Part shown: positions 1-64,000 of the stretch, piece after piece | How positions within the stretch are numbered: the first letter of the stretch is position 1 | Layout of the letters: every line of letters starts with the position of its first letter | DNA from: an uncultured Elusimicrobia bacterium | GTDB lineage: Bacteria > Elusimicrobiota > Endomicrobiia > DTEH01 | Assembly (NCBI GenBank): GCA_964561135.1 | Contig: CAZLOB010000022.1 | Coordinates: forward strand, 5,718-69,717 | DNA length: 64,000 nt | Direction: 5' to 3' | Program-made: the position numbers and the translations under genes | Notes under the pieces: model-generated | Told to the model about the DNA's origin: nothing | Seen by the model: the letters and a program-made list of their open reading frames with translations, nothing else | Database searches by the model: none

Positions 1-1
1 T

Positions 2-523
2 CGTTCAGCCTTAGAAATATTAAGTGCTGTACCTTCTATTGTGATAGGTATATTTGTGTACGGATTAGTTGTGTTGCCGATGAAAAGATTTTCGTTGCTT
101 GCTGGTTCAATCGCATTAAGTATAATAATGATCCCGTTAGTCGCAAGGACTACTGAAGAAATGTTGAATATGATACCACCAACGATAAAAGAAGCTGGTT
201 TGGCTTTGGGAATAAAAAATTGGAAAGTGATTTTTTATATACTTCTTAACACAGCTAAACCTGGTGTTTTAACAGGGATATTGCTTGCTTTGGCAAGAAT
301 TTTTGGTGAAACAGCACCACTTTTGTTTACTGCTTTTGGGAACAGGTTTTGGCATAGGAGTTTGTTAGACCCTGCTGCTGCTTTACCATTACAAATATTT
401 ATTTATGCAATTTCACCATATGATGACTGGAACAGGCAAGCCTGGGCTGGTGCTTTTGTGTTAATTGCAATTGTTTATATTTTACTTATTATAAGCAGGA
501 AACTAATTTTAAAATATAAGTAA
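2..523 (+). CDS. pstA: Phosphate ABC transporter permease PstA, C-terminal part (5' end lies off-window)
   Basis: The frame is open from window position 2. It is a hydrophobic TM-rich protein with an ABC-permease EAA-like region (ALARIFGETAPLL). pstB and phoU follow immediately. Confidence 0.75.
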   Translation, partial: RSALEILSAVPSIVIGIFVYGLVVLPMKRFSLLAGSIALSIIMIPLVARTTEEMLNMIPPTIKEAGLALGIKNWKVIFYILLNTAKPGVLTGILLALARIFGETAPLLFTAFGNRFWHRSLLDPAAALPLQIFIYAISPYDDWNRQAWAGAFVLIAIVYILLIISRKLILKYK

Positions 524-530
524 TAATGAT

Positions 531-1292
531 ATGGAAGAGATAAAGATAAAAATAGAAGGGCTCTCTGCTTGGTATAGTGAACATCAAGTTTTAAAAAATA
601 TATCGTTTAATATTTATAAAAACAAAGTGACAGCTATAATTGGGCCATCTGGTTGTGGTAAGTCAACCTTAATAAGATGTATAAACAGGTTGCATGAAGT
701 TGTACCTTTTGCTAAGGTTACAGGTAAAATATATATAGATGACAAAAATATATACGATCCTGATGTTGATCCAATGGAAGTAAGAAAAAAAGTTGGTATG
801 GTTTTCCAACAGCCAAACCCGTTCCCTACGATGACAATTTATGATAATGTCGTAATTGGTCTCAAACTTAACGGTATTAAAGATAAAAAACAACTAAATG
901 AATTAGCAATACAAGCTTTGATTGAAGCAGGATTATACGAAGAAGTAAAAGATAAACTTAATTCTTATGCAACAAAACTTTCCGGTGGGCAACAACAAAG
1001 GTTGTGTATTGCAAGAACTTTAGCTTTGAAACCAGAGATAATTCTTTTTGATGAACCGTGTTCGGCTCTGGATCCAATTTCTACTGCAATAATAGAGAAT
1101 ACAATAGAGAAATTGAAAGAGAATCATACAGTGATAATTGTTACGCACAACTTACAACAAGCAGCAAGAGTTGCTGACTACACAGCATTTTTATATTTAG
1201 GTGAACTAATAGAATATGGTCCAACGAACTCGTTATTCACTGCACCAAAGATGAAAAAAACTGAAGAATACATAAGAGGAGTTTTTGGGTGA
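531..1292 (+). CDS. pstB: Phosphate ABC transporter ATP-binding protein PstB
   Basis: Walker A GPSGCGKST, ABC signature LSGGQQQRL, Walker B IILFDEP and H-loop VTHN. Size (253 aa) and position between a permease and phoU fit pstB. Confidence 0.9.
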   Translation: MEEIKIKIEGLSAWYSEHQVLKNISFNIYKNKVTAIIGPSGCGKSTLIRCINRLHEVVPFAKVTGKIYIDDKNIYDPDVDPMEVRKKVGMVFQQPNPFPTMTIYDNVVIGLKLNGIKDKKQLNELAIQALIEAGLYEEVKDKLNSYATKLSGGQQQRLCIARTLALKPEIILFDEPCSALDPISTAIIENTIEKLKENHTVIIVTHNLQQAARVADYTAFLYLGELIEYGPTNSLFTAPKMKKTEEYIRGVFG

Positions 1293-1395
1293 TTAATAGT
1301 TAAAGTTGACAGTTGAAGGTCATTTTGTGTGCTTTGTAAGAGTTTATATAGTAGAATTTAATACTATCAATAAATATTGGGAGGTGATGCCAAAC

Positions 1396-2061
1396 ATGTT
1401 TCAAGAAAAAATGTTAAGTTTAAAAAACAAAATAATAGAATTTGCTAATTTAGTAATTGATATGTCTAAAGAAACCTTTATACGGTTGAAAAACAGAGAT
1501 GAAAATATTGAAAAGTTAGTAATGGAACGCGAGACAAAAGCAAATAATATGGAAGTAGAAATAGAAGAAGATTGTGTATACATTATAGCACAATATGGAC
1601 CAAAAGCAACTGACTTAAGGTTTGTTATCACGGTATTAAAAATGAGTAACGATTTTGAACGTATTGCTGACCATGTAGTAAATATTGCTCAAAGTGGAAA
1701 AATTTTGATAATGAACAATATGTACATTTTAAAAACATTCTGGAATCTTTTAGAAGAACTTTTTAACAAATCCTCATACATGTTTGAAACAAGCATAAAA
1801 GCGTTTATAAACAAAGATATAGGACAAGCAAAGTATATTTGCAAGTTTGATCAAGAAGTAGATATGTTAAAAAGAGATATATACAAAAAACTTGTTGAAG
1901 AAATAAAAAACAATCCTGAAAATATTGAGAATTTGTTACATATTGAAAGAATAATAAACAATCTTGAACGTATTGCAGATTTGTCTACTAACATTTGTGA
2001 AGATGTTGTGTTTTTATACGAAGCAGCAATTATAAAACATCATAAGAAAGAAATTTTGTAG
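1396..2061 (+). CDS. phoU: Phosphate transport system regulator PhoU
   Basis: The two-repeat PhoU architecture shows the conserved motifs ERIADHVVNIA and ERIADLSTNICE. The start is placed at the ATG about 12 nt after a GGGAGG RBS; the track ORF begins earlier at 1306. Confidence 0.8.
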   Translation: MFQEKMLSLKNKIIEFANLVIDMSKETFIRLKNRDENIEKLVMERETKANNMEVEIEEDCVYIIAQYGPKATDLRFVITVLKMSNDFERIADHVVNIAQSGKILIMNNMYILKTFWNLLEELFNKSSYMFETSIKAFINKDIGQAKYICKFDQEVDMLKRDIYKKLVEEIKNNPENIENLLHIERIINNLERIADLSTNICEDVVFLYEAAIIKHHKKEIL

Positions 2062-2064
2062 TTT

Positions 2065-3078
2065 ATGTTATTTATACTTTTTATTGTTTTAAACCTTTCC
2101 TTTAATTTATACTCAGAGGTAAGGATAGTTGCAGTAGGTGATTTCATGCCTGGAAGTACTTATCCAAAACCGATACTTCTCTCTAAAGAAAAACTTGATG
2201 AAATTTGTGAAAATATAAAACAATATATACCTCAAGCTGATATAAAAATATTTAACTTAGAAGGGGTTTTAACAACAAGTACACAACCTTTTAAAAGAAT
2301 TAAAAAAACTTATTATTTTGCAATACCACCTGAATATGTGACAATAATAAAAAAATTAGGGTTTAACACAGCAAGTCTGGTTAACAACCATGTGTTAGAT
2401 TTTGGTTTAAGCGGATATAAAGAAACAGTAAAAATTTTAGAAGAAAATCAAATAAAGTATGCTGGTGAAAAAGGTAAGTTTGCTGAGTTTATTGTTAAGG
2501 AAAAAAAAGTTTGTGTTGTATCGTTCGGTTTTACTTATCCTAAAAAATTTTATTCAATTTTAAACATTAACGAAGCAAAAAAAGTTGTCACTGAATTAAA
2601 AGAAAAATATGATATAGTTATTGTTTCTTTTCATGGTGGCAAAGAAAGTTTTGAAAGGACTTTTGATGAAATGGAAGAATTTTTATCAGAAAAAAGGGGT
2701 AACTTAATAGCGTTTAGTCATGCTGTTATTGACGCAGGTGCTGACTTAGTAATAGGTCATGGTCCACATGTTCCACGTGCATTAGAGTTGTATAAGAAAA
2801 AACTTATTGTTTATAGCCTGGGAAACTTTTTTACATATGCAAGGTTTAATTTAGAAGGTATACGTTCATATGCACCAATGATATACGTTCTTCTTGATGA
2901 CGAGGGAAATTTTAAAGAAGGTAAAATAATACCGTTTATACAAACTGGTTTAGGTATACCTGTTTTTGATAACGAAAAAAAAGTTGTTAAATTAATAAAA
3001 AAATTAACTGAGCTTGACTTCCCACAAACAACATTGCATATTGACGAGGAAGGGAATCTGCAAATTAAACAATATTAA
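2065..3078 (+). CDS. CapA/PGA_cap family protein (poly-gamma-glutamate capsule synthesis-like metallophosphoesterase)
   Basis: An N-terminal hydrophobic signal/anchor is followed by AVGDFMPG, then HGG...SHAVID..GADLVIGHGPHV. These are the PGA_cap metallophosphatase-like motifs. Confidence 0.6.
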   Translation: MLFILFIVLNLSFNLYSEVRIVAVGDFMPGSTYPKPILLSKEKLDEICENIKQYIPQADIKIFNLEGVLTTSTQPFKRIKKTYYFAIPPEYVTIIKKLGFNTASLVNNHVLDFGLSGYKETVKILEENQIKYAGEKGKFAEFIVKEKKVCVVSFGFTYPKKFYSILNINEAKKVVTELKEKYDIVIVSFHGGKESFERTFDEMEEFLSEKRGNLIAFSHAVIDAGADLVIGHGPHVPRALELYKKKLIVYSLGNFFTYARFNLEGIRSYAPMIYVLLDDEGNFKEGKIIPFIQTGLGIPVFDNEKKVVKLIKKLTELDFPQTTLHIDEEGNLQIKQY

Positions 3079-3219
3079 ATCAATCCTTTATGTATCTAAA
3101 TCGTATATTCAAAAAAAAATGACAAGCACGTTAAGCAATTTTTAAAACTATTGATTTTTAGAATATAAATTAGTAAATGATTAAAGTGTCAAATTTTAAA
3201 CTATATTTTGTAAACAATC

Positions 3220-4342
3220 ATGACAATAAATCAAGAATTAATTGAAAAATACAAAGATCTTGTTTCTGAAATAGGAAAGATTGGAGATTTTCTTTAACAT
3301 TGCTGAAAAAGAAAAACTTTTGGCTGAGATACAACAAAAACTTGCTAATACTCAACTGTGGCAAAACACTTCTTCACAACAATATCTTGAACTAACAAAA
3401 CAATTTCAAGAAGTTCAAAAGAGTTTAGAAGTATATAACAAAATAAAATATTTACAACAAGAGTTAGAAACAATATTAGAACTACATAAAGAAACAGATG
3501 AACATTCTTTGGCAACAGAGTTTAAAAATTATCTTGCAGAACTACAGCAAATTGTAAACCAACTTAAGTTAACAATTTTTCTTAACGAACCATATGATAA
3601 ATCTAACGCTATTGTAACGCTTCATGCAGGCGCTGGTGGAACTGAAGCTTGTGACTGGGTTGAGATGTTGTTTAGGATGTACACACGTTGGGCAGATAAA
3701 AAAGGGTTTAAAGTAGAACTTGTTGATATTTCAAAAGGTGAGGAAGCGGGTTTTCGTAGTGTTATGTTTATTGTTAAGGGAGATTATGCATATGGTTTAC
3801 TTAAAGGTGAGGAAGGTGTACATAGGTTAGTGCGAATATCACCCTTTGATGCAAACAAAAGACGACATACATCGTTTGCAAGTTGTGATGTTGCAGCAGA
3901 AGTTGCTGAAGAAGAAATAGTTATTGACGAAAATGATTTAAAGATAGAGACATTTCGTGCTTCAGGCCATGGTGGACAACATCTACAAAAAACTGAGTCT
4001 GCAGTAAGGATTACTCATATACCCACAGGGATTGTGGTACAATGTCAGACAGAACGGTCTCAGTTAAAAAATAAACTAACTGCTTTAAAAATTTTAAAAT
4101 CAAGATTGTACAAACTTAAAAAAGAACAAGAATTAAAAGAAAAGCAAAAAGAACGTATACAGAAAGGTGAGATTGGCTGGGGTAGGCAAAAACGTTCTTA
4201 CATTTTTATGCCGTATCAACTTGTAAAAGATCATATTACAGGAGTTGAAGTAGGAGATATTAATTCTGTAATGGACGGAGAAATAGATGTTTTTATTCAA
4301 GCATATCTTGAATATATTGCAAAAAAGAATAAAAAAATATGA
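3220..4342 (+). CDS. prfB: Peptide chain release factor 2, made by a programmed +1 ribosomal frameshift (ORF0 3220-3294, then +1 frame 3296-4342)
   Basis: ORF0 encodes an RF2-like N-terminus (MTINQELIEKYKDLVSEIGKIGDFL, 25 codons) and ends at CTT TAA C. The +1 frame continues as an RF2 body with SPF-region and GGQ motifs ([11 protein letters not shown]). The layout matches canonical prfB: codon 25 is CUU and codon 26 is a stop. Confidence 0.85.
3283..3298 (+). promoter_or_regulatory. prfB +1 frameshift cassette: internal SD-like GGAG, spacer, slippery CUU, then in-frame stop UAA followed by C
   Basis: The sequence is ggagatttt CTT TAA C. The zero-frame stop at 3295-3297 is UAA instead of the canonical UGA. 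The downstream C makes a weak stop context, as in E. coli. Confidence 0.7.
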
Positions 4343-5409
4343 ATCAAATAGAGAATTTAAGGAAAAAAATAAACCGGATCGATCTAAAAATACTGAATTT
4401 ATTGAACCGTCGTGCTGAGATTGCAAAACAAATTGGCCAAATCAAATCTTCTAAAGGATACCAAATTTATTCTCCAGAACGAGAAAAAGAAATTATACAA
4501 AAAATGATAAAACATAATATGGGACCATTAGATGAGGAAGATGTGAAAGAAATTTTTTCTTTGATTATTCAAATCTGCAGGTATCAACAAAAAAAATTTA
4601 AAGTTTCATATTTAGGTCCTGAAGGAACTTTTACCCAACTTGCAGCAATAAAAATTTTTGGTAATAGAAACATTTATATACCTAAAGAAACAATAGGCGA
4701 TGTGTTTTACAGTGTTGAAAAAAACGAGGTTGAGTACGGTGTTGTTCCTGTAGAAAACACTACTGAAGGTATTGTTTCTCATACACTTGATATGTTTTTA
4801 GAATGTGATTTATACATCTGTGGCGAACTTGATATGAAAATTTCACATTGTTTGCTTTCAAAAGAAAACTCTATTAAAAAAATAAAGTATGTATATTCTA
4901 ACCCACAAGCTTTTGCTCAATGTAAAAACTTTGTTTCTACAAAGTTACATTATGCGAAACTAATTGAAGTGTCTTCTACTGCGGAAGCAGCAAAAATTGT
5001 TGCTAAAAAAAGGTATTCTGCAGCAATATCCTCAGAAGTAAGTGCCAAAATTTATAAATTAAACATTTTAGAAAGAAACATACAGGATTTAGAAGATAAC
5101 TACACAAAGTTTATTGTTATTGGTAAACACCCTATAATGAGACCATCTGGGAAAGATAAAACATCAATTTTGTTTTCTTTAAAAGACAGGGTTGGTATAC
5201 TGCATGACGCTTTAGCACCGTTTAAAAAACATGGGATTAACCTAACAAAGATAGAATCCAGACCGTCAAAACAACGTCCATGGGAATATGTTTTCTTTGT
5301 AGATTTTGTTGGCCATATAAACGATAAAAATGTTAAAAAAGCAATTGAAGAACTGGAAAATTTGTGTACAAATTATAAATTTTTAGGTTCGTATCCACAA
5401 GCGAAATAA
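4339..5409 (+). CDS. pheA: Bifunctional chorismate mutase / prephenate dehydratase (P-protein) with C-terminal ACT domain
   Basis: The N-terminal AroQ chorismate-mutase helix is IDLKILNLLNRRAEIAKQIGQIK. A prephenate dehydratase domain follows (YLGPEGTFT..., TRF-like ESRP), then a C-terminal ACT region. Its start overlaps the prfB stop (ATGA). Confidence 0.8.
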   Translation: MNQIENLRKKINRIDLKILNLLNRRAEIAKQIGQIKSSKGYQIYSPEREKEIIQKMIKHNMGPLDEEDVKEIFSLIIQICRYQQKKFKVSYLGPEGTFTQLAAIKIFGNRNIYIPKETIGDVFYSVEKNEVEYGVVPVENTTEGIVSHTLDMFLECDLYICGELDMKISHCLLSKENSIKKIKYVYSNPQAFAQCKNFVSTKLHYAKLIEVSSTAEAAKIVAKKRYSAAISSEVSAKIYKLNILERNIQDLEDNYTKFIVIGKHPIMRPSGKDKTSILFSLKDRVGILHDALAPFKKHGINLTKIESRPSKQRPWEYVFFVDFVGHINDKNVKKAIEELENLCTNYKFLGSYPQAK

Positions 5410-5419
5410 GTTTAAAACA

Positions 5420-6541
5420 ATGAAAAAAAATATACCGCTACCACAACCTAGAAAAGAAATAAAAAATTTTCAACCATATATTCCTGGCAGACCTATTGAA
5501 GAAATTCAGGATAAATTTGGACTAAAAAATGTTTACAAACTTGCCTCAAACGAAAATCCGCTCGGTTGTTCAAAAACAGTAAAAAATCTTTTAGGCAAAT
5601 TGTACACTTTATTTCATAGGTATCCTGAAGGGTCAAGTTTAAAACTAAGAGAAAAAATTGCAAAAAAGTTTAATGTTTCAAAAGAAGAAGTGATAATAGG
5701 TGCTGGTACTGACGAACTTATCGAACTTCTTGGTAAAACATATCTTTCAAAAGAAGACAATATTGTTGTCTCAAACCATGCGTTTATAAGATATAAAATG
5801 GCAGGCGAGCTTATGGGTTGTAAAGTAATATCAGTACCAATGAAAGATTTTACTCATGATTTGTTCTCAATGGCAAAAAAAGTTAACAAAAAAACTAAAA
5901 TTGTTTTCATTGCTAATCCTAACAATCCAACTGGAACATATAATACAAAAGATGAAGTAAATTGGATGTTAAAATATTTTTTAGAAAAAAAACTTTATCC
6001 AATAGTTGTATTTGATGAAGCGTATTACGAATATGCAAAAGTTTTCAATGATTATCCGGACAGTTTGTCTTTGCGCAAATTATATCCAAATATTGTCATA
6101 CTTAGGACATTTTCAAAAGTATATGGTCTTGCAGGGTTAAGAATAGGGTTTGGTATTTCAAGAAAAGAAATTATTGCTGAATTAGACAGGGTTCGTCCCC
6201 CGTTTAATGTTTCTGTTGTAGCACAATATGTTGCAGAAAAGGCTATTGATGATGAAGAACATATAGAAAAATCCGTGTCTCATGTTATCCGTGAGAAAGA
6301 ATTTTTGTATACTCAATTAGATAAACTTAAAATTGATTATATAAAGTCAGCAACAAATTTTGTTTTAATCAATGTTTATCCAAAGAAAGGAATTGATGTG
6401 TTTTCAAAATTGCTTAGTAAAGGTATTATTGTACGCGCAATGGATGAGTACGATTTACCAAATCATATACGAGTAACTATTGGGACAAGGAAAGAAAATA
6501 TTAAGTTCATAAACAATTTCAAACAAATAATAAAAAACTAA
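5420..6541 (+). CDS. hisC: Histidinol-phosphate/aromatic aminotransferase (HisC family, PLP fold type I)
   Basis: The HisC-family pattern is present: YPxGSS..LR, a PLP-lysine region TFSKVYGLAGLRIGF and NPNNPTG. It lies inside the aromatic amino-acid gene block, so it may serve as an aromatic aminotransferase. Confidence 0.7.
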   Translation: MKKNIPLPQPRKEIKNFQPYIPGRPIEEIQDKFGLKNVYKLASNENPLGCSKTVKNLLGKLYTLFHRYPEGSSLKLREKIAKKFNVSKEEVIIGAGTDELIELLGKTYLSKEDNIVVSNHAFIRYKMAGELMGCKVISVPMKDFTHDLFSMAKKVNKKTKIVFIANPNNPTGTYNTKDEVNWMLKYFLEKKLYPIVVFDEAYYEYAKVFNDYPDSLSLRKLYPNIVILRTFSKVYGLAGLRIGFGISRKEIIAELDRVRPPFNVSVVAQYVAEKAIDDEEHIEKSVSHVIREKEFLYTQLDKLKIDYIKSATNFVLINVYPKKGIDVFSKLLSKGIIVRAMDEYDLPNHIRVTIGTRKENIKFINNFKQIIKN

Positions 6542-6891
6542 TGCAATATTTAGTTTTAGGTATAGTTGCGGGTATATTAGGTGGGTTGTTAGGTATAGGT
6601 GGTGGTACAATCATAGTTCCATATTTAGTTTATATTAAAAATTTTACTCAACATCAGGCACAAGGTGTAAGTTTAATACTTGCGGCTTTACCAATTGGTT
6701 TGCTTGCTTTATTGAAATATTACAAAGAAGGGAACTTTGATTTAAAGATAGGTTTTATAATAGCAATTGGTTTTTTTCTTGGTGGATATTTAGGTGCCAC
6801 AATAGCACATAAAATTCCTGAAAACCTACTTAGGAAATTATTTGGTATATATTTGCTACTTTTAGGTTTAAAAATGGTATTCGGCAAATGA
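6541..6891 (+). CDS. Half-size TSUP (TauE/SafE-like, DUF81) membrane protein
   Basis: The 116-aa protein has 3-4 predicted TM helices with glycine-rich TSUP motifs (GILGGLLGIGGGTIIVP, GFFLGGYLGA). Its length is about half a canonical ~250-aa TSUP. Confidence 0.55.
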   Translation: MQYLVLGIVAGILGGLLGIGGGTIIVPYLVYIKNFTQHQAQGVSLILAALPIGLLALLKYYKEGNFDLKIGFIIAIGFFLGGYLGATIAHKIPENLLRKLFGIYLLLLGLKMVFGK

Positions 6892-6900
6892 AAGGAGGGA
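6892..6900 (+). promoter_or_regulatory. Strong Shine-Dalgarno (AAAGGAGGG) for the DAHP synthase gene
   Basis: aaaggaggg sits 6 nt upstream of the ATG at 6907. Confidence 0.5.
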
Positions 6901-6906
6901 AAACAA

Positions 6907-7923
6907 ATGATATTAGTTTTAAAAAATAATATCTCAGAAGAACAATTTAATCATATAATAGAAAAAATTAAAGAGTTAGGTTTTACACCACATATATCCA
7001 GGGGTGTAAAAAAGACAATTGTTGGTTTAATTGGAGAACAAGCTGAACGTTATAGAGAAATTTTTGAATCAATAGAAGGTATTGAACATATTTCTGAAAT
7101 TGAGAACCCGTTTAAGTTAGCAAGTAGAGAATTTAAAGAAGAAGATACAATAGTAAAAGTAAATCCTGAGGTTGAGCTTGGTGGTAAAAAAATTGTTGTT
7201 ATAGCTGGACCTTGTGCTGTTGAATCTAAAGAACAATTTTTAACTATTGCGAAAGAGGTTAAGAAACACGGTGCTGTTTTGTTACGAGGAGGTATTTTTA
7301 AACCACGTACTTCACCATATTCGTTTCAAGGGTTAGGTAAAGATGGACTAAAAATTTTAAAAGAAGTAAAAGAAGAAGTTGGGTTAGGTATTGTATCTGA
7401 AGCGATGAATATTGAACAAGTTGAAATTTTAGCTGAATATGTTGATATTATACAAATTGGTGCAAGAAATGTACAAAATTTTGAGTTACTTAAAGCTGCT
7501 GGAAGAATAAAAAAACCTGTATTATTAAAACGTGGTATGGCAACAACAATCAAAGAATGGCTAATGTCAGCAGAATATATTATGGCAGAAGGAAATTATA
7601 ACGTAATACTTTGTGAACGAGGTATACGTACGTTTGAAGATTCAACAAGGTTTACTTTAGACTTAAATGCGATACCTGTAGTAAAAAGTTTATCTCATCT
7701 ACCTGTAATTGTTGATCCAAGCCATGGTATAGGAATAAGAAATTTTGTACCAACAATGGCAAAGGCTGCTATTGTAGCAGGTGCCGACGGGTTAATCATA
7801 GAAGTACATCATAATCCTGAACAAGCACTTTCTGATGGCCCACAAAGTATCTATCCGTACCAGTTTGCACAACTTATGCAAGACCTTAGAAAACTTGTGG
7901 AAGCTATCGGAAGAAGTATATAG
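6907..7923 (+). CDS. 3-deoxy-D-arabino-heptulosonate-7-phosphate (DAHP) synthase, class I-beta with an N-terminal ferredoxin-like regulatory domain (Thermotoga type)
   Basis: The 338-aa protein has an N-terminal ~65 aa with the regulatory-domain pattern. The catalytic barrel carries DAHPS/KDO8PS-family motifs: GPCAVES, LRGGIFKPRTSPYSFQG, IQIGARN, KRG and VDPSHG. Confidence 0.8.
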   Translation: MILVLKNNISEEQFNHIIEKIKELGFTPHISRGVKKTIVGLIGEQAERYREIFESIEGIEHISEIENPFKLASREFKEEDTIVKVNPEVELGGKKIVVIAGPCAVESKEQFLTIAKEVKKHGAVLLRGGIFKPRTSPYSFQGLGKDGLKILKEVKEEVGLGIVSEAMNIEQVEILAEYVDIIQIGARNVQNFELLKAAGRIKKPVLLKRGMATTIKEWLMSAEYIMAEGNYNVILCERGIRTFEDSTRFTLDLNAIPVVKSLSHLPVIVDPSHGIGIRNFVPTMAKAAIVAGADGLIIEVHHNPEQALSDGPQSIYPYQFAQLMQDLRKLVEAIGRSI

Positions 7924-7929
7924 CTACTG

Positions 7930-8802
7930 ATGCAAATAAAACAGATAAGTATAATAGGTGTAGGTCTCATTGGTGGATCAATTGGTTTAGCATTAAAAAA
8001 ATGTTTATCTTCTGTAGTTATTATTGGTGTTGGGAGGAATGTTGACAAGTTAAAAATTGCAAAAGAAAAAGGATGTATTGACAAGTTTACAACTGATATT
8101 AAAGAAGGTGTAAAAGACGCAGATATTGTCATTATTAGTGTTCCTGTTAATTTAACTATAAAATTCGTAGAGTTAGTTTTACCATATGTGAAAGAAGATG
8201 CTGTAATAACAGATGTTGCGTCAGTGAAAAATGAAATAATAAAAAAAGTAAAACAAAAGATATTAAAGGTAAAGAAAACAAAAAAAGTACATTTTGTAGG
8301 TTGTCATCCATTAGCAGGACTTGAAAAATCAGGTGTTGAATATGCAAAAGAAAACCTGTTTGAAAATTCTGTCTGCGTTATATGTTATGACAAAACAATA
8401 TGTTCTAAAGATGCTTTAAATAAAATAAAATTTTTGTGGGAAACAATGAAAGCAAATGTCGTTGATCTTGATCCACACAAACATGATAAAATTCTCGCAT
8501 TAACAAGTCATATGTTACATATTATAGCATATGTTTTAGCAAAACAAATTAATTCAAAAAAGGAATATTTAAAATTTACTGCTGGTGCGTATAGAGATAT
8601 GACACGTATCGCTGCGTCAAACCCTGAAATGTGGGCTCAAATATGTTATATGAACAGAAGTTTTGTAAAAAACGAGTTAAAAAAATTTTTAAACTTAACA
8701 AAACAAGTTCTAAACTGTTTAGACAACTACAATAAATTAAAAAAATTTTTCAGTACAGCTTACAGACTTAAACTAAAAAGTTATGAACATAAAAGTATAT
8801 AA
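7930..8802 (+). CDS. tyrA: Prephenate dehydrogenase
   Basis: The N-terminal Rossmann motif is IIGVGLIGGSIG, followed by a TyrA-like dimerisation domain with GCHPLAG. It sits between DAHP synthase and aroA. Confidence 0.75.
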   Translation: MQIKQISIIGVGLIGGSIGLALKKCLSSVVIIGVGRNVDKLKIAKEKGCIDKFTTDIKEGVKDADIVIISVPVNLTIKFVELVLPYVKEDAVITDVASVKNEIIKKVKQKILKVKKTKKVHFVGCHPLAGLEKSGVEYAKENLFENSVCVICYDKTICSKDALNKIKFLWETMKANVVDLDPHKHDKILALTSHMLHIIAYVLAKQINSKKEYLKFTAGAYRDMTRIAASNPEMWAQICYMNRSFVKNELKKFLNLTKQVLNCLDNYNKLKKFFSTAYRLKLKSYEHKSI

Positions 8803-10075
8803 GAAAGACAAAATTAAAGCAGAAATAGAAGTTCCTCCAGACAAATCTATAACACATAGAGCTATAATGTTAGCATCTATATCTTCAGGTGTATCAGAGA
8901 TACACAATTTTTTAAAAAGTAAAGATTGTTATTCTACTATTAACGCTTTTAGGTCGCTTGGAGTAAAAATTGTTGAAGAAAAAAATACATTAAAAGTTTA
9001 CGGTGTTGGTATGGAAGGATTAAAACAACCAAACGATGTTATTGACGCTGGTAACTCTGGCACTACAGTAAGGTTAATATCAGGCATTCTTGCTGGAAAC
9101 GAGATAGAAGTAAAAATTGTTGGTGATGAAAGTTTGTCAAAACGTCCAATGAAACGTATTGTAGAACCGTTATCTCTTATGGGTGCAAAAATTGTTGCTA
9201 CTGAAGGTAACTATTTGCCTATGACTATATATGGAAGCAAAAACTTAAAATCTATCACTTGGGAAAGTAAAATTGCGTCAGCACAAGTAAAATCTTGTAT
9301 TCTATTTGCAGGAATGTATGCAGAAGGTGAAACAATTTATATCGAACCACAAATATCAAGAGATCATACAGAACGTATGTTACAATACTTGGATGTAAAC
9401 ATTGAGAAAAAAGATAGGGTGTGCTCAATTAAGGGTAAAATAAAAAGAATAAAAAATTTTGAAATTGAAATACCAGGAGATCCATCTTCTGCAAGCTATT
9501 TTGTAGCAATTGGTATCTTAACAAAAGATTCTGAGATAGTTATAAGAAATGTTTGTGTAAATCCTACTCGTATGGGATTTATAAACACTTTAATAAAAAT
9601 GGGCGCAAATATAAGTTTGACAAACTTAAAAACAAAATATAATGAACCTGTTGCTGATCTTGTTGTAAAAAGTAGTAAACTAAAAGGTATAAACATATCT
9701 GCTGACGATGTACCATCAATGATTGATGAACTACCGCTGCTTGCTGTTATTGCGACACAGGCTGATGGTTTAACAGAAATACGTGGTGCACAAGAATTAA
9801 GAGTAAAAGAATCTGACAGAATCAAAACTATTACAACTGAACTACAAAAATTAGGTGCAAAAATTGTTGAACTTGAAGATGGTATGATTGTAATGGGTAA
9901 TACAAAACTTTCTTCTGAAAAAGATATTATTGAATTAGAATCTTATAAAGACCATAGGATTGCTTTAAGTTTAGCTGTAGCTGGAACTATTTGTGAAAGA
10001 AATGTAGTTATAAAAGATGCTGAGTGTGTTGATATATCTTTTCCAAACTTTTGGGAAATTTTTAATAGTTTATAA
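8783..10075 (+). CDS. aroA: 3-phosphoshikimate 1-carboxyvinyltransferase (EPSP synthase)
   Basis: EPSPS motifs include PPDKSITHRA, AGNSGTTVRL, LKESDRI and DHRIAL, in a 430-aa protein. Confidence 0.85.
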   Translation: MNIKVYKKDKIKAEIEVPPDKSITHRAIMLASISSGVSEIHNFLKSKDCYSTINAFRSLGVKIVEEKNTLKVYGVGMEGLKQPNDVIDAGNSGTTVRLISGILAGNEIEVKIVGDESLSKRPMKRIVEPLSLMGAKIVATEGNYLPMTIYGSKNLKSITWESKIASAQVKSCILFAGMYAEGETIYIEPQISRDHTERMLQYLDVNIEKKDRVCSIKGKIKRIKNFEIEIPGDPSSASYFVAIGILTKDSEIVIRNVCVNPTRMGFINTLIKMGANISLTNLKTKYNEPVADLVVKSSKLKGINISADDVPSMIDELPLLAVIATQADGLTEIRGAQELRVKESDRIKTITTELQKLGAKIVELEDGMIVMGNTKLSSEKDIIELESYKDHRIALSLAVAGTICERNVVIKDAECVDISFPNFWEIFNSL

Positions 10076-10080
10076 AAATT

Positions 10081-10941
10081 ATGAAAATAATTTTGGCAAA
10101 ATACATTGGGTTCTGTAAAGGTGTCAACAGATGTATATCTTTAGTTGAACAAGAAATTAAAAATGGAAACAAAGTTTATGCATTAGGCGAACTTCTTCAT
10201 AACCAACAAGAAATGAAGAGGTTAGAATCGTTAGGTGTAAAAGTAATAAACGATATTAAAGAATTAAAAAGCGTATTTAAAAACATAAGTTTAATAATTC
10301 GTACTCATGGTATTGAAAAAGAAGTGTATCAACAAATTGTATCAAAAAATGGAATAAAAGTTGTGGATGGTACTTGTCCTATCGTAAAAAAAAATCAGGT
10401 TATTGTTGAAAAATACTCAAAGGAAGGATATAATGTAATAATTTTTGGCGATATTGAACATCCTGAAATAAGAGCGTTAATATCGTATATATCAAATAAT
10501 GTTAAAAAATATGTAGTTTCTTCATTAGAAGATATAAAAAAATTAGACATTAGTTATGACAAACCTATTATTGTAATTTCTCAAACAACCAAACCTGTTG
10601 ATGAATACAAAAAAATATGTGATGTTTTAAAAAGAAAATTCAAAAACGTTAAAATATTTAACACAATCTGTAAAGAAACAATTTTAAGAGAACAAGAGAT
10701 TAAAGATTTATCAAAAAAGGTTCACAAAGTTATAGTTATAGGTGGGAAGAATTCTGCAAATACAAAAAAGTTAATTTCTATTGCAAAAAAATATAACAAT
10801 GAAGTTTTTGCTATAAGCTGTGAAGAAGAAGTAAAGAATCTAAAAATTAATGGTTATGAAACAATTGCAATTTTTTCTGGCGCTTCAACACCAAGATGGT
10901 TGATACAAAAAATTGTTAAAAAAATTGAAACTAAAGTATGA
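10081..10941 (+). CDS. ispH: 4-hydroxy-3-methylbut-2-enyl diphosphate reductase
   Basis: LytB/IspH pattern: GFCKGVNRCI, HNQ, and three conserved Cys (C12, C99 in DGTCPIV, C199 region) with the SxN motif (SANTKKL). Confidence 0.75.
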   Translation: MKIILAKYIGFCKGVNRCISLVEQEIKNGNKVYALGELLHNQQEMKRLESLGVKVINDIKELKSVFKNISLIIRTHGIEKEVYQQIVSKNGIKVVDGTCPIVKKNQVIVEKYSKEGYNVIIFGDIEHPEIRALISYISNNVKKYVVSSLEDIKKLDISYDKPIIVISQTTKPVDEYKKICDVLKRKFKNVKIFNTICKETILREQEIKDLSKKVHKVIVIGGKNSANTKKLISIAKKYNNEVFAISCEEEVKNLKINGYETIAIFSGASTPRWLIQKIVKKIETKV

Positions 10942-11864
10942 ATAAAAACGGTATATTAAACATTTTGTTATTATTGATTATTATTCTTATTGGAACTATT
11001 TTGTTTGCCATCAAATTAATAGATAATAACATTAGAACAACTAAAGATTTAAATTTTGTTTATAACTACAACTTGTATCTATTTAATTTAGAAAACAAAG
11101 AAATTGAAGAGTATATTGAAAAAGTAAGATACAAAATTATTAAAAACATAATACCACTTGTTGTTATTCGTTGTAAATACAATCCTTATAAACACAATTT
11201 ATATTTGTTAGCACAGATGATAGGGGCAAATATAGAATCAATCCGTAGTACAAATTATATAGAAGCTATTGGATTGTTATATCCTGGTAAAGAACTTTTG
11301 TTACATAATAAAAAAGGTATGCTTTATAAAATAAAGCAGGACGATGTTTCAGTAAAAACAATAGCAAAAAAGTTTTCAAAAAGTATAAAACAAATTTGTG
11401 AAATAAATGAAATCCCACCAACTTATGTGTTTAAAAAAGGTGAATATGTTTTTTTACCTGATACATATATAAAATTCAAAGATTTTATGCTACCACTTTT
11501 TAACGCAAAGATTACTTCAAAGTTTGGTTGGCGGAAACATCCAATCTTCGGAATATTAAAGTATCACGAAGGAATTGACTTAAAACAAAAATATGGTGCG
11601 CCAGTAAGAGCAGCAGCTGATGGTAAAGTAATTTTTGCCGGCTGGGCAGAAGGATACGGGAAACTTGTTATACTAAAACATCATAAAGATTATACAACTT
11701 ATTACGGACATTTATCAAAAATACGTGTTAAAGTTGGTCAAAGTGTCTATAAAGGACAAATAATTGGTAATGTTGGGGCAACCGGTTGGACAACAGGTCC
11801 ACACCTACATTTTGAGATAAGAAAAAATGGGATCCCTGTTGATCCTAAAAAAATATTGTTTTAA
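10938..11864 (+). CDS. M23 family metallopeptidase with LysM-like domain and N-terminal membrane anchor
   Basis: M23 motifs HEGIDL and HLHFEI are present. A LysM-like segment (YKIKQDDVSVKTIAKKF...) and an N-terminal TM helix are also seen. Confidence 0.75.
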   Translation: MNKNGILNILLLLIIILIGTILFAIKLIDNNIRTTKDLNFVYNYNLYLFNLENKEIEEYIEKVRYKIIKNIIPLVVIRCKYNPYKHNLYLLAQMIGANIESIRSTNYIEAIGLLYPGKELLLHNKKGMLYKIKQDDVSVKTIAKKFSKSIKQICEINEIPPTYVFKKGEYVFLPDTYIKFKDFMLPLFNAKITSKFGWRKHPIFGILKYHEGIDLKQKYGAPVRAAADGKVIFAGWAEGYGKLVILKHHKDYTTYYGHLSKIRVKVGQSVYKGQIIGNVGATGWTTGPHLHFEIRKNGIPVDPKKILF

Positions 11865-11888
11865 TTATAACAATTTAGGAGGGAGATC

Positions 11889-12203
11889 ATGAAAAAAGGT
11901 ATTCATCCACAATATGTAGAATGTACGGTAACATGTGCCTGTGGATACACTTTCAAAACAAGGTCTACAAAACCTGAGATAAAACTTGAGATATGTGGCA
12001 ATTGTCATCCATATTTTACTGGGAAACAAAAATATGTTGACACTGCTGGTAGAATTGAGAAGTTTATGAAAAAATATGGTGAAAAATTTGATATCACTCA
12101 AAGGAAAAAGAAAACAAAGAAAGAGAAAAAAATAGTTGAGAAAATAAAATCTACTACTGAAAAAATTTTAACAACAAAACCTACTAAGAAAAAGAAAAAA
12201 TAA
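11889..12203 (+). CDS. rpmE: 50S ribosomal protein L31 (zinc-ribbon type) with a lysine-rich C-terminal extension
   Basis: The N-terminus MKKGIHPQY plus CxxC...CxxCHP zinc ribbon is typical L31. The protein is 104 aa with a ~35-aa K-rich tail. A GGAGGG RBS lies upstream. Confidence 0.85.
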
Positions 12204-12206
12204 ACT

Positions 12207-13298
12207 ATGTTAGACAAAGAAATAATCAAAAATTGTGAACACTTAATTATAGAAAAAAAAGAGTTAGAACAAAAACTTGCTGATCCTAATATTATTAACA
12301 ACCAACAAGAATATCAAAATATTGTTGCTGAATACAACCGTGTCAACGAAATTGTTTCTGTATACTTACAAATTAAAGATTTGGAAAACAAAGTTGACGA
12401 ACTTAAAAAAGAATTAAAAAGTTCTACTGATACAGAATATAGTATGTTAGTAGAAGAAGAGATTGAAAAGTTGAGTAAAGAAACTGCTGAGTTAGAACAA
12501 AAATTGCTAGACCTTTTTCTACCCGAAGATCCTAACGAGAAAAAGAATGTGATACTTGAGATACGTGCAGGTACAGGCGGTGAAGAAGCAGCGTTGTTTG
12601 CATACGATTTGTTTAGGATGTACAGCAAATATTGTGCTAAAAAAGGCTGGAAAATAGAAGTTTTAGATATCAACCAGACGGAACTTAAAGGAATAAAGGA
12701 AGTTATATGTTATATTTCTGGTAAAGATGTATACAAATATTTACAGTTTGAAAGTGGAGTACATAGGGTTCAACGTGTACCTATAACAGAATCTTCCGGT
12801 AGAATCCACACTTCAGCTGCAACTGTTGCTGTTTTACCAGAAGCAGAAGATGTTGAGATAGAAATAAAACCTGACGATATTGAGATAGAAACATTTCGTG
12901 CTTCAGGTCATGGAGGACAACACTTACAAAAAACTGAATCTGCAGTAAGGATACGGCATAAACCAACAGGTATTGTTGTTCAATGTCAAGACGAACGTTC
13001 ACAATTAAAGAACCGTGAACGCGCATTAAAAATTTTAAAAGCAAGATTGTACGACTTAAAACTACAACAGCAACAACAAGAAATTGCTAAGTTAAGAAAA
13101 TCACAGGTAAAATCTGGAGACAGGTCTGAAAAAATACGGACATACAATTTTCCACAAAACCGTGTAACTGATCATAGAATAAATTTAACTTTATATAATT
13201 TACAAGAAGTTCTAGATGGTGAGTTAGACGAGATTATTGACAATTTAATCAAAGTTAGGCTGAAAGAAAAAATTGCTGAGTTTCTTTATAACAAATGA
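12207..13298 (+). CDS. prfA: Peptide chain release factor 1
   Basis: The PxT-region and GGQ motif ([11 protein letters not shown]) are present with RF1-class overall similarity, and prmC follows. Confidence 0.9.
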
Positions 13299-14140
13299 AC
13301 ACGATAAACGAAATTTATATTGATATATACAACAAACTGAAAAACTTTACTTCAGCACGTATTGAAACAGAACTGATTATATCAAAAACTTTAAATTTAG
13401 ATAAAATAAAAATTTATGTTTATCCTGAAAAAAAACTTAACGAAAAAGAACTTAAGTTGATTTATAAAAATCTTAACTTGAGGCTAAATCGTATACCACT
13501 TGAATATATATTTTGTGAAAAAGAATTTTTTGGTTTTAATTTTTATGTTGACAAAAACGTTTTGATACCACGGCAAGAAACAGAGTTTTTAGTAGAGGAA
13601 GCAATTAAGTTAATATCTTGTTACAAACTTAAAAAAATAGCTGACATTGGTACTGGTTGTGGTAATATCGCGATAAGTATCATTAAAAACATACAAACAA
13701 AAATCAAAATATATGCTACAGATATTTCAAAAGAAGCGATAAATGTCGCAAAAAAGAATGCAACGATGCATAATGTTTTAAACAAAATAGAGTTTGTTTT
13801 AACTGATAAACTAAAATATTTTTTAGATAATTCTATTATATTAGACATGATTGTTTCAAACCCGCCATATGTTACTGAAGAAGAGTATAAAAATCTTCAG
13901 CCAGAGATATATTATGAACCAAAAATTGCGTTAGTTTCGCCGACAGGGTTAGAATTTTATTCATATTTTGCCAAACATAGTAAAAAAGTTTTAAAAGAAA
14001 ATGGATTTTTAGTACTTGAATTGAACCCGAATTTATACAAAGAAATTTGCAACATATTTAAAGAAAATAAATTTTGTATTTATAAAACTATTTATGATTA
14101 CCAAAATCTACCACGTGTTATTGTAGTAAAAAACAATTAG
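13295..14140 (+). CDS. prmC: Release factor glutamine N5-methyltransferase PrmC (HemK)
   Basis: The SAM-binding motif [12 protein letters not shown] and the NPPY motif (SNPPYV) are present. It is translationally coupled to prfA (ATGA overlap). Confidence 0.8.
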
Positions 14141-14144
14141 TTTT

Positions 14145-15428
14145 ATGGAAAAATATATAATTGAAGGTGGATACAGGTTACAAGGAAAAATAACTATCTC
14201 TGGTTCAAAAAATGCTTCATTACCTATCCTTATTGCTACATTATTAACAGATAACAAAGTTGTCCTTCATAATATACCAAAGTTGAAGGATGTTGAGACA
14301 ACAATTTCAATAATAGAATTTTTAGGGAAAAAAGTTATTTGGCAAAACAATTCCACATTAGTTGTTACACAAAACAAATCGCCAATAAAAGAAAAAGATT
14401 TTGTTGTAGCACCATATGAACTAATAAAAAAAATGAGGGCAAGTTTTCTTGTCTCAGGTGCGTTATTAGCAAATTATGAGAAAGTTAAGACAGCTTTACC
14501 AGGCGGATGTGCAATAGGTGTCCGCCCTGTTGATATTCATATTAAAGCTTTTGAAGATTTAGGTATTGAACATTATATAGATTCTGGATATGAAGTTTTT
14601 ATAAAGAAAAAAAACATACCTAAAAAAAGAGTGATAAAATTTCGTTATCCATCAGTTGGTGCTACAGAAAATGTTTTAATGTTTTTATCAAAAGTACCAA
14701 AACAAGTTACAATAGTAAACGCTGCGTGCGAACCTGAAATTGTAGACTTAGCAAACTTTTTAAAAAAATTAGGTGTAGAAATTGAAGGTGCAGGAACACA
14801 TGTTATAAAAGTTGTTGGTTGTAAAAAATTCATCTCAGGTGATATTGAACATACTGTAATACCTGACAGGATTGAAGCAGGAACATTTATTATAGCAGCA
14901 GCAATAACAAAAGGTGAAATAGAACTTTATAACATTCAACCTCAACATCTTACTTTTGTAATAAATAAATTGCGCAAGTGCGGATTAACAATTGAATTAG
15001 AAGATAACAAAATATATGTAGTATGGAAAAAAAACTTAAAGCCACAAAATATCATAACACGCCCTTACCCATATTTTCCAACAGACCTACAAGCACAATA
15101 TATGGCACTTATGTGTACATTAAAAGGAAGTTGTATAATAAAAGAAACTATTTTTGAGAATAGGTTTCTGCATGTTGGTGAACTTCTTCGTATGGGTGCA
15201 AACATCGTTGTTGAAGACCGAAAAGCAATAATTTATGGTGTTGAAAAACTTAAAGGTGCGGAGGTAATGGTTTCTGATTTAAGGGCAGGTGCTGGATTGG
15301 TATTAGCAGCGCTTGCAGCCGAAGGTATCTCAAAAATATCTCATATTTACCACCTTGATCGCGGATATGAAAAATTAGAAGAAAAAATTTCATCTTTAGG
15401 AGGAAAAATAAAACGTATTGATGAATAA
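14145..15428 (+). CDS. murA: UDP-N-acetylglucosamine 1-carboxyvinyltransferase
   Basis: MurA motifs are ISGSKNASLP, the catalytic Cys loop (LPGGCAIGVRPVDIH) and FPTDLQAQ. Length is 427 aa. Confidence 0.85.
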   Translation: MEKYIIEGGYRLQGKITISGSKNASLPILIATLLTDNKVVLHNIPKLKDVETTISIIEFLGKKVIWQNNSTLVVTQNKSPIKEKDFVVAPYELIKKMRASFLVSGALLANYEKVKTALPGGCAIGVRPVDIHIKAFEDLGIEHYIDSGYEVFIKKKNIPKKRVIKFRYPSVGATENVLMFLSKVPKQVTIVNAACEPEIVDLANFLKKLGVEIEGAGTHVIKVVGCKKFISGDIEHTVIPDRIEAGTFIIAAAITKGEIELYNIQPQHLTFVINKLRKCGLTIELEDNKIYVVWKKNLKPQNIITRPYPYFPTDLQAQYMALMCTLKGSCIIKETIFENRFLHVGELLRMGANIVVEDRKAIIYGVEKLKGAEVMVSDLRAGAGLVLAALAAEGISKISHIYHLDRGYEKLEEKISSLGGKIKRIDE

Positions 15429-16611
15429 CCAAGATATATCTTTAAAAGTAAAAAAAATAATAGAAGATGTTAAAAAATATGGTGACACTGCAATTTTAAA
15501 ATACACACGATTGTTTGATGGTATCAAAAATTTTTCATTAAAAGATATAAAAGTAGAAATCAAAAATTTGCCAAAAATAGACGATGTATTGTTTAAACGT
15601 TCAATAACTTTTGCAATCAATAATGTTAAAAAGTTTCATCAAGCTGAATTAAGAAATATAAAAAAGTTTTGGTTAACAAAATATAACAACATTGTTGCTG
15701 GCCAAAAATTGTTGCCAGTGGAATCTGTTGGTATTTATATACCTGGTGGAAGATATGGGTATAATTATGTTTCAACATTAATTATGACAGTGATACCGGC
15801 ACAAGTTGCAAATGTTAAAAAAATTGTTGTTGTAACACCACCTAAAAATGTCACAAATTATTTTTTATACACTGCTTATTTGTTAAAAATAAAAGAAATT
15901 TACAAAATTGGTGGAGCACAAGCTATCGCTGCGTTAGCGTTCGGTACAGAAACTATACCAAAAGTTGATTTAATAATAGGTCCTGGTAATATTTGGGTAA
16001 GCGAAGCAAAAAGACAACTTGTAGGTTTTGTTGGTATAGATCTTATTGCTGGACCTTCAGAAGTTGTTGTTGTAGCAGATAATTCTTATCCTGTAGAACC
16101 AATTGCTTATGAATTACTTGCTCAAGCTGAACATGACAAAAATGCAAAAAGTTATTTATTAGCATTTGACCAATCTATAATTGAGAAAGTTAAAAATTAT
16201 GTTTTATCAAATGCGAAAGAATTAATTTCACAAATACAATTTAAATATGTTAAAGATATCAACTCTGTAGTAAGTATAATCAATCAAATTGCGCCTGAAC
16301 ATTTGACTTTGTTCACAAAAAAACAAAATTTTATTTTACCAAAGATAAAAAATGTTGGGGCAATATTTTTTGGCAATAATCCTTCAGCAGTTTTCGGCGA
16401 TTATATTGCAGGACCTTCACATGTCCTACCAACAGATACTACAGCAAGATTTTCTTCTGGTTTGTCAGTATTGACTTTTTTAAAAAAAATTAGTTTAATT
16501 AATTTTTCTGTTAACACAACAAAAATGTTGTCAAAATATACTTCTAAACTTGCAGAAATTGAGGGGATGTATTGGCATAAAAAAAGAGTAGATTATGGCA
16601 AGGAAAGTTAA
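15418..16611 (+). CDS. hisD: Histidinol dehydrogenase
   Basis: HisD-family features: GGAQAIAALAFGTETIP, a conserved His-containing region QAEHD, and zinc-ligand regions. Confidence 0.8.
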   Translation: MMNNQDISLKVKKIIEDVKKYGDTAILKYTRLFDGIKNFSLKDIKVEIKNLPKIDDVLFKRSITFAINNVKKFHQAELRNIKKFWLTKYNNIVAGQKLLPVESVGIYIPGGRYGYNYVSTLIMTVIPAQVANVKKIVVVTPPKNVTNYFLYTAYLLKIKEIYKIGGAQAIAALAFGTETIPKVDLIIGPGNIWVSEAKRQLVGFVGIDLIAGPSEVVVVADNSYPVEPIAYELLAQAEHDKNAKSYLLAFDQSIIEKVKNYVLSNAKELISQIQFKYVKDINSVVSIINQIAPEHLTLFTKKQNFILPKIKNVGAIFFGNNPSAVFGDYIAGPSHVLPTDTTARFSSGLSVLTFLKKISLINFSVNTTKMLSKYTSKLAEIEGMYWHKKRVDYGKES

Positions 16612-17182
16612 ATTACAAAGAGTAACAAAAGAAACAAAAGTTAAATTAGAACTTAATTTAGATGGTAAAGGAAAATATAAAATTTATACTTCCATACCTT
16701 TTTTAGACCATATGTTGGAACAATTTAGTTTACACAGCGGGTTTGACCTATATCTTGTAGCATCTGGCGATATTTATATTGATGACCATCATCTTGTTGA
16801 GGATATAGGTATTGTATTAGGTCAGGCTTTTTTAAAAGCATTAAAAGATAAAAAAGGTATTCTACGATATGGACAAATTTTATCTCCGATGGACGAATCT
16901 TTATCTTACATTGTTGTTGACATTTCAGGCAGACCATATCTAGATTATAAAGTAAAGTTTTTACCTGAATATAAAAAATCGTCTTTTGATTACAGGTTAA
17001 TAAAAGAGTTTTTTAAATCTTTTGTTAACGAAGCAAAGATTACATTACATATAAAACTTCTTCAAGGAAAAGATAATCACCATATATGTGAATCAATTTT
17101 CAAAGGTGTAGCACGTGTATTGAAAAATGCTGTACAATTAAGTAAAAATAAAAATTTGTTATCTACAAAAGGAATTATATAA
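16595..17182 (+). CDS. hisB: Imidazoleglycerol-phosphate dehydratase
   Basis: Duplicated IGPD motifs are present (DHHLVEDIGIVLGQA ... NHHICESIFKGVARVL). It overlaps the hisD end. Confidence 0.8.
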   Translation: MARKVKLQRVTKETKVKLELNLDGKGKYKIYTSIPFLDHMLEQFSLHSGFDLYLVASGDIYIDDHHLVEDIGIVLGQAFLKALKDKKGILRYGQILSPMDESLSYIVVDISGRPYLDYKVKFLPEYKKSSFDYRLIKEFFKSFVNEAKITLHIKLLQGKDNHHICESIFKGVARVLKNAVQLSKNKNLLSTKGII

Positions 17183-17185
17183 TTA

Positions 17186-18769
17186 ATGAAGAAAAAAATA
17201 GAAATTTTTGATACAACATTACGCGATGGTGCACAAACACCGTCAGTAAGTTTTTCTGTCTCAGACAAAATTAAAATAGCAAAACTTTTAGATGAACTCG
17301 GTGTTGACTATATAGAAGGGGGTTGGCCTGGAAGTAACCCTAAAGATATAGAATTTTTTAAACAAGCAAAAAATTTAAAACTTAAAACTGCAAAAATTGT
17401 TGCTTTTGGTTCTACAAGAAGAAAAAATATAAAACCATATGAAGATCAAAACCTTGCTGCAATAATTTCTTCAGGTGTATCCATTGCATGTATTTTTGGT
17501 AAAACATGGCGATTACATGTAGAAAAAGCTTTAGAAACAACATTGCAAGAAAATCTTAAAATGATTTATGATTCTATAAAATTTCTAAAAGAACACAAAC
17601 TTAAAGTAATATATGACGCAGAACATTTTTTTGACGGTTATAAATCAGACAGAAATTATGCGTTAAAATGTTTGTTGACAGCATATCAAGCAGGGGCTGA
17701 TTGTCTTGTGTTAGCAGACACAAACGGTGGTTCTCTTCCAACAGAAGTGAAACAAATTGTATCTGAGGTTATAAATTTTTTGAAAACTAAAAATATAAAA
17801 GTAAAACTTGGAATACATGCACATAACGATTCTGACTGTGCTGTAGCGAATACTATTGTAGCTGTTGAAAGTGGTTGTGAACATGTTCAAGGGACAATAA
17901 ATGGTTTAGGTGAACGTTGTGGTAATGCAAACCTTTGTTCAGTGATTCCTGCGTTAATGCTTAAACTTAACTACGATGTTATACCTAAAGAAAATCTTAA
18001 AAAACTTACTGAAATATCGTTAGAAATTTACGAAATTGCTAATCTTATACCTAATGATAGACAACCATATGTTGGTAGGTCAGCTTTTGCTCATAAAGGA
18101 GGTGTTCATGCGTCAGCTGTTGCAAAAGATGTTCGTTCGTATGAACATATAAATCCTGAACTTGTAGGTAATAAACGAAAAATTTTAATCTCAGAACTTG
18201 CTGGTAAGTCAAGTTTGTTATTCTACAAAAAATTTTTAGATTTAGAGATAACCGAAGAAGAAATTGCTAAGATTATAAAAGTTGTTAAACAAAAAGAGTA
18301 TGATGGATATTCATATGAAAATGCTGAAGGATCATTTTTAATTTTAACTGCGAAAGTTCTTAACAGATACAAAGATTTCTTTAAAGTAAAAGGATTTAGA
18401 GTTATCATAGAATACAAAGAAGAAAAAAATGAAATTGTAACAGAAGCAACATTAAAACTTGAAATTGATGGTAACCAAGAACATGTTGTAGCTGAAGGTG
18501 ATGGTCCAGTAAACGCGTTGGATAACGCTTTAAGAAAAGCGTTAATAAAATATTATCCATCATTAAAAGAAGTAAAACTTACTGATTTTAAAGTACGTGT
18601 GGTAAATCCTCAAGCAGGTACTGCTGCAAAAGTACGTGTTAGTATTGAATCAATGGCAAAAAATGAATTGTGGTCAACAGTTGGTGTTTCAGAAAATATT
18701 ATAGAAGCTTCATGGGAAGCGTTGCGTGATGCTGTAGAATATTATCTGTTTAAAAAATCTAAACAATGA
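17186..18769 (+). CDS. cimA: Citramalate synthase / 2-isopropylmalate synthase family enzyme (likely (R)-citramalate synthase)
   Basis: A DRE-TIM barrel N-terminus (IFDTTLRDGAQ, HAHND) is joined to a C-terminal LeuA-dimer regulatory domain. The ~527-aa length is typical of CimA, and it is clustered with ilvD/ilvB. Confidence 0.65.
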   Translation: MKKKIEIFDTTLRDGAQTPSVSFSVSDKIKIAKLLDELGVDYIEGGWPGSNPKDIEFFKQAKNLKLKTAKIVAFGSTRRKNIKPYEDQNLAAIISSGVSIACIFGKTWRLHVEKALETTLQENLKMIYDSIKFLKEHKLKVIYDAEHFFDGYKSDRNYALKCLLTAYQAGADCLVLADTNGGSLPTEVKQIVSEVINFLKTKNIKVKLGIHAHNDSDCAVANTIVAVESGCEHVQGTINGLGERCGNANLCSVIPALMLKLNYDVIPKENLKKLTEISLEIYEIANLIPNDRQPYVGRSAFAHKGGVHASAVAKDVRSYEHINPELVGNKRKILISELAGKSSLLFYKKFLDLEITEEEIAKIIKVVKQKEYDGYSYENAEGSFLILTAKVLNRYKDFFKVKGFRVIIEYKEEKNEIVTEATLKLEIDGNQEHVVAEGDGPVNALDNALRKALIKYYPSLKEVKLTDFKVRVVNPQAGTAAKVRVSIESMAKNELWSTVGVSENIIEASWEALRDAVEYYLFKKSKQ

Positions 18770-18870
18770 AATTTCATTTTCAACTTTAACTTATAAATTT
18801 TTGCGTGTTAATTCTAAGAGCGATTTTTATATTATTTTCATTAAAATTTTCATAAAGAGGGGAACTAAAT

Positions 18871-20595
18871 ATGAAAAGGGGGAGAAAAAAGAAAGTTTTA
18901 CCACTAAAACCTATTGAGTTAATAAGTAACCAAATAAAAAAATCTCCAACCAGAGCGCCACACAGGGCACTTTTATATGCCACAGGTATTTCTTCATCAG
19001 ATTTATCCAAACCTTTTATTGGCATAGCGTCAGCATATAGCGATATTGTACCAGGTCATATACACCTTCGTGAGCTTGAACGATGGATTGAACGAGGTGT
19101 TGCAGAAGCAGGTGGTGTACCATTTGTCTTCGGTATACCAGGCATATGTGATGGTATTGCGATGGGTCATAGTGGTATGCATTATTCATTACCTTCAAGA
19201 GAACTTATTGCTGATTCTATTGAATCTATGGTAAAAGCACATTGCTTTGATGGTATTGTGTTGTTAACCAACTGTGACAAAATTACGCCTGGGATGATTA
19301 TGGGTGCAGTAAGAGTAAACGTTAACATACCAATGATAGTTGTGACAGGCGGTCCGATGCTTGCTGGATATTATAAAGGTAAAAGAAGATCGTTAGTAAG
19401 AGACACTTTTGAAGCTGTAGGCCTTTATGAAGCAGGCAAAATTTCGTTAGAAGAACTATACCAGCTTGAATGTGCAGCATGTCCAACAGCAGGTTCCTGC
19501 CAAGGACTTTATACTGCGAACACAATGGCATGTTTGTCTGAAGCAATGGGTTTATCATTACCATATTGTGCGACAACACCAGCTGTCTCTGCAGAGAAAA
19601 AACGTATTGCTTATGAATCAGGTAAACGTATTGTACAAATGGTTTATGAAAACTTAACTCCGTTAAAAATTTTGTCTTATAACTCAATTTATAACGCAAT
19701 TGTAGTTGATGCTGCACTCGGTGGTTCAACAAATACTATATTACATCTAAAAGCTATCGCATATGAAGCAGGGATTAGATTTGATTTAAAACTTTTTGAC
19801 GATGTTTCAAAAATTGTACCAAATATAGTAAGATTAGAACCCGCTGGTGATTATTATATGGAAGATCTACATAAAGCTGGCGGAATACCAGCGGTACTAA
19901 ACGTTTTACAAAAGTATCTCAAAAGTGCACTCACTGTTACAGGAAAAAATATTCTTGAGATTGCAAGTTTAGGAAAAGTTGAAGATGAAGAAATTATACG
20001 GTATAAAAACCCTTATTCTACTGAAGGTGGTTTAGCTATATTGTATGGCAACCTTGCACCAGAAGGTGCTGTAGTTAAACAATCAGCTGTTTTACCAAAT
20101 ATGAGGAAATTTGTTGGTCCTGCAGTAGTGTTTGATTCTGAACAATCTGCTATGAACGCTATTTTGAACAAAAAAATTAAAAAAGGTGATGTTATAGTGA
20201 TACGTTATGAAGGTCCTAAAGGTGGGCCAGGAATGAGGGAGATGTTAGGTCCTACAAGTGTTATTCAAGGAATGGGATTAGCTGATAAAGTAGCTTTAAT
20301 CACTGATGGTAGGTTCTCAGGTGGCACTCGGGGGCCGTGTATCGGCCATGTTTCACCTGAAGCTGCTGCTGGTGGACCTATTGGTGTGATCCAAAATGGT
20401 GATATAATCGAAATTGATATTCCAAACAGAAAACTTAATGTTCGTCTTACTGATACAGAACTTAACTCAAGGTTAGCAAAGTTTCAAGGTGAGCTTGAAA
20501 CAAGAGAAAAAAAGTTTAAAACAGGTTGGCTTGCAAGATATGTTGAATTTGTTACTTCTGCATCTGAAGGTGCTGTGTTAAAACCTAGAAAATGA
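18871..20595 (+). CDS. ilvD: Dihydroxy-acid dehydratase
   Basis: IlvD/EDD-family motifs are [23 protein letters not shown] and SGGT. An AGAGGGG RBS lies upstream. Confidence 0.85.
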
Positions 20596-21680
20596 AAGTT
20601 GTGCAATGGAATACAGCAAAAGTGTTAGGCGGCGCTGAATTAAGAACATTAGAACTTACAAAAGCTTTAATAAAAAAAGGTCATCAGGTATATATAATCT
20701 GTAGAAAGAATTCGTTCTTTGAAAATAAATTAAAACAAGAGCATATGAATATTATAGCTTACAAAAATCCATTTGTGGGATTCATTAAAATCTTAGTCTT
20801 TCTAAAAAATTGGAAACCAGATATTATTCATGTGCACTCAGGGAAAGATTATGCCATATCTATAATTCTAGGTATGTTAAACTCAATACCTGTTGTGATA
20901 CACAGGCGTCTTATGTCAAAAGTAAACCCAATAACTAAGTTTTTAATAAATAATTGGAAGACAAAAATTATCGCTATTTCAAAGGCTACAAAAGAAATTT
21001 TAATAAAAGAAAATAAATTTGAGGAAGAAAAAATAGAACTCGTATATAACGCAATACCACAAGAAAGATTAAAGTTTGACTCAGATAAAATAATCCAACT
21101 TCAACATCATTTTGATAAAAAAAATAAAAAAATTGATTTAAGTGTAGGTAATCTTTATCCTACAAAAGGATTTGAAGAATTAATAAAAGTTGCAAAAATC
21201 TTAAAAGAAAAAATAAAAAACTTGCTTGTTTTAATTGCTGGGGAGGGTGAAGAAAGAAAAAAATTGGAAAAATTAATAATCCAATACAATTTGTCTGACA
21301 CAGTTAAACTTTTAGGATTTAGGAATGATGTTATAGAATTGTTAAAAATTTGTGATTGTTTTGTATTGTTATCATATGAGGAACCTTTTGGAGTAGCATT
21401 TATTGAAGCGCTAGGGTGTGGGAAACCAGTGGTAGGGTATCGATGTGGTGGTCTCCCTGAGATAATTGCTGATAACGAAGTCGGGTATTTGGTTGAACCA
21501 CACGATATTAATGCTGTATGTGAAAAGTTAGAAAAAATTTTGCTTGATGAAGAACTTGCTAAAAAATTGGGCACAAACGCGAAAAGATATTTTGATTGTA
21601 AATTTAGTTTTAATAATATGATTGAAAAAATTGAAAATATATTCTACGAATTAAAAAATTTGACTAACAATAAGGAGTAA
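20592..21680 (+). CDS. Glycosyltransferase family 4 (GT-B, RfaB-like)
   Basis: The GT4 C-terminal signature is [25 protein letters not shown]. It is inserted between ilvD and ilvB. Confidence 0.7.
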
Positions 21681-21689
21681 GAATTAGCA

Positions 21690-23411
21690 ATGAAAAAGAA
21701 AGTTGTTAAGACAGGTGCTGAAATTTTTGTTGAAACCTTAGAAAAAGAAGGTGTAGAAATAATGTTTGGTATTCCAGGTGGTGCAGTGTTACCTATTTTT
21801 GACAGGTTATACGATTCAAAAAAAATAAAATTTGTATTAACTCGGCATGAACAAGCTGCTGCACACATGGCAGACGGGTACGCACGTGCTACTGGCAAAG
21901 TAGGTGTATGTATTGCTACTTCTGGACCTGGTGCTACAAATCTTACCACAGGTATTGCTACTGCATATATGGATTCTGTACCAATAGTAGCGTTTACAGG
22001 GCAAGTTGCGACACATCTTATTGGGAATGATGCGTTCCAAGAAGCGGATACAACCGGTATCACAAGACCTATAACAAAACATAATTATTTAGTAAAAGAT
22101 GTGAAAGAATTAGCAAGAACTATAAGAGAAGCATTTTATATTGCATCTACAGGACGGCCCGGACCTGTGTTAATCGACTTACCTGTAGATGTACAACGTG
22201 CAACAACTGAATTTATTTGGCCAACAGAAATTGAAATACCATCATATAAACCAACTTACAAAGGTCATCCTCTACAAATAAAAAAGCTTGCAGAAGCAAT
22301 TAATTCTGCAAAAAGGCCTGTATTGTATGTAGGAGGTGGTGTTGTAATTTCTAACGCTTGTGATGAACTAAAACGTCTTGCTGAACTGTGTCAAATACCT
22401 GTTACTACAACACTTATGGCTATTGGCAGTTTTCCACCAAACCATGAACTTTATTTAGGTATGCTTGGTATGCACGGTACTGTATATGCAAATTTAAGTA
22501 TGCAAAATGCTGACCTAATTATTGCTGTGGGTGCAAGGTTTGATGATAGATGTACAGGTAAACTTGCTGCATTTGCTCCTAAAGCAAATCATATTGCACA
22601 TGTTGATATTGACCCTACAAGTATTTCTAAAAATGTTGTAGCTGATATTCCCGTTGTAGGTGATTGTAAGACAGTACTACAAGACTTGTTAAAGCTTGTA
22701 AAACCTAAAAAACATACTGAATGGTTAAAGCAAATTGAAGAATGGAAAAAGAAATATCCTTTAACTTATAAAAACGACGAAAAATTAAGACCACAATATA
22801 TAATTGAAGAAATTTCAAAATTAACAAAAGGTGATGCAATCCTTGTAACAGAAGTAGGTCAACACCAGATGTGGTCTGCACAATATTATAAACCAAACGG
22901 GCCAAGAAAATTTTTGTCATCAGGTGGGTTAGGGACCATGGGTTTTGGATTCCCAGCAGGTATTGGAGCAAAGTTTGGTAAACCTGATCAAACAGTTATA
23001 GTTATTGCAGGCGATGGTTCGTTCCAAATGAACATACAAGAATTATCCACTGCCGTGGTTAACAAAATTAATATTATTGTTTGTATAATGAACAATGGAT
23101 ATTTAGGTATGGTTCGTCAATGGCAAGAATTGTTTTATAACAAAAGATATTCACAAATATATTTATGTACAAGGAAGTCAGGCAAACTAACCTGCGAACC
23201 AATACCTGATTTTGTAGAAGTTGCAAAAGCGTATAAAGCTGAAGGATTTAGAGTAACTAAAAAAGAAGAAGTTGTGCCAACATTAAAAAAAGCTTTTGAA
23301 ATAAAAGATAAACCTGTGATAATCGATTTTTGGATTGAACCAGAAGAAAATGTATTCCCTATGGTTCCTGCAGGCGCGTCATTAGATGAAGTTATTACAA
23401 GCCTAGCATAA
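21690..23411 (+). CDS. ilvB: Acetolactate synthase large subunit (ThDP-dependent)
   Basis: ThDP-enzyme motifs are present: GIPGGA, the ThDP-binding motif GDGSFQMN and the MLGMHGT region. Length is 573 aa. Confidence 0.85.
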   Translation: MKKKVVKTGAEIFVETLEKEGVEIMFGIPGGAVLPIFDRLYDSKKIKFVLTRHEQAAAHMADGYARATGKVGVCIATSGPGATNLTTGIATAYMDSVPIVAFTGQVATHLIGNDAFQEADTTGITRPITKHNYLVKDVKELARTIREAFYIASTGRPGPVLIDLPVDVQRATTEFIWPTEIEIPSYKPTYKGHPLQIKKLAEAINSAKRPVLYVGGGVVISNACDELKRLAELCQIPVTTTLMAIGSFPPNHELYLGMLGMHGTVYANLSMQNADLIIAVGARFDDRCTGKLAAFAPKANHIAHVDIDPTSISKNVVADIPVVGDCKTVLQDLLKLVKPKKHTEWLKQIEEWKKKYPLTYKNDEKLRPQYIIEEISKLTKGDAILVTEVGQHQMWSAQYYKPNGPRKFLSSGGLGTMGFGFPAGIGAKFGKPDQTVIVIAGDGSFQMNIQELSTAVVNKINIIVCIMNNGYLGMVRQWQELFYNKRYSQIYLCTRKSGKLTCEPIPDFVEVAKAYKAEGFRVTKKEEVVPTLKKAFEIKDKPVIIDFWIEPEENVFPMVPAGASLDEVITSLA

Positions 23412-23423
23412 AAAGGAGGTTAA

Positions 23424-24374
23424 ATGTACACAAATCTTATTGATGGTAACAAAATTGCCCAAAGGATAAAAGATGAAATTGTTCAACAATTGAACGAAAT
23501 AAAAACAAAATTTTCTTTAATACCAAAAGTTGTTTCAATTATTGTTGGTGAAAACCCTGCTACAAAAGTATATGTAAACACACAATGTAAAATTTGTCAA
23601 GAACTCGGTATTAATATTGAAATATTATCGTTACAGTCAGATATAACTGAGAAAGAACTTGAACAAAGAATTGAAGAACTTAACAACGATAAAAATGTTA
23701 ATGCTATAATGCTTAATTTGCCACTTCCACAACATCTAAATCCAAGAAAATTACAAAACAAAATTTCGTCATCAAAAGATATTGAAGGAGTTACTGCAGA
23801 AAATTTAGGTAAACTTTTTTATGCAGAAACGCCTCCTGTCGTTGCACCATGTACAGCATTAGCTGTTATAGAATGTTTAAAAGAGACAAAAATTGAGCTT
23901 AAAGGTAAAGAAGTTGTTATTGTTGGACATTCAGAAATTGTTGGAAAACCAGTACTTATTTTGCTTCTTTCATCACTTTTTAACTCACCAACACCTACTG
24001 TCTGCCATATCGCAACAAAAAATCTTGCTGAACACACAAAAAATGCTGATGTTTTAATTGTAGCTGTTGGGAAGCCTAACTTGATTACTGCAGACATGGT
24101 AAAAGAAGGTGTGGTTGTAATAGATGTTGGTATAAATAAAGTAAAAATCTTGGATGAAAACGGTAAAGAAGTTATTGATGAAAAAACTGGAAAACCAAAA
24201 ACAAAAATTGTTGGTGATGTAGATTTTGAAAATGTATCAAAAAAGGCTTTGTTTATAACACCTGTACCTGGTGGTGTCGGTCCTGTAACTTCTTGTATTT
24301 TAGTAAAAAATTTAGTAAATTTAATAAAATTACAACTTGGATTACCTGTAGAAGGATACAAAATTTTTAATTAA
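23424..24374 (+). CDS. folD: Bifunctional methylenetetrahydrofolate dehydrogenase / methenyl-THF cyclohydrolase
   Basis: FolD motifs include the catalytic-lysine region KDIEG, GHSEIVGKP and TPVPGGVGP. It carries a ~20-aa insertion relative to the ~285-aa norm. Confidence 0.85.
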   Translation: MYTNLIDGNKIAQRIKDEIVQQLNEIKTKFSLIPKVVSIIVGENPATKVYVNTQCKICQELGINIEILSLQSDITEKELEQRIEELNNDKNVNAIMLNLPLPQHLNPRKLQNKISSSKDIEGVTAENLGKLFYAETPPVVAPCTALAVIECLKETKIELKGKEVVIVGHSEIVGKPVLILLLSSLFNSPTPTVCHIATKNLAEHTKNADVLIVAVGKPNLITADMVKEGVVVIDVGINKVKILDENGKEVIDEKTGKPKTKIVGDVDFENVSKKALFITPVPGGVGPVTSCILVKNLVNLIKLQLGLPVEGYKIFN

Positions 24375-24396
24375 ACTTGTAAACTTATAAAAAGCT

Positions 24397-25353
24397 ATGA
24401 ACTATGAACCTTATGTAGAAAAATGGTCTGCTGAAATAATTGAAGTTACAATAGGTGCAACAAGTCAGGATGGTGGTACAAGAAGTAAAGTTTTAAAAGT
24501 AGGTGGAGCAAAAACTTTACCTTTTTTAAATTTTGAAGGTGGTTCATCTAACAAACCGGCTGTCGTAGCTGAAGTTGTTGATTATTTACCTGAAGAGCTT
24601 TGGCCAATTTTCTATGAGAACTTAAAAGATATTGTATCTGATCCAATAAAATGGATAAAAGAAGTTGAAAAATTACAGCCTGATGCAATATGTATAAGAT
24701 TGTTATCATGCCATCCTGATATAAAAAACAATTCAGTTGATTATATTAAATCTTTTATACCTGAAGTTTTAAAAACAACTTCTTTACCACTTATAATTCT
24801 AGGTTGTGAACATATAGAACGTGATACAGAAATACTACCTGTTGTATGCGAACTTACAAAAGGGGAAAAAATTCTTGTAGGTATGGCAGTAAAAGAAAAC
24901 TATAAAACAATATCTTTATCAGCGTTTGCTTGTGGACATTCAGTAATTGCTCAAACACCACTTGATATAAATTTGGCTAAACAACTTAATATTTTAATAA
25001 ATGATGCTGGTGTCCCTCTCGACAGAATTGTTATGCATCATACAACTGGTGGGTTAGGCTATGGGTTTGAATATTGTTATTCTATTATGGAACGTTGTAG
25101 ACTTGCTGGCTTACAAGGTGATAGTGTAATGGCTACACCTATTATAAACCTTGTTGGAGAAGAAACTTGGAAAACAAAAGAAGCTAAAGCTACAGTTGAA
25201 GAAGAACCTCTCTGGGGAAATGATACAATAAAAAGGGGAATTATGTGGGAAACAACTACTGCGTTTGGTTACCTTCAAGCAGGAAGTGATATAGTTGTAT
25301 TAGTTCATCCTGAAAGTATTAAAAATGTGAAATCTTTTTTAAGTCAAACATAA
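24397..25353 (+). CDS. acsD: CO dehydrogenase/acetyl-CoA synthase delta subunit-like (corrinoid Fe-S protein small subunit, AcsD/CdhD family)
   Basis: The N-terminus VTIGATSQDGGTRSKVLKVGG..LPFLNFEG resembles what I recall of AcsD. It is a ~320-aa TIM-barrel-sized protein, and no acsC partner is adjacent. Confidence 0.5.
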   Translation: MNYEPYVEKWSAEIIEVTIGATSQDGGTRSKVLKVGGAKTLPFLNFEGGSSNKPAVVAEVVDYLPEELWPIFYENLKDIVSDPIKWIKEVEKLQPDAICIRLLSCHPDIKNNSVDYIKSFIPEVLKTTSLPLIILGCEHIERDTEILPVVCELTKGEKILVGMAVKENYKTISLSAFACGHSVIAQTPLDINLAKQLNILINDAGVPLDRIVMHHTTGGLGYGFEYCYSIMERCRLAGLQGDSVMATPIINLVGEETWKTKEAKATVEEEPLWGNDTIKRGIMWETTTAFGYLQAGSDIVVLVHPESIKNVKSFLSQT

Positions 25354-25381
25354 TAATAAAATCTCTTCTTTTCTAAACTTT

Positions 25382-26041
25382 ATGATAGATAAAAAATTTA
25401 TAAAGGGCATAATAGAAACACTAATTTTTATCGCAGATAAACCGTTAAGTATATCAAAGATTGTAGAACTTATCAACGAGCCCGAAGTTGATGAATCTGT
25501 CGTTAAAGAATTAATAACTGATTTGCAAACAGAATATATAAACCGTTCTGCAATAGAAATAAGAGAAGTTGCTGGTGGCTACCAGATGGCTACAAAACCT
25601 GAATTCTCAGAATATGTAAGAAGGTTATATCAAGATAGGACATTGTTAAGACTATCTCCTGCTGCTGTTGAAACATTAGCAATCATCGCTTATAAACAAC
25701 CTATAACAAAAGCAGAAATAGAAGAAATACGCGGTGTTGATTGTACAACTGTGTTAGAAACACTTCTTCAACGTAGACTTATAAAAATTGTTGGTAGAAA
25801 AGAAGTTGTTGGTAAACCGTTATTGTACGGTACGACACAAGAATTTTTAAAATATTTTGGGATAAACTCACTTAATGATCTACCACCTATTGAACAATTT
25901 GTTGAACAAGCAACACAAGAACAACTTCCAACTCAAGAAAATGTAGAAACTGTAGGTACAGAACCTACAATATCAATTTCGACAAGCGAAGTAACTGTTG
26001 ACCAAACGACATCTGCCCAAAATGATAAACAGCAAGAATAA
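25382..26041 (+). CDS. scpB: Segregation and condensation protein B
   Basis: The tandem winged-helix ScpB pattern is present (IEALIFIADKPLS ..., ITKAEIEEIRGVD) with an acidic C-terminal tail. Confidence 0.75.
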   Translation: MIDKKFIKGIIETLIFIADKPLSISKIVELINEPEVDESVVKELITDLQTEYINRSAIEIREVAGGYQMATKPEFSEYVRRLYQDRTLLRLSPAAVETLAIIAYKQPITKAEIEEIRGVDCTTVLETLLQRRLIKIVGRKEVVGKPLLYGTTQEFLKYFGINSLNDLPPIEQFVEQATQEQLPTQENVETVGTEPTISISTSEVTVDQTTSAQNDKQQE

Positions 26042-26981
26042 TTTAGGTATTTCAACTATTTACTTTTATAAAGAAATCGTTAAAAGAAGCATTAATTGGC
26101 AACAAATTAAAGAGAAATTGTACCAACTTGGTTTATCCGCTGTAGAACTTAACGCTGATGTACCTATTGAATGGTTTAAAGAAATACAAAAAGATGTAAA
26201 TGAAGGCGAAATAAGAATTCTTTCTTTACACAATTTTTGTCCTTCAGTAGAAAATATTCCTAAAGGAAAGTATGGTTTTAATGCATTTTCTTTAACATCT
26301 ACTGATGAAGAAGAACATAAACTTGCAATAAAGTATACATTAAGAACTATTGATTATGCACAAATTGTTAACAGTAATATCGTAGTAGTACATTTAGGCG
26401 AAATTGTGACACAACCTTCTTCAGACGAAGTATACAAAATTGCTAAAGAATTTGGACCCACTTCAGAAATTTATCAAAAATATAAACAATCACTAATATC
26501 CTCTCGGTTACAAAACAAACAAAAATATTTTGATTTGTTAAAAAAAACAATTGATATAATTCTACCTTATGCAGAAAGTAAAAAAGTTAGTATTTGTATA
26601 GAAACACGGTTTTTCCCTAACGAAATACCTAATTTTGAAGAGTTTGCTGAAATTTTTGAATGTTATAAAAATGATTATTTACGCTACTGGCACGATTTTG
26701 GACATGTAGAGATACAAACAATTTTTGATTTTGAAAAAGGACATAAAATATTTTTTGATACATATGGAAACTACTTATCTGGGTATCATATACATGGGGT
26801 AAAAAATTTTGTCGACCATTTTGTTCCATTACCAGAAACACAACCCGATTATAAAAAATTGTTAAACTATCAAGAAAACAAGATATATGTATTAGAAGTA
26901 CATCCAAAAGAAAGTTTTGATAATCTAATTAAAGGAGTAAAATATATAAAATCGTTACTTAACGGAGGACGAAATGCGTGA
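26022..26981 (+). CDS. Sugar phosphate isomerase/epimerase family protein (xylose isomerase-like TIM barrel)
   Basis: TIM-barrel AP-endonuclease-2/xylose-isomerase-like fold signatures are VVHLG, CIETR and WHDFGH. The start is chosen at the first ATG (26022) and overlaps the scpB end. Confidence 0.55.
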   Translation: MINSKNNLGISTIYFYKEIVKRSINWQQIKEKLYQLGLSAVELNADVPIEWFKEIQKDVNEGEIRILSLHNFCPSVENIPKGKYGFNAFSLTSTDEEEHKLAIKYTLRTIDYAQIVNSNIVVVHLGEIVTQPSSDEVYKIAKEFGPTSEIYQKYKQSLISSRLQNKQKYFDLLKKTIDIILPYAESKKVSICIETRFFPNEIPNFEEFAEIFECYKNDYLRYWHDFGHVEIQTIFDFEKGHKIFFDTYGNYLSGYHIHGVKNFVDHFVPLPETQPDYKKLLNYQENKIYVLEVHPKESFDNLIKGVKYIKSLLNGGRNA

Positions 26982-27969
26982 ATTTCGTCGCGATCTTATA
27001 ACAGGTAGGTGGATAATAATATCCACAGAACGAGCAAAACGACCATTCGCTTTTGTTAAATACCCACGTGAAATTGACGATGTTGATACATGTCCATTTT
27101 GTTCGGGCAACGAAAAATTTACACCGCCGGAAATTGTTGCCTATAGACCACAAAATACGCAAAAAGATACTCCTGGGTGGCAAGTAAGAACCATACCAAA
27201 CAAGTATCCAGCATTACGTGTTGAAGGTGAAGTTATAAAATCTGCCTGTGGTATATACGATTGTATTACAGGTATAGGAGCTCATGAAGTTATTATAGAA
27301 ACGCCACACCATGATAAGGATATCTACCAACTTGAACTAAACAATATTATTGATATTTTTAGAATGTATAAAGAGAGGATTGAAGATCTTAAACGTGATA
27401 TAAGATTTGAATATATATTAGTATTTAAAAACTGTGGAAAAAATGCTGGTGCTACACTATCACACCCTCATTCACAACTTATTGCATTACCTATGATACC
27501 AATAATAATCCAACAAGAACTTGAAGGTGCCAAAAAATATTATGAATTTAAAGAACGATGTGTGTATTGTGACATAATTAACGAAGAATTAAAAACTAAC
27601 TTGCGTGTTGTAACAGAAAATGATGATTTTATAGCAATATGTCCGTATGCAAGTAGATTTCCGTTTGAAGTTTGGATTTTACCAAAACGACATGACCCTA
27701 TGTACGAAGATATACATTATAACGAACTTAAAAATTTAGCTTCTATTATGAAAATTATTAATAGGAAATTAAATCTAGCTTTAGAAAATCCACCGTATAA
27801 CTATTTACTTCACACTTCTCCTTTGAAACATTCTAATTTACATCATTATCATTGGCATATAGAAATTATTCCAATACTGACAGGAATAGGCGGATTTGAA
27901 TGGGGGACAGGGTTTTATATTAATCCTGTTGAACCAGAAGAAGCAACAAAGTTTCTACAACAAACATGA
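26974..27969 (+). CDS. Galactose-1-phosphate uridylyltransferase-like HIT-family nucleotidyltransferase (GalT class I)
   Basis: It has the zinc-site CPFCSGNE and an HxHxQ active-site motif (SHPHSQ). Length is 331 aa. Confidence 0.7.
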   Translation: MREFRRDLITGRWIIISTERAKRPFAFVKYPREIDDVDTCPFCSGNEKFTPPEIVAYRPQNTQKDTPGWQVRTIPNKYPALRVEGEVIKSACGIYDCITGIGAHEVIIETPHHDKDIYQLELNNIIDIFRMYKERIEDLKRDIRFEYILVFKNCGKNAGATLSHPHSQLIALPMIPIIIQQELEGAKKYYEFKERCVYCDIINEELKTNLRVVTENDDFIAICPYASRFPFEVWILPKRHDPMYEDIHYNELKNLASIMKIINRKLNLALENPPYNYLLHTSPLKHSNLHHYHWHIEIIPILTGIGGFEWGTGFYINPVEPEEATKFLQQT

Positions 27970-30149
27970 GCCAAGAAAAAAATCTTATTGACCAACTACT
28001 GAGAACTTTTAAAATGACAATAATAAATATAAAAATTTACCCTATTAACAACCCGTTGATAGAAAAACAGATTTCTGAACTATTTGCTGTTTTAAAACAA
28101 ATTTTGCAAAAAGAAACAATTTTAACAATCTCAGAAATCGATAATAAAATATTTATAAACGACAAAGAGTATTTAGGGAAAGATCCTACATCTATTGCAA
28201 ACATAACTTCTATTACACAATTTTTTTTACAAACAGGGATTAAAAGTATAACTTTTAAAAAAGAAATTGAGTTAGACGAACTTAAAAACTTACTTTTAGC
28301 AATGTCTATCAAAAAACCTAAAGTATCAACCAAAGAAATTGTTAACCAGATAATTAAAGAAAAAAATATAAAAAATATTGCTATTGATGAAATTGAATAT
28401 ATTACAATAACAAAATCTGACCAAACAGCAAAATCAATCTTAAATCTTATTTCACAACCTGTATCAAATTTGTCAGAACTTATCAACATATTAGGAACAA
28501 GTTTTAATGAACTTGATAAAATCAAAGATGAAAAAACTAAAAAAAATCTTACTGACGCTATTGTAAAATACTTGTCATCATTGGATATTAATCTTATAAA
28601 AGAGTTGTTTATTCAACCATTACCACAAAAAATTGAACAAACCGGTATCAAACAATTGTTGTTTAATAAACTAACGAAACAAACTGTTGAAGAAATTTTT
28701 AACGAAATAATATCTTGGTGTAAACAACTAAAATCAAAAGTTGAAAGTGAAACTGAATATATTGAACAACTACAAAATTTGAAAGAGTTTATAAAACTTG
28801 TAATAAACTCGCCTGTAAGTAAACTTGTGCCGATAGAAGTTTTTGAAGAATTGTTTAAAATAGGACTTATTGACGCACTACCTGAATGGATATTAGAACA
28901 AAAAAAAGAAAAAAAATCGTGGATTGCACAACTTGACGAGTTGTTGTCCACTAACGAACCAGTAAAATTGTTACAAGAAAAATTTTTAGATAATTTACAA
29001 GAGAATATAGAAAAGTTATGTTTAATTGGTCTTGACGATAAACTTGATAGATTAGTATATTTAATGACAGAAAATTTTTCAAATCCTATAGTGAAACTTA
29101 GACAACTCGCAGCATCTACTACTGAAAATATTGCGAAACAGTTAACAAAGTTTCAAAAAGGAAAAATTGCAAAAAATCTTGTAAGCAACATTTTAAAATT
29201 TTTAATAAAAGAACAAGATGAAACTGTAGTTAAATTACAAATACAAGCCCTTGAACACTCATTGTGTTGTTTAATAATCAATGATGACTATAAATCGTTT
29301 GTTGAATATTCACAACAATTATTACAATTTGCTGAAGAACTCATAAAAGTTAATCCTGAAAAATCAAAGTTAATTTATTTTTTACTTGATAAAGTTTATC
29401 AACAAACTAAAGATTTTATATTATCAGATTTAGCAGATCCTAAAGACAACCTTAATGAAATTATATGGTTTTTAACTTATGTAGCAGAACAATCTATTGA
29501 TATTTTGTTGTCTGCAATCATGAATACAAACAACATAAATATAACCAATATTTTAGTAAAAGTTCTGTTATCATTAAAAGATCAAAAACAAGTAATAGAT
29601 TCTATTGAACAACTTATTGTGCCTCAAACTCCTGTATATAAACTTAGCAAAATTTTAGAAATACTACCAAAATTTGACTATGATTTTTCTAATTCACTAA
29701 GAAATCTTTATAATTACACAAACTATGCTAACAAAATCGCTATATTAAATTATATCCAAGAAAGACCTACAGAAGAAAACCTACAATGGCTTACATCTTT
29801 ATTAACGATAGAAGACCCTCAAATACTTCAGTATATTATTGACATACTAACATTTTTAGATTACAAACCCGCTGCAGAAAAAATTATTAAATTGTTAAAA
29901 ATGAAAGATATAGATGTTAAAAAACGTGTGTGTATATCTGTTGGTATGCTGAAATATATTGGCGCAATAAAAAAACTTAAAAAAATACTTAAATCAAAAA
30001 AAGAAAATATAGATGTACGTATAGCAGCATGTTGGTCATTAGGTAATTTTATAACTTTACCAGAAGTAAAATCTTATTTACAGAATGTTGCCAAAAAAAT
30101 AAAAGAACCTACAATTTTAAATGTAATACAAGAAATACTAAACAAATAA
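27966..30149 (+). CDS. Large HEAT/ARM-repeat protein (C-terminal PBS-lyase-type HEAT-like repeats); function unknown
   Basis: The 727-aa protein is all-alpha and repetitive. The C-terminus carries E/Z-type HEAT repeats (DVKKRVCISVGMLKYIGA...DVRIAACWSLGNF). Its start overlaps the galT-like stop (ATGA). Confidence 0.55.
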   Translation: MSQEKNLIDQLLRTFKMTIINIKIYPINNPLIEKQISELFAVLKQILQKETILTISEIDNKIFINDKEYLGKDPTSIANITSITQFFLQTGIKSITFKKEIELDELKNLLLAMSIKKPKVSTKEIVNQIIKEKNIKNIAIDEIEYITITKSDQTAKSILNLISQPVSNLSELINILGTSFNELDKIKDEKTKKNLTDAIVKYLSSLDINLIKELFIQPLPQKIEQTGIKQLLFNKLTKQTVEEIFNEIISWCKQLKSKVESETEYIEQLQNLKEFIKLVINSPVSKLVPIEVFEELFKIGLIDALPEWILEQKKEKKSWIAQLDELLSTNEPVKLLQEKFLDNLQENIEKLCLIGLDDKLDRLVYLMTENFSNPIVKLRQLAASTTENIAKQLTKFQKGKIAKNLVSNILKFLIKEQDETVVKLQIQALEHSLCCLIINDDYKSFVEYSQQLLQFAEELIKVNPEKSKLIYFLLDKVYQQTKDFILSDLADPKDNLNEIIWFLTYVAEQSIDILLSAIMNTNNINITNILVKVLLSLKDQKQVIDSIEQLIVPQTPVYKLSKILEILPKFDYDFSNSLRNLYNYTNYANKIAILNYIQERPTEENLQWLTSLLTIEDPQILQYIIDILTFLDYKPAAEKIIKLLKMKDIDVKKRVCISVGMLKYIGAIKKLKKILKSKKENIDVRIAACWSLGNFITLPEVKSYLQNVAKKIKEPTILNVIQEILNK

Positions 30150-30150
30150 A

Positions 30151-30699
30151 ATGTTAAAAATTTTGTTGTTAATTTATATATTTTACAACTACATCTTCTC
30201 TCAACAAAATACCAACTTGATACAAAACAAATTCATTGATTTTGAGCTTCCATCTATATCAACATACAATATAAAACTGTCAGATCTTGTAGGTAAAAAA
30301 CTTATTTTATTAAACTTTTGGACAACATGGTGCCCATATTGTAAACAAGAAATTCCACGTCTTATAACACTCGCTAATAAATATAAAGATAAAAATTTAG
30401 AAATAATTGGAATCAATATTCGTGAACCAGAAAAAATGGTTAAAAAGTTTGCAGAAAATAAACAAATAAATTATACAATTGTATTAGATACAGCAGCAGT
30501 AGTTGCAAAAAAATACAATATCAAAGGAATACCAACAAATTTTATTATAAACAAAGAAGGGAATATAGTTTTTGTAGGGCCCTTACTACCTACCGAAGAA
30601 ATTATAATTAAAAATTTAATTGAGTTTGAGAAAAAAGAAGTAGAAACAAATAAAAAGAGAAAAAAAAGATTAAAGGGAAAAACCAAGATTGTCTATTAA
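30151..30699 (+). CDS. TlpA/ResA-like secreted thiol-disulfide oxidoreductase (thioredoxin fold)
   Basis: An N-terminal signal/anchor precedes the thioredoxin motif WCPYC. A K-rich C-terminal tail follows. Confidence 0.7.
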   Translation: MLKILLLIYIFYNYIFSQQNTNLIQNKFIDFELPSISTYNIKLSDLVGKKLILLNFWTTWCPYCKQEIPRLITLANKYKDKNLEIIGINIREPEKMVKKFAENKQINYTIVLDTAAVVAKKYNIKGIPTNFIINKEGNIVFVGPLLPTEEIIIKNLIEFEKKEVETNKKRKKRLKGKTKIVY

Positions 30700-31590
30700 T
30701 CGTGTAGAACCTAAATACATTGCAACAAAAATTCTTAATTTCTTTCCTTTAGGTATTTTTGAAATTCTGTCATCTATTGGAAACAAATCTTCATCATAAA
30801 CTTCAAAATATTGTATTTTATGTCTTACTCCAACTAATAGATTGCGCAAATATTTTTTTGATACTTCTATACATTTTTTTATACTATCATATCTTCTTTC
30901 AGAGATCAGATCTTTGCAATATAGAAGAGATTTATATATAGAAGATGCTACTTTTCTTTCTATTTTTGTAAGATAAGTGTTCCTACTTGAACACGCAAGA
31001 CCGTCTTCTTCACGAACTGTACCCACAGGAATTATTTCTATATCAAAATTTAAATCTTTAACCATTTGTTGGATTATCTTTAATTGTTGATAGTCTTTTT
31101 CACCAAAATATGCTCTGTGTGGTTTAACAATGTTAAACAATTTTGTCACTACAGTACAAACACCTCTAAAATGTCCGGGCCTGTACTTACCACAAAGAAT
31201 GTCTTGTAGCTTTTCTACTTCTACAAAAGTAAGAATTCTTTTTTCATTATCATCTTTGGACTTTAAACTTTGAACTAACTTTTTACTTACAGGGTACATC
31301 TCATTAACTTCTGGGTAAAAAACATAATCAACATTGTTTTCTCTACAAATTTTTAAATCTTGTTTAATAGGTCTTGGATATTTTTTATAATCTTCTTTAG
31401 GCCCAAATTGTATAGGATTAACAAAAATTGAAACCACAACAACATCATTTTCTCTTTTTGCTTTTTTAATAAGTTCCAAATGCCCTTTATGTAATGCACC
31501 CATTGTTGGAACAAAACCTATTATTTTATTTTGCTTGCGTAAAAAATCAGCAATTTTTTGCATCTGTTTTATTTTTTTTATAACTTTCAT
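30670..31590 (-). CDS. panC: Pantoate--beta-alanine ligase (pantothenate synthetase)
   Basis: PanC motifs are the HxGH-type MGALHKGH, and GEKDYQQ. It overlaps the tlpA-like 3' end convergently by 30 bp. Confidence 0.85.
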   Translation of the reverse strand: MKVIKKIKQMQKIADFLRKQNKIIGFVPTMGALHKGHLELIKKAKRENDVVVVSIFVNPIQFGPKEDYKKYPRPIKQDLKICRENNVDYVFYPEVNEMYPVSKKLVQSLKSKDDNEKRILTFVEVEKLQDILCGKYRPGHFRGVCTVVTKLFNIVKPHRAYFGEKDYQQLKIIQQMVKDLNFDIEIIPVGTVREEDGLACSSRNTYLTKIERKVASSIYKSLLYCKDLISERRYDSIKKCIEVSKKYLRNLLVGVRHKIQYFEVYDEDLFPIDDRISKIPKGKKLRIFVAMYLGSTRLIDNLGFSL

Positions 31591-31907
31591 ATGTATCTCT
31601 CTATAAGTTCAATATACTCTTTTTTATTCCTTACTCCTGTAACTTGTTCAACTGGTTTACCATCTTTAAAAATTATTACAGTGGGAATAGCCATAATACC
31701 ATATTTTGCTGCGATTTGTGGGTTTTCATCTACATTTAATTTATAAATTTTTATTTTTTGTTCGTCGTATTCCTTTGCAAGTTCTTCAATAATAGGTGTT
31801 AACATACGGCATGGACCACACCACTGTGCCCAAAAATCTACTAATACAGGAGTTTTTGAGTTTAACACTTTCTCAACAAAATCTTTATCATTTATTTCTT
31901 CCACCAT
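31587..31907 (-). CDS. trxA: Thioredoxin
   Basis: The 106-aa protein has the WCGPC active site and a classic thioredoxin length. Confidence 0.85.
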   Translation of the reverse strand: MVEEINDKDFVEKVLNSKTPVLVDFWAQWCGPCRMLTPIIEELAKEYDEQKIKIYKLNVDENPQIAAKYGIMAIPTVIIFKDGKPVEQVTGVRNKKEYIELIERYI

Positions 31908-31956
31908 AGTGCTTTTAAACCTCCTTATTGTAATTTTATTATAATTTTGTTAATTT

Positions 31957-31965
31957 TGATATAAT
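31957..31965 (+). promoter_or_regulatory. Putative extended -10 promoter (TGaTATAAT) upstream of comFC, in the divergent trxA/comFC intergenic region
   Basis: TGATATAAT matches the TGnTATAAT consensus about 40 nt upstream of the comFC ATG. The region is very AT-rich, so specificity is low. Confidence 0.3.
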
Positions 31966-32006
31966 ATATCTAAATCAAAAAATATTTTCAATAAAAAACA
32001 AAAATA

Positions 32007-32741
32007 ATGAACTTTATAAAAAAATTTTTTGAATTATTCATTTACAGTTTTTTTCCAAAAATATGTTTTTATTGCAATAAACCAATTGATTATTTTTCTA
32101 ACTTGCCTTTATGCAACAATTGTGTCAACAAAATAAAAATTATCGATGGACTCGTATGTGACAAGTGTGGTCTTCCATTATACAGTGGGGGAAAATTTTG
32201 TTATAACTGTAGAAAACAAGAAAGAAAATTTTATTTTGATTTTGTCCGTGGTGTGGTTGAGTACAGAGAACCAATAAAAACATTAATTCATGAATTTAAA
32301 TATAACAAAAAAACATTCCTTGTTTCTTTCTTAAGCAATATTTTCACAAAAGGATATGAAAAAGAATTTAAGAATATAAAAATTGATATTGTATGTTGTG
32401 TCCCAATGCATAGAATAAAAAAGTTTTTACGCGGGTTTAACCAAGCAGAACTTCTTGCTAAAGTTTTAGCAAAAAAATTTTATCTAAACTTCATTCCAGA
32501 TCTCTTAATAAGAAAAAAATATACTGTTTCACAATTCAAACTTTCACAACAAAAACGTATTGAAAATGTCAAAGATGCGTTTGAAATAAATCATAAATTT
32601 GAAAACATAATAAAAGAAAAAAATGTTTTAATAATTGATGATGTTTGTACCACTGCTGAAACAATTAATCAATGTGCAAAAATGTTAAAAAAACATAAAG
32701 CAAAAAATGTTTATGGTTTTGTTTTAGCAAGAGATATATAA
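32007..32741 (+). CDS. comFC: ComF family protein (ComFC-like phosphoribosyltransferase with N-terminal zinc finger)
   Basis: The N-terminal 4-Cys pairs are CFYC..CNNC...CDKCGLP...CYNC. The C-terminus has a PRTase-type motif (LIIDDVCTTAET). Confidence 0.7.
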   Translation: MNFIKKFFELFIYSFFPKICFYCNKPIDYFSNLPLCNNCVNKIKIIDGLVCDKCGLPLYSGGKFCYNCRKQERKFYFDFVRGVVEYREPIKTLIHEFKYNKKTFLVSFLSNIFTKGYEKEFKNIKIDIVCCVPMHRIKKFLRGFNQAELLAKVLAKKFYLNFIPDLLIRKKYTVSQFKLSQQKRIENVKDAFEINHKFENIIKEKNVLIIDDVCTTAETINQCAKMLKKHKAKNVYGFVLARDI

Positions 32742-32789
32742 CTATGTATTGTTATATCTAACGAAATTTTGTAAAATAATAATAACAAT

Positions 32790-34085
32790 ATGAAACAAAA
32801 AGTGTTTTTTAAAACCTTTGGTTGCCAAATGAATGTTGCTGATTCTGAGTATGTGGCATCTCTGTTAGTTTCTAAAGAAAATTATGAAATAACGCAAAAT
32901 ATAAATGAAGCAGATTTAATAATAGTTAATACTTGCTGTGTGAGAAAACATGCTGAAGATAGAGAAAAGTCGTTTCTTGGACAATTGAAGAAAATAAAAC
33001 TTAAAAACAACTGCAAAATCATTGTTTTAGGCTGTCTTGTACAAAAAGCAAAAAACGAACTTAAAAGACAATTTCCATACATAGACCTATTTATTGGTCC
33101 TACAGAATATGAAAATCTTTGCCAAATTTTAGAAAATGAACTTGATTTTCAAATCACTAATCCACAAATACATATAAACGTGTTCAACAAAACAAGTTGT
33201 TTTGTACCAATAATGAAAGGTTGTAACAATTTTTGTTCATACTGTATTGTACCATATGTAAGAGGTAGGGAAGTCTCTATAGATATAAACAATATTATTA
33301 AAGAGGTCAACTTTTTACTTGACAACGGTGTTAAAGAAATTATACTTATCGGACAGAATGTTAACTCTTATAAATGGGACAACAATGGAAATATTATTAC
33401 ATTTGCAAAACTTTTAGAAAAAGTTGCAACTTTAAATACTGACAAAAAATACTGGGTTCGTTTCTTGACAAATCATCCAAAAGATATGAACTATGAAATT
33501 GTTAAAACAATAAAAACTTATAATAACATTTCACGACATATTCATCTTCCATTACAATCAGGCTCTAACAAGATCTTAGAACTTATGAACAGAAATTACA
33601 CTTTGGAAAAATACAAACAAATTGTAGAAATGATACGTTCTGAAATTCCTGAGATCTCTATAACTACAGACCTTATTGTTGGATTTCCCTACGAAACAGA
33701 AGAAGATTTTAAACAAACACTACAGGCTGTAAAAGATATACAATTTGATGCAGCATTTGTTTTTAAATATTCCCCAAGAGAAGGGACAAAAGCTTATTTA
33801 TTACCTGATAACGTCCCAAAAGAAGTAAAAGAAAAAAGACATGCTGAATTATTGTCTTTATGTGACGGTATCGCTTCTCAAAAAAATAAAAAATATCTTG
33901 AAAAAGAAGTGGAAACATTAATTATTTCGCAAAACTTTAAACATGCAAAAAGTTATTATATCGGCAAAACTTTAGAAAACAAAACTGTTGAAATTATAAC
34001 AAAAAAAACTGGACTAGTAGGCAATTTTGTGAAAACAAAAATAAAAGAAGTAAAACTACATACTTTGATTGGTGAGCTGAGTTAA
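32790..34085 (+). CDS. miaB: Radical-SAM methylthiotransferase, MiaB family (tRNA i6A 2-methylthiolation; MiaB/RimO/MtaB subclass uncertain)
   Basis: An MTTase N-terminal domain (FKTFGCQMN) is followed by the radical SAM motif CSYCIVPYVRG and a C-terminal TRAM domain. Length is 431 aa. Confidence 0.7.
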   Translation: MKQKVFFKTFGCQMNVADSEYVASLLVSKENYEITQNINEADLIIVNTCCVRKHAEDREKSFLGQLKKIKLKNNCKIIVLGCLVQKAKNELKRQFPYIDLFIGPTEYENLCQILENELDFQITNPQIHINVFNKTSCFVPIMKGCNNFCSYCIVPYVRGREVSIDINNIIKEVNFLLDNGVKEIILIGQNVNSYKWDNNGNIITFAKLLEKVATLNTDKKYWVRFLTNHPKDMNYEIVKTIKTYNNISRHIHLPLQSGSNKILELMNRNYTLEKYKQIVEMIRSEIPEISITTDLIVGFPYETEEDFKQTLQAVKDIQFDAAFVFKYSPREGTKAYLLPDNVPKEVKEKRHAELLSLCDGIASQKNKKYLEKEVETLIISQNFKHAKSYYIGKTLENKTVEIITKKTGLVGNFVKTKIKEVKLHTLIGELS

Positions 34086-34086
34086 T

Positions 34087-36789
34087 ATGAAAGAATTACA
34101 AGAAATTAATCTTACACCTTTAATGAAACAATACCACCAAATAAAACAACAATATAAAGATTGTATACTAATGTTTCGTCTAGGCGATTTTTATGAAATG
34201 TTTGGTGAAGATGCGATAAAATCAGCGCCTGTTTTAGGTGTTGTTTTAACAAAGAGGCAAGGGGTACCAATGTGTGGTGTCCCATTCCACAGTGTTAACA
34301 ACTATATCTCAAAACTTCTTAATTGTGGATTCAAAGTTGCTATATGTGAACAAGTCGAAGATCCAAAACTTGCAAAAGGTGTAGTTAAAAGAGAAGTGGT
34401 AAGAGTTATAACTCCAGGAACAATTATTGAAGAAAATCTTCTTGATGCTAAAAAAAATAATTTCTTGACTTCTATAAATTTTGCTTTTGTCAAAAACAAA
34501 CTTTGTTTTGGTATTGCTAATGTTGATATTTCAACAGGTGATTTTTTAGTCACTCAATTTGAAGACCAAAATAGTTCCAAAATTATAGATGAGTTAATCA
34601 GGATCTCACCTTCTGAAATTGTTGCAAAAGAAACACAAAAAGAAGAAATTATCAAAATTGTAAAACAATACAAAGAAGTACATATAGAATTTTTAGAAGA
34701 TTGGTTCTTTGATGTATTAACAGCTGTAGAAAGAATTAAAGAGTATTATAAAATTTATTCTCTTGAAACATTTGGACTTGATATGACGAAACATGCAATT
34801 TTATTATCTTCTGTAGGCGGGTTATTAGAATACTTAAATAGGACACAAAAAAAATTGATACCAAAATTAAAAGGAATAAAATTTTATAACTTAGATGACT
34901 ACTTGTTTATGGACAGCAGCTGTATAAGAAATTTGGAGTTAGTAGAAAATCTTTATGATAGGACACAAAAAAATACTTTACTTGATGTTATCGACAAAAC
35001 ACAGACAGCCCAAGGTGCAAGATTATTACGAAGTTGGTTATTAAAACCATTAAAAGATGTAAAAGAAATTAATAATCGTTTATTAATTGTAGAAATGTTT
35101 TATAACGATGATACAAACAGACAAAAACTCAAAGATATTCTACGAAACATAGCAGATATTGAAAGAATAACAAATAGAATCACATCAAAAAATGCAACAC
35201 CAAAGGATCTTATCACACTAAAAGAATCTTTAGAATTAATACCTGAAATTAAAACATTATTACAACATATAATAAATTCTCAATTTGTTTTAAAACTTGA
35301 CGAACTACACAAAATGATCGATATTCCCGAATTAGAAGAAGTTAAACAACTTATAGAAAATAGTATAGTACCGGACGCGCCTACTGATATAAAAAAAGGA
35401 GGAGTTATCAAAAAAGGGTTTAATAAAGAACTTGATGAAATTAGAGAACTTTATTCTTCATCAAAAGAATGGTTGTTAAACTATCAAGAAGAACAACGAC
35501 GAAAAACACAAATACAGTCATTAAAAGTTGGATATACTTCTGTCTTCGGGTATTATATAGAAGTTACAAAATCTAATTTACATCTAATACCAAAAGAATA
35601 CATTAGGAAACAAACATTGAAAAATGCAGAACGGTTCACAACGCCTGAATTACAAGATTTTGAAAACAAAATCCTTTCAGCTGAAGAAAAAATTTTAAAT
35701 CTAGAAGAATATCTTTTCAATTCTGTAGTTGAACAAGTTGGACAATATGCTGAACAACTATATGAAGTAAGTTATAAGATAGCTTTAATAGATGTGTTTA
35801 GTAACCTTGCTGAAGTTGCAAAAAGAAATAATTATAAAAAACCTATTGTAGATGATTCATATATTATTGAATTAAAATCTTGTCGTCATCCTATAGTAGA
35901 ACAAATATTGCCTTACGGAAAGTTTATACCAAATGATGTATACCTTGACGGAGACAATGTAAAACTTATAATTTTAACAGGTCCTAATATGGCTGGAAAA
36001 TCAACTTATATAAGACAGGTTGCGTTGTGCACAATCTTAGCACAAATGGGAAGTTTTGTGCCAGCTGAATATTCACGTATAGGTGTTGTGGACAAAATTT
36101 TTGCTCGTATAGGTGCAGCTGATTATTTAGCAAAAGGATTGTCAACATTTATGGTTGAAATGCAAGAAACTGCTAATATACTTCATAATGCTACTGATAG
36201 AAGTTTGATAATTTTAGACGAAGTTGGACGTGGGACATCAACTTATGATGGTATCTCTATTGCTTGGGCTGTGATAGAATATCTTGTTAACAAACAAAAT
36301 TGGCCGAATAAAACCCATTGCCCTAAAACTTTGTTTGCTACACATTATTTTGAACTTACAGAACTTGAACAAAGGTATACTGGGATTAAAAATTTTAATG
36401 TTGCTGTTAAAGAATATAAAGACGAAATTGTATTTTTGTACAAAGTTATTGAAGGTTGTTCAGATAAATCTTATGGAATACATGTAGCAAAACTTGCTGG
36501 TATACCACAACAAGTTGTTAACCGGGCAAATATATTATTAAAATATTTACTTAACGCTGCTGCAAACATTGATAAAGCAACCAAATCTAAAAGTGTACAA
36601 CTACAACTAATCCATATTACTGAACAAAAAGAACAAGAAAAAAATTTTTTTAATGAAATATTGGTAAATCTAAAAAAAATTGATATAAACAAAATTACAC
36701 CATTAGATGCGTTTAATTTGTTACTACAATGGAAAAAAATGATAGAACAAAATACACAGGACCGGAACGACGAAAATATAAACGGTTAA
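34087..36789 (+). CDS. mutS: DNA mismatch repair protein MutS
   Basis: The 900-aa protein has an N-terminal mismatch-binding motif (GDFYEMFGEDA), Walker A GPNMAGKST, and DE(V)GRGTSTYDG. Confidence 0.9.
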   Translation: MKELQEINLTPLMKQYHQIKQQYKDCILMFRLGDFYEMFGEDAIKSAPVLGVVLTKRQGVPMCGVPFHSVNNYISKLLNCGFKVAICEQVEDPKLAKGVVKREVVRVITPGTIIEENLLDAKKNNFLTSINFAFVKNKLCFGIANVDISTGDFLVTQFEDQNSSKIIDELIRISPSEIVAKETQKEEIIKIVKQYKEVHIEFLEDWFFDVLTAVERIKEYYKIYSLETFGLDMTKHAILLSSVGGLLEYLNRTQKKLIPKLKGIKFYNLDDYLFMDSSCIRNLELVENLYDRTQKNTLLDVIDKTQTAQGARLLRSWLLKPLKDVKEINNRLLIVEMFYNDDTNRQKLKDILRNIADIERITNRITSKNATPKDLITLKESLELIPEIKTLLQHIINSQFVLKLDELHKMIDIPELEEVKQLIENSIVPDAPTDIKKGGVIKKGFNKELDEIRELYSSSKEWLLNYQEEQRRKTQIQSLKVGYTSVFGYYIEVTKSNLHLIPKEYIRKQTLKNAERFTTPELQDFENKILSAEEKILNLEEYLFNSVVEQVGQYAEQLYEVSYKIALIDVFSNLAEVAKRNNYKKPIVDDSYIIELKSCRHPIVEQILPYGKFIPNDVYLDGDNVKLIILTGPNMAGKSTYIRQVALCTILAQMGSFVPAEYSRIGVVDKIFARIGAADYLAKGLSTFMVEMQETANILHNATDRSLIILDEVGRGTSTYDGISIAWAVIEYLVNKQNWPNKTHCPKTLFATHYFELTELEQRYTGIKNFNVAVKEYKDEIVFLYKVIEGCSDKSYGIHVAKLAGIPQQVVNRANILLKYLLNAAANIDKATKSKSVQLQLIHITEQKEQEKNFFNEILVNLKKIDINKITPLDAFNLLLQWKKMIEQNTQDRNDENING

Positions 36790-37100
36790 AAATTTTTCAT
36801 CTTTCTATACCCATAGTCCTAAAAACTAATACTGAAGATTTATCATTTCCAGGGATACTTTTAGACATCTCTGCTAATGGGATAGGAATTCTTACTTTTA
36901 AAGAAATACCTGTTAACACTATTGTCAATTTACAAATTAATTTACATCAGATAAAAACTGATTGTATTAAAGCAAAAGTTGTATGGACAAAACAATTAGA
37001 TAAAACATATAGAGCTGGGTTACAATTTATAGAAATTTCAAAGAAAGATTTTGAACAAATATCAGATTATGTTGAACAACATCTAATGGAAGATTTTTGA
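36729..37100 (+). CDS. PilZ domain protein (predicted c-di-GMP receptor)
   Basis: Both PilZ signature motifs are present: RRxxxR (ERRKYKR) near the N-terminus and DxSxxG (DISANG). It overlaps the mutS 3' end by ~60 nt in another frame, and its stop overlaps the mutL start. Confidence 0.7.
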   Translation: MEKNDRTKYTGPERRKYKRLKIFHLSIPIVLKTNTEDLSFPGILLDISANGIGILTFKEIPVNTIVNLQINLHQIKTDCIKAKVVWTKQLDKTYRAGLQFIEISKKDFEQISDYVEQHLMEDF

Positions 37101-38818
37101 CTATGACCAAAATTAAGATCTTACCACCTGAGGTTTATACACGTATCGCAGCAGGTGAAGTTGTTGAACGACCATCTAATGTTGTCAAAGAACTTGTAGA
37201 AAATAGTATTGATGCTAACGCCACTGAAATAACAATAGAAATTGTTTCTTCTGGAAGGAAACTTATTCGTGTAGCAGATAACGGTTGCGGTATGACAAAA
37301 GATGATCTGTTATTATCAGTTAAACCACATGCTACAAGTAAAATAGAAAAATTTGAAGATATATATAGTTTAACAACTTTAGGATTTCGTGGAGAAGCCT
37401 TAGCTTCAATTTCAAATGTTTCTAAACTTACAATTATTTCAAAAACAGAAGAACAACCTCTCGGATACCAAATCGTTGTTCATGGTGGAGAAATTATATC
37501 AGTAAAAGAATGTTCATGTAATAAAGGAACGATTGTTGAAGTTAAAGATTTGTTTTACAACACTCCTGCAAGACTTAAATTTTTAAAATCTGATTATACA
37601 GAAAAAGTACATGTTACACGTACTGTTGAAGAATATGCAATTGCCTATCCTGAAATTTCGTTTAAGTTCTATTCAGATAACGAACTTGTCTTTTCAACAG
37701 AAGCTACCACAAAACTTGTTAGTAGATTAAAAGATATTATAAAAAAAGATATTGTGAAAGACATGTTATACATTGCTCATACTGAAGATAACATTTGTAT
37801 CTACGGATTTATAACACCGATAGAATTTACACAAGTTAACAAATCTTTACAAATGTTTTATGTTAACAAAAGACCCGTTACTTTACGTATTTTATCACAA
37901 GCGTTATATGATGCATACAGGGATAGTTTACCTACTGGTAGACATCCTGGAGCGGTTATTTTTATCAATATCTCGTCAGATTTGATTGATGTTAATGTAC
38001 ATCCAACAAAACGTGTTATAAAGTTTAAAGATGAAGATTATGTATATGAAACACTTAAAAATTTGTTCAAAAAAACATTAAAAGAATATTACACTAAAAC
38101 ATATAAAATTGAAACTGGACAACCAATACAAACTTTAACAATAACACAAAAAGAAAAACAACTAACAGAAACAAAAGTTGAACAAAAACAAACAGAGTTG
38201 GAATTACGGTATGAACAACCTATTTTAAACTATGAAAAACTTGGACTACAAAATTTTGTATATTTGGGTCAACTACATAGAACATATCTGTTGTTTGAAA
38301 CACAAGAAGGTTTGTTATTAATAGACCAACATGCAGCAAGTGAACGTATACTTTTTGAAAAATTTATGAAATCAAAAAATGTCCAAATACAGAAATTGCT
38401 TATTCCATTAAATATAGAACTAAAACCCTCAGATTTTGAATCTATAAAGCCATATATAGACCTACTTAATACTTTAGGGTTTGAAGTAACAATTTCTGGT
38501 AAGAGTTCAATAGGGTTTGCTAGTATTCCATCATTATTCAATATACAAGATGTGAAAGATTTTATTCTAAGATTTATAGAAAATCTTATGGAAGATATAA
38601 AAAATGAAATTAATAATGTTACTCCTAAAGAAAAAATTATCCGTAGTGCATGTCGTGCTGCAATAAAAGCTAATGAACTATTAGCAATATCTGAAGTTAA
38701 TGCTTTAATATCAGATTTGTCTAATTGTGAACAACCTTTTTTTTGTCCTCATGGTAGACCTACTATAATCAAACTTGAGTTAGAAAAAATTGAAAAACTT
38801 TTTTCACGACGTAAATGA
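37097..38818 (+). CDS. mutL: DNA mismatch repair protein MutL
   Basis: GHKL ATPase motifs (ELVENSIDA, DNGCGM, GFRGEAL) are present with a C-terminal dimerisation domain. The C-terminal region CPHGRP resembles the MutL endonuclease-type zinc motif. Confidence 0.85.
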   Translation: MTMTKIKILPPEVYTRIAAGEVVERPSNVVKELVENSIDANATEITIEIVSSGRKLIRVADNGCGMTKDDLLLSVKPHATSKIEKFEDIYSLTTLGFRGEALASISNVSKLTIISKTEEQPLGYQIVVHGGEIISVKECSCNKGTIVEVKDLFYNTPARLKFLKSDYTEKVHVTRTVEEYAIAYPEISFKFYSDNELVFSTEATTKLVSRLKDIIKKDIVKDMLYIAHTEDNICIYGFITPIEFTQVNKSLQMFYVNKRPVTLRILSQALYDAYRDSLPTGRHPGAVIFINISSDLIDVNVHPTKRVIKFKDEDYVYETLKNLFKKTLKEYYTKTYKIETGQPIQTLTITQKEKQLTETKVEQKQTELELRYEQPILNYEKLGLQNFVYLGQLHRTYLLFETQEGLLLIDQHAASERILFEKFMKSKNVQIQKLLIPLNIELKPSDFESIKPYIDLLNTLGFEVTISGKSSIGFASIPSLFNIQDVKDFILRFIENLMEDIKNEINNVTPKEKIIRSACRAAIKANELLAISEVNALISDLSNCEQPFFCPHGRPTIIKLELEKIEKLFSRRK

Positions 38819-39762
38819 ACAACAAAGTTGTTCTCATTGTTGGACCAACAGCTTCAGGGAAAACAGAAGTTGCTGTTGAACTTTGCCAAAAATTACCCGC
38901 TGAAATAATATCAGCTGATTCTAGACAAGTTTATAAATACTTAACAATAGGTACAAACAAACCTGTTGGTGAATGGATTGGGGAGGAATATTTGTATAAA
39001 AACATACCTTACCATTTAGTTGATTTTCTTGAGCCACACTTGTATTACGATGCAAACAGGTTTTATACTGACGCTTCATCTTTAATCAATAGAATTTGGT
39101 CAAAAAATAAAATCCCCATTGTTGTTGGTGGGACAGGGTTATATATCAAAACAATTACCGAAGGGATCACTATATTACCTAAAAAAAATGAGAAAATAAG
39201 AAATTACTTAACACAGCTTGCAATATTGTATGGAAAAAACTATCTTTATAATATGCTTAAAACTTATGACCCACAACGGGCAAAAGAAATACATCCAAAT
39301 AATACACAAAGAATAATACGTTCATTAGAAATTATTCTTCAAACAGGTAAACCTTTTACACAAATTGTTTCAGAAAATCCTAAAACAAAATCTTATGATA
39401 CAATTATCTTTGGTCTTTATTATGATAAAAAAACTTTGTTTCACAAAGTCACTGAACGTACAAAACAAATGTTTCAAATTGGTATCGTAGAAGAAACAAA
39501 ACAACTTTTAGCAAAAGGTATTAAGGAAACATCTCCTGCGTTTAGTTCTATAGGTTACCATTGGGTAATAAAATATATAAACCACGAAATCTCGTTGGAA
39601 GAAACACAAAAAAATTTTATCAAAGATACTATGGACTACATTAAACGACAATTAGTATGGTTTAAAAAAGATAAAAACATACAATGGATAAACTGTGAAG
39701 ATATGTCAATAAAACACATTGTGGAATATATTTATGAAATAATATCAAAAATTTGTTTCTAA
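38815..39762 (+). CDS. miaA: tRNA dimethylallyltransferase
   Basis: The P-loop is GPTASGKT, and the IPT-family motif ISADSRQVY is present. Confidence 0.8.
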   Translation: MNNKVVLIVGPTASGKTEVAVELCQKLPAEIISADSRQVYKYLTIGTNKPVGEWIGEEYLYKNIPYHLVDFLEPHLYYDANRFYTDASSLINRIWSKNKIPIVVGGTGLYIKTITEGITILPKKNEKIRNYLTQLAILYGKNYLYNMLKTYDPQRAKEIHPNNTQRIIRSLEIILQTGKPFTQIVSENPKTKSYDTIIFGLYYDKKTLFHKVTERTKQMFQIGIVEETKQLLAKGIKETSPAFSSIGYHWVIKYINHEISLEETQKNFIKDTMDYIKRQLVWFKKDKNIQWINCEDMSIKHIVEYIYEIISKICF

Positions 39763-39777
39763 ACAACTTATAATGCT

Positions 39778-41058
39778 ATGGAAAAAGTTGTCACTGTAGG
39801 AACAGTTTTAAAATCTGCTGGGAAAAAAGCTATTGAAGAAGAAAAAAAGTCTTTAGAAGAACTAAAAAATCTAGTTGCTACTGCGAATGGTATTGTGATA
39901 AAATCTTTTTTAGTAAAACGTGATAAAATTGACCCTGCTTATTACATCGGGAGAGGAAAAGCAGAAGAAATTAATGATTTTATTGTCCAAAACAATATTC
40001 GTACAGTTGTTTTTGATAACGAACTTTCTCCTGCACAAATAAAAAATTTAGAAGAAGTAATATCAGCAAAAATTGTAGATAGAACAAGGTTAATACTTGA
40101 CATTTTTGCACAACGAGCACATACAAAAGAAGCACAACTCCAAGTAGAACTTGCTCAACTTCAATATATGCTACCACGTCTCACTCAAAAAGGTATCTAT
40201 ATGGACAACCAAGTAGGTGGGATAGGTACAAGGGGACCCGGAGAAACAAAACTTGAATATGACAGACGTAAAATTATGCAACGTATCGAAAAAATAAAAG
40301 AAGAACTTAAAAAAGTTGTTGTTGCACGAAATGAACAAAAAAAGTTAAGAATGGAAACAAATATACCTTTAATAGCGTTAGTAGGTTACACTAATGTTGG
40401 TAAATCAACATTGTTTAACACTATTCTTAAATCTTCTTCTGCATATACAGATGACAAACTTTTTGCAACTTTAGACCCGTTAATAAGAAAAGTAGTCCTT
40501 CCTACAAAAGAAGAATTTTTGCTTGTAGACACTGTAGGGTTTATAAATAAACTGCCACATCATTTAGTAGAAAGTTTTAAGTCAACTTTAGAAATTGTTA
40601 AAGATGCAACATTATTATTAGAAATTATTGACATAACTGACGAAGATTATCATAAAAAAGAACTATTAGTAAAAAAAATTTTGGAAGAACTAAACGCAGA
40701 TAAAATTCCTATTATAAAAGTTTACAATAAAATCGATCTCTTAGATGAAAGATTACAAAAGGTATATATAAAAAAATTAAACAAAGAAAAGACAAGTGTT
40801 GTTATTTCAGCAAAGACAGGTTTTGGAATCGAAAAATTACTCAAAAAAATACTTTTCTTTATTGGACAAAATTATGTTACAAAAACAATAAATGTTCCTA
40901 ATAAATATTTTGAACTCTTGAATTTTATTAACAAACATTGCAAAGTAATTTCTTATAATATAAACCACAATCTATTAAATATAAAAATTTCAACAACAAA
41001 AGAAATTTATAATAAAATAATAAAAATGCTAAATGAATACACTGTTCACAATACCTAA
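39778..41058 (+). CDS. hflX: GTPase HflX
   Basis: The HflX N-terminal domain precedes G-domain motifs: G1 GYTNVGKST, G3 DTVGF, G4 NKID. Confidence 0.85.
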   Translation: MEKVVTVGTVLKSAGKKAIEEEKKSLEELKNLVATANGIVIKSFLVKRDKIDPAYYIGRGKAEEINDFIVQNNIRTVVFDNELSPAQIKNLEEVISAKIVDRTRLILDIFAQRAHTKEAQLQVELAQLQYMLPRLTQKGIYMDNQVGGIGTRGPGETKLEYDRRKIMQRIEKIKEELKKVVVARNEQKKLRMETNIPLIALVGYTNVGKSTLFNTILKSSSAYTDDKLFATLDPLIRKVVLPTKEEFLLVDTVGFINKLPHHLVESFKSTLEIVKDATLLLEIIDITDEDYHKKELLVKKILEELNADKIPIIKVYNKIDLLDERLQKVYIKKLNKEKTSVVISAKTGFGIEKLLKKILFFIGQNYVTKTINVPNKYFELLNFINKHCKVISYNINHNLLNIKISTTKEIYNKIIKMLNEYTVHNT

Positions 41059-41578
41059 TTTGTTGTCTATATTACGAATGTGTTTTACATTTTTATTTGT
41101 TCACAGTTTGTTGAATGATAAAATTACTAAATCTATTCTATTTTTAAGTATATGTATTCTTACTGACTTTCTTGATGGATTTTTTGCACGTGTCTTTAAA
41201 CAGAAAACAAAAATAGGTGTTTTATTAGACCCGCTTGCTGATAAAGTTTTAGTTATATCAACATTAATAGTTTTAATGGTAAAAAACTATTTACCATGGT
41301 GGTTCTTTAGTATAATAATTATACGAGAAACGTTAGTTATCGCAGGCTGGATCGTTACATACCAACATACACCACAATCTTTTCCAAAACCACGTTTCTT
41401 AGGAAAAGTTTCAATAGCATTGTTAATGATAACTTTAATAATCGTAGTTTTAAATATCCATCTACAATACGAAATTGTTTCTGATATAATAAATGAACTA
41501 TTTTTTTTAACATCAGTTTTTGTCACAGGTTCTTTGGTTGATTATATTGGATACGCTAGAAAAGTTTTCTCAAAATAA
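41033..41578 (+). CDS. CDP-alcohol phosphatidyltransferase family protein (PgsA-like)
   Basis: The N-terminus PNLLSILR and the conserved D..DG...AR.......G...D...D motif (DFLDGFFAR...GVLLDPLADK) are present, with multi-TM topology. Confidence 0.65.
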   Translation: MNTLFTIPNLLSILRMCFTFLFVHSLLNDKITKSILFLSICILTDFLDGFFARVFKQKTKIGVLLDPLADKVLVISTLIVLMVKNYLPWWFFSIIIIRETLVIAGWIVTYQHTPQSFPKPRFLGKVSIALLMITLIIVVLNIHLQYEIVSDIINELFFLTSVFVTGSLVDYIGYARKVFSK

Positions 41579-41597
41579 AATTTTGTTATAAAAGATA

Positions 41598-42182
41598 ATG
41601 AAAAATTTTATAATATTTTTTTTATCATACATAATTGGTGGTATCCCCACTGCATTTATATTAACTAAAATCTTTAAAGGAGTAGATATACGAACTGTTG
41701 GGTCAAAAAATCCTGGCACAACAAATGTGATACGTACAGCAGGATTTTTGTTAGGAGCAATAACATTTATCATAGATTTTTTGAAAGGAGGAATATCTAT
41801 ATTTATTACAAAAAAATATTTAGGATATGAATTTTTGCCACTAACAATGTTTTTTACCGTGCTTGGGCATACAACATCCCCTTTTCTTTCGTTTAAAGGG
41901 GGAAAAGGTGTTGCAACATTTTTTGGTTCGCTATTTGCAATTTCAACTAATATGTTTATATATAGCTGTATTTGTTTTGCAATTATATTTTTATTAACAC
42001 ATATTGTGTCAATATCTTCTATTGTTTCAGTATTTTTTTTCTTTTGGTATGTGTTGTTAAAAAATCCAGTTGAGTATCAAGACACAAAAATATTTTTTCT
42101 ATTAACAGTCTTATGGATAATCTATAGACACAAGTCAAATATCAAAAGGTTAATATTAAAAGAAGAAAAAAGGTTGTTTTAA
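41598..42182 (+). CDS. plsY: Glycerol-3-phosphate acyltransferase PlsY (acyl-phosphate dependent)
   Basis: The PlsY motifs are GSKNPGTTN and SFKGGKGVAT in a ~194-aa membrane protein. It is adjacent to gpsA. Confidence 0.8.
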   Translation: MKNFIIFFLSYIIGGIPTAFILTKIFKGVDIRTVGSKNPGTTNVIRTAGFLLGAITFIIDFLKGGISIFITKKYLGYEFLPLTMFFTVLGHTTSPFLSFKGGKGVATFFGSLFAISTNMFIYSCICFAIIFLLTHIVSISSIVSVFFFFWYVLLKNPVEYQDTKIFFLLTVLWIIYRHKSNIKRLILKEEKRLF

Positions 42183-42185
42183 AAT

Positions 42186-43190
42186 ATGAAAAACATTTTT
42201 ATAATAGGTGGAGGTTGTTGGGGGGCAACCTTAGCAACAATATATGCTAAGAAGGGATTAAAAATTACCATCTATGAACCTGTTTTGGAAAACTATAATT
42301 ATCTTAAACAACATCGTCACCCAAAATTTTTTAAGTATGTAAGTATCCCTGAAAATGTAAACATTACTAACGATGCGAATCAAATACAAAAAAATGATAT
42401 TGTTTTTTTAGTAATACCATCAATTTATGTGTTACCAATATTGAATAAATTTAAAAATGTAAATACTAAAGAAAAAATTTTTATTTCTTGTGTCAAAGGG
42501 TTTGAACCAAAAACTTTTAATTCTATCTCAAAAACAATTGCTGAAAGTTTAAAAATTAATAAAGAAAAAATTTTTGTCTTAAGTGGACCTTCTCATGCTG
42601 AAGAAGTTGCTATGGAAAAACCTACAGCAGTATCTTTAGCAGGAGTAAATAAGGATCTGCTTGTTAAATTACAAAAATTGTTAGCAACACAAATGTTAAG
42701 GATTTATGTCAATACAGACATTGTTGGGGTAGAAATAGCAGGAGCTGTGAAAAATATATATGCTATTGCTGCCGGCATCTGTGATGGTCTTAAGCTTGGT
42801 AATAATGCAAAAGCTGCTTTAATTACACGTTCATTAAAAGAAATGATATTAGTTGGCAACCTTTTCGGTGCAGAAACAAAAACCTTTTTTGGTTTATCAG
42901 GAATTGGTGATTTACTTACAACGGCTTATTCACCTTATTCAAGAAACCGTACTTTTGGCGAATATATTGCTAAATACAAAAACATAGAAAAAGCAAAACA
43001 AAAAATTCATACTTTTATCGAAGGTATCTACACTGTAAAAACAATTAATAAAATTGCAAAAAAATATTCTCTAGAGTTACCTATTGCAGAAGAAGTTTAT
43101 AAAATTATATATAAAAACAAACCGCCAGAACTTTCAATAAAATCTTTATTAACAAGACCGTTAAAAGAAGAGTTTAGTTGGTTAAAATGA
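42186..43190 (+). CDS. gpsA: NAD(P)H-dependent glycerol-3-phosphate dehydrogenase
   Basis: The N-terminal Rossmann motif is IIGGGCWGATLA, with a GpsA-family region GPSHAEEVA. Confidence 0.8.
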   Translation: MKNIFIIGGGCWGATLATIYAKKGLKITIYEPVLENYNYLKQHRHPKFFKYVSIPENVNITNDANQIQKNDIVFLVIPSIYVLPILNKFKNVNTKEKIFISCVKGFEPKTFNSISKTIAESLKINKEKIFVLSGPSHAEEVAMEKPTAVSLAGVNKDLLVKLQKLLATQMLRIYVNTDIVGVEIAGAVKNIYAIAAGICDGLKLGNNAKAALITRSLKEMILVGNLFGAETKTFFGLSGIGDLLTTAYSPYSRNRTFGEYIAKYKNIEKAKQKIHTFIEGIYTVKTINKIAKKYSLELPIAEEVYKIIYKNKPPELSIKSLLTRPLKEEFSWLK

Positions 43191-43471
43191 ATAAAAATGA
43201 TTTAATTAAAATATTAACACAATATACTTTAACAAAAAATGATGCAAAAAAGTTTGTAAATATTATTTTTGACTCAATAAGAGATGCTTTGTTATCTGGT
43301 GAAAAAGTTGTGATACAAAACTTTGGTAGTTTTATTCCAAAATTTTATAAATCAAAAAGAATGTATAATCCAAAACAAAAAAAATACGTTGTATTAACAC
43401 CAAGAAAAAAAATAAAATTTACTCTTTCTAAAAAATTTTTTGCAGCGTTAAACTTAAAAGAAAAAAAGTAA
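43187..43471 (+). CDS. hup: DNA-binding protein HU/IHF family
   Basis: The N-terminus MNKNDLIKIL and the beta-arm region NFGSF...R.YNPK are HU-like. Length is ~95 aa. The start is chosen at the internal ATG (43187) rather than the track start. Confidence 0.75.
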   Translation: MNKNDLIKILTQYTLTKNDAKKFVNIIFDSIRDALLSGEKVVIQNFGSFIPKFYKSKRMYNPKQKKYVVLTPRKKIKFTLSKKFFAALNLKEKK

Positions 43472-43477
43472 GCAACT

Positions 43478-43840
43478 ATGACTGAAGAAAACAAACAACA
43501 TTACTATACTATCAAAGAGTTTGCAAAAAAAGTTGGTGTTGAAGAATATGTGTTAAGATACTGGGAAAGTGTATTTCCACAATTAAAACCTTTAAAAACT
43601 GAAAAAGGGCATAGAAGATATACAGACGAACATATACCTATTGTAGAAAAAATTAAAGAACTTATGTGGGAAAAAAAATATACTATTGAAGGAGCAAGAA
43701 AGGAATTAAAAGAATTTTTTTCTAAAAAGAAAAATGTGCAATCCACATTATTTTTAGATTTCCAAACTGCAGGTAATAAAAAAATATTAAACGAAATTAA
43801 AAGTGTTTTAGAAGAAATTTTAAAAATTCTTGAAGAATAG
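43478..43840 (+). CDS. MerR-family transcriptional regulator (short, HspR-like, no obvious effector domain)
   Basis: The N-terminal MerR HTH is YTIKEFAKKVGVEEYVLRYWE...GHRRYTDEHI. Length is 120 aa. Confidence 0.55.
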   Translation: MTEENKQHYYTIKEFAKKVGVEEYVLRYWESVFPQLKPLKTEKGHRRYTDEHIPIVEKIKELMWEKKYTIEGARKELKEFFSKKKNVQSTLFLDFQTAGNKKILNEIKSVLEEILKILEE

Positions 43841-43842
43841 AT

Positions 43843-44340
43843 ATGATAGAAAATCTTGTACAACTTTTTTCTAATTTACCAAAAGAAGTTGCAATAATAC
43901 TTATCTCAGCCATTCCTATAAGCGAACTACGTGGTGCTATACCGGTAGGTATTGGTATCTATAAGTTTAGTGTAACCAAAACATTAACTTTAGCAATAAT
44001 TGGTAATTTATCTTTTGTTATACCGTTCTTATGGTTTTTAAACAACTTACATTTGCATTTTATGAAATATTATTACTACAACAAATTTTTTACTTGGTGG
44101 TTCAGTAAAGTAAAGCCAAGAACAAAAAATATTAAAAAATATGAATATGTTGGACTAGCTTTGTTTGTTGCTATACCTTTACCTGTGACTGGTGCTTGGA
44201 GTGGATGTGTAGCAAGCTATCTTTTAGGATTAGACTTTTGGAAATCAGTTGTAGCTATATCAATAGGAGTTTTAATTGCAGCAATAATTGTGACCGTTAT
44301 CACTCTTGTTACTACACAAACTATTCAATTAATAATTTAA
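43843..44340 (+). CDS. Small membrane protein, probable small multidrug-export-like family (COG2426-like)
   Basis: The ~165-aa protein has 4 predicted TM helices and the N-terminal motif PISELRGAIPVG. It directly follows the MerR-like gene. Confidence 0.45.
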   Translation: MIENLVQLFSNLPKEVAIILISAIPISELRGAIPVGIGIYKFSVTKTLTLAIIGNLSFVIPFLWFLNNLHLHFMKYYYYNKFFTWWFSKVKPRTKNIKKYEYVGLALFVAIPLPVTGAWSGCVASYLLGLDFWKSVVAISIGVLIAAIIVTVITLVTTQTIQLII

Positions 44341-44342
44341 AA

Positions 44343-44419
44343 AGCGGGCGATGGGATTCGAACCCACGACCTTCTGCTTGGCAAGCAGACGTTCTTAAAC
44401 CAGGCTGAACTACGCCCGC
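44343..44419 (-). tRNA. tRNA-Gly (anticodon GCC)
   Basis: The minus-strand read GCGGGCGUAGUUCAGCCUGGUUUAAGAACGUCUGCUUGCCAAGCAGAAGGUCGUGGGUUCGAAUCCCAUCGCCCGCU folds as a cloverleaf. The anticodon loop UUGCCAA gives anticodon GCC, and the discriminator is U. CCA is not encoded. Confidence 0.9.
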
Positions 44420-44512
44420 ATTTTCCTAGTTTTTTAATTTATAAAATCAATAAATAAAAGTCAATATTTTTGATTTTATTTCTAACAAATTTAAAACGAA
44501 AGGAGAAAAAAA

Positions 44513-46066
44513 ATGAAAAATGCTATAATAAGTGTATCAGATAAAACAAATTTAATAGAGTTTGCAAAAGAACTTAATAATATAGGAATAAAAATTTATT
44601 CAACTGGTGGAACTGCAAAAATTTTAAAAGAGCATAATATCAGTGTTATAGAAATATCTGAATACACTTCTTTTGCAGAAATTTTAGATGGAAGAGTTAA
44701 AACTTTACACCCAAAAATTCACGGTGGTATACTTGCAAAACGAAACAAACAAGAACATATGCAAGAGATTCAAAAATATAATATTACTCTTTTCGATCTT
44801 GTAGTAGTAAACCTTTATCCATTTGAAGAAACTCTACAAAAAACAAATGATGAAGAAGAAATTATTGAAAACATTGATATTGGGGGTGTTACACTTATTC
44901 GTGCAGCAGCAAAAAATTATAAAGATGTAGCTGTTGTTGTTGACTATAACGATTATCCCGAAGTTATACATAGAATCAAAAATAACACATTAGATTTAGA
45001 ATACAAAAAATATCTTGCAACAAAAGCATTTTTACATACTGCAAGATATGATTCTATAATCTCAAACTGGTTTGTTAAAACTTCAAAAAAAGAAGTTTTT
45101 GATTTTGAAGAAATATCTATCGGACTTAAAAAAGTGTCTAACTTAAGATATGGAGAGAATCCACATCAAAAAGCTGCTTTGTTCAAATTCGCGTCAAAAA
45201 CATCAAGTTTAGTTTCTGCAGAAAAGTTGCAAGGTAAAGAATTGTCATATAACAATTACTTAGATTTAGATTCAGCAATGAATATTGTAAAAAATTTTTC
45301 AAATCCTGCTTGTGTTATAATAAAACATAACAATCCTTGTGGTGTAGCAGAAGCAAATACTTTGTTAGATGCATATAAAAAAGCATTAAGTTGTGACCCT
45401 GTTTCTGCATTTGGTGGTATAATTGCTTTTAATTACGAAGTGGACGAAAATACTGCAAAAGAAGTTATTAACCTATTTACAGAATGTATAATTGCACCTG
45501 CGTATACACAAAAAGCAAAAGAAGTGTTCTCAAAAAAGAAAGATTTAAGATTATTAGTACTACCAGGGTTGATGAATTCAATAACAGAAGAAATTGAGTT
45601 TAGACAAATTGACGGTGGGATGCTTGTTCAATCAAAAGATTTAACTCTGTATAATGAACTTGTATATGTAACAAAACGGCACCCAACTGAACAAGAACTT
45701 AAAAGTTTAATTTTCGCGTTTAAAGTTGTAAAATATGTAAAATCAAATGCTATAGTGTTAGCAAAAGGAACACAAACTGTTGGTATAGGTGCGGGACAAA
45801 TGTCACGTATCGACGCGTTGAAAATTGCCACAATCAAAATGAACCAAATTGATAAAGAAATTTTAGAGTCGTTAAAGGAATATCCACTTGTTTTAGCATC
45901 GGATGCGTTTTTCCCGTTCAACGATGTTGTGAATGAAGCTGCAAAAATTGGTGTTTCTGCTATAATACAACCTGGTGGATCCGTACGAGATGCAGATTCT
46001 ATATCTTTAGCGAATGAATATAATATAGCTATGGTCTTTACCAAAACTCGCCACTTTAAACATTGA
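44513..46066 (+). CDS. purH: Bifunctional AICAR transformylase / IMP cyclohydrolase
   Basis: The MGS-like N-terminal IMPCH domain (ALISVSDKT..., GGT) precedes the AICARFT domain. Length is 517 aa, with an AAAGGAG RBS. Confidence 0.9.
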   Translation: MKNAIISVSDKTNLIEFAKELNNIGIKIYSTGGTAKILKEHNISVIEISEYTSFAEILDGRVKTLHPKIHGGILAKRNKQEHMQEIQKYNITLFDLVVVNLYPFEETLQKTNDEEEIIENIDIGGVTLIRAAAKNYKDVAVVVDYNDYPEVIHRIKNNTLDLEYKKYLATKAFLHTARYDSIISNWFVKTSKKEVFDFEEISIGLKKVSNLRYGENPHQKAALFKFASKTSSLVSAEKLQGKELSYNNYLDLDSAMNIVKNFSNPACVIIKHNNPCGVAEANTLLDAYKKALSCDPVSAFGGIIAFNYEVDENTAKEVINLFTECIIAPAYTQKAKEVFSKKKDLRLLVLPGLMNSITEEIEFRQIDGGMLVQSKDLTLYNELVYVTKRHPTEQELKSLIFAFKVVKYVKSNAIVLAKGTQTVGIGAGQMSRIDALKIATIKMNQIDKEILESLKEYPLVLASDAFFPFNDVVNEAAKIGVSAIIQPGGSVRDADSISLANEYNIAMVFTKTRHFKH

Positions 46067-46076
46067 TAGATGAGAG

Positions 46077-46619
46077 ATGTTTAGAAAAACTTTTGTTTTT
46101 TTAAGAGTCTTAACTATATTTCTAGTATGTGTTTTACATGTTTTTTCAAAAGAGTTGCCAACAGAACTTTTGGGTTTCCAAATTAATACTGAATTAAAAA
46201 GTGTAAAAAAATCTGTACAATTAAAAAAAATCAAAAATTCGTTTGAAAAAGTTTACAAGGTTTTATATATTGAACAAAGTATTGAAACTTATCTTTATTT
46301 TTTTAATAAAAAAATTTACAAAATAATTATCTGTTTTTCTGAAAAAGTTTTTGACCAAGAAGATTGGGAAAATATTGTTAGCCAAGCAATTTCTTTGTAC
46401 GATAGACCTAAAAAAGTTTTTGTAACACACAAAAATGGTTTATCACAAGAAGTTTATCTTTGGGAAGATGAAAAAGTAAAATATATCTACAAAAAAGTTA
46501 GTAAAGAAAATAAAATACAGAATTTTAGTATAGAACTAGTAGATAAACATACTGAACAAAAAATAACACAATTGTCTTTTATAAAAAAGTTATATCTCAG
46601 ATTGATTAATTTGTTTTAA
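46077..46619 (+). CDS. Hypothetical protein with N-terminal signal peptide/TM anchor
   Basis: An N-terminal hydrophobic segment (VFLRVLTIFLVCVLHVF) is followed by a K-rich soluble domain. No recognisable motif was found. Confidence 0.4.
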   Translation: MFRKTFVFLRVLTIFLVCVLHVFSKELPTELLGFQINTELKSVKKSVQLKKIKNSFEKVYKVLYIEQSIETYLYFFNKKIYKIIICFSEKVFDQEDWENIVSQAISLYDRPKKVFVTHKNGLSQEVYLWEDEKVKYIYKKVSKENKIQNFSIELVDKHTEQKITQLSFIKKLYLRLINLF

Positions 46620-46624
46620 AAACA

Positions 46625-47416
46625 ATGAAAAACTTTCTTATAAATTTAGTAAAAACAGCTGGAAGAATTTTGCAAAAATATTATTATTCAGATATATCAC
46701 AGTTGTCATTAAAATATAAATCAAAACATAATCCCGTAACAAAAGCAGATAAAGAAGCTGAAGAAATTATAAAATATATGATATCTAAAAAATTTCCTAA
46801 CGATAAATTTATATGTGAAGAAAGTTGTCCTACAGTTGACAAACTTAATAAAGAACAAAGATACTGGGTGATAGACCCACTTGATGGTACCGTAAATTTT
46901 TCACACAAACTTCCAATATTTTGTATCTCAATTGCTATAATAGAAAATAACGATATTGTTGAAGGAATTGTATATAATCCTATAACAAAAGATTTGTATT
47001 ATGCAAAAAAAGGATGTGGAGCGTATAAAAATAATAAAAAAATACTTGTATCTAAAATAAAAAATTTGTATAATTCTTTATTAGTAACAGGTTTTCCATA
47101 TTATACATATAAAAATCCACAACGGGTGTTTAAATTGTTTAACAAATTTGCGATTTCTGCACAAGCAGTACGTAGATTAGGTTCAGCAGCGTTAGACCTT
47201 TGTATGGTAGCCGAAGGTATCTTTGAAGGATTTTGGGAAGAAAACTTGCAAATATGGGATGTAGCAGCAGGATCTTTAATTGTTAAAGAAGCTGGAGGAG
47301 AAGTAACAGATTTTTTTGGTAAAGATAATTATTTGTTTGGTAAAACAATAGTTGCAACAAACGGAAAAATACATAAACAAATGTTGAATATTATAAGCAA
47401 AACAGTCAAAAGTTAA
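46625..47416 (+). CDS. suhB: Inositol monophosphatase family protein (SuhB/IMPase/FBPase-like)
   Basis: The IMPase metal-binding motifs are WVIDPLDGT and WDVAAG. Confidence 0.75.
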   Translation: MKNFLINLVKTAGRILQKYYYSDISQLSLKYKSKHNPVTKADKEAEEIIKYMISKKFPNDKFICEESCPTVDKLNKEQRYWVIDPLDGTVNFSHKLPIFCISIAIIENNDIVEGIVYNPITKDLYYAKKGCGAYKNNKKILVSKIKNLYNSLLVTGFPYYTYKNPQRVFKLFNKFAISAQAVRRLGSAALDLCMVAEGIFEGFWEENLQIWDVAAGSLIVKEAGGEVTDFFGKDNYLFGKTIVATNGKIHKQMLNIISKTVKS

Positions 47417-47421
47417 GAAGA

Positions 47422-47502
<81 letters not shown>

Positions 47503-47532
47503 AAGAAAATTATTTTTATTTTTTTACTTAAA

Positions 47533-48192
47533 ATGAAACTGAAACAAATTAGTGAATTTTTACCACGGGAAAAACTTTTAAAATACAACAGACCCGATAA
47601 ACTCAAAAATGAAGAGTTGCTTGCTATCATCCTTAGAACTGGAACAAAAAATTACAATGTGTTAACTTTAGCAAAAAAAATTTTAAAACAATATGGTAAA
47701 GAATTACCTTATGTTTCAGTAAATGAGTTAAAAAATTTTTTAGGTATAGGTGAAGCACGTGCATGTAGTATTGTTGCATGTTTTGAACTTGGTAAACGTT
47801 TGTTAAGAGATAAAAAGACATATCTTTATCTTACACCGAAAGATGTATACGAACGACTTTCAGAATACAGAACAGCTAAAAAAGAATATTTTTTTGTGTT
47901 TTACCTCGACAGTAGAAACCAAGAAATAAAATGTGAAGTTGTAAGTGTTGGGATTTTAAATTCAAGTTTAGTACATCCAAGGGAAGTGTTTGAACCTGCA
48001 GTGAAACATCTTGCATGTCAGATTATTGTTGCACATAATCATCCATCAGGTTGTTTAGAACCGTCAAAAGATGATCTTGAGATTACACAACGTTTAATAA
48101 AAGCAGGTGAAATACTTGGTATAGAACTGTTAGATCATGTTATTGTTGCTAAAAACGGATATTTTAGTTTTAAAGAATATAAACTTATGTAA
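47533..48192 (+). CDS. radC: RadC-like JAB/MPN domain protein (UPF0758)
   Basis: The N-terminal HhH-like region is followed by the JAMM motif HNHPSG..PS.DD. Confidence 0.8.
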   Translation: MKLKQISEFLPREKLLKYNRPDKLKNEELLAIILRTGTKNYNVLTLAKKILKQYGKELPYVSVNELKNFLGIGEARACSIVACFELGKRLLRDKKTYLYLTPKDVYERLSEYRTAKKEYFFVFYLDSRNQEIKCEVVSVGILNSSLVHPREVFEPAVKHLACQIIVAHNHPSGCLEPSKDDLEITQRLIKAGEILGIELLDHVIVAKNGYFSFKEYKLM

Positions 48193-48216
48193 CAACAAAT
48201 TGTTGAGGTTAAACAT

Positions 48217-48414
48217 ATGAAAGAATGTAAAATAAATGAAAATCTTAAAATTTGTCCATGCAGTTATCCAGTGTGTTCCAGAAAAGGTATTTGTTGTGAA
48301 TGTTTGCATTACCACAGAGAAAGAGGGGAACTGCCAGCATGTTATTTTTCACCAAAAGTTGAAAAAACATACGACAGAAGTATCGAAAATTTTATAAAAA
48401 ATTATAAAAAATAA
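48217..48414 (+). CDS. Small cysteine-rich protein (8 Cys in 65 aa), possible metal-binding
   Basis: The sequence reads [21 protein letters not shown]...C. A GAGG RBS lies upstream, and it ends 34 nt before the aspartokinase-like gene. Confidence 0.4.
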
Positions 48415-48448
48415 TAAGTCTCCAAACAATCTAAAGGAAAACCAAAAA

Positions 48449-49183
48449 ATGAGTATAAGACCTATAGTGATGAAATTTGGGGGTTCTTCAGTAGCAAATG
48501 TTGAACGTATAAAAAATGTTGCTAAAATCATTGTTAATAAAAAGAAAAAGTATAAACATATTGTAGTTGTTGTTTCAGCACCTGGAGATATGACCGACGA
48601 ACTTATTGAAAAAGCATACCAAATCACTCCTGACCCTGATAAACGAGAATTTGATATGTTGTTATCTACAGGAGAACAAATATCAATTGCTCTTTTAGCA
48701 ATGGCATTACATACATTAAACTGTGATGCTATTTCTTTAACAGGACCACAAGCAGGCATCTATGCTGATGCATCATATACCAAAGCTAAAATTATTGATA
48801 TTGATACAAAAAAAATAAAAAGATATTTAAAACAAGGTAAAGTGGTTATAGTTGCTGGTTTTCAAGGAATAAATCCTTATCAAGATATAACAACCTTAGG
48901 ACGGGGCGGTTCTGACCTTACCGCAATAGCGTTAGCTGCAAAGTTAAAAAGTCCTATCTGCGAAATATATACAGATGTAGAAGGTGTCTATACTACAGAT
49001 CCAAGAATTGTACCAGAAGCAAGAAAAATTAATTATCTTACCTATGACGAAATGCTTGAGATAGCAGGCAGTGGCGCACAAGTTATGATGGCAAGATCTA
49101 TTGAAGTAGCAAAAAAATATAATGTTAAACTTGAAATAAAATCGTCTCTTGTTCGAAAACCAGGAACAATAATTTATAAATAA
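48449..49183 (+). CDS. Aspartokinase catalytic domain only (amino-acid kinase family), lacking C-terminal ACT regulatory domains
   Basis: The N-terminus IVMKFGGSSV and the aspartokinase signature LGRGGSDLTAIALAA...EIYTDVEGVYTTDPRIVP...MLE.A.SGAQV are present. The ORF ends at the catalytic/ACT junction (KPGTIIYK*), and no ACT-encoding ORF follows. An AAGGAAA RBS lies upstream. Confidence 0.7.
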   Translation: MSIRPIVMKFGGSSVANVERIKNVAKIIVNKKKKYKHIVVVVSAPGDMTDELIEKAYQITPDPDKREFDMLLSTGEQISIALLAMALHTLNCDAISLTGPQAGIYADASYTKAKIIDIDTKKIKRYLKQGKVVIVAGFQGINPYQDITTLGRGGSDLTAIALAAKLKSPICEIYTDVEGVYTTDPRIVPEARKINYLTYDEMLEIAGSGAQVMMARSIEVAKKYNVKLEIKSSLVRKPGTIIYK

Positions 49184-49257
49184 AATTCTTAACTTTCTTT
49201 TTGAAAATTCTATCATTATTTCGCTACTCATATTTTGCCAAAATTATTGTCCTTATA

Positions 49258-49286
49258 TTGACATATATAAAATAAATTTGTATCTT
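49258..49286 (+). promoter_or_regulatory. Putative sigma70-like promoter for queH-aroD (TTGACA, 17 nt spacer, TATCTT)
   Basis: A perfect -35 TTGACA sits at 49258-49263. The -10 at 49281-49286 is weak. This is the only >100-bp gap upstream of queH. Confidence 0.25.
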
Positions 49287-49295
49287 TTTATTCGT

Positions 49296-49838
49296 ATGAA
49301 CAACAATAAAGTATTGCTTCATATTTGTTGTGGAATATGCGCATTAGAATCTATAAATAGGTTACTACAGCAAAAGTATAAAGTTATAGGTTACTTTTAC
49401 AACCCTAACATTTATCCAAAAGAAGAATATCAAAAAAGATTACAAGTTGTTGAAAAAGTTGCTGAAATATACAATATTAAGATCATCTATGATAATTACG
49501 AACCTGAAGTTTGGCAAAAATTATGTGGACAATACGAAAGCGAACCTGAAGGGGGAAAAAGATGTTTATTGTGTTATGAATTAAGATTAAGAAAAACATA
49601 CAATACTATGGTAAAAGAAAATCTTGATTTATTCACTACGACACTTACTATAAGTCCACATAAAAAATCAAATATAATTTTTGAAATAGGTGAAAAAATT
49701 GGTGGTGAAAAATTTTTAAAAATTGATTTTAAAAAACATGACGGATTTAAAAAAACTATTGAACTAGCAAAACAATTCGAGTTTTATAGACAAAACTATT
49801 GTGGATGCAAATTTTCATTAAGAAAAACTATCTTATGA
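49296..49838 (+). CDS. queH: Epoxyqueuosine reductase QueH (DUF208)
   Basis: The N-terminus LLHICCGIC and the later CLLCYELR Cys motifs are characteristic of DUF208/QueH. The start is chosen at the ATG giving MNNNKVLLHICC. Confidence 0.7.
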   Translation: MNNNKVLLHICCGICALESINRLLQQKYKVIGYFYNPNIYPKEEYQKRLQVVEKVAEIYNIKIIYDNYEPEVWQKLCGQYESEPEGGKRCLLCYELRLRKTYNTMVKENLDLFTTTLTISPHKKSNIIFEIGEKIGGEKFLKIDFKKHDGFKKTIELAKQFEFYRQNYCGCKFSLRKTIL

Positions 49839-50575
49839 AAAAAACTAATCTTGTAGCAGTATTTACCTGCGAAAATATCAACAAACAATTATCTTTGCTT
49901 AAAAAATACAAAAATTTTATTGACAGCGTAGAAATAAGGGTTGACTCCTTTTATAAGAATAATAAAATCAAAGAAATACCAAATATTATAAAAAATATAA
50001 AAGATACTATACCAAAGATAAAAATTATTATAACATTCAGAAAACTTGAAGAAGGTGGTTGTGTAAAAGTTTATGAAAAAACAAGGCAATTTGTAATAAC
50101 AGAACTTTTAAAAAGTTCTCATCAATACATAAATTTCGTAGATATTGAATTTTTCTCTAAAATAAAAAATAAAATAATTAATCTAGCAAAAAAATATAAA
50201 AAAATTGTAATTTTATCGTTTCATAAATTAGACAAAAATTTTAAGCTAAATGAAGTAACAAAAATAATTAAAAAAATGCAAAAATTTGTTAATAGCAATA
50301 AAAAACACTGCATCATTAAAATAGTTGTTTATTGTGATTCATTATACAAATACATCGAGATCTTAAAAAGTGCTCACATTAAGCCAACAACGAAAACAAA
50401 AGTTTTTAAAAACATAAGCATTTTTTCTGTTGGCAAAACTTCGATACTTTCAAGGCTAATTTGTTTCGTTTTGGATATGCCGATTGTTTACGCTGCACTA
50501 TCAAAAGCAGTAATTAAAACACAGCCTACTATAAAACAGATTGTCAAAATAAAAAGACTTCTTGCCAACAACTAA
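49835..50575 (+). CDS. aroD: 3-dehydroquinate dehydratase, type I
   Basis: AroD motifs: IEIRVD (the Schiff-base barrel start), ITFRKLEEGG, SFH, and a C-terminal GK-S-SR pattern. The start is chosen at MKKTNLVAV and overlaps the queH stop (ATGA). Confidence 0.6.
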   Translation: MKKTNLVAVFTCENINKQLSLLKKYKNFIDSVEIRVDSFYKNNKIKEIPNIIKNIKDTIPKIKIIITFRKLEEGGCVKVYEKTRQFVITELLKSSHQYINFVDIEFFSKIKNKIINLAKKYKKIVILSFHKLDKNFKLNEVTKIIKKMQKFVNSNKKHCIIKIVVYCDSLYKYIEILKSAHIKPTTKTKVFKNISIFSVGKTSILSRLICFVLDMPIVYAALSKAVIKTQPTIKQIVKIKRLLANN

Positions 50576-50828
50576 ATTCTAAAAACTTAAACTTAAAATG
50601 ACGATTTAAAACTTAATCCGGCTATTGAATTTAACCAAATTTTAATCTAATTTTAAGTTCCTATAAGATATATTATGTTAATTTATATTTTTTGAATGAT
50701 ACTTTAAAATAAAGACGAAAAATTACGAAAAAACGAAATCATAAAACAAAAATTAATGTAATAGTTTAAATTCGAATAAAAATAAAAATTAAAGTAATAC
50801 TTGAAAATAGAAATTGCAAAAATTGTAA

Positions 50829-50861
50829 AACTTGCAGCTTCAAAAAAGAAACTTGCAAGTT
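50829..50861 (-). terminator. Possible weak hairpin at the pgeF stop codon, which may act as a bidirectional terminator
   Basis: An 8-bp stem (AACTTGCA paired with TGCAAGTT) with a 17-nt loop sits in the convergent aroD/pgeF gap. It includes the perfect 12-bp palindrome AACTTGCAAGTT (50850-50861) and is followed by T-rich sequence on the minus-strand transcript. It is AT-rich and weak. Confidence 0.2.
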
Positions 50862-51606
50862 AAACTTTTGTAATAATGGAAAGTAAGCGGTAAGAAGTGG
50901 CATTTTTTCTAAAAGAAAAGAAAAGGTCATCATGAAAAGTACAAAAACCAGTGTTAATAATCTGCTGTTTTGAAAAACCGAAATTTAAAAGTTTTTTAAA
51001 AAGTATATCAAATAAAGAAAATTTCTCCCCATCTACATAATAACAATTCCCGCAAATATGAGGGCCTGCTATAAATAGAGTATCTTTTAAAGAAAAAGAA
51101 AGAGTATTTAGTTTCTCAAAAAGACATTCTATTATACCTTTTTGCAATCCTATTCTTCCAATATGAACAAGTCCAAACCAGCTGTTTTCTATATCCACAA
51201 CAAATAAAGGGATACAATCGGCTGTAAAAATAGCAATAATTTCTTTATTATTTTTAGAAATTATGCCATCTGTATGTAGAATTATTTTATAGTCAACCAC
51301 AAAATTTTTGAATTGTAGTTTACCAAAATAACCTTCAAAATCTGACTGATTGGTTTCTATTATTTTATTATCGTGTATTTGCTCGCACATTACCACAACT
51401 TTGTTTAAAAATATACTTGGATATTTAGTAGCAAAAGAGTACAAAGAAAGGGTTTTTTCTTTAGAAATAAAAGGGATAAAAGGAATAGACAAGTTAGCTT
51501 CTTTGGTTTCAGATATTAAATTCTTTGTTGTAGTAAGTAACAAAAAATCTTTTATTTTAAAAGATATATAATCACAATTTTCTTCATAGCTAATCATTTT
51601 CCACAA
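50860..51606 (-). CDS. pgeF: Purine nucleoside phosphorylase/laccase-domain protein PgeF (YfiH/YlmD, DUF152)
   Basis: The motifs are TADCIP and GPHICGNCY(YV). It sits downstream of ftsZ as ylmD does in Bacillus. Confidence 0.75.
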   Translation of the reverse strand: MWKMISYEENCDYISFKIKDFLLLTTTKNLISETKEANLSIPFIPFISKEKTLSLYSFATKYPSIFLNKVVVMCEQIHDNKIIETNQSDFEGYFGKLQFKNFVVDYKIILHTDGIISKNNKEIIAIFTADCIPLFVVDIENSWFGLVHIGRIGLQKGIIECLFEKLNTLSFSLKDTLFIAGPHICGNCYYVDGEKFSLFDILFKKLLNFGFSKQQIINTGFCTFHDDLFFSFRKNATSYRLLSIITKV

Positions 51607-51613
51607 ATTCTTC

Positions 51614-52735
51614 TTAAAAACGTTCTATTATATGAGATGGCCCTCCTCCTGATTCTATACCTTTTATTGCTAACATAAGTTCCTCTGGACTTGAAGCTGC
51701 TTGTAACGCATCTTCTAACGATACTAATCCTTTTTTGAATAATTCTAACAATGCTTGGTTAAATGTTTGCATACCGTAAATTTTTCCTTGTTTCATCAAG
51801 TTTATAATATCACCCAAATTTTTTTCTTCTATACATTTTTTAACAGCTGGAGTAACTACCAAAACTTCTACTGCAGGAATTAACCCTTTTTTATCTTTTC
51901 TTGGTAGCAATCTTTGAGAAATAATACCTTTTAAAGTATCGGCAAGTTGTAAACGTACTTGGTTCTGTTGGTGTGGTGGAAATATATCTATTATTCTATT
52001 TATTGTTTGAACTGCATCAACAGTGTGAACTGTTGAAAGAACAAGATGGCCAAGTTGTGCTGCAGTAAGTGCAGCTTGCATTGTTTCAAGATCTCTCATC
52101 TCTCCAATTAAAATTACATCCGGATTTTGTCTAACAACATGTCTTAATGCTGAAACAAAAGATGTTGTATCATAAGGCACTTCTCTTTGTGATATAATCG
52201 ACTTTTTATCTTTATATACAAACTCTATAGGATCCTCAATCGTTATAATATGTGCAGGACGTGTAGAATTGATATAATCGATCATACATGCAAGTGTTGT
52301 TGATTTTCCTGAGCCTGCAGGCCCTGTAACAAGAATAAACCCACGGACATTCTCTGCAAGTTTATAAACGACTTCCGGCAAATTTAGTTCTTCTCTATTT
52401 GGTATTTGGAAAGGTATACGTCTTATAGCTATATTTATTACACCACGTTGATAAAATATATTCATTCTTAAACGAGCAATATTCTCAAAATTGTATCCTA
52501 TATCACACTCTTTCTCTAATTCAAACCTTTTTTGTTGTTGTGGCGTAGTTATATAAAGAACAAAATTTTCAATATCTTCTTTAGAAAGTATAAATTGTTG
52601 ATCTTCAATTGGCTGTAATATTCCATTTATTCTAACATATGGTACACATTCACTTCTTAAATGTAGATCGCTAGCATTAGTTTCCAAAAATTTTCTTATT
52701 ATATTAAATATTTTTTCAATATTTTTATCACTCAT
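51614..52735 (-). CDS. pilT: Type IV pilus retraction ATPase PilT (twitching motility protein)
   Basis: Walker A is GPAGSGKST. The PilT-type Asp box, Walker B and His box are present with the AIRNLIRE-like region (ALTAAQLGHLVLSTVHT). Length is 373 aa. Confidence 0.85.
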   Translation of the reverse strand: MSDKNIEKIFNIIRKFLETNASDLHLRSECVPYVRINGILQPIEDQQFILSKEDIENFVLYITTPQQQKRFELEKECDIGYNFENIARLRMNIFYQRGVINIAIRRIPFQIPNREELNLPEVVYKLAENVRGFILVTGPAGSGKSTTLACMIDYINSTRPAHIITIEDPIEFVYKDKKSIISQREVPYDTTSFVSALRHVVRQNPDVILIGEMRDLETMQAALTAAQLGHLVLSTVHTVDAVQTINRIIDIFPPHQQNQVRLQLADTLKGIISQRLLPRKDKKGLIPAVEVLVVTPAVKKCIEEKNLGDIINLMKQGKIYGMQTFNQALLELFKKGLVSLEDALQAASSPEELMLAIKGIESGGGPSHIIERF

Positions 52736-52738
52736 AAA

Positions 52739-53851
52739 CTACCTCAACACACGTAATTTACCAGTTCTAAAAAACTTTTGTTGGATTTCTTTTTCTTCTA
52801 AAATAGCATCTTCTTTATCTACAACTATTTCGGTTTTGGTACGTAACGATCTTAATGTTTTTTTAGATTTTGTTTTTTCAACCATTTGGAACCCACTTGC
52901 GATAATCGTAACTTCAACTTTATCTTCAAAATCATTAGAATTTACATATCCTATATAAGTCACGACTTCTTTATCCATATAATGTTGTAAATATTCAAAC
53001 GCATTATAAACATCGTGCCCTGTTATATTTTTCCCACAAATATTTACTAACAAATTTTTTGCACTACGAATATCAAATTCTATAAATGGATTATTCATAG
53101 CATTTTTTATTGCTTTTTTTAAACAGCTTTCAGCACTTGCTTTTTCTACACCATACGACATAATTATCTGGCCTGCATTTTTTAATACATTTCTTGCATC
53201 AGCATAATCAACATTGACATACCCTGGTTGTGTCACAACTTTCCACATACTTAACACCGCTTTGTGTAAAACATCATCTGCTAATCTATATAAAACTTCA
53301 CCAAAACTTAAATTAGGATACATTTCTAAAAATTTATTGTTTGGTATAGTCAATAAAGCATCAACATATTTTTTTAATTCTGTGATTCCTGTAATTGCAT
53401 TATCCATTCTTATTTTTCCTTCGAAGTCGAAAGGTTTTGTTACAACAGCCACTGTTAAAACACCCAATTCTTTAGCCACTCTTGCAATAACAGGTGTTGC
53501 ACCAGTCCCCGTCCCTTTCCCCATACCACAGGTTAAAAACACCATATCTGTATGTGTCAATAAGTCACGAATTATATCTATTGATTCTTCCGCAGCCTGT
53601 TTCCCAACAAGCGGATCTCCTCCAGACCCTTGTCCTTTTGTAGTTTTTGGACCTATATGTATAACAATTGGCGCTTTTGACTCTTTTAAAGCTTGCAGAT
53701 CTGTGTTGATAGCGATCATTTCTACAGAAGGATCAATAAGACCAGCAGTAGCGATTCTATTTATAGCGTTCCCTCCTGCACCACCAATCCCCATTATTTT
53801 TATTCTTACAGGATATTTTTTTGTAACAATATTGTCATCCATAGAAATCAC
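52739..53851 (-). CDS. ftsZ: Cell division protein FtsZ
   Basis: The tubulin signature GGGTGTG and GIGGAGGNA are present. Length is 370 aa. Confidence 0.9.
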   Translation of the reverse strand: MISMDDNIVTKKYPVRIKIMGIGGAGGNAINRIATAGLIDPSVEMIAINTDLQALKESKAPIVIHIGPKTTKGQGSGGDPLVGKQAAEESIDIIRDLLTHTDMVFLTCGMGKGTGTGATPVIARVAKELGVLTVAVVTKPFDFEGKIRMDNAITGITELKKYVDALLTIPNNKFLEMYPNLSFGEVLYRLADDVLHKAVLSMWKVVTQPGYVNVDYADARNVLKNAGQIIMSYGVEKASAESCLKKAIKNAMNNPFIEFDIRSAKNLLVNICGKNITGHDVYNAFEYLQHYMDKEVVTYIGYVNSNDFEDKVEVTIIASGFQMVEKTKSKKTLRSLRTKTEIVVDKEDAILEEKEIQQKFFRTGKLRVLR

Positions 53852-55143
53852 TCCCCAAAAAAACTCCAGATTTTACGAAAGAAACCTTTTATCCCTTTTG
53901 ACTGTTTTTTCCCTTTAAAAGGTTTTTTTTGACTTTCTATTTCGTATTTTATCAAACTTATTGAAGTAGTATAAGAAAAATTAGAAATAATATCTTCATC
54001 TCCCACAATAGAACTCTCCATACCTACATTTCCTGCACGAACATCAATACTTTCTTCAAGATCACTATATTCACTTTTTAACAACTCACGTAACGCGTCA
54101 GTAATACCCACCAAATTTCCCCCACCACCTGCTAAAACAACATCTCCATACTGTAGTGCTAACTCAACATAATGAATTTTTTTCAACTCGGGGATAACAA
54201 TGTCTAAAAAAATCTTTTCAATAACTTCAGCAATAATTTTTGCTATTTCTTTTTTTGTTGTAGTTCTAATATTTTTACCATCTCTGGATGGTATCTCAAC
54301 TTGTTCATCTTTTTTCACTGATGACGGTTGTGCAACACCATAACGACGTTTTATATTCTCTGCTACATTCCAAGATGTTTTATAATAAGCTGCAATTTCT
54401 CTCGTTATAAGGTCCGCTCCTAAATCAATATCTTTACTTTGAAACTCTCTACAATATCTTATGCATCCACCTAAATATACCACAGTCCCTATTGATTGTC
54501 CACCAAAATCTATTACTAAACAACCTAAATTACGTTCTTCAGCTTCCGTAACCAACTGTGCTAAAGAAATTAAACCATAATGTAAATTATCAATTACATA
54601 ACCAGCTTCCGTAAAAGTTCGTTCTATGTTCCTTATAAAACTTGAATATCCAACAATTGCATAAGCTTTTACTTCTAGAATACTTCCTTCCATATTAACA
54701 GGATTTGAAATTCCAGGTTGACCATCGATAATATACTCTTGAGGTATAATATTCATTATTAAACGATCATTCGAAATTCTTAAATTTTTTACTGCATGTT
54801 CAATAACTTTTTCTTGATCTTCAAAAGTAATTGTTCGATCAGTTGAGGTAATAGGAATTTGTGCTGAAGTTTCATAAGTACTTACAAACGGCCCTCTCAC
54901 ACCAACAATAAGTTTTGTCCTTTCAACTTTTGCCATATCTTCTAATGATGAAATCAACTCGTTTATAAGAGCAGCACTTCTCTCAATATCTTTAATTACA
55001 CCTGCAGAAATTGCTTCTTTATCGACTAACTGTTTACCTGCAATAATTTCTATAATTTCTTGTTCAGGATCGTACTTTCCTAAAACACCTGTAACACAAC
55101 CTGAACCTATATCAACCCCACAATAAATTTCTTCTTTTGGCAT
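53848..55143 (-). CDS. ftsA: Cell division protein FtsA
   Basis: It is actin-like, with the phosphate-1 motif GVDIGS, VIDFGGQS and the adenosine motif LAGGGG. It overlaps the ftsZ start. Confidence 0.85.
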   Translation of the reverse strand: MPKEEIYCGVDIGSGCVTGVLGKYDPEQEIIEIIAGKQLVDKEAISAGVIKDIERSAALINELISSLEDMAKVERTKLIVGVRGPFVSTYETSAQIPITSTDRTITFEDQEKVIEHAVKNLRISNDRLIMNIIPQEYIIDGQPGISNPVNMEGSILEVKAYAIVGYSSFIRNIERTFTEAGYVIDNLHYGLISLAQLVTEAEERNLGCLVIDFGGQSIGTVVYLGGCIRYCREFQSKDIDLGADLITREIAAYYKTSWNVAENIKRRYGVAQPSSVKKDEQVEIPSRDGKNIRTTTKKEIAKIIAEVIEKIFLDIVIPELKKIHYVELALQYGDVVLAGGGGNLVGITDALRELLKSEYSDLEESIDVRAGNVGMESSIVGDEDIISNFSYTTSISLIKYEIESQKKPFKGKKQSKGIKGFFRKIWSFFGE

Positions 55144-55199
55144 TTTTATTCTCCAAAAAAGAAATTATTTAAAATTTTTAAATATAAAATTATTAAGTT

Positions 55200-55970
55200 T
55201 TATTCAATATATGCCTTTCCATAGGATAATAACTGTGTATAAATTCTTGTGTTTTTATCAAATTTATATTTTATCAATTTAGATAGCATCTCTTTTTTTA
55301 CATTCTCAAATTTTTTGTCAACAATAAAATAAAGAATACAATTATCTTCCTCTCCACGGACACAAACAACATATTTATTGTTTTCTTTTCTAATTTTTTC
55401 AACTTTATCCCAAACATTAGCTTCACTAAATTTTTGATAGATAATCTTTAATGTTGGAATATCCACTTCGCCTTCTATATATGGCAGTTTAGCTAAATTA
55501 ATTTTTCTAGCATCATAAACTTTATACCATTTTATATCACTGGACAGAAACAAAATTCCATCATCAATTCCCTTTTTGTAACCTATTGGAGAAAAAGTAT
55601 GAATTTTAATTTTTAAAGGTTTTGTTGGAAAAAACATAATTTTTATCTCTTTAATTTCAGGAAAAACTTTTTGTAGTTTAAGAATATTTTTTTTATAATT
55701 AAAAACATCAAGATGTTCCGCATTTAGTTGTTTATAAATAATTTCGTCTGGTACTGTTGATTTGTTCTCGCATAAGTATACTTTTTGTATTTTAAAAACT
55801 TCATACTTAAAAACTTCATACAAAGATTTAACTTTACTTATTTTATAAACAACAAAAATCAAAATTGTTAAACAAGCTGTAGCCAATAAAAATCTGAAAA
55901 CAATTTTAAATTTTTTCTTTTTCTTATTTTTTTTCTTTACCAAAATGTTGAATGAATAATATCTACTCAT
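55200..55970 (-). CDS. ftsQ: FtsQ/DivIB-like cell division protein (single TM + POTRA-like)
   Basis: A K-rich cytoplasmic N-terminus, one TM helix and a periplasmic domain fit FtsQ. The position between ddl and ftsA is the canonical FtsQ position. Confidence 0.5.
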   Translation of the reverse strand: MSRYYSFNILVKKKNKKKKKFKIVFRFLLATACLTILIFVVYKISKVKSLYEVFKYEVFKIQKVYLCENKSTVPDEIIYKQLNAEHLDVFNYKKNILKLQKVFPEIKEIKIMFFPTKPLKIKIHTFSPIGYKKGIDDGILFLSSDIKWYKVYDARKINLAKLPYIEGEVDIPTLKIIYQKFSEANVWDKVEKIRKENNKYVVCVRGEEDNCILYFIVDKKFENVKKEMLSKLIKYKFDKNTRIYTQLLSYGKAYIE

Positions 55971-56925
55971 ATTTTTTAAATGACACGAAGACTATTTTTC
56001 TTACAAGCTCAGCAAAAGATATACCTTGATACTTAGCAGCTTCAGGCAATAAAGATGTCTCAGTCATACCAGGGACAGTGTTTACTTCTAACACATATGG
56101 TATTTTTTTTCTTTCATCAAAAATAGTATCTACTCTGCACAAAATTTCACACCCTATTAATTTTGCAGTTTTCAAAGCAATATTTTTAATTTTTTCATAT
56201 GAAATTTTATCAATTCTTGGTGGTATTAAATGTTGTGATCCCCCAGGCTGATATTTTGATTTATAGTCATAAAATCTGTTTAACTTTGGGATGATTTCTA
56301 TCAAAGGTAAAACTTCACCATCTAAAATAGGGACAGTTATTTCTTTTCCATTTATAAATTTTTCTATAATAATAACATTATCATACTTTAACGCATTTTT
56401 TACTGCAGGAATTAAATTTTTGTAATTATTCACGATAGAAGTGCCAATAGTTGAACCCTCACGTGCAGGTTTCACTACTAATGGAAAACCAAAATTTTTT
56501 TCTTTAACGAAATAAAAATTTTTTTCATCAATATCTTTTTTAATTTTAGAAAAGTTTAATACTTTAAAATCAGGTGTGGGTATTCCGTTATCTTTTAATA
56601 AAAGTTTTGTAAGATATTTATTCATTCCTATCATTGACGCTTCAACACCACAACCAGTATATTTAAGCCCTATATTCTCAAGTAACATTTGCAATTTACC
56701 ATCTTCACCAAATTTTCCATGTAATGCTATAAAAATAATATCGACTTTTTTCTTTTTTAATTTAAGTAATTGATTTACACAATGTTCTTTTTTAATATCA
56801 ATTAAAGAAACTTTAAAATCCTGCCATTTAGATAAGTTGTTAAACACAGCTTTACCAGTTTTCAAACTTATTTCTCGTTCAGAAGAGAAGCCACCACACA
56901 GTACCGCTATTTTGATCTTCCTCAT
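55963..56925 (-). CDS. ddl: D-alanine--D-alanine ligase
   Basis: This is an ATP-grasp enzyme with the Ddl N-terminus (IAVLCGGFSSEREISL, ALHGKFGEDG) and a C-terminal CRVDTIFDERKKIPYVLEVNTVPGMT. Confidence 0.85.
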   Translation of the reverse strand: MRKIKIAVLCGGFSSEREISLKTGKAVFNNLSKWQDFKVSLIDIKKEHCVNQLLKLKKKKVDIIFIALHGKFGEDGKLQMLLENIGLKYTGCGVEASMIGMNKYLTKLLLKDNGIPTPDFKVLNFSKIKKDIDEKNFYFVKEKNFGFPLVVKPAREGSTIGTSIVNNYKNLIPAVKNALKYDNVIIIEKFINGKEITVPILDGEVLPLIEIIPKLNRFYDYKSKYQPGGSQHLIPPRIDKISYEKIKNIALKTAKLIGCEILCRVDTIFDERKKIPYVLEVNTVPGMTETSLLPEAAKYQGISFAELVRKIVFVSFKKYE

Positions 56926-57854
56926 TATAACTCTACCCCAACAAAAGTTATTTCAGGCTGAAGTTCAATTTTATATTTTTCTTTCACAACTTTGATAATA
57001 TGCCGGATAAGATTTACAAAATCTTCACAAGTAGCATTATTTTTGTTTATAATAAAATTTGCATGTTTTTCTGAAACACAAGCCCCACCAATTGAAAAAC
57101 CTTTTAGTCCAGCAGATTCTATTAACTTTGCAGCAGTAAGTTCTGTTTCATATGGATTTTTAAAGATACAGCCAGCGTTAAAAGTACCTAAAGGTTGTGT
57201 CTGTATACGTTGAAGTAAAGCTTCGTTAAGCCGTTTTTTAATTAATTCTTTATCTTCTTTTTTAAGGCGAAAATGAGCAGATACAACTACATACTTGTTT
57301 TGTAACCCACTATTTCTGTATCCAAAATCTATCTGTTCTTTATACAATTTTATTATTCCTTGTTCAGGATCATCAATTTTAACAACTTCAATATATTCTA
57401 AACAATCAGATATTGTAGCTGTTTTTGTTCCAGCATTCATTATTATAGCGCCACCAACACTACCCGGTATTCCAAAAAGTTCTTCTAATCCAGATAAAGA
57501 ATGTTCTACAGTTGTATTTATCAATGAAGGTAACATCGTGGCTGAATATGCAATAACTTTTTCTTCTTCTATATTTACTGTAGAAAAATCTTTCTTTAGT
57601 TTAATTACAACACCATCAAAACCTTTGTCAGAAACTAACAAGTTTGACCCTGCACCAATGACAAAAATTTTTTCGTTATAAAATTTTATTATGGATAAAA
57701 CATCAATAAGTTGCGATATATTTTCTACATAGACAAAATATTTCGCAGGACCACCTATGTTTAATGTTGTGTGTTTATTTAACTTTTCATTAAGAACTAC
57801 ATTAATATTATGTTTTTTAAATGTTGTTATTATCTTATCTCCCATAATATTCAA
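56925..57854 (-). CDS. murB: UDP-N-acetylenolpyruvoylglucosamine reductase
   Basis: The FAD-binding PCMH domain (TTLNIGGPA, GAGSNLL) precedes a MurB C-terminal domain. Confidence 0.8.
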   Translation of the reverse strand: MNIMGDKIITTFKKHNINVVLNEKLNKHTTLNIGGPAKYFVYVENISQLIDVLSIIKFYNEKIFVIGAGSNLLVSDKGFDGVVIKLKKDFSTVNIEEEKVIAYSATMLPSLINTTVEHSLSGLEELFGIPGSVGGAIIMNAGTKTATISDCLEYIEVVKIDDPEQGIIKLYKEQIDFGYRNSGLQNKYVVVSAHFRLKKEDKELIKKRLNEALLQRIQTQPLGTFNAGCIFKNPYETELTAAKLIESAGLKGFSIGGACVSEKHANFIINKNNATCEDFVNLIRHIIKVVKEKYKIELQPEITFVGVEL

Positions 57855-59223
57855 TTAATTTATCTGCAATTTTGTATACATCACCTGCACCTAAAGTTAA
57901 AACAACGCTATCTTCAGCTAAATTTTTTAGATAGTTTACCAATCTGTCAAAATTATACATTTCAACATTATAACCATTTTTTACAAACTCGTCATATACT
58001 AATTTTATATTCACTCCTTCTATTGGTTTTTCATTAGCAGGATATATTTGTACAAGGAAAACTTTATCTTTATGTGAAAAAGCTTTCGGAAATTCTTTAT
58101 AAAGAAGTTGTGTACGTGTGTATCTATGTGGTTGGAAAACAACAACTATTTTTTTATTATTTGTTTTTATTCTTAATGTTTGAAGAGTATAATAAATTTC
58201 GGTTGGATGATGACCATAATCATCATAAACATCAATTACCTTATCATCAATAGCTATTTGCCCTTTAAATTCAATTCTACGTTTTATACCATCAAAACTT
58301 TCCAAAGCAGATTTTATATCTGAAAAATTAAACCCGCAAACAATACCTAAAGAAATTGTTGCTAACGCGTTCAATACGTTATGAATACCAGTCGTATTTA
58401 ACAATACTTTCCCTACCAATTTGTCATTTTTATATACTACAAACCTTGAAAAATTTGGTTTTAACTCAATATTTTTTGCAACAAAGTCATTGTTTCCATT
58501 TTTTATTCCATAAGTGTAATATTTTCTTTTAATTTTAGGTAATAACGAACAAATTCTTTTATCATCTCCATAAAGAATACTAAAGCCATAAAACGGAACA
58601 GAATTGAAATGTTGTAAAAACGCTTGTTTTAGATTATTCATAGATCCATAGTTGTCTAAATGGTCATTATCTATATTTGTGCAAACAACAATATAAGGTG
58701 ACAGATGTAAAAAAGAGCCATCACTTTCATCCGCTTCAACAACAATAAATTTACCCTTTCCAATTTTTGCTGACGAACCAATGTTTTTTAATATCCCACC
58801 GACAACTATTGTGGGATCATATCCACATTGTTGTAGTAGTAATCCTATCATTGAAGTTGTTGTTGTTTTTCCATGTGTACCACAAATACTTATTGTATAT
58901 TTCATTCTTGCAATTTCTACTAACATTTCAATACGAGGAATCACAGGAATGTTTCTTTTCTTTGCAGCAACTATTTCAGGATTATTCTCTTTTATTGCCG
59001 TGGAATAAACAACAACATCTACATCATTAACATTAGTAGCTTTATGGCCAATAAAAACTTTTGCACCTAATTTTTTTAATCTCTCTATCACGACAGAATT
59101 TTTTATATCAGACCCTGAAACTTGATATCCCAAATTAAGCAAAACTTCTGCGATACTGCTCATCCCACTGCCACCAATACCAATAAGATGTACTTTTTTT
59201 ACTTTATTAAATATTTCCTCCAT
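57835..59223 (-). CDS. murC: UDP-N-acetylmuramate--L-alanine ligase
   Basis: The Mur ligase N-terminal nucleotide-binding motif is GIGGSGMSSIAE, and the P-loop is GTHGKTTT. Confidence 0.85.
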   Translation of the reverse strand: MEEIFNKVKKVHLIGIGGSGMSSIAEVLLNLGYQVSGSDIKNSVVIERLKKLGAKVFIGHKATNVNDVDVVVYSTAIKENNPEIVAAKKRNIPVIPRIEMLVEIARMKYTISICGTHGKTTTTSMIGLLLQQCGYDPTIVVGGILKNIGSSAKIGKGKFIVVEADESDGSFLHLSPYIVVCTNIDNDHLDNYGSMNNLKQAFLQHFNSVPFYGFSILYGDDKRICSLLPKIKRKYYTYGIKNGNNDFVAKNIELKPNFSRFVVYKNDKLVGKVLLNTTGIHNVLNALATISLGIVCGFNFSDIKSALESFDGIKRRIEFKGQIAIDDKVIDVYDDYGHHPTEIYYTLQTLRIKTNNKKIVVVFQPHRYTRTQLLYKEFPKAFSHKDKVFLVQIYPANEKPIEGVNIKLVYDEFVKNGYNVEMYNFDRLVNYLKNLAEDSVVLTLGAGDVYKIADKLIEYYGR

Positions 59224-59225
59224 TT

Positions 59226-59624
59226 TTATTTTGACTCTCTTTTAACTATAGTTTTAATACCACCACGAAGGTTAAACTCAAGTTCTACATACAACCATTT
59301 TGGTTTTAACAATTTATTTAAATCTTCAAAAATTTGGTTCACTGCGGACTCGTGTACAATATGTACATTGCGATAACTTTGAATGTAATACTTTAGAGAC
59401 TTTAACTCAACACATACTTTATTTGGTACATATTTTATTCTAAGTGTTGCAAAATCGGGAAGGTTATTCCATGGACATAAACATGTAAATTCTTGCGTTT
59501 CAATTTCTATTGTTATATCTTTCCCTTTATATTCGTATTCTAGTGGTATTAACAACTCTGGCGAAATTTTATCAAATTTCACTGACAAATTCTTTATTCT
59601 ATCATATAATTCTACTTTTTTCAT
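59226..59624 (-). CDS. queF: NADPH-dependent 7-cyano-7-deazaguanine (preQ0) reductase, unimodular type
   Basis: The catalytic Cys context ([16 protein letters not shown]) and the QueF motif E(L)KSLK are present. Length is 132 aa. Confidence 0.85.
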
Positions 59625-60817
59625 TAATTAAAAATTTCTGTTACAATAAATTTTAAATATTCTGTTTCATCTTTCATCGGAAAATATATAGGATGATCTT
59701 CTGATTGTGTCCCATAATATATTATAAAACCTTTTTGTTCGTTTTTCAACATAGAAGATAAAATCAACTCTTCTATATCTTCCAACGAAATGTGTCTACT
59801 GCACACAGAAAAAGCTAAAAGTCCGTTGTTTGTTAACAATTTCATAATCTGTGATAAGACAAATTTATATTTCTTTTTTGCAGGATTAACATCTTTATCA
59901 GATTTTGCATATGATGGTGGATCAAAAATTATTAAATCAAACTTTGTTTTATTCTCTTGGATGAAATCTTCAATTTTTGCGCAAACAAACTCAACTTTGA
60001 CTTTATTTATTTTAGCATTTTCTTTTGCAAGTTCTATCGCATATGAAGACGAATCTACACCAATAACATTCTTGCAACCTGATAAAGCACAAATTACACC
60101 AAATGAACCTGTATAACAGCATAAATCAAGAACATTTTTATCATTAGCGATACAAGATATATATTTTCTGTTTTCAAATTGATCATAATAAAAACCTGTT
60201 TTTTGCCCATTTAAAACATCAACAACAAATTTTGCATTCAAATGTTCAATAACAGTTATTAATTCATTAGTAATTTTATTTTTTGAATAAACAACTTCTT
60301 TATATTTTGGTGCGACTTCAAGTTCTCGTTGGTAAATATCGTTGTTTACAACAATAAATTTTGGATTAAAAATATCTATTAAACAACTAAAAATTTCGTT
60401 TTTAAACAACTCCATTGCATAAGAAAAAAACTGTATAACAAAAATATCTCCGTATCTATCTATTACTACACCCGGTAAAAAATCACTCTCTCCATAAACA
60501 ATTCTACAGTACTTTATATTTATTCCATACTTCTTTCTTCTTTCTATTGCATTCTTTATTCTTTTATAAAAAAAATCTTTATTGATTTTTTCCTCTCTTC
60601 TTTGTGAAAGAATACGAATAGAAATTAAAGAATGTGGATTATATACACCTTTACACAAAAAATTATCTTTGTGATCATATACTTCGACAAAAGAAATTTG
60701 TTTTGTTAAGTTTTTATGTTCAATTTCATTAGAAAAAATCCATAAGTATCCATTTTTAACTCTGTTTTTAAATTGTTTTGAAACTTTAATTTTTATAGGT
60801 TCAACATAATTATTCAT
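59624..60817 (-). CDS. Class I SAM-dependent rRNA (cytosine-C5) methyltransferase, RlmI/RlmK-like (PUA + MTase, COG1092)
   Basis: An N-terminal PUA-like domain precedes a Rossmann MTase with SAM motif [11 protein letters not shown] and motif IV DPPSY. Length is 397 aa. Confidence 0.65.
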
Positions 60818-61631
60818 ATACTAACCAAAATTCTGATGATGTCAAATCAATTTTGTTTTTTAGAAACTCGTATGCATTAGCTTTGTTTATTGCAACTTCA
60901 ATATATCCGATAGAATTAACGTATGCTAAAAATTCTTTTTCTTTTACATCTGCATAACATTTTTTAATTTTGGCCTTAAACATAGGTTTATTTTTATAAC
61001 AAATTGTAAGATAATATCTCTCAATTTTGTTTTTATTTAATACTTCTTCAGGTAAAGATGTAATGATATTCCCGAAACTATCACTAAAAAGATATTTTCC
61101 AACAACAATTTTTTTATTACCAAGTTTTTTTATTTCATAAGAAAAGTTTTGTAGTGTTATAATTTTTGATTTTTCAAATTTTTCACAAATTTTTTTAATA
61201 GGCACATTTTTAGATATATAAGCACCTACAGGTGAAAAAATATCCCGTCCATGGAAAGTATTACTTATTTTAGGTAAAAAAAATTTTGTGTTAACTATTT
61301 TATAAACTGAATAATTTTTTTCTTTATCTATCACTTTTGTTATTAATCCATTATTGGGTACAATAAAAACATAAAATCTTGTCTTTATCAAAAGTATTTC
61401 TCTTTCACTTCCTACTCCAGGGTCAACTACACATACAAAAATACTTCCTCTCGGAAAAAACTCATAAGATTTTGCAAGGATAACTGATGCTTGTAGAACA
61501 TTTTGTGGTGCAATATTATGACAAAGATCAATTATTTCTGCATTAGGATTTATCTTTTTAATTACTCCTTTCATTTGGCCAATATAAAAGTCGTTATTGA
61601 AATCTGTCAACAAAACAATAGGCCTTTTCAT
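60810..61631 (-). CDS. S-adenosyl-L-methionine hydroxide adenosyltransferase (DUF62 SAM hydrolase, fluorinase/chlorinase superfamily)
   Basis: The motifs are N-terminal LLTDF, VVDPGVGS and the highly conserved TFHGRDIFSPV. Length is ~273 aa. Confidence 0.75.
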   Translation of the reverse strand: MKRPIVLLTDFNNDFYIGQMKGVIKKINPNAEIIDLCHNIAPQNVLQASVILAKSYEFFPRGSIFVCVVDPGVGSEREILLIKTRFYVFIVPNNGLITKVIDKEKNYSVYKIVNTKFFLPKISNTFHGRDIFSPVGAYISKNVPIKKICEKFEKSKIITLQNFSYEIKKLGNKKIVVGKYLFSDSFGNIITSLPEEVLNKNKIERYYLTICYKNKPMFKAKIKKCYADVKEKEFLAYVNSIGYIEVAINKANAYEFLKNKIDLTSSEFWLVYE

Positions 61632-62335
61632 TTTATATAATACAAGGTCCTGTGTAACTGAGGAATTATATGTATTGATGGTACATATCTTTTTGCTTTC
61701 CTAAAAATTTCAACAAGATTAAAAAAAAGTTTTCTATTTCTTTTTTTTAATGCTGAAGTTTCCGGCTGTAATACCAAAATTTTTGGTTTTGCATTTTTTA
61801 AAAGATGACAAATTTTTTTTAATGTATTTTTTTTATACCACGCTCTCCCACAAACCACCATCTTTATAAAAAACTTCTTATTTTTATTCTTACATAAACT
61901 AATAACTTTTTCAGCTTCACGCAGTGTATTTTTTTTATTTAAATCATCATCTGGAATTTTGACATTAACTGCGCAAACATCTATAAGATCTATTATTTTT
62001 TCAAATTGGTTTAATGATGAAGCATTTGTTTCTAAATAAATTTTTACTCTACAATTTTTTATAATCTCTTTTATAAAAAACGGTAGATCTTTTTGTAGCA
62101 AAGGTTCACCACCTGTTAAACTTATAAACTCAGGTCTATATTTTTTAACATATTCCAAAACTTTTTTAACAGCAACATTTAATTCAACTTTATCCTTTGA
62201 TGAAACTTTTTTTGCATATTTTGTATCACAATAACAACAACTAAGATTACATCCTGCAAACCTTACAAACACCGTTGGGCAACCAATATAAGGACCTTCA
62301 GCTTGGTAAGAAAAGAAAATTTCTTTAATGTTCAT
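61628..62335 (-). CDS. queE: 7-carboxy-7-deazaguanine synthase (radical SAM)
   Basis: The N-terminus EIFFSYQAEGPYIGCPTVFVRFAGCNLSCCYCDTKY is a QueE-type modified CxxxCxxC cluster motif. Confidence 0.8.
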   Translation of the reverse strand: MNIKEIFFSYQAEGPYIGCPTVFVRFAGCNLSCCYCDTKYAKKVSSKDKVELNVAVKKVLEYVKKYRPEFISLTGGEPLLQKDLPFFIKEIIKNCRVKIYLETNASSLNQFEKIIDLIDVCAVNVKIPDDDLNKKNTLREAEKVISLCKNKNKKFFIKMVVCGRAWYKKNTLKKICHLLKNAKPKILVLQPETSALKKRNRKLFFNLVEIFRKAKRYVPSIHIIPQLHRTLYYIK

Positions 62336-63000
62336 TTTTTATCCAATGGATCAACAAGCCCTGCTTTTTTAAACCCCATTTTACGAAACCTGCAAGAGTC
62401 ACAACTTCCACAAGGTCTTTTTGCACCTTTATAACAACTCCATGTGTTTTGCAAAGGGACACCAAGTTTTACTGCTAATTTAACAATTTCTTCTTTTGTC
62501 AAATTGATAAGTGGAGCAACAATTTTTATTTTTTTACCACTTACACCCTTCTTTGTTCCAACATTTATCATTTTTTGGAAAGCGTCAACAAACTCTTGCC
62601 TACAGTCAGGATATCCAGAAAAATCAATTTGGTTTGCTCCAAAAAAAATGTAATTAGCATCTATTACTTCTGCCAAAGATGTTGCAAACGATAAAAATAT
62701 TATATTTCTTGCAGGAACATAAGTTAACGGGATTACATTTTTGTGTTTGCTTTTAGTCAACTTAAGTTTTTTATTAATTAACGAACTACCTTTCCAAGGT
62801 AGACCAAATTTTACAACATAGTATTTCAACCCTAAACTTTTAGCAATTTTTTTTGCACAATAAATTTCTTTTTTATGTCTTTGTCCATAGTCAAATATAA
62901 GGCACACAGGCTTATATCCTTGCTTAATTACATAATAAAGAGTGGTAGTAGAATCTAACCCGCCAGAAAGTAAAACAACACATTTTTTATTCTTCTTCAT
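62332..63000 (-). CDS. queC: 7-cyano-7-deazaguanine synthase
   Basis: The PP-loop SGGLDS (VVLLSGGLDSTT) and the C-terminal zinc-binding Cys cluster (C..CGSCDSC) are present. Confidence 0.85.
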   Translation of the reverse strand: MKKNKKCVVLLSGGLDSTTTLYYVIKQGYKPVCLIFDYGQRHKKEIYCAKKIAKSLGLKYYVVKFGLPWKGSSLINKKLKLTKSKHKNVIPLTYVPARNIIFLSFATSLAEVIDANYIFFGANQIDFSGYPDCRQEFVDAFQKMINVGTKKGVSGKKIKIVAPLINLTKEEIVKLAVKLGVPLQNTWSCYKGAKRPCGSCDSCRFRKMGFKKAGLVDPLDKK

Positions 63001-63373
63001 AACTCGCGTACTGGGTTGGTGTTTCCCACACGATAACCTTTATTTTTTGTATATTTTTATATTTTAAAAGTTTCTCTTTTAATTTTTCGTATATAAACTT
63101 TGCAATATTTTCTGCAGTTGGTTGATTATTTTTAAAAAATGGAAGGTTGTTTAAATATTTATGGTCTAACTGGTATAAAATTTTGTTCAAAACTTTTTTT
63201 AATTTCACAAAATCTATTACCATTTGTTGAGTGTTTAACTTTGTAGATGAAACGATAACCCCTACTTTCCAATTATGTCCATGTAGATTCTCACATTTAC
63301 CTTTATATAATTTCAAATGATGTGCAGCAGAAAAACTGTTTTCTACATATACTTCAAATTTATTCACTTTCAT
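62987..63373 (-). CDS. queD: 6-carboxy-5,6,7,8-tetrahydropterin synthase (PTPS-like)
   Basis: The 128-aa protein has the zinc-binding His motif (SAAHHL...HGHNW) and an E-x-P-T region (ETPTQ). Confidence 0.8.
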   Translation of the reverse strand: MKVNKFEVYVENSFSAAHHLKLYKGKCENLHGHNWKVGVIVSSTKLNTQQMVIDFVKLKKVLNKILYQLDHKYLNNLPFFKNNQPTAENIAKFIYEKLKEKLLKYKNIQKIKVIVWETPTQYASYEEE

Positions 63374-64000
63374 TCAATTTTAACTTTTTTAACATATTTT
63401 ATTTCTTGACCTAATAACAACGATCCTATTTTTTTAAAACTTTCAGGATTGTCAGAAACAAAAAATTTATATTTTGGTTTGTTATTCCTAAATTTACACA
63501 ATTTATTTTCTTCAAGAATTTTTTTAACTTCTTTTGCTGTTTCTAACGACGAATCCACAACAGTAACATTTTTACCAATTATATCTTGAATTATATTTTT
63601 TATTGCAGGATAATGAGTACAACCTAATACTAAAACATCAATACCAAAATTTTTTAAAGGTGCTAAATACTCAGCTGATAGTTGTCTTAAAATATTTTCA
63701 TGGTTTATTGTTTGATAATAGTCACTATTTATAAGTTGAAGTTTATCAATCCATCCTTCTTCTATTAAAGGGACAAACAAAGGTGTTGGTTGGCAAAAAA
63801 TTTTTGCCTTATTACAAATTTTTTTAATCGCTTTTATATATGATTTGCTTTTTATAGTTGCTTTTGTACCGATTACTCCAATTTTATAATTTTTTGTGTA
63901 TTCAACAGCAGCCCTAGCACCAGGAGTGACAACTTCTACTATTTTGAGATTTTTAAACATTTTTTTTAACATTGGGATAGCATATGATGATGAAGTATTA
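63370..64000 (-). CDS. murI: Glutamate racemase (C-terminal ~2/3; N-terminal coding part lies beyond the window end)
   Basis: The second catalytic Cys motif LGCTHYP and the IGVIGT-like region are present. The frame remains open to position 64000, so the true start is off-window. Confidence 0.7.
   Translation of the reverse strand, partial: NTSSSYAIPMLKKMFKNLKIVEVVTPGARAAVEYTKNYKIGVIGTKATIKSKSYIKAIKKICNKAKIFCQPTPLFVPLIEEGWIDKLQLINSDYYQTINHENILRQLSAEYLAPLKNFGIDVLVLGCTHYPAIKNIIQDIIGKNVTVVDSSLETAKEVKKILEENKLCKFRNNKPKYKFFVSDNPESFKKIGSLLLGQEIKYVKKVKIE

Follow-up and report, generated by a model that had tools for sequence, protein, structure and literature searches.

The four genes for preQ1 synthesis, queD, queC, queE and queF, are located between the peptidoglycan genes murI and murC in the 64-kb window (the whole stretch of DNA that was analysed), without spacers or a riboswitch. 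We consider it probable that this is a conserved Endomicrobiia gene order in which two older neighbourhoods are joined, with the que genes likely expressed by read-through. Together with two SAM-related passengers, the preQ1 genes appear to have been inserted between murI and murC-murB-ddl-ftsQ-ftsA-ftsZ-pilT-pgeF. As to the novelty that a sequence-only reading of this DNA had attached to the order, this order is common in relatives, and a literature search found no paper that describes it; it is a genuine, conserved and apparently undescribed variant.

Gene content of the array

On the minus strand, the order is murI'-queD-queC-queE-SAM hydrolase (DUF62)-RlmI-like methyltransferase-queF-murC-murB-ddl-ftsQ-like-ftsA-ftsZ-pilT-pgeF (Table 1), as the sequence-only reading had proposed; identities were established by profile searches, and that of ftsQ by position. 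MurC, MurB, Ddl, FtsA, FtsZ and PilT all score higher than the cut-offs of their models. Full-length orthologues of the truncated murI in three other loci (L007, L087, L092) pass TIGR00067. QueE is a radical SAM protein of the Bacillus-like type with a CX3CX2C motif; its top three PDB matches are all QueE, with a contiguous alignment to B. subtilis QueE, and the queE slot between queC and queF is conserved in relatives. QueF has an intact Cys-containing motif (EFTCLCP) and the QueF motif ELKSLKYY. The DUF62 protein matches (R)-SAM hydrolase models and the RlmI-like protein matches 23S m5C methyltransferase models, both below cut-off; PDB matches for the latter are PH1915 and YccW/RlmI. No family match was obtained in profile searches for the ftsQ-like protein (55200-55970), the positional counterpart of which in L089 has a weak POTRA_1 match, and the identity of pgeF is supported by PF02578 in a called gene of L001. 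The host genome is an Endomicrobiia genome of the MAG type. An identical MurC with the same neighbours occurs on contigs from six separate sample/run accessions, and the array is therefore not an assembly artefact.

Table 1. Features of the array and its surroundings; junctions (nt) are with the next gene in the array, negative values denoting overlaps.
Feature	Coordinates	Strand	Basis	Junction
murI (glutamate racemase), 5' end truncated at window edge	63370..64000	-	NF002035 E 5e-41, profile positions 89-265	-4
queD (6-carboxytetrahydropterin synthase)	62987..63373	-	TIGR03367 103 bits vs cut-off 89.25; PF01242	-14
queC (7-cyano-7-deazaguanine synthase)	62332..63000	-	TIGR00364 228 bits vs cut-off 150.3; PF06508 E 1e-75	-4
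queE (7-carboxy-7-deazaguanine synthase)	61628..62335	-	top NCBIfam matches are QueE models, all below cut-off	-4
samH (SAM hydrolase / SAM hydroxide adenosyltransferase, DUF62)	60810..61631	-	PF01887 E 4e-50; PF20257	-8
rlmI (predicted RlmI-like PUA-domain SAM-dependent RNA methyltransferase, m5C-type)	59624..60817	-	PUA_3; Methyltrans_SAM	-1
Candidate sigma-70-like site (TTGAAA-17-TATAAT)	59721..59749	-	11/12 match; status uncertain
queF (unimodular preQ1 synthase)	59226..59624	-	TIGR03139 135 bits vs cut-off 86.9	+2
murC	57835..59223	-	TIGR01082 504 bits	-20
murB	56925..57854	-	NF010480 319 bits	-1
ddl	55963..56925	-	NF002378 348 bits	-8
ftsQ-like	55200..55970	-	position alone (canonical slot between ddl and ftsA)	+56
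ftsA	53848..55143	-	TIGR01174 219 bits	-4
ftsZ	52739..53851	-	TIGR00065 326 bits	+3
pilT-family ATPase	51614..52735	-	TIGR01420 455 bits	+7
pgeF/YfiH-family, final array gene	50860..51606	-	TIGR00726 E 2.5e-27, below cut-off
queH (epoxyqueuosine reductase)	49278..49838	+	PF02677 E 1e-59

Re-measurement reproduced the junction values given earlier: all lie between -20 and +7 nt except ftsQ|ftsA, the sole real spacer. The queD ATG overlaps the murI stop (ATGA), and murC starts 2 nt past the queF stop. Shine-Dalgarno-like sequences are weak ahead of most que genes.

As in the canonical dcw cluster of E. coli and B. subtilis (mraZ...murG-murC-(murB)-ddl-ftsQ-ftsA-ftsZ), the distal murC-murB-ddl-ftsQ-ftsA-ftsZ genes are intact and co-directional, and a pgeF/ylmD-type gene is present downstream of ftsZ, here with pilT inserted between the two. 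However, queF rather than murG is located ahead of murC, and no canonical proximal dcw genes (mraZ...murG) were found in the window or within 10 kb upstream in relatives, which have FliG-MotA-MotB-MotB-histidine kinase-amidase upstream of murI. Thus, the que block is located between an amidase-murI module and a distal murC-ftsZ module, and the earlier placement of it inside the dcw operon is overstated.

Regulatory signals and expression of the que genes

Searches with Rfam models bore out the claimed absence of a preQ1 riboswitch: there was none at the gathering score in the whole window, none at E<=10 in positions 50500-64000, and none in the 14 related loci scanned. The accompanying statement that que genes are normally riboswitch-controlled is, to our knowledge, true for Bacillus-type operons and not generally (0/14 related loci). 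Spacers are absent from the que block, also as claimed, and there is no terminator-like site on the minus strand in 50-64 kb. From the absence of these signals, we infer that the array would be co-transcribed. Lacking a leader, riboswitch and terminator specific to them, the que genes would most likely be expressed by read-through within a long housekeeping array for peptidoglycan synthesis and division, perhaps with a contribution from promoters hidden inside preceding coding sequence; translational coupling would be possible through the ATGA-type start/stop overlaps.

It is conceivable, if somewhat unlikely, that the genes are adjacent but separately transcribed, the que genes and murC-ftsZ forming distinct units under promoters located within preceding coding sequence (for example, within the 3' end of rlmI for queF, or within murI for queD). 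Internal promoters of this kind are present inside ddlB, ftsQ and ftsA in the dcw cluster of E. coli. The candidate TTGAAA-17-TATAAT site (59749-59721) is inside the rlmI 3' end, ~97 nt ahead of the queF ATG, and is retained in most relatives, but it overlies a conserved peptide motif, and its conservation is therefore indistinguishable from coding constraint. Promoter-like sites are no commoner than in shuffled sequence (89 versus 84.5 +/- 9), the promoter and terminator scans being simple ones that are weak at a genomic GC content of 28%. An ancestral promoter immediately before queF is plausible, because queF heads the murC array behind spacers of 376 nt in L089 and 79 nt in L093. Given the promoter-like site in the rlmI 3' end and the variable gene content there, the queE-queF zone may mark a natural boundary where two transcription units meet; with no terminator-like element between the units, however, read-through would still link them.

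Conservation of the order and its two component linkages

The same order was found in each of the nine related Endomicrobiia loci that were retrieved (L007-L012, L017, L096, L097), the MurC proteins of which are 63-80% identical to that of the window. Across eight Endomicrobiia loci, the gaps are -10 to 31 nt at murI|queD and -7 to 22 nt at queF|murC, and the ftsQ|ftsA spacer is 23-102 nt in seven of the eight, with 1178 nt in L010. Gene content between queE and queF varies, being drawn from NTPase_1, SAM hydrolase and RlmI-like genes; the SAM hydrolase gene is missing from L010 and the RlmI-like gene from L011. The array is better conserved than its surroundings, since the flank downstream of pgeF differs between Endomicrobiia genomes (convergent aroD or same-strand pheA).

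Outside Endomicrobiia, the gene string amidase-murI-queD-queC-queE-queF was identified in 11 further loci, Elusimicrobiota-like and Omnitrophota-like (GC 33-50%), with entirely different flanks in the Omnitrophota-like and other lineages; amidase-murI is directly upstream in 11 of the 13 queD-queC-queE-queF runs outside Endomicrobiia. In a metagenome sample, murI-queDCE is upstream of queF in 8 of the 31 loci that have an upstream stretch of 3.2 kb or more, and likewise in L125 (3.15 kb upstream). The linkage queF-murC...ftsZ(-pilT-pgeF) was identified in four further loci; queF directly heads murC...ftsZ in three (L088, L093, L100), and in the fourth (L089) queF is located two small genes upstream of murC. 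Judged by sequence comparison, the order is conserved across the class Endomicrobiia and partly across phyla. The array is probably a fusion, or the intact ancestral form, of an amidase-murI-queDCEF neighbourhood common to other Elusimicrobiota and Omnitrophota-like genomes and a queF-murC...ftsZ neighbourhood common to other Elusimicrobiota.

Neutral hitch-hiking in a compacted genome, whereby the que genes landed beside murI and murC by chance and have been retained without regulatory or functional meaning because overlapping frames and infrequent rearrangement make it costly to separate them, is an unlikely explanation. It is consistent with the packing of the window, which is 97% coding: outside the cluster, 67% of same-strand junctions, between unrelated genes, are <=10 nt (median gap 4.5 nt), including aroA|ispH (5 nt), murA|hisD (-11 nt) and ilvD|glycosyltransferase (-4 nt), and long same-strand runs combine unrelated functions (e.g., aroA-ispH-M23 peptidase-L31-prfA-prmC-murA-hisD-hisB-leuA). 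Abutment alone is therefore of little informative value, and the earlier treatment of the overlaps as evidence of special coupling was overstated, compact packing being genome-wide. The gain and loss of passengers (SAM hydrolase, RlmI-like, NTPase_1) within the block also accords with hitch-hiking. Nevertheless, the cluster is packed somewhat more closely than the remainder of the window (71% versus 33% overlapping junctions; Mann-Whitney p=0.03), the amidase-murI-queDCEF string persists over a wide range of GC content with different flanks, and the Endomicrobiia flanks have been rearranged while the block is unchanged. The comparison of relatives thus indicates an arrangement beyond chance, in that all of the Endomicrobiia loci have it and both junctions occur separately in distant lineages.

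Probable queuosine synthesis and possible links to the cell envelope and division

The nearest precedents are tol-pal-queEC synteny and the action of E. coli QueE on the divisome. Synteny of queEC is common with tol-pal in Proteobacteria, and with porE in Bacteroidetes (PMC12204202); in tol-pal-cpoB-queE-queC and porE-queEC, as here, Q-precursor genes are located inside an envelope/division cluster or at its end (PMC12204202), a pattern that is seen repeatedly in different lineages and for which no biochemical reason is known. The partners are tolQRAB-pal-cpoB in the former, whereas here they are an amidase, murI and murC-ftsZ, and the linkage extends to the complete set of queD, queC, queE and queF. 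No genes of the Tol-Pal system were identified; upstream in relatives there are only members of the MotA/ExbB and OmpA families. In E. coli, QueE co-localises with FtsZ and, at high abundance, blocks division, likewise connecting a queuosine enzyme with FtsZ-dependent division, although that link is post-translational, stress-induced and dependent on an enterobacteria-specific segment (PMC11142719), whereas here the link is one of gene order only.

These precedents, the recurrence of peptidoglycan-que linkage across phyla, and the embedding of queDCEF in a KDO/LPS-transport cluster in L094 would be compatible with a direct functional tie of the 7-deazaguanine/Q pathway to envelope growth or division, whether by a Que enzyme acting on the divisome, Q-tRNA tuning the translation of division proteins, or use of a pathway intermediate in the envelope. 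We regard such a tie as improbable. The QueE proteins of B. subtilis and P. aeruginosa do not have the division-blocking activity (PMC11142719), and the QueE encoded here belongs to the B. subtilis type. Its alignment to E. coli QueE ends at residue 52, where the enterobacteria-specific region begins. Furthermore, queF relatives stand alone in WOR-3 and in some other lineages, and we know of no metabolite that links MurI or the amidase with QueD, QueC, QueE or QueF.

The amiB-mutL-miaA-hfq-hflX superoperon of E. coli, a long multi-promoter housekeeping array, similarly co-organises an Amidase_3 septal amidase with a tRNA-modification gene, the modification being i6A there and Q here. The intervening genes differ, and mutL-miaA-hflX are located separately in the window (37097-41058).

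The preQ0 to preQ1 pathway had been described as complete; QueD, QueC, QueE and QueF are indeed encoded between murI and murC, but the first enzyme, FolE, was missing from that list. None of tgt, queA and folE was seen in the window, and the Q pathway visible there is therefore incomplete. A fifth Q gene, which the sequence-only reading had missed, is queH, convergent with the array and ~1 kb beyond its end; it is in the same place in L096, with tblastn matches at that place in L007 and L008. Based on the presence of both queF and queH, the pathway product most likely feeds tRNA queuosine. Despite the lack of tgt and queA in the window and the SAM-related passengers inside the block, it is very improbable that the 7-deazaguanine bases are destined for DNA modification or a secondary metabolite, because QueF (preQ0 to preQ1) and QueH (epoxyQ to Q) are both enzymes of the bacterial route to queuosine in tRNA, and neither DpdA/TGT-like nor defence genes were seen beside the block.

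The Bacillus-type queCDEF operon encodes the same four enzymes co-directionally, and QueE here is Bacillus-like and QueF unimodular; however, the genes here are ordered D-C-E...F, and two unrelated genes separate queE from queF. Instead of following a preQ1-I riboswitch leader, they lie between peptidoglycan genes, with no transcription signals that are specific to them. Growth-linked expression is putative, as would be any selective reason for the arrangement; if read-through expression is true, the supply of preQ1 would rise and fall with envelope growth and division and would not be under feedback control by preQ1.

Gene content and packing of the array

The minus strand of the window carries an unbroken series of ORFs from 63972 down to 50860 (six-frame ORF listing), encoding glutamate racemase (MurI), enzymes toward the tRNA queuosine precursor preQ1 (QueD, QueC, QueE, and QueF), and a set of peptidoglycan and division proteins. 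ORF listing and profile searches recovered the gene order and junction distances that the sequence-only reading had given: array junctions span -20 to +7 nt (negative values being overlaps), the sole exception is ftsQ|ftsA (56 nt), and there are no flanking spacers around the que genes. The SAM hydrolase and RlmI-like genes separate queE from queF, and the que genes are not one stand-alone contiguous operon. For the queE product, the QueE models of NCBIfam rank first but are all below cut-off (best 93.7 vs 300); the three top PDB matches are all QueE, the CX3CX2C motif is present, and the gene position is conserved. The catalytic Cys motif and the QueF motif are both intact in the queF product. 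An assembly chimera was rejected: an identical MurC with the same neighbours occurs on contigs from six separate sample/run accessions, and nine related genomes also agree with the gene order of the window.

Features of the que-containing array and of other loci discussed, in window coordinates
Feature	Position	Strand	Basis or remark
murI	63370-63972+	-	glutamate racemase models; 5' end cut by window edge
queD	62987-63373	-	TIGR03367 above cut-off (103 > 89)
queC	62332-63000	-	TIGR00364 above cut-off (228 > 150)
queE	61628-62335	-	radical-SAM protein; QueE models best but below cut-offs
DUF62 SAM hydrolase	60810-61631	-	PF01887 and PF20257
RlmI-like PUA methyltransferase	59624-60817	-	top PDB matches PH1915 and YccW/RlmI
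Candidate promoter	59749-59721		TTGAAA-17-TATAAT, 11/12 match
queF	59226-59624	-	unimodular; TIGR03139 above cut-off (135 > 87)
murC, murB, ddl	55963-59223	-	profiles above cut-off
ftsQ-like	55200-55970	-	without family match; named by position only
ftsA, ftsZ, pilT	51614-55143	-	profiles above cut-off
pilT-family ATPase gene	51614-52735	-	between ftsZ and pgeF
pgeF	50860-51606	-	TIGR00726, below cut-off
queH	49278-49838	+	epoxyqueuosine reductase; PF02677, E 1e-59
Aspartate kinase	48449-49183	+	catalytic domain only, 244 aa; profile positions 4-242 of ~407
miaB-mutS and mutL-miaA-hflX-pgsA-plsY	32790-42182	+	tRNA-modification genes packed with unrelated housekeeping genes
murA	14145-15428		alone
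TauE/SafE fragment	6541-6891	+	116 aa; half of the 237-position profile
prfB (RF2)	3220-4342	+	candidate programmed +1 frameshift

A fifth queuosine gene of the window, queH, was missing from the sequence-only reading; it lies ~1 kb past pgeF, convergent with the array, and has a counterpart at the same place in the Endomicrobiia relative L096 and tblastn matches there in two others (L007 and L008). Genes for folE, tgt, and queA were not found in the 64-kb window. Separated from queH by 94 nt is a gene for an aspartate kinase without ACT domains, and an AA_kinase gene occupies the same position in L096.

The sequence-only reading had taken the overlaps to imply co-transcription and translational coupling. 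The cluster is indeed somewhat tighter than the rest of the window, with a median gap of -4 vs +4.5 nt outside (Mann-Whitney p=0.03) and overlaps at 71% of junctions vs 33% outside, but abutment is common throughout the genome. Coding sequence makes up 97% of the window, and 67% of same-strand junctions outside the cluster are <=10 nt, often between unrelated genes (aroA/ispH, ispH/M23 peptidase, prmC/murA, murA/hisD, hisB/leuA, and ilvD/glycosyltransferase). Because abutment is genome-wide, the weight of the argument rests on conservation and not on the overlaps. A further tightly packed run, mutL-miaA-hflX-pgsA-plsY, resembles mutL-miaA-hfq-hflX of E. coli. For the que-containing array itself, the E. 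coli amiB-mutL-miaA superoperon is one more precedent, combining an amidase gene with a tRNA-modification gene.

Two other loci of the window may carry irregular genes. The short ORF of prfB starts at ATG 3220 and ends CTT(3292-3294) TAA(3295-3297) C, the +1 frame spans the PCRF and RF-1 domains and extends to 4342, and a GGAG motif precedes CTT by 5 nt; this candidate frameshift site has TAA as its in-frame stop, not the classical TGA. Between the aminotransferase and DAHP synthase genes of an aromatic amino-acid array, the TauE/SafE fragment is possibly a membrane-protein gene that has been truncated or split.

Conservation and deeper history of the two junctions

A MurC-anchored scan, with one genome per species, identified Endomicrobiia/Elusimicrobia MAGs as the nearest relatives of the window (63-80% MurC identity). 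The order murI-queD-queC-queE-(X)-queF-murC-murB-ddl-ftsQ-ftsA-ftsZ-pilT-pgeF is present in all seven of the seven nearest MurC loci, and also on a 1.1-Mb contig of GCA_017880035.1 and on one metagenome contig. Among the 73 loci of other taxa retrieved in the scan, none has a que-gene run beside murC, the sole hint being a weak queE-like radical-SAM match upstream of murC in L027. Across eight Endomicrobiia loci, the gaps range from -10 to 31 nt at murI|queD and from -7 to 22 nt at queF|murC, and ftsQ|ftsA is the only junction that keeps a spacer. The sequence-only reading had regarded the interleaved order as novel unless widely described in relatives; the order is common in the relatives, but a literature search turned up no description of que genes alongside dcw genes or murI, or in an Elusimicrobia array.

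The zone between queE and queF (segment X) is a hotspot of gene turnover. The window and most relatives have the SAM hydrolase and RlmI-like genes there; L010 has NTPase_1 and RlmI-like genes, L011 has NTPase_1 and SAM hydrolase genes, and L009 has an NTPase_1 remnant. The THEP1-like NTPase_1 gene lies just 5' of queF or rlmI (L010 7797-8396, L011 8204-8803, L088 6950-7471, and L093 7325-7921) and is truncated in L009 (7078-7311); in some relatives it stands in for the SAM hydrolase or the RlmI-like gene. Past pgeF, either convergent aroD/queH or same-strand pheA-aminotransferase genes follow, depending on the Endomicrobiia genome; given these differing flanks, the block is more stable than its surroundings. 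The placement of pilT between ftsZ and pgeF is kept across Endomicrobiia and recurs in the more distant Elusimicrobiota-like loci L088, L089, and L093.

The que genes had been described as lying inside the dcw operon. They do adjoin the distal module, since murC-murB-ddl-ftsQ-ftsA-ftsZ is contiguous and co-directional in the window and shares the distal order of the canonical dcw cluster, but the proximal genes (mraZ, rsmH, ftsL, ftsI, murE, murF, mraY, murD, ftsW, and murG) are not directly upstream of murC and are absent from the 66 ORF-genes of the window. Directly upstream of murC is queF...queD-murI, and in the relatives murI is preceded by co-directional genes for an AmiC-type Amidase_3, a histidine kinase, two MotB/OmpA proteins, MotA/ExbB, and FliG. 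A position inside a canonical dcw cluster was rejected on the grounds that the upstream regions of the relatives carry amidase/Mot/FliG genes and not the proximal dcw half; the que genes are flanked by an amidase-murI module on one side and the distal murC-ftsZ module on the other. The FliG, MotA/ExbB, two MotB-plug/OmpA, and histidine kinase genes that come before amidase-murI-que (L007 1-5017, L096 1-5401, and L090 1-3659) are co-directional with the block in Endomicrobiia and divergent in L090.

A wider survey combined the genomic context of QueF homologues with a QueF-anchored metagenome scan, the counts being samples among the matches listed, and shows that both junctions predate Endomicrobiia. 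An amidase-murI-queD-queC-queE-queF run with an amidase of Elusimicrobiota-like type is found in L087, L090, and L098. The same run occurs in L092, the source of which is labelled Candidatus Omnitrophica at NCBI (GCA_028715345.1), and in L121, L122, L124, L125, L132, L143, and L169, which share the amidase type of L092 (GC 36-50%). This gives at least 11 loci outside Endomicrobiia, in none of which (0/11) is murC the next gene. Amidase-murI lies directly upstream in 11 of the 13 queDCEF runs outside Endomicrobiia among the matches listed, the exceptions being L118 and L094; in the latter, from a metagenome lineage, queD-queC-queE-queF is located between kdsB-kdsA-kdsD-kdsC and lpxL-lptC-lptB, another envelope cluster (3086-10788). 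For the second junction, queF heads murC-murB-ddl-...-ftsA-ftsZ(-pilT-pgeF) without queDCE in L088, L089, L093, and L100 (MurC 51-53% identical to that of the window), and queF is solitary in one WOR-3 locus and in most other loci among the matches listed. The Endomicrobiia order is either an intact ancestral array, which other lineages later broke at differing positions, or a secondary fusion.

In two Omnitrophota-like loci (L092 5229-6311 and L122 5150-6256), genes for a tmRNA and a tRNA directly precede the start of amidase-murI-queDCEF, which suggests a transcription start just upstream of the amidase gene in these loci.

Regulatory signals and expression of the que genes

The absence of a preQ1 riboswitch and of a separate leader, asserted in the sequence-only reading, was borne out. 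Rfam searches at the gathering score found no preQ1 riboswitch in the whole window (two tRNAs were the only matches) or in 14 related loci, including seven outgroup loci, and the preQ1-I, -II, and -III aptamers gave no match in 50500-64000 even at E<=10. The array thus differs from que operons controlled by a preQ1 aptamer in the 5' leader. In a consensus scan of the minus strand, no terminator-like site was detected from 50 to 64 kb, and an inverted-repeat search found nothing convincing 3' of pgeF. Going by the missing terminator-like sites and spacers, the array may be transcribed as a single (multi-promoter) unit. Shine-Dalgarno-like motifs are weak or absent 5' of most que genes and are therefore uninformative on translational coupling.

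With no leader, riboswitch, or terminator of their own, the que genes are most likely expressed by read-through within the long peptidoglycan/division array. Embedded promoters, which the dcw cluster of E. coli also has, may contribute. Synthesis of preQ1 would then scale with envelope growth and not respond to preQ1, a reading that we consider probable. That the que and mur/fts genes are adjacent but separately transcribed units, which partly overlaps with expression by read-through, is possible but clearly less probable. Promoter-like sites are at chance level in the consensus scan (89 vs 84.5 +/- 9 in shuffles); one candidate in the 3' end of rlmI, ~97 nt 5' of queF, is kept in most relatives (alignment, eight relatives) but overlaps a conserved peptide motif, so that promoter and coding conservation are not separable at this site. 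Neutral hitch-hiking of the que genes in a compact genome is unlikely; the genome-wide abutment is in keeping with it, and the stability of the block relative to its flanks stands on the other side.

Known que associations and significance

In Proteobacteria, queEC is commonly syntenic with tol-pal, and in Bacteroidetes with porE (PMC12204202). Unlike in tol-pal-queEC synteny, queE and queC of the window do not have tolQRAB-pal-cpoB neighbours: TolB, Pal, and CpoB were not seen near the que block of the window or its relatives, and the relatives have only MotA_ExbB and MotB_plug/OmpA genes, 4-5 genes upstream, next to FliG. A direct functional tie of the queuosine pathway to division or peptidoglycan is improbable. 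The QueE of E. coli co-localises with FtsZ, and septation is blocked when QueE is abundant (PMC11142719); this activity needs an enterobacteria-specific segment (E45-E51 region), and the QueE of B. subtilis and P. aeruginosa lacks the activity (PMC11142719). Aligned to E. coli QueE (6NHL), the window QueE matches only up to query residue 52, where the E. coli-specific segment begins, whereas its alignment to B. subtilis QueE is contiguous to residue 131; by this indirect test, and in contrast to the division-regulating enterobacterial enzyme, the window QueE is predicted to be of the B. subtilis type, without the E. coli-specific segment. It is similarly improbable, although conceivable, that the recurrence of amidase-murI-queDCEF(-murC...ftsZ), together with tol-pal-queEC and QueE on FtsZ, reflects an ancient general coupling of the 7-deazaguanine/queuosine pathway to septal peptidoglycan remodelling or division, beyond co-expression; in one form of such coupling, a Que enzyme or the Q-tRNA status would act as a growth or division checkpoint. 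The presence of both queF and queH suggests that the pathway ends in tRNA queuosine, and use of 7-deazaguanines for a non-tRNA purpose is very improbable.

The original interpretation is thus partly supported, and the arrangement is conserved and apparently undescribed, but it varies gene-cluster types already known and is not a new kind of system. The murI/queD and queF/murC junctions offer a concrete pair for transcript mapping, and the arrangement serves as a marker for Endomicrobiia genomes that is useful in the comparative genomics of uncultured phyla, for which gene order kept across deep divergence is one of few functional clues. Elusimicrobiota, and apparently Omnitrophota too, place preQ1 synthesis in a peptidoglycan/division array without metabolite-sensing control of its own. 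In terms of gene order alone, this is a third independent case of que genes beside envelope or division genes, after tol-pal-queEC and E. coli QueE on FtsZ. A functional coupling would tie tRNA wobble modification to cell-cycle control; if it is co-expression only, streamlined genomes would swap dedicated regulation for placement in housekeeping arrays.

Follow-up and report, generated by a model that had tools for sequence, protein, structure and literature searches.

The DUF62 protein encoded directly downstream of queE in the window (i.e. the whole 64,000-nucleotide stretch of DNA that was analysed) is probably a housekeeping S-adenosylmethionine (SAM)-repair enzyme, which removes (R,S)-SAM and owes its place in a compact, phylum-specific synteny block to inheritance and not to a dedicated step in queuosine synthesis. 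The Asp-Arg-His triad would activate a water molecule for attack on C5' of SAM, yielding adenosine and L-methionine, a mechanism that is established for the DUF62 family and predicted for the window protein from its conserved residues. Its likeliest cellular job would be clearance of (R,S)-SAM, an inactive epimer that arises spontaneously, with methionine and adenosine going back to metabolism. In the host, an AT-rich member of Endomicrobiia (Elusimicrobiota), the gene would be expressed within a long, tightly packed co-directional array mixing preQ1 synthesis with cell-wall and division genes. The place after queE would be the ancestral gene order of the phylum, passed down, and may provide co-expression with housekeeping genes.

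The preliminary description had placed a DUF62 SAM hydrolase and a PUA-methyltransferase, in this order, between queE and queF, and every element was recovered at its coordinates by ORF, Pfam and NCBIfam analysis (Table 1). Genes on the minus strand follow the order murI-queD-queC-queE-DUF62-(PUA/RlmI-like methyltransferase)-queF-murC-murB-ddl-ftsQ?-ftsA-ftsZ, with gene ends that overlap or almost abut. The preQ1 set is complete (i.e. queD, queC, queE and queF) and co-directional. QueD, QueC and QueF passed NCBIfam cut-offs; QueE was assigned from its radical-SAM domains, a CX3CX2C motif (i.e. CNLSCCYC), its best NCBIfam matches, which are QueE models all below cut-off, and homologues that carry the name QueE. 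On the plus strand, bases 61628-61631 are 'tcat', which gives ATGA on the coding strand, so that the queE stop overlaps the DUF62 start, as had been described; the overlaps suggest translational coupling of these two genes. The RlmI-like ORF overlaps the DUF62 stop by 8 nt (ATGAATAA) and the murI stop shares 4 nt with the queD start. Matches of murI begin at model positions 89/267 (NF002035) and 85/251 (TIGR00067), and its 5' portion probably lies beyond the window end. No preQ1 riboswitch or other regulatory RNA was detected by Rfam in the whole window, where only two tRNAs were found. Promoter-like matches were at chance level (88 versus 78.6 +/- 10) in a scan of 50.5-64 kb, and no minus-strand terminator-like site was observed in this interval; internal transcription-unit boundaries could therefore not be drawn.

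Table 1. Genes of the minus-strand array, with positions in the window and supporting matches
Gene (product)	Position	Strand	Support
murI (glutamate racemase)	63370..63972	-	NCBIfam glutamate racemase models, E 4.7e-41
queD (6-carboxytetrahydropterin synthase)	62987..63373	-	PF01242 7.8e-44; TIGR03367 103 bits vs cut-off 89.25
queC (7-cyano-7-deazaguanine synthase)	62332..63000	-	PF06508 1.4e-75; TIGR00364 228 bits vs cut-off 150.3
queE (radical-SAM 7-carboxy-7-deazaguanine synthase)	61628..62335	-	Radical_SAM and Fer4_12 domains, CX3CX2C motif
DUF62 / SAM_HAT (predicted S-adenosylmethionine hydrolase, adenosine-forming)	60810..61631	-	PF01887 3.9e-50; PF20257 2.2e-16
PUA-domain class I RNA methyltransferase, RlmI/YccW/PH1915 family	59624..60817	-	PUA_3 2.6e-18; Methyltrans_SAM 1.9e-15
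queF (unimodular preQ1 synthase / preQ0 reductase)	59226..59624	-	TIGR03139 135.2 bits vs cut-off 86.9
murC (first of the same-direction cell-wall/division genes)	57835..59223	-	TIGR01082 503.7 bits vs cut-off 335
murB	56925..57854	-	Pfam
ddl	55963..56925	-	Pfam
ftsA	53848..55143	-	Pfam
ftsZ	52739..53851	-	Pfam

The DUF62 ORF encodes 273 aa and coincides exactly with the interval in Table 1. Both domains scored well above the Pfam gathering scores, SAM_HAT_N (residues 5-148) with 169.8 versus 26.3 bits and SAM_HAT_C with 60.4 versus 25.5 bits. The previously noted TFHGRDIFSP-type motif was located at residues 123-134 (SNTFHGRDIFSP). An alignment of 15 diverse homologues showed D70, R77 and H127 to be invariant, and these align with the matching residues of PH0463; all 41 columns that are invariant across diverse DUF62 proteins are unchanged here, including the triad, TDF, DPGVG, TFHGRDIF and FGN. 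The PDB relatives were 2zbu (2.5e-43), PH0463 (1e-36) and 22uy (3.6e-27), the last entered in the PDB under the name '(R)-SAM hydrolase' (i.e. (R)-S-adenosyl-L-methionine hydrolase). A two-domain architecture is common to the DUF62 hydrolases (PH0463, 1wu8/2wr8; MJ1651, 2f4n; 22uy; 2zbu; the Salinispora, Sulfolobus and Haloferax enzymes), which at 255-273 aa are similar in length, share the triad and TFHGRDIF, and align end-to-end with E-values of 1e-27 to 1e-43. The window protein differs from them by a G12N change in the TDFG motif, by its origin in a mesophile-type, AT-rich Elusimicrobiota genome and by the location of its gene in a que/mur operon, whereas the others stand alone or adjoin nadM. 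Scores against the NCBIfam '(R)-S-adenosyl-L-methionine hydrolase' equivalogs were below cut-off (NF058624, 147.1 versus 350 bits; NF053629, 145.3 versus 470), but these are narrow models, so that the low scores weaken automatic naming and not family membership. Its domains and residues mark the protein as a canonical member of the DUF62 SAM hydrolases.

A halogenase assignment was also considered. The halogenases FlA (1rqp, 5lmz) and SalL (2q6i) have a homologous fold and, like DUF62, substitute at the 5'-carbon of SAM, but SAM-dependent halogenases are without the water-activating triad (PMC10491745). The fluorinase model TIGR04507 gave 82 bits versus a cut-off of 400, fluorinase models cover only residues 86-255, and the window protein retains the triad, indicating that it is of the hydrolase type.

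In DUF62 proteins the Asp-Arg-His triad is strictly conserved and activates a nucleophilic water, and SAM is converted to adenosine and methionine (PMC10491745). Current descriptions of the family assign it a hydrolase activity specific for (R,S)-SAM (bioRxiv 10.1101/2025.08.29.672840; PMC10491745), and knockouts in Sulfolobus and Haloferax produced a higher share of (R,S)-SAM (bioRxiv 10.1101/2025.08.29.672840). The earlier statement that the physiological role is unsettled thus holds in part: these hydrolysis and knockout results are published, but for one bacterial enzyme a role in (R,S)-SAM removal is questioned in a 2025 paper (PMC12120602).

Linkage of DUF62 to que genes is not confined to this genome. 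A neighbourhood comparison found it in all Endomicrobiia relatives examined and, in variant form, in distant Elusimicrobiota. The order queE-DUF62-rlmI-queF recurs in L001, L003/L004, L005, L087 and L093, whose DUF62 proteins are 50-73% identical to that of the window. A 15-gene order (motB-HK-amiC-murI-queDCE-DUF62-rlmI-queF-murCB-ddl-ftsQA) is common to four Endomicrobiia-like loci, and L093 agrees with it over the portion that was sampled. Four distant Elusimicrobiota loci (L086, L088, L091 and L092) have DUF62 adjoining queE and/or queF in the variant order queE-NTPase_1-DUF62-(queF)-murC, with a constant NTPase_1-DUF62 overlap and, without exception, murC downstream. RlmI is absent from these four loci and NTPase_1 from the window; the former absence shows that the DUF62-RlmI 'pair' is not conserved. 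The que genes lie inside a cell-wall/division cluster, and across the phylum murC is found near DUF62 no less constantly than they are. Start/stop overlaps are conserved among relatives. The linkage is also broken in places: L091 has DUF62 and no queE nearby, L089 and L090 have queC-queE and no DUF62, and in L088 DUF62 is shortened to the N-terminal domain beside an intact queE. Unrelated genes have also entered the interval from murI to murC, in L088 one for a nucleotidyltransferase and in L089 one that is HicA-like. A neighbour-joining tree of DUF62 proteins grouped Endomicrobiia with L086 in 278/300 bootstraps; monophyly with L088, L091 and L092 was recovered in 23/300, a value that neither supports nor excludes a single origin.

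Outside Elusimicrobiota, no que gene adjoined DUF62 in any of 159 loci from other phyla, nor did rlmI, NTPase_1 or murC, so the linkage was met only in this phylum among the loci surveyed and DUF62 does not appear as a recurrent que-operon member across bacteria. One locus, L038, was examined as a second, independent linkage and rejected, as its queC-queF genes lie 4.5 kb from DUF62 with five unrelated genes between them (amino-acid kinase, ThiG, response regulator, FapA and PilZ). Radical-SAM enzymes and methyltransferases were not enriched among 150 immediate neighbours from other phyla. All-against-all clustering of neighbours from 80 diverse loci revealed no general partner, and no family exceeded 8 of these loci; the commonest were response regulators (8), CNNM/CorC transporters (7) and ORFs antisense to CNNM/CorC (7). 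The published archaeal nadM-DUF62 synteny was recovered in 5 of 11 archaeal loci (PMC8305020), indicating that the survey was sensitive enough to detect a real linkage. This synteny (e.g. Haloferax HVO_0782/HVO_0781) is likewise lineage-restricted and strongly conserved but involves another partner gene in another clade, and it had prompted a guilt-by-association proposal of a role in NAD synthesis (PMC8305020). Because the pathways suggested by these two syntenies are unrelated, neither is likely to define the function of the enzyme. As an inherited order found only in Elusimicrobiota, the que-DUF62 placement is weak evidence for a queuosine role; a dedicated role of this kind is possible but unsupported.

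The adjacent RlmI-like protein (397 aa) has the PUA and class I methyltransferase layout of RlmI/YccW (3c0k, the E. coli 23S rRNA m5C1962 methyltransferase), PH1915 (2as0), TTHA1280 and TTHA1493. Its PDB matches were PH1915 (8e-66) and E. coli YccW/RlmI 3c0k (2.1e-45), and its best NCBIfam matches were 23S rRNA m5C methyltransferase models of RlmI type, although it fell below every equivalog cut-off (best model, 226.5 versus 575 bits). Alignment with this group is full-length and places 'fdpps' and 'svcs' opposite 'ldppa' and 'scsq' of PH1915, so that the DPP and Cys-Ser motifs, with the catalytic Cys, are kept along with the PUA and SAM methyltransferase domains. Unlike its relatives, the gene lies in a que operon, a placement specific to one Endomicrobiia lineage.

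Within Elusimicrobiota, DUF62 remained adjacent to one or more que genes while the locus was rearranged several times (i.e. gain of RlmI or loss of NTPase_1, loss of queF and replacement of upstream genes), which could reflect selection for co-expression and, like the conserved overlaps, speaks against pure inheritance. The persistence of queE and/or queF linkage and the overlaps would fit a reading, which we regard as unlikely, that DUF62 is kept beside queE, and here also beside the RlmI-like gene, as a shield for these SAM-binding enzymes against inhibitory (R,S)-SAM. QueE retains one SAM over many turnovers, the wrong epimer would be a dead-end ligand, and co-translation of a 'cleaner' would maintain usable SAM locally; SAM is indeed used catalytically by QueE (PMC9204691) and (R,S)-SAM is reported to be inhibitory to some SAM-dependent enzymes. 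Against it, the linkage is missing from the 159 loci of other phyla, where QueE is widespread, SAM enzymes are not enriched beside DUF62, and there are Elusimicrobiota loci with only one of the two genes or with a shortened DUF62. Adjacency is, moreover, unnecessary for a diffusible small-molecule pool. A broader version, in which Elusimicrobiota recruited a SAM-hydrolase module (DUF62, ancestrally after a THEP1-like NTPase_1) as an accessory of 7-deazaguanine synthesis, for QueE-SAM (S,S) proofreading or for an adenosyl/deazapurine intermediate, appears improbable.

It is equally doubtful that DUF62 serves the operon through SAM turnover and adenosine/methionine salvage, recycling SAM-derived material of queuosine synthesis. 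The reaction products (PMC10491745) and the SAM-binding enzymes on both sides of the gene are consistent with this proposal, but the operon had been viewed as SAM-consuming through QueE and the catalytic use of SAM by this enzyme contradicts stoichiometric consumption. QueA, the user of SAM as a ribosyl donor, was not identified in the cluster and salvage genes are absent from the block. The DUF62 substrate is SAM itself, not 5'-deoxyadenosine, S-adenosylhomocysteine or methylthioadenosine, and hydrolysis of good SAM would be wasteful (PMC8305020, PMC12120602). Least credible is a joint action of DUF62 and the RlmI-like enzyme (elsewhere NTPase_1) in an undescribed 7-deazaguanine branch, with a deazapurine-related nucleoside or some further nucleoside other than SAM as substrate. 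The location within a preQ1 operon and the constant NTPase_1-DUF62 overlap, which hints at a two-gene module, would suit it, but with every invariant column unchanged nothing suggests a new substrate, the RlmI-like protein retains RNA m5C methyltransferase motifs, and neither RlmI nor NTPase_1 is a constant partner.

Housekeeping repair of SAM is therefore preferred, with some evidence against it. At moderate temperatures, the presumed living conditions of such organisms, SAM epimerises slowly. The scores below both '(R)-SAM hydrolase' equivalog cut-offs and the disputed (R,S)-SAM role of one bacterial enzyme (PMC12120602) also count against this reading.

Overall, the gene identities of the preliminary description were upheld and the outcome that it had named as refuting, a linkage restricted to one genome, was not observed, but its functional inference was left weak by the lack of que neighbours elsewhere and of SAM-enzyme enrichment, the equal constancy of murC, the inconstancy of RlmI, the catalytic use of SAM by QueE and a DUF62 role that is already partly settled. 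On present evidence, the locus serves chiefly as a caution: DUF62 neighbours are clade-specific (nadM in archaea; que, NTPase_1 and murC in Elusimicrobiota), so that function cannot be reliably deduced for DUF62 from gene association in one compact genome. Were the linkage functional, this debated family would gain a concrete client pathway, and proofreading of cofactor stereochemistry would for the first time be linked to a radical-SAM enzyme. The phylum-wide NTPase_1-DUF62 pair offers a small, new and testable lead.

The 273-aa product of the DUF62 gene contains both SAM_HAT domains, with scores far over the Pfam thresholds. Its closest solved relatives are other DUF62 proteins (i.e. 2zbu, E 2.5e-43; PH0463, E 1e-36; and also MJ1651), and a further close relative is a chain deposited as (R)-S-adenosyl-L-methionine hydrolase. 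In an alignment with 14 homologues (Endomicrobiia, Planctomycetota, Ignavibacteriota, Deltaproteobacteria and archaea), the window protein kept each of the 41 invariant columns, among them D70, R77, H127 and the TDF, DPGVG, TFHGRDIF and FGN motifs. The water-activating His-Arg-Asp triad is strictly conserved in hydrolase members only and is lacking from the fluorinase and chlorinase (PMC10491745), and the window protein widely missed the fluorinase model (82 versus a cut-off of 400 bits). Taken together, the domains, the invariant columns with their triad and the failure to match the fluorinase model indicate that, as judged from its sequence, this protein is a predicted canonical SAM hydrolase. 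The sole oddity was at codon 12, where an Asn replaces a nearly invariant Gly (TDFN versus TDFG); all other aligned homologues, including those of other Endomicrobiia, have Gly.

The role of the DUF62 family had been described as unsettled in the preliminary description, a view that is partly outdated. According to PMC10491745 and PMC12120602, a Salinispora DUF62 enzyme acts on the (R,S) epimer of SAM alone, and the same selectivity was reported for the Sulfolobus and Haloferax enzymes in a 2025 preprint (bioRxiv 10.1101/2025.08.29.672840). In Sulfolobus, gene deletion increased the intracellular share of (R,S)-SAM from 8 to 17%; in Haloferax, where it had been undetectable, this share reached about 5% after deletion (bioRxiv 10.1101/2025.08.29.672840). 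Such proteins are currently named (R)-SAM hydrolases by NCBI. Whether hydrolysis of (R,S)-SAM is what the Salinispora enzyme does physiologically has nevertheless been questioned (PMC12120602). An NAD-related role was suggested from nadM synteny in haloarchaea (PMC8305020). The family role is thus proposed and partly supported, yet not closed. By analogy with the family, D70, R77 and H127 of a homotrimeric enzyme would activate the water that attacks SAM at C5', probably with a preference for the (R,S) epimer and with release of adenosine and methionine.

The gene lies in an uninterrupted run of minus-strand genes at 50860-63972, as derived from an ORF list for 56-64 kb, the raw sequence and domain or model identification, with the preQ1 genes placed between murI and murC within a co-directional cell-wall/division array. 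Most junctions are overlaps or few-base gaps, the largest gap being 56 nt between the ORF in the ftsQ position and ftsA. The queE/DUF62 junction is ATGA (plus-strand 61628-61631, tcat), the DUF62/methyltransferase junction is ATGAATAA, and the methyltransferase and queF genes have a single base in common. Re-derivation of the ORFs, overlaps and gene identities showed the preliminary description of this locus to be accurate in all particulars. No terminator-like sites were found on the minus strand over 50.5-64 kb, and promoter-like matches in this interval were at chance level only. From the overlaps and the lack of terminators, DUF62, queE and the genes that follow would form part of one long co-transcribed housekeeping operon, with probable translational coupling between them. 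Two tRNAs were the only Rfam matches in positions 1-64000, with no preQ1 riboswitch detected, indicating that the que genes here have no recognisable RNA regulator. GC content was ~29% (range 26-33%). GC skew was positive over 1-50 kb (plus-strand genes), apart from 28-32 kb, where it fell to -0.11. Over 52-64 kb (minus-strand genes) it was negative, between -0.19 and -0.27, and thus tracks the coding strand.

Features of the window and of variant Elusimicrobiota loci
Feature	Location	Strand	Remark
murI	63972..63370	minus	5' part beyond window
queD	63373..62987	minus	
queC	63000..62332	minus	
queE	62335..61628	minus	
DUF62	61631..60810	minus	
Codon 12 of DUF62	61596-61598	minus	Asn for Gly12
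PUA-methyltransferase	60817..59624	minus	RlmI-like
queF	59624..59226	minus	
murC	59223..57835	minus	
murB, ddl, 256-aa ORF (ftsQ position), ftsA, ftsZ, PilT-like ATPase, Cu-oxidase_4 (YfiH-like)	to 50860	minus	
tRNA Gly-GCC	44343-44419		Rfam
tRNA Pro-TGG	47422-47500		Rfam
L086 NTPase_1-DUF62	6441-7828		murI-queD-queC-queE-NTPase_1-DUF62-queF-murC; without RlmI
L088 NTPase_1; DUF62	6719-7234; 8781-9299		queE-NTPase_1-(nucleotidyltransferase + 138 aa)-DUF62-murC; DUF62 N-terminal domain only, TFHSRDIF
L088 inserts and DUF62	7364-9299		
L091 NTPase_1-DUF62	5474-6795		HPPK-HIT-NTPase_1-DUF62-queF-murC; queE not nearby
L091 HPPK, HIT	4445-5490		
L092 ('Elusimicrobia bacterium') NTPase_1-DUF62	1115-2436		queE-(109 aa)-NTPase_1-DUF62-murC
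L089, L090			amiC-murI-(queD)-queC-queE; DUF62 absent

As judged by the names of its homologues, the window belongs to the Endomicrobiia. The order motB-HK-amiC-murI-queD-queC-queE-DUF62-rlmI-queF-murC-murB-ddl-ftsQ-ftsA was identical in the Endomicrobiia-like contigs L001, L003/L004, L005 and L087, whose DUF62 proteins are 73, 57, 51 and 50% identical, respectively, to that of the window. A metagenome contig, L093 (DUF62 71% identical), had the window's order from murI to murC. Contigs of equal length in the DUF62 and QueE match lists suggest that additional lineages also share this linkage. More distant Elusimicrobiota carry variant orders (Table). The linkage, rather than being confined to this genome, is old and phylum-wide. 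The variant orders suggest an ancestral phylum arrangement of queE-NTPase_1-DUF62-queF-murC; in the window lineage, NTPase_1 would since have disappeared and the RlmI-like gene been acquired. In a neighbour-joining tree, the Endomicrobiia proteins grouped with L086 (278/300 bootstraps), with no resolution of a common origin for the remaining Elusimicrobiota copies with this group. The amiC-murI-queD-queC-queE block was kept even without DUF62 in L090, and also in L089, where queD was not found. In L091, folK (HPPK) and a HIT-family hydrolase gene, i.e. genes of pterin and nucleotide metabolism, occupy the place of queE upstream of NTPase_1-DUF62-queF. The 172-aa DUF62 of L088 has TFHSRDIF for TFHGRDIF, is preceded by an NTP_transf_2 nucleotidyltransferase gene and a 138-aa ORF, and runs directly into murC; it looks like a decaying copy beside an intact queE.

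Recurrence outside the phylum was surveyed by scanning one genome per GTDB species with a degenerate pattern, which yielded 80 DUF62 loci from many phyla (including Planctomycetota, Cyanobacteria, Chlorobiota, Chloroflexota, Acidobacteriota, Desulfobacterota, Omnitrophota, Bathyarchaeia and Thermoprotei). The window QueC, QueD, QueE, QueF, RlmI, MurI and MurC were compared to all ORFs within 8 kb of DUF62. No que gene was detected within about 4.5 kb of DUF62, and no RlmI, MurI or MurC within 8 kb, at any of these loci. A single locus, L038, had queC-queF near DUF62 and was rejected as a linkage, these genes being 4.5 kb upstream with five unrelated genes intervening. Among 80 metagenome loci (63 of them with 2 kb or more of flanking sequence to one side), the one match was the Endomicrobiia-like L093; the other 79 lacked all seven queried genes. 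Recurrent que linkage, the check proposed in the preliminary description, hence holds within Elusimicrobiota but was not seen elsewhere (0/80 genome and 0/79 metagenome loci).

Clustering of all neighbours within 5 kb revealed no general DUF62 partner, even the most frequent family occurring in just 8 of the 80 loci. Among 150 immediate neighbours scanned with Pfam, a cytidylyltransferase-like (NadM-type) family came first with five members, followed by GatB, LptF/G and sigma-70 (three each), with no excess of radical-SAM or methyltransferase families. The NadM-type neighbours were all archaeal (L034, L045, L054, L058 and L061; 5/11 archaeal loci) and match the HVO_0781/HVO_0782 synteny of haloarchaea (PMC8305020), a clade-specific partner that differs from the window's. 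Recovery of this published synteny indicates that the survey was able to detect genuine clade-specific linkage. A CNNM/CorC-type (CBS-domain) transporter gene, the commonest bacterial neighbour after response regulators, lay within about 3 kb of DUF62 in seven of the 80 loci (L024, L027, L039, L048, L064, L066 and L067), which are diverse and include Planctomycetota, Verrucomicrobiia and Acidobacteriota-type MAGs.

The que-DUF62 arrangement behaves as one inherited once and not as a repeated convergence. In all variants murC is downstream of DUF62, whilst queE, queF and RlmI are each missing from some, and insertions of unrelated genes, a nucleotidyltransferase and a HicA-like toxin among them, have occurred between murI and murC. 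A queuosine function is argued against by this single inheritance, the constancy of murC, the mur setting, the foreign inserts and the decay in L088; the lodging of que genes among cell-wall/division genes indicates that operon membership in these compact genomes is no sign of a common pathway. The proposed 'SAM-consuming tRNA-modification operon' is also a weak premise, as QueE uses SAM catalytically without consuming it (PMC9204691) and no QueA was identified among the genes of the cluster. Wrong-configuration SAM retained by QueE would be a dead-end ligand, and on this ground co-expression of DUF62 with the SAM-binding QueE might be selectively useful, although we consider this unlikely. 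Joint action of the RlmI-like protein and DUF62 on a deazapurine-related substrate is contradicted by the absence of RlmI from four variants and by the unaltered catalytic motifs of both proteins, and a truly new deazapurine-related activity is highly improbable. Overall, the original observation stands and its functional interpretation is partly supported: the comparative data suggest an inherited position that is not diagnostic of function. With this DUF62 gene, a known enzyme family gains a member that lies in a phylum-restricted synteny not described before.

Four Elusimicrobiota loci that do not belong to the window's lineage have a THEP1-like NTPase_1 (PF03266) gene upstream of DUF62; in three of them it overlaps the DUF62 start, and in L088 two inserted genes lie between. 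An HMM of these NTPase_1 proteins had no match in the 80-locus genome sample or in the window, and the L086 NTPase_1 alone, as a phmmer query, had none in the 80 metagenome DUF62 loci. NTPase_1-DUF62 may be a phylum-specific two-gene module, and of the leads to come from the analysis, its presence in other Elusimicrobiota is the most original.
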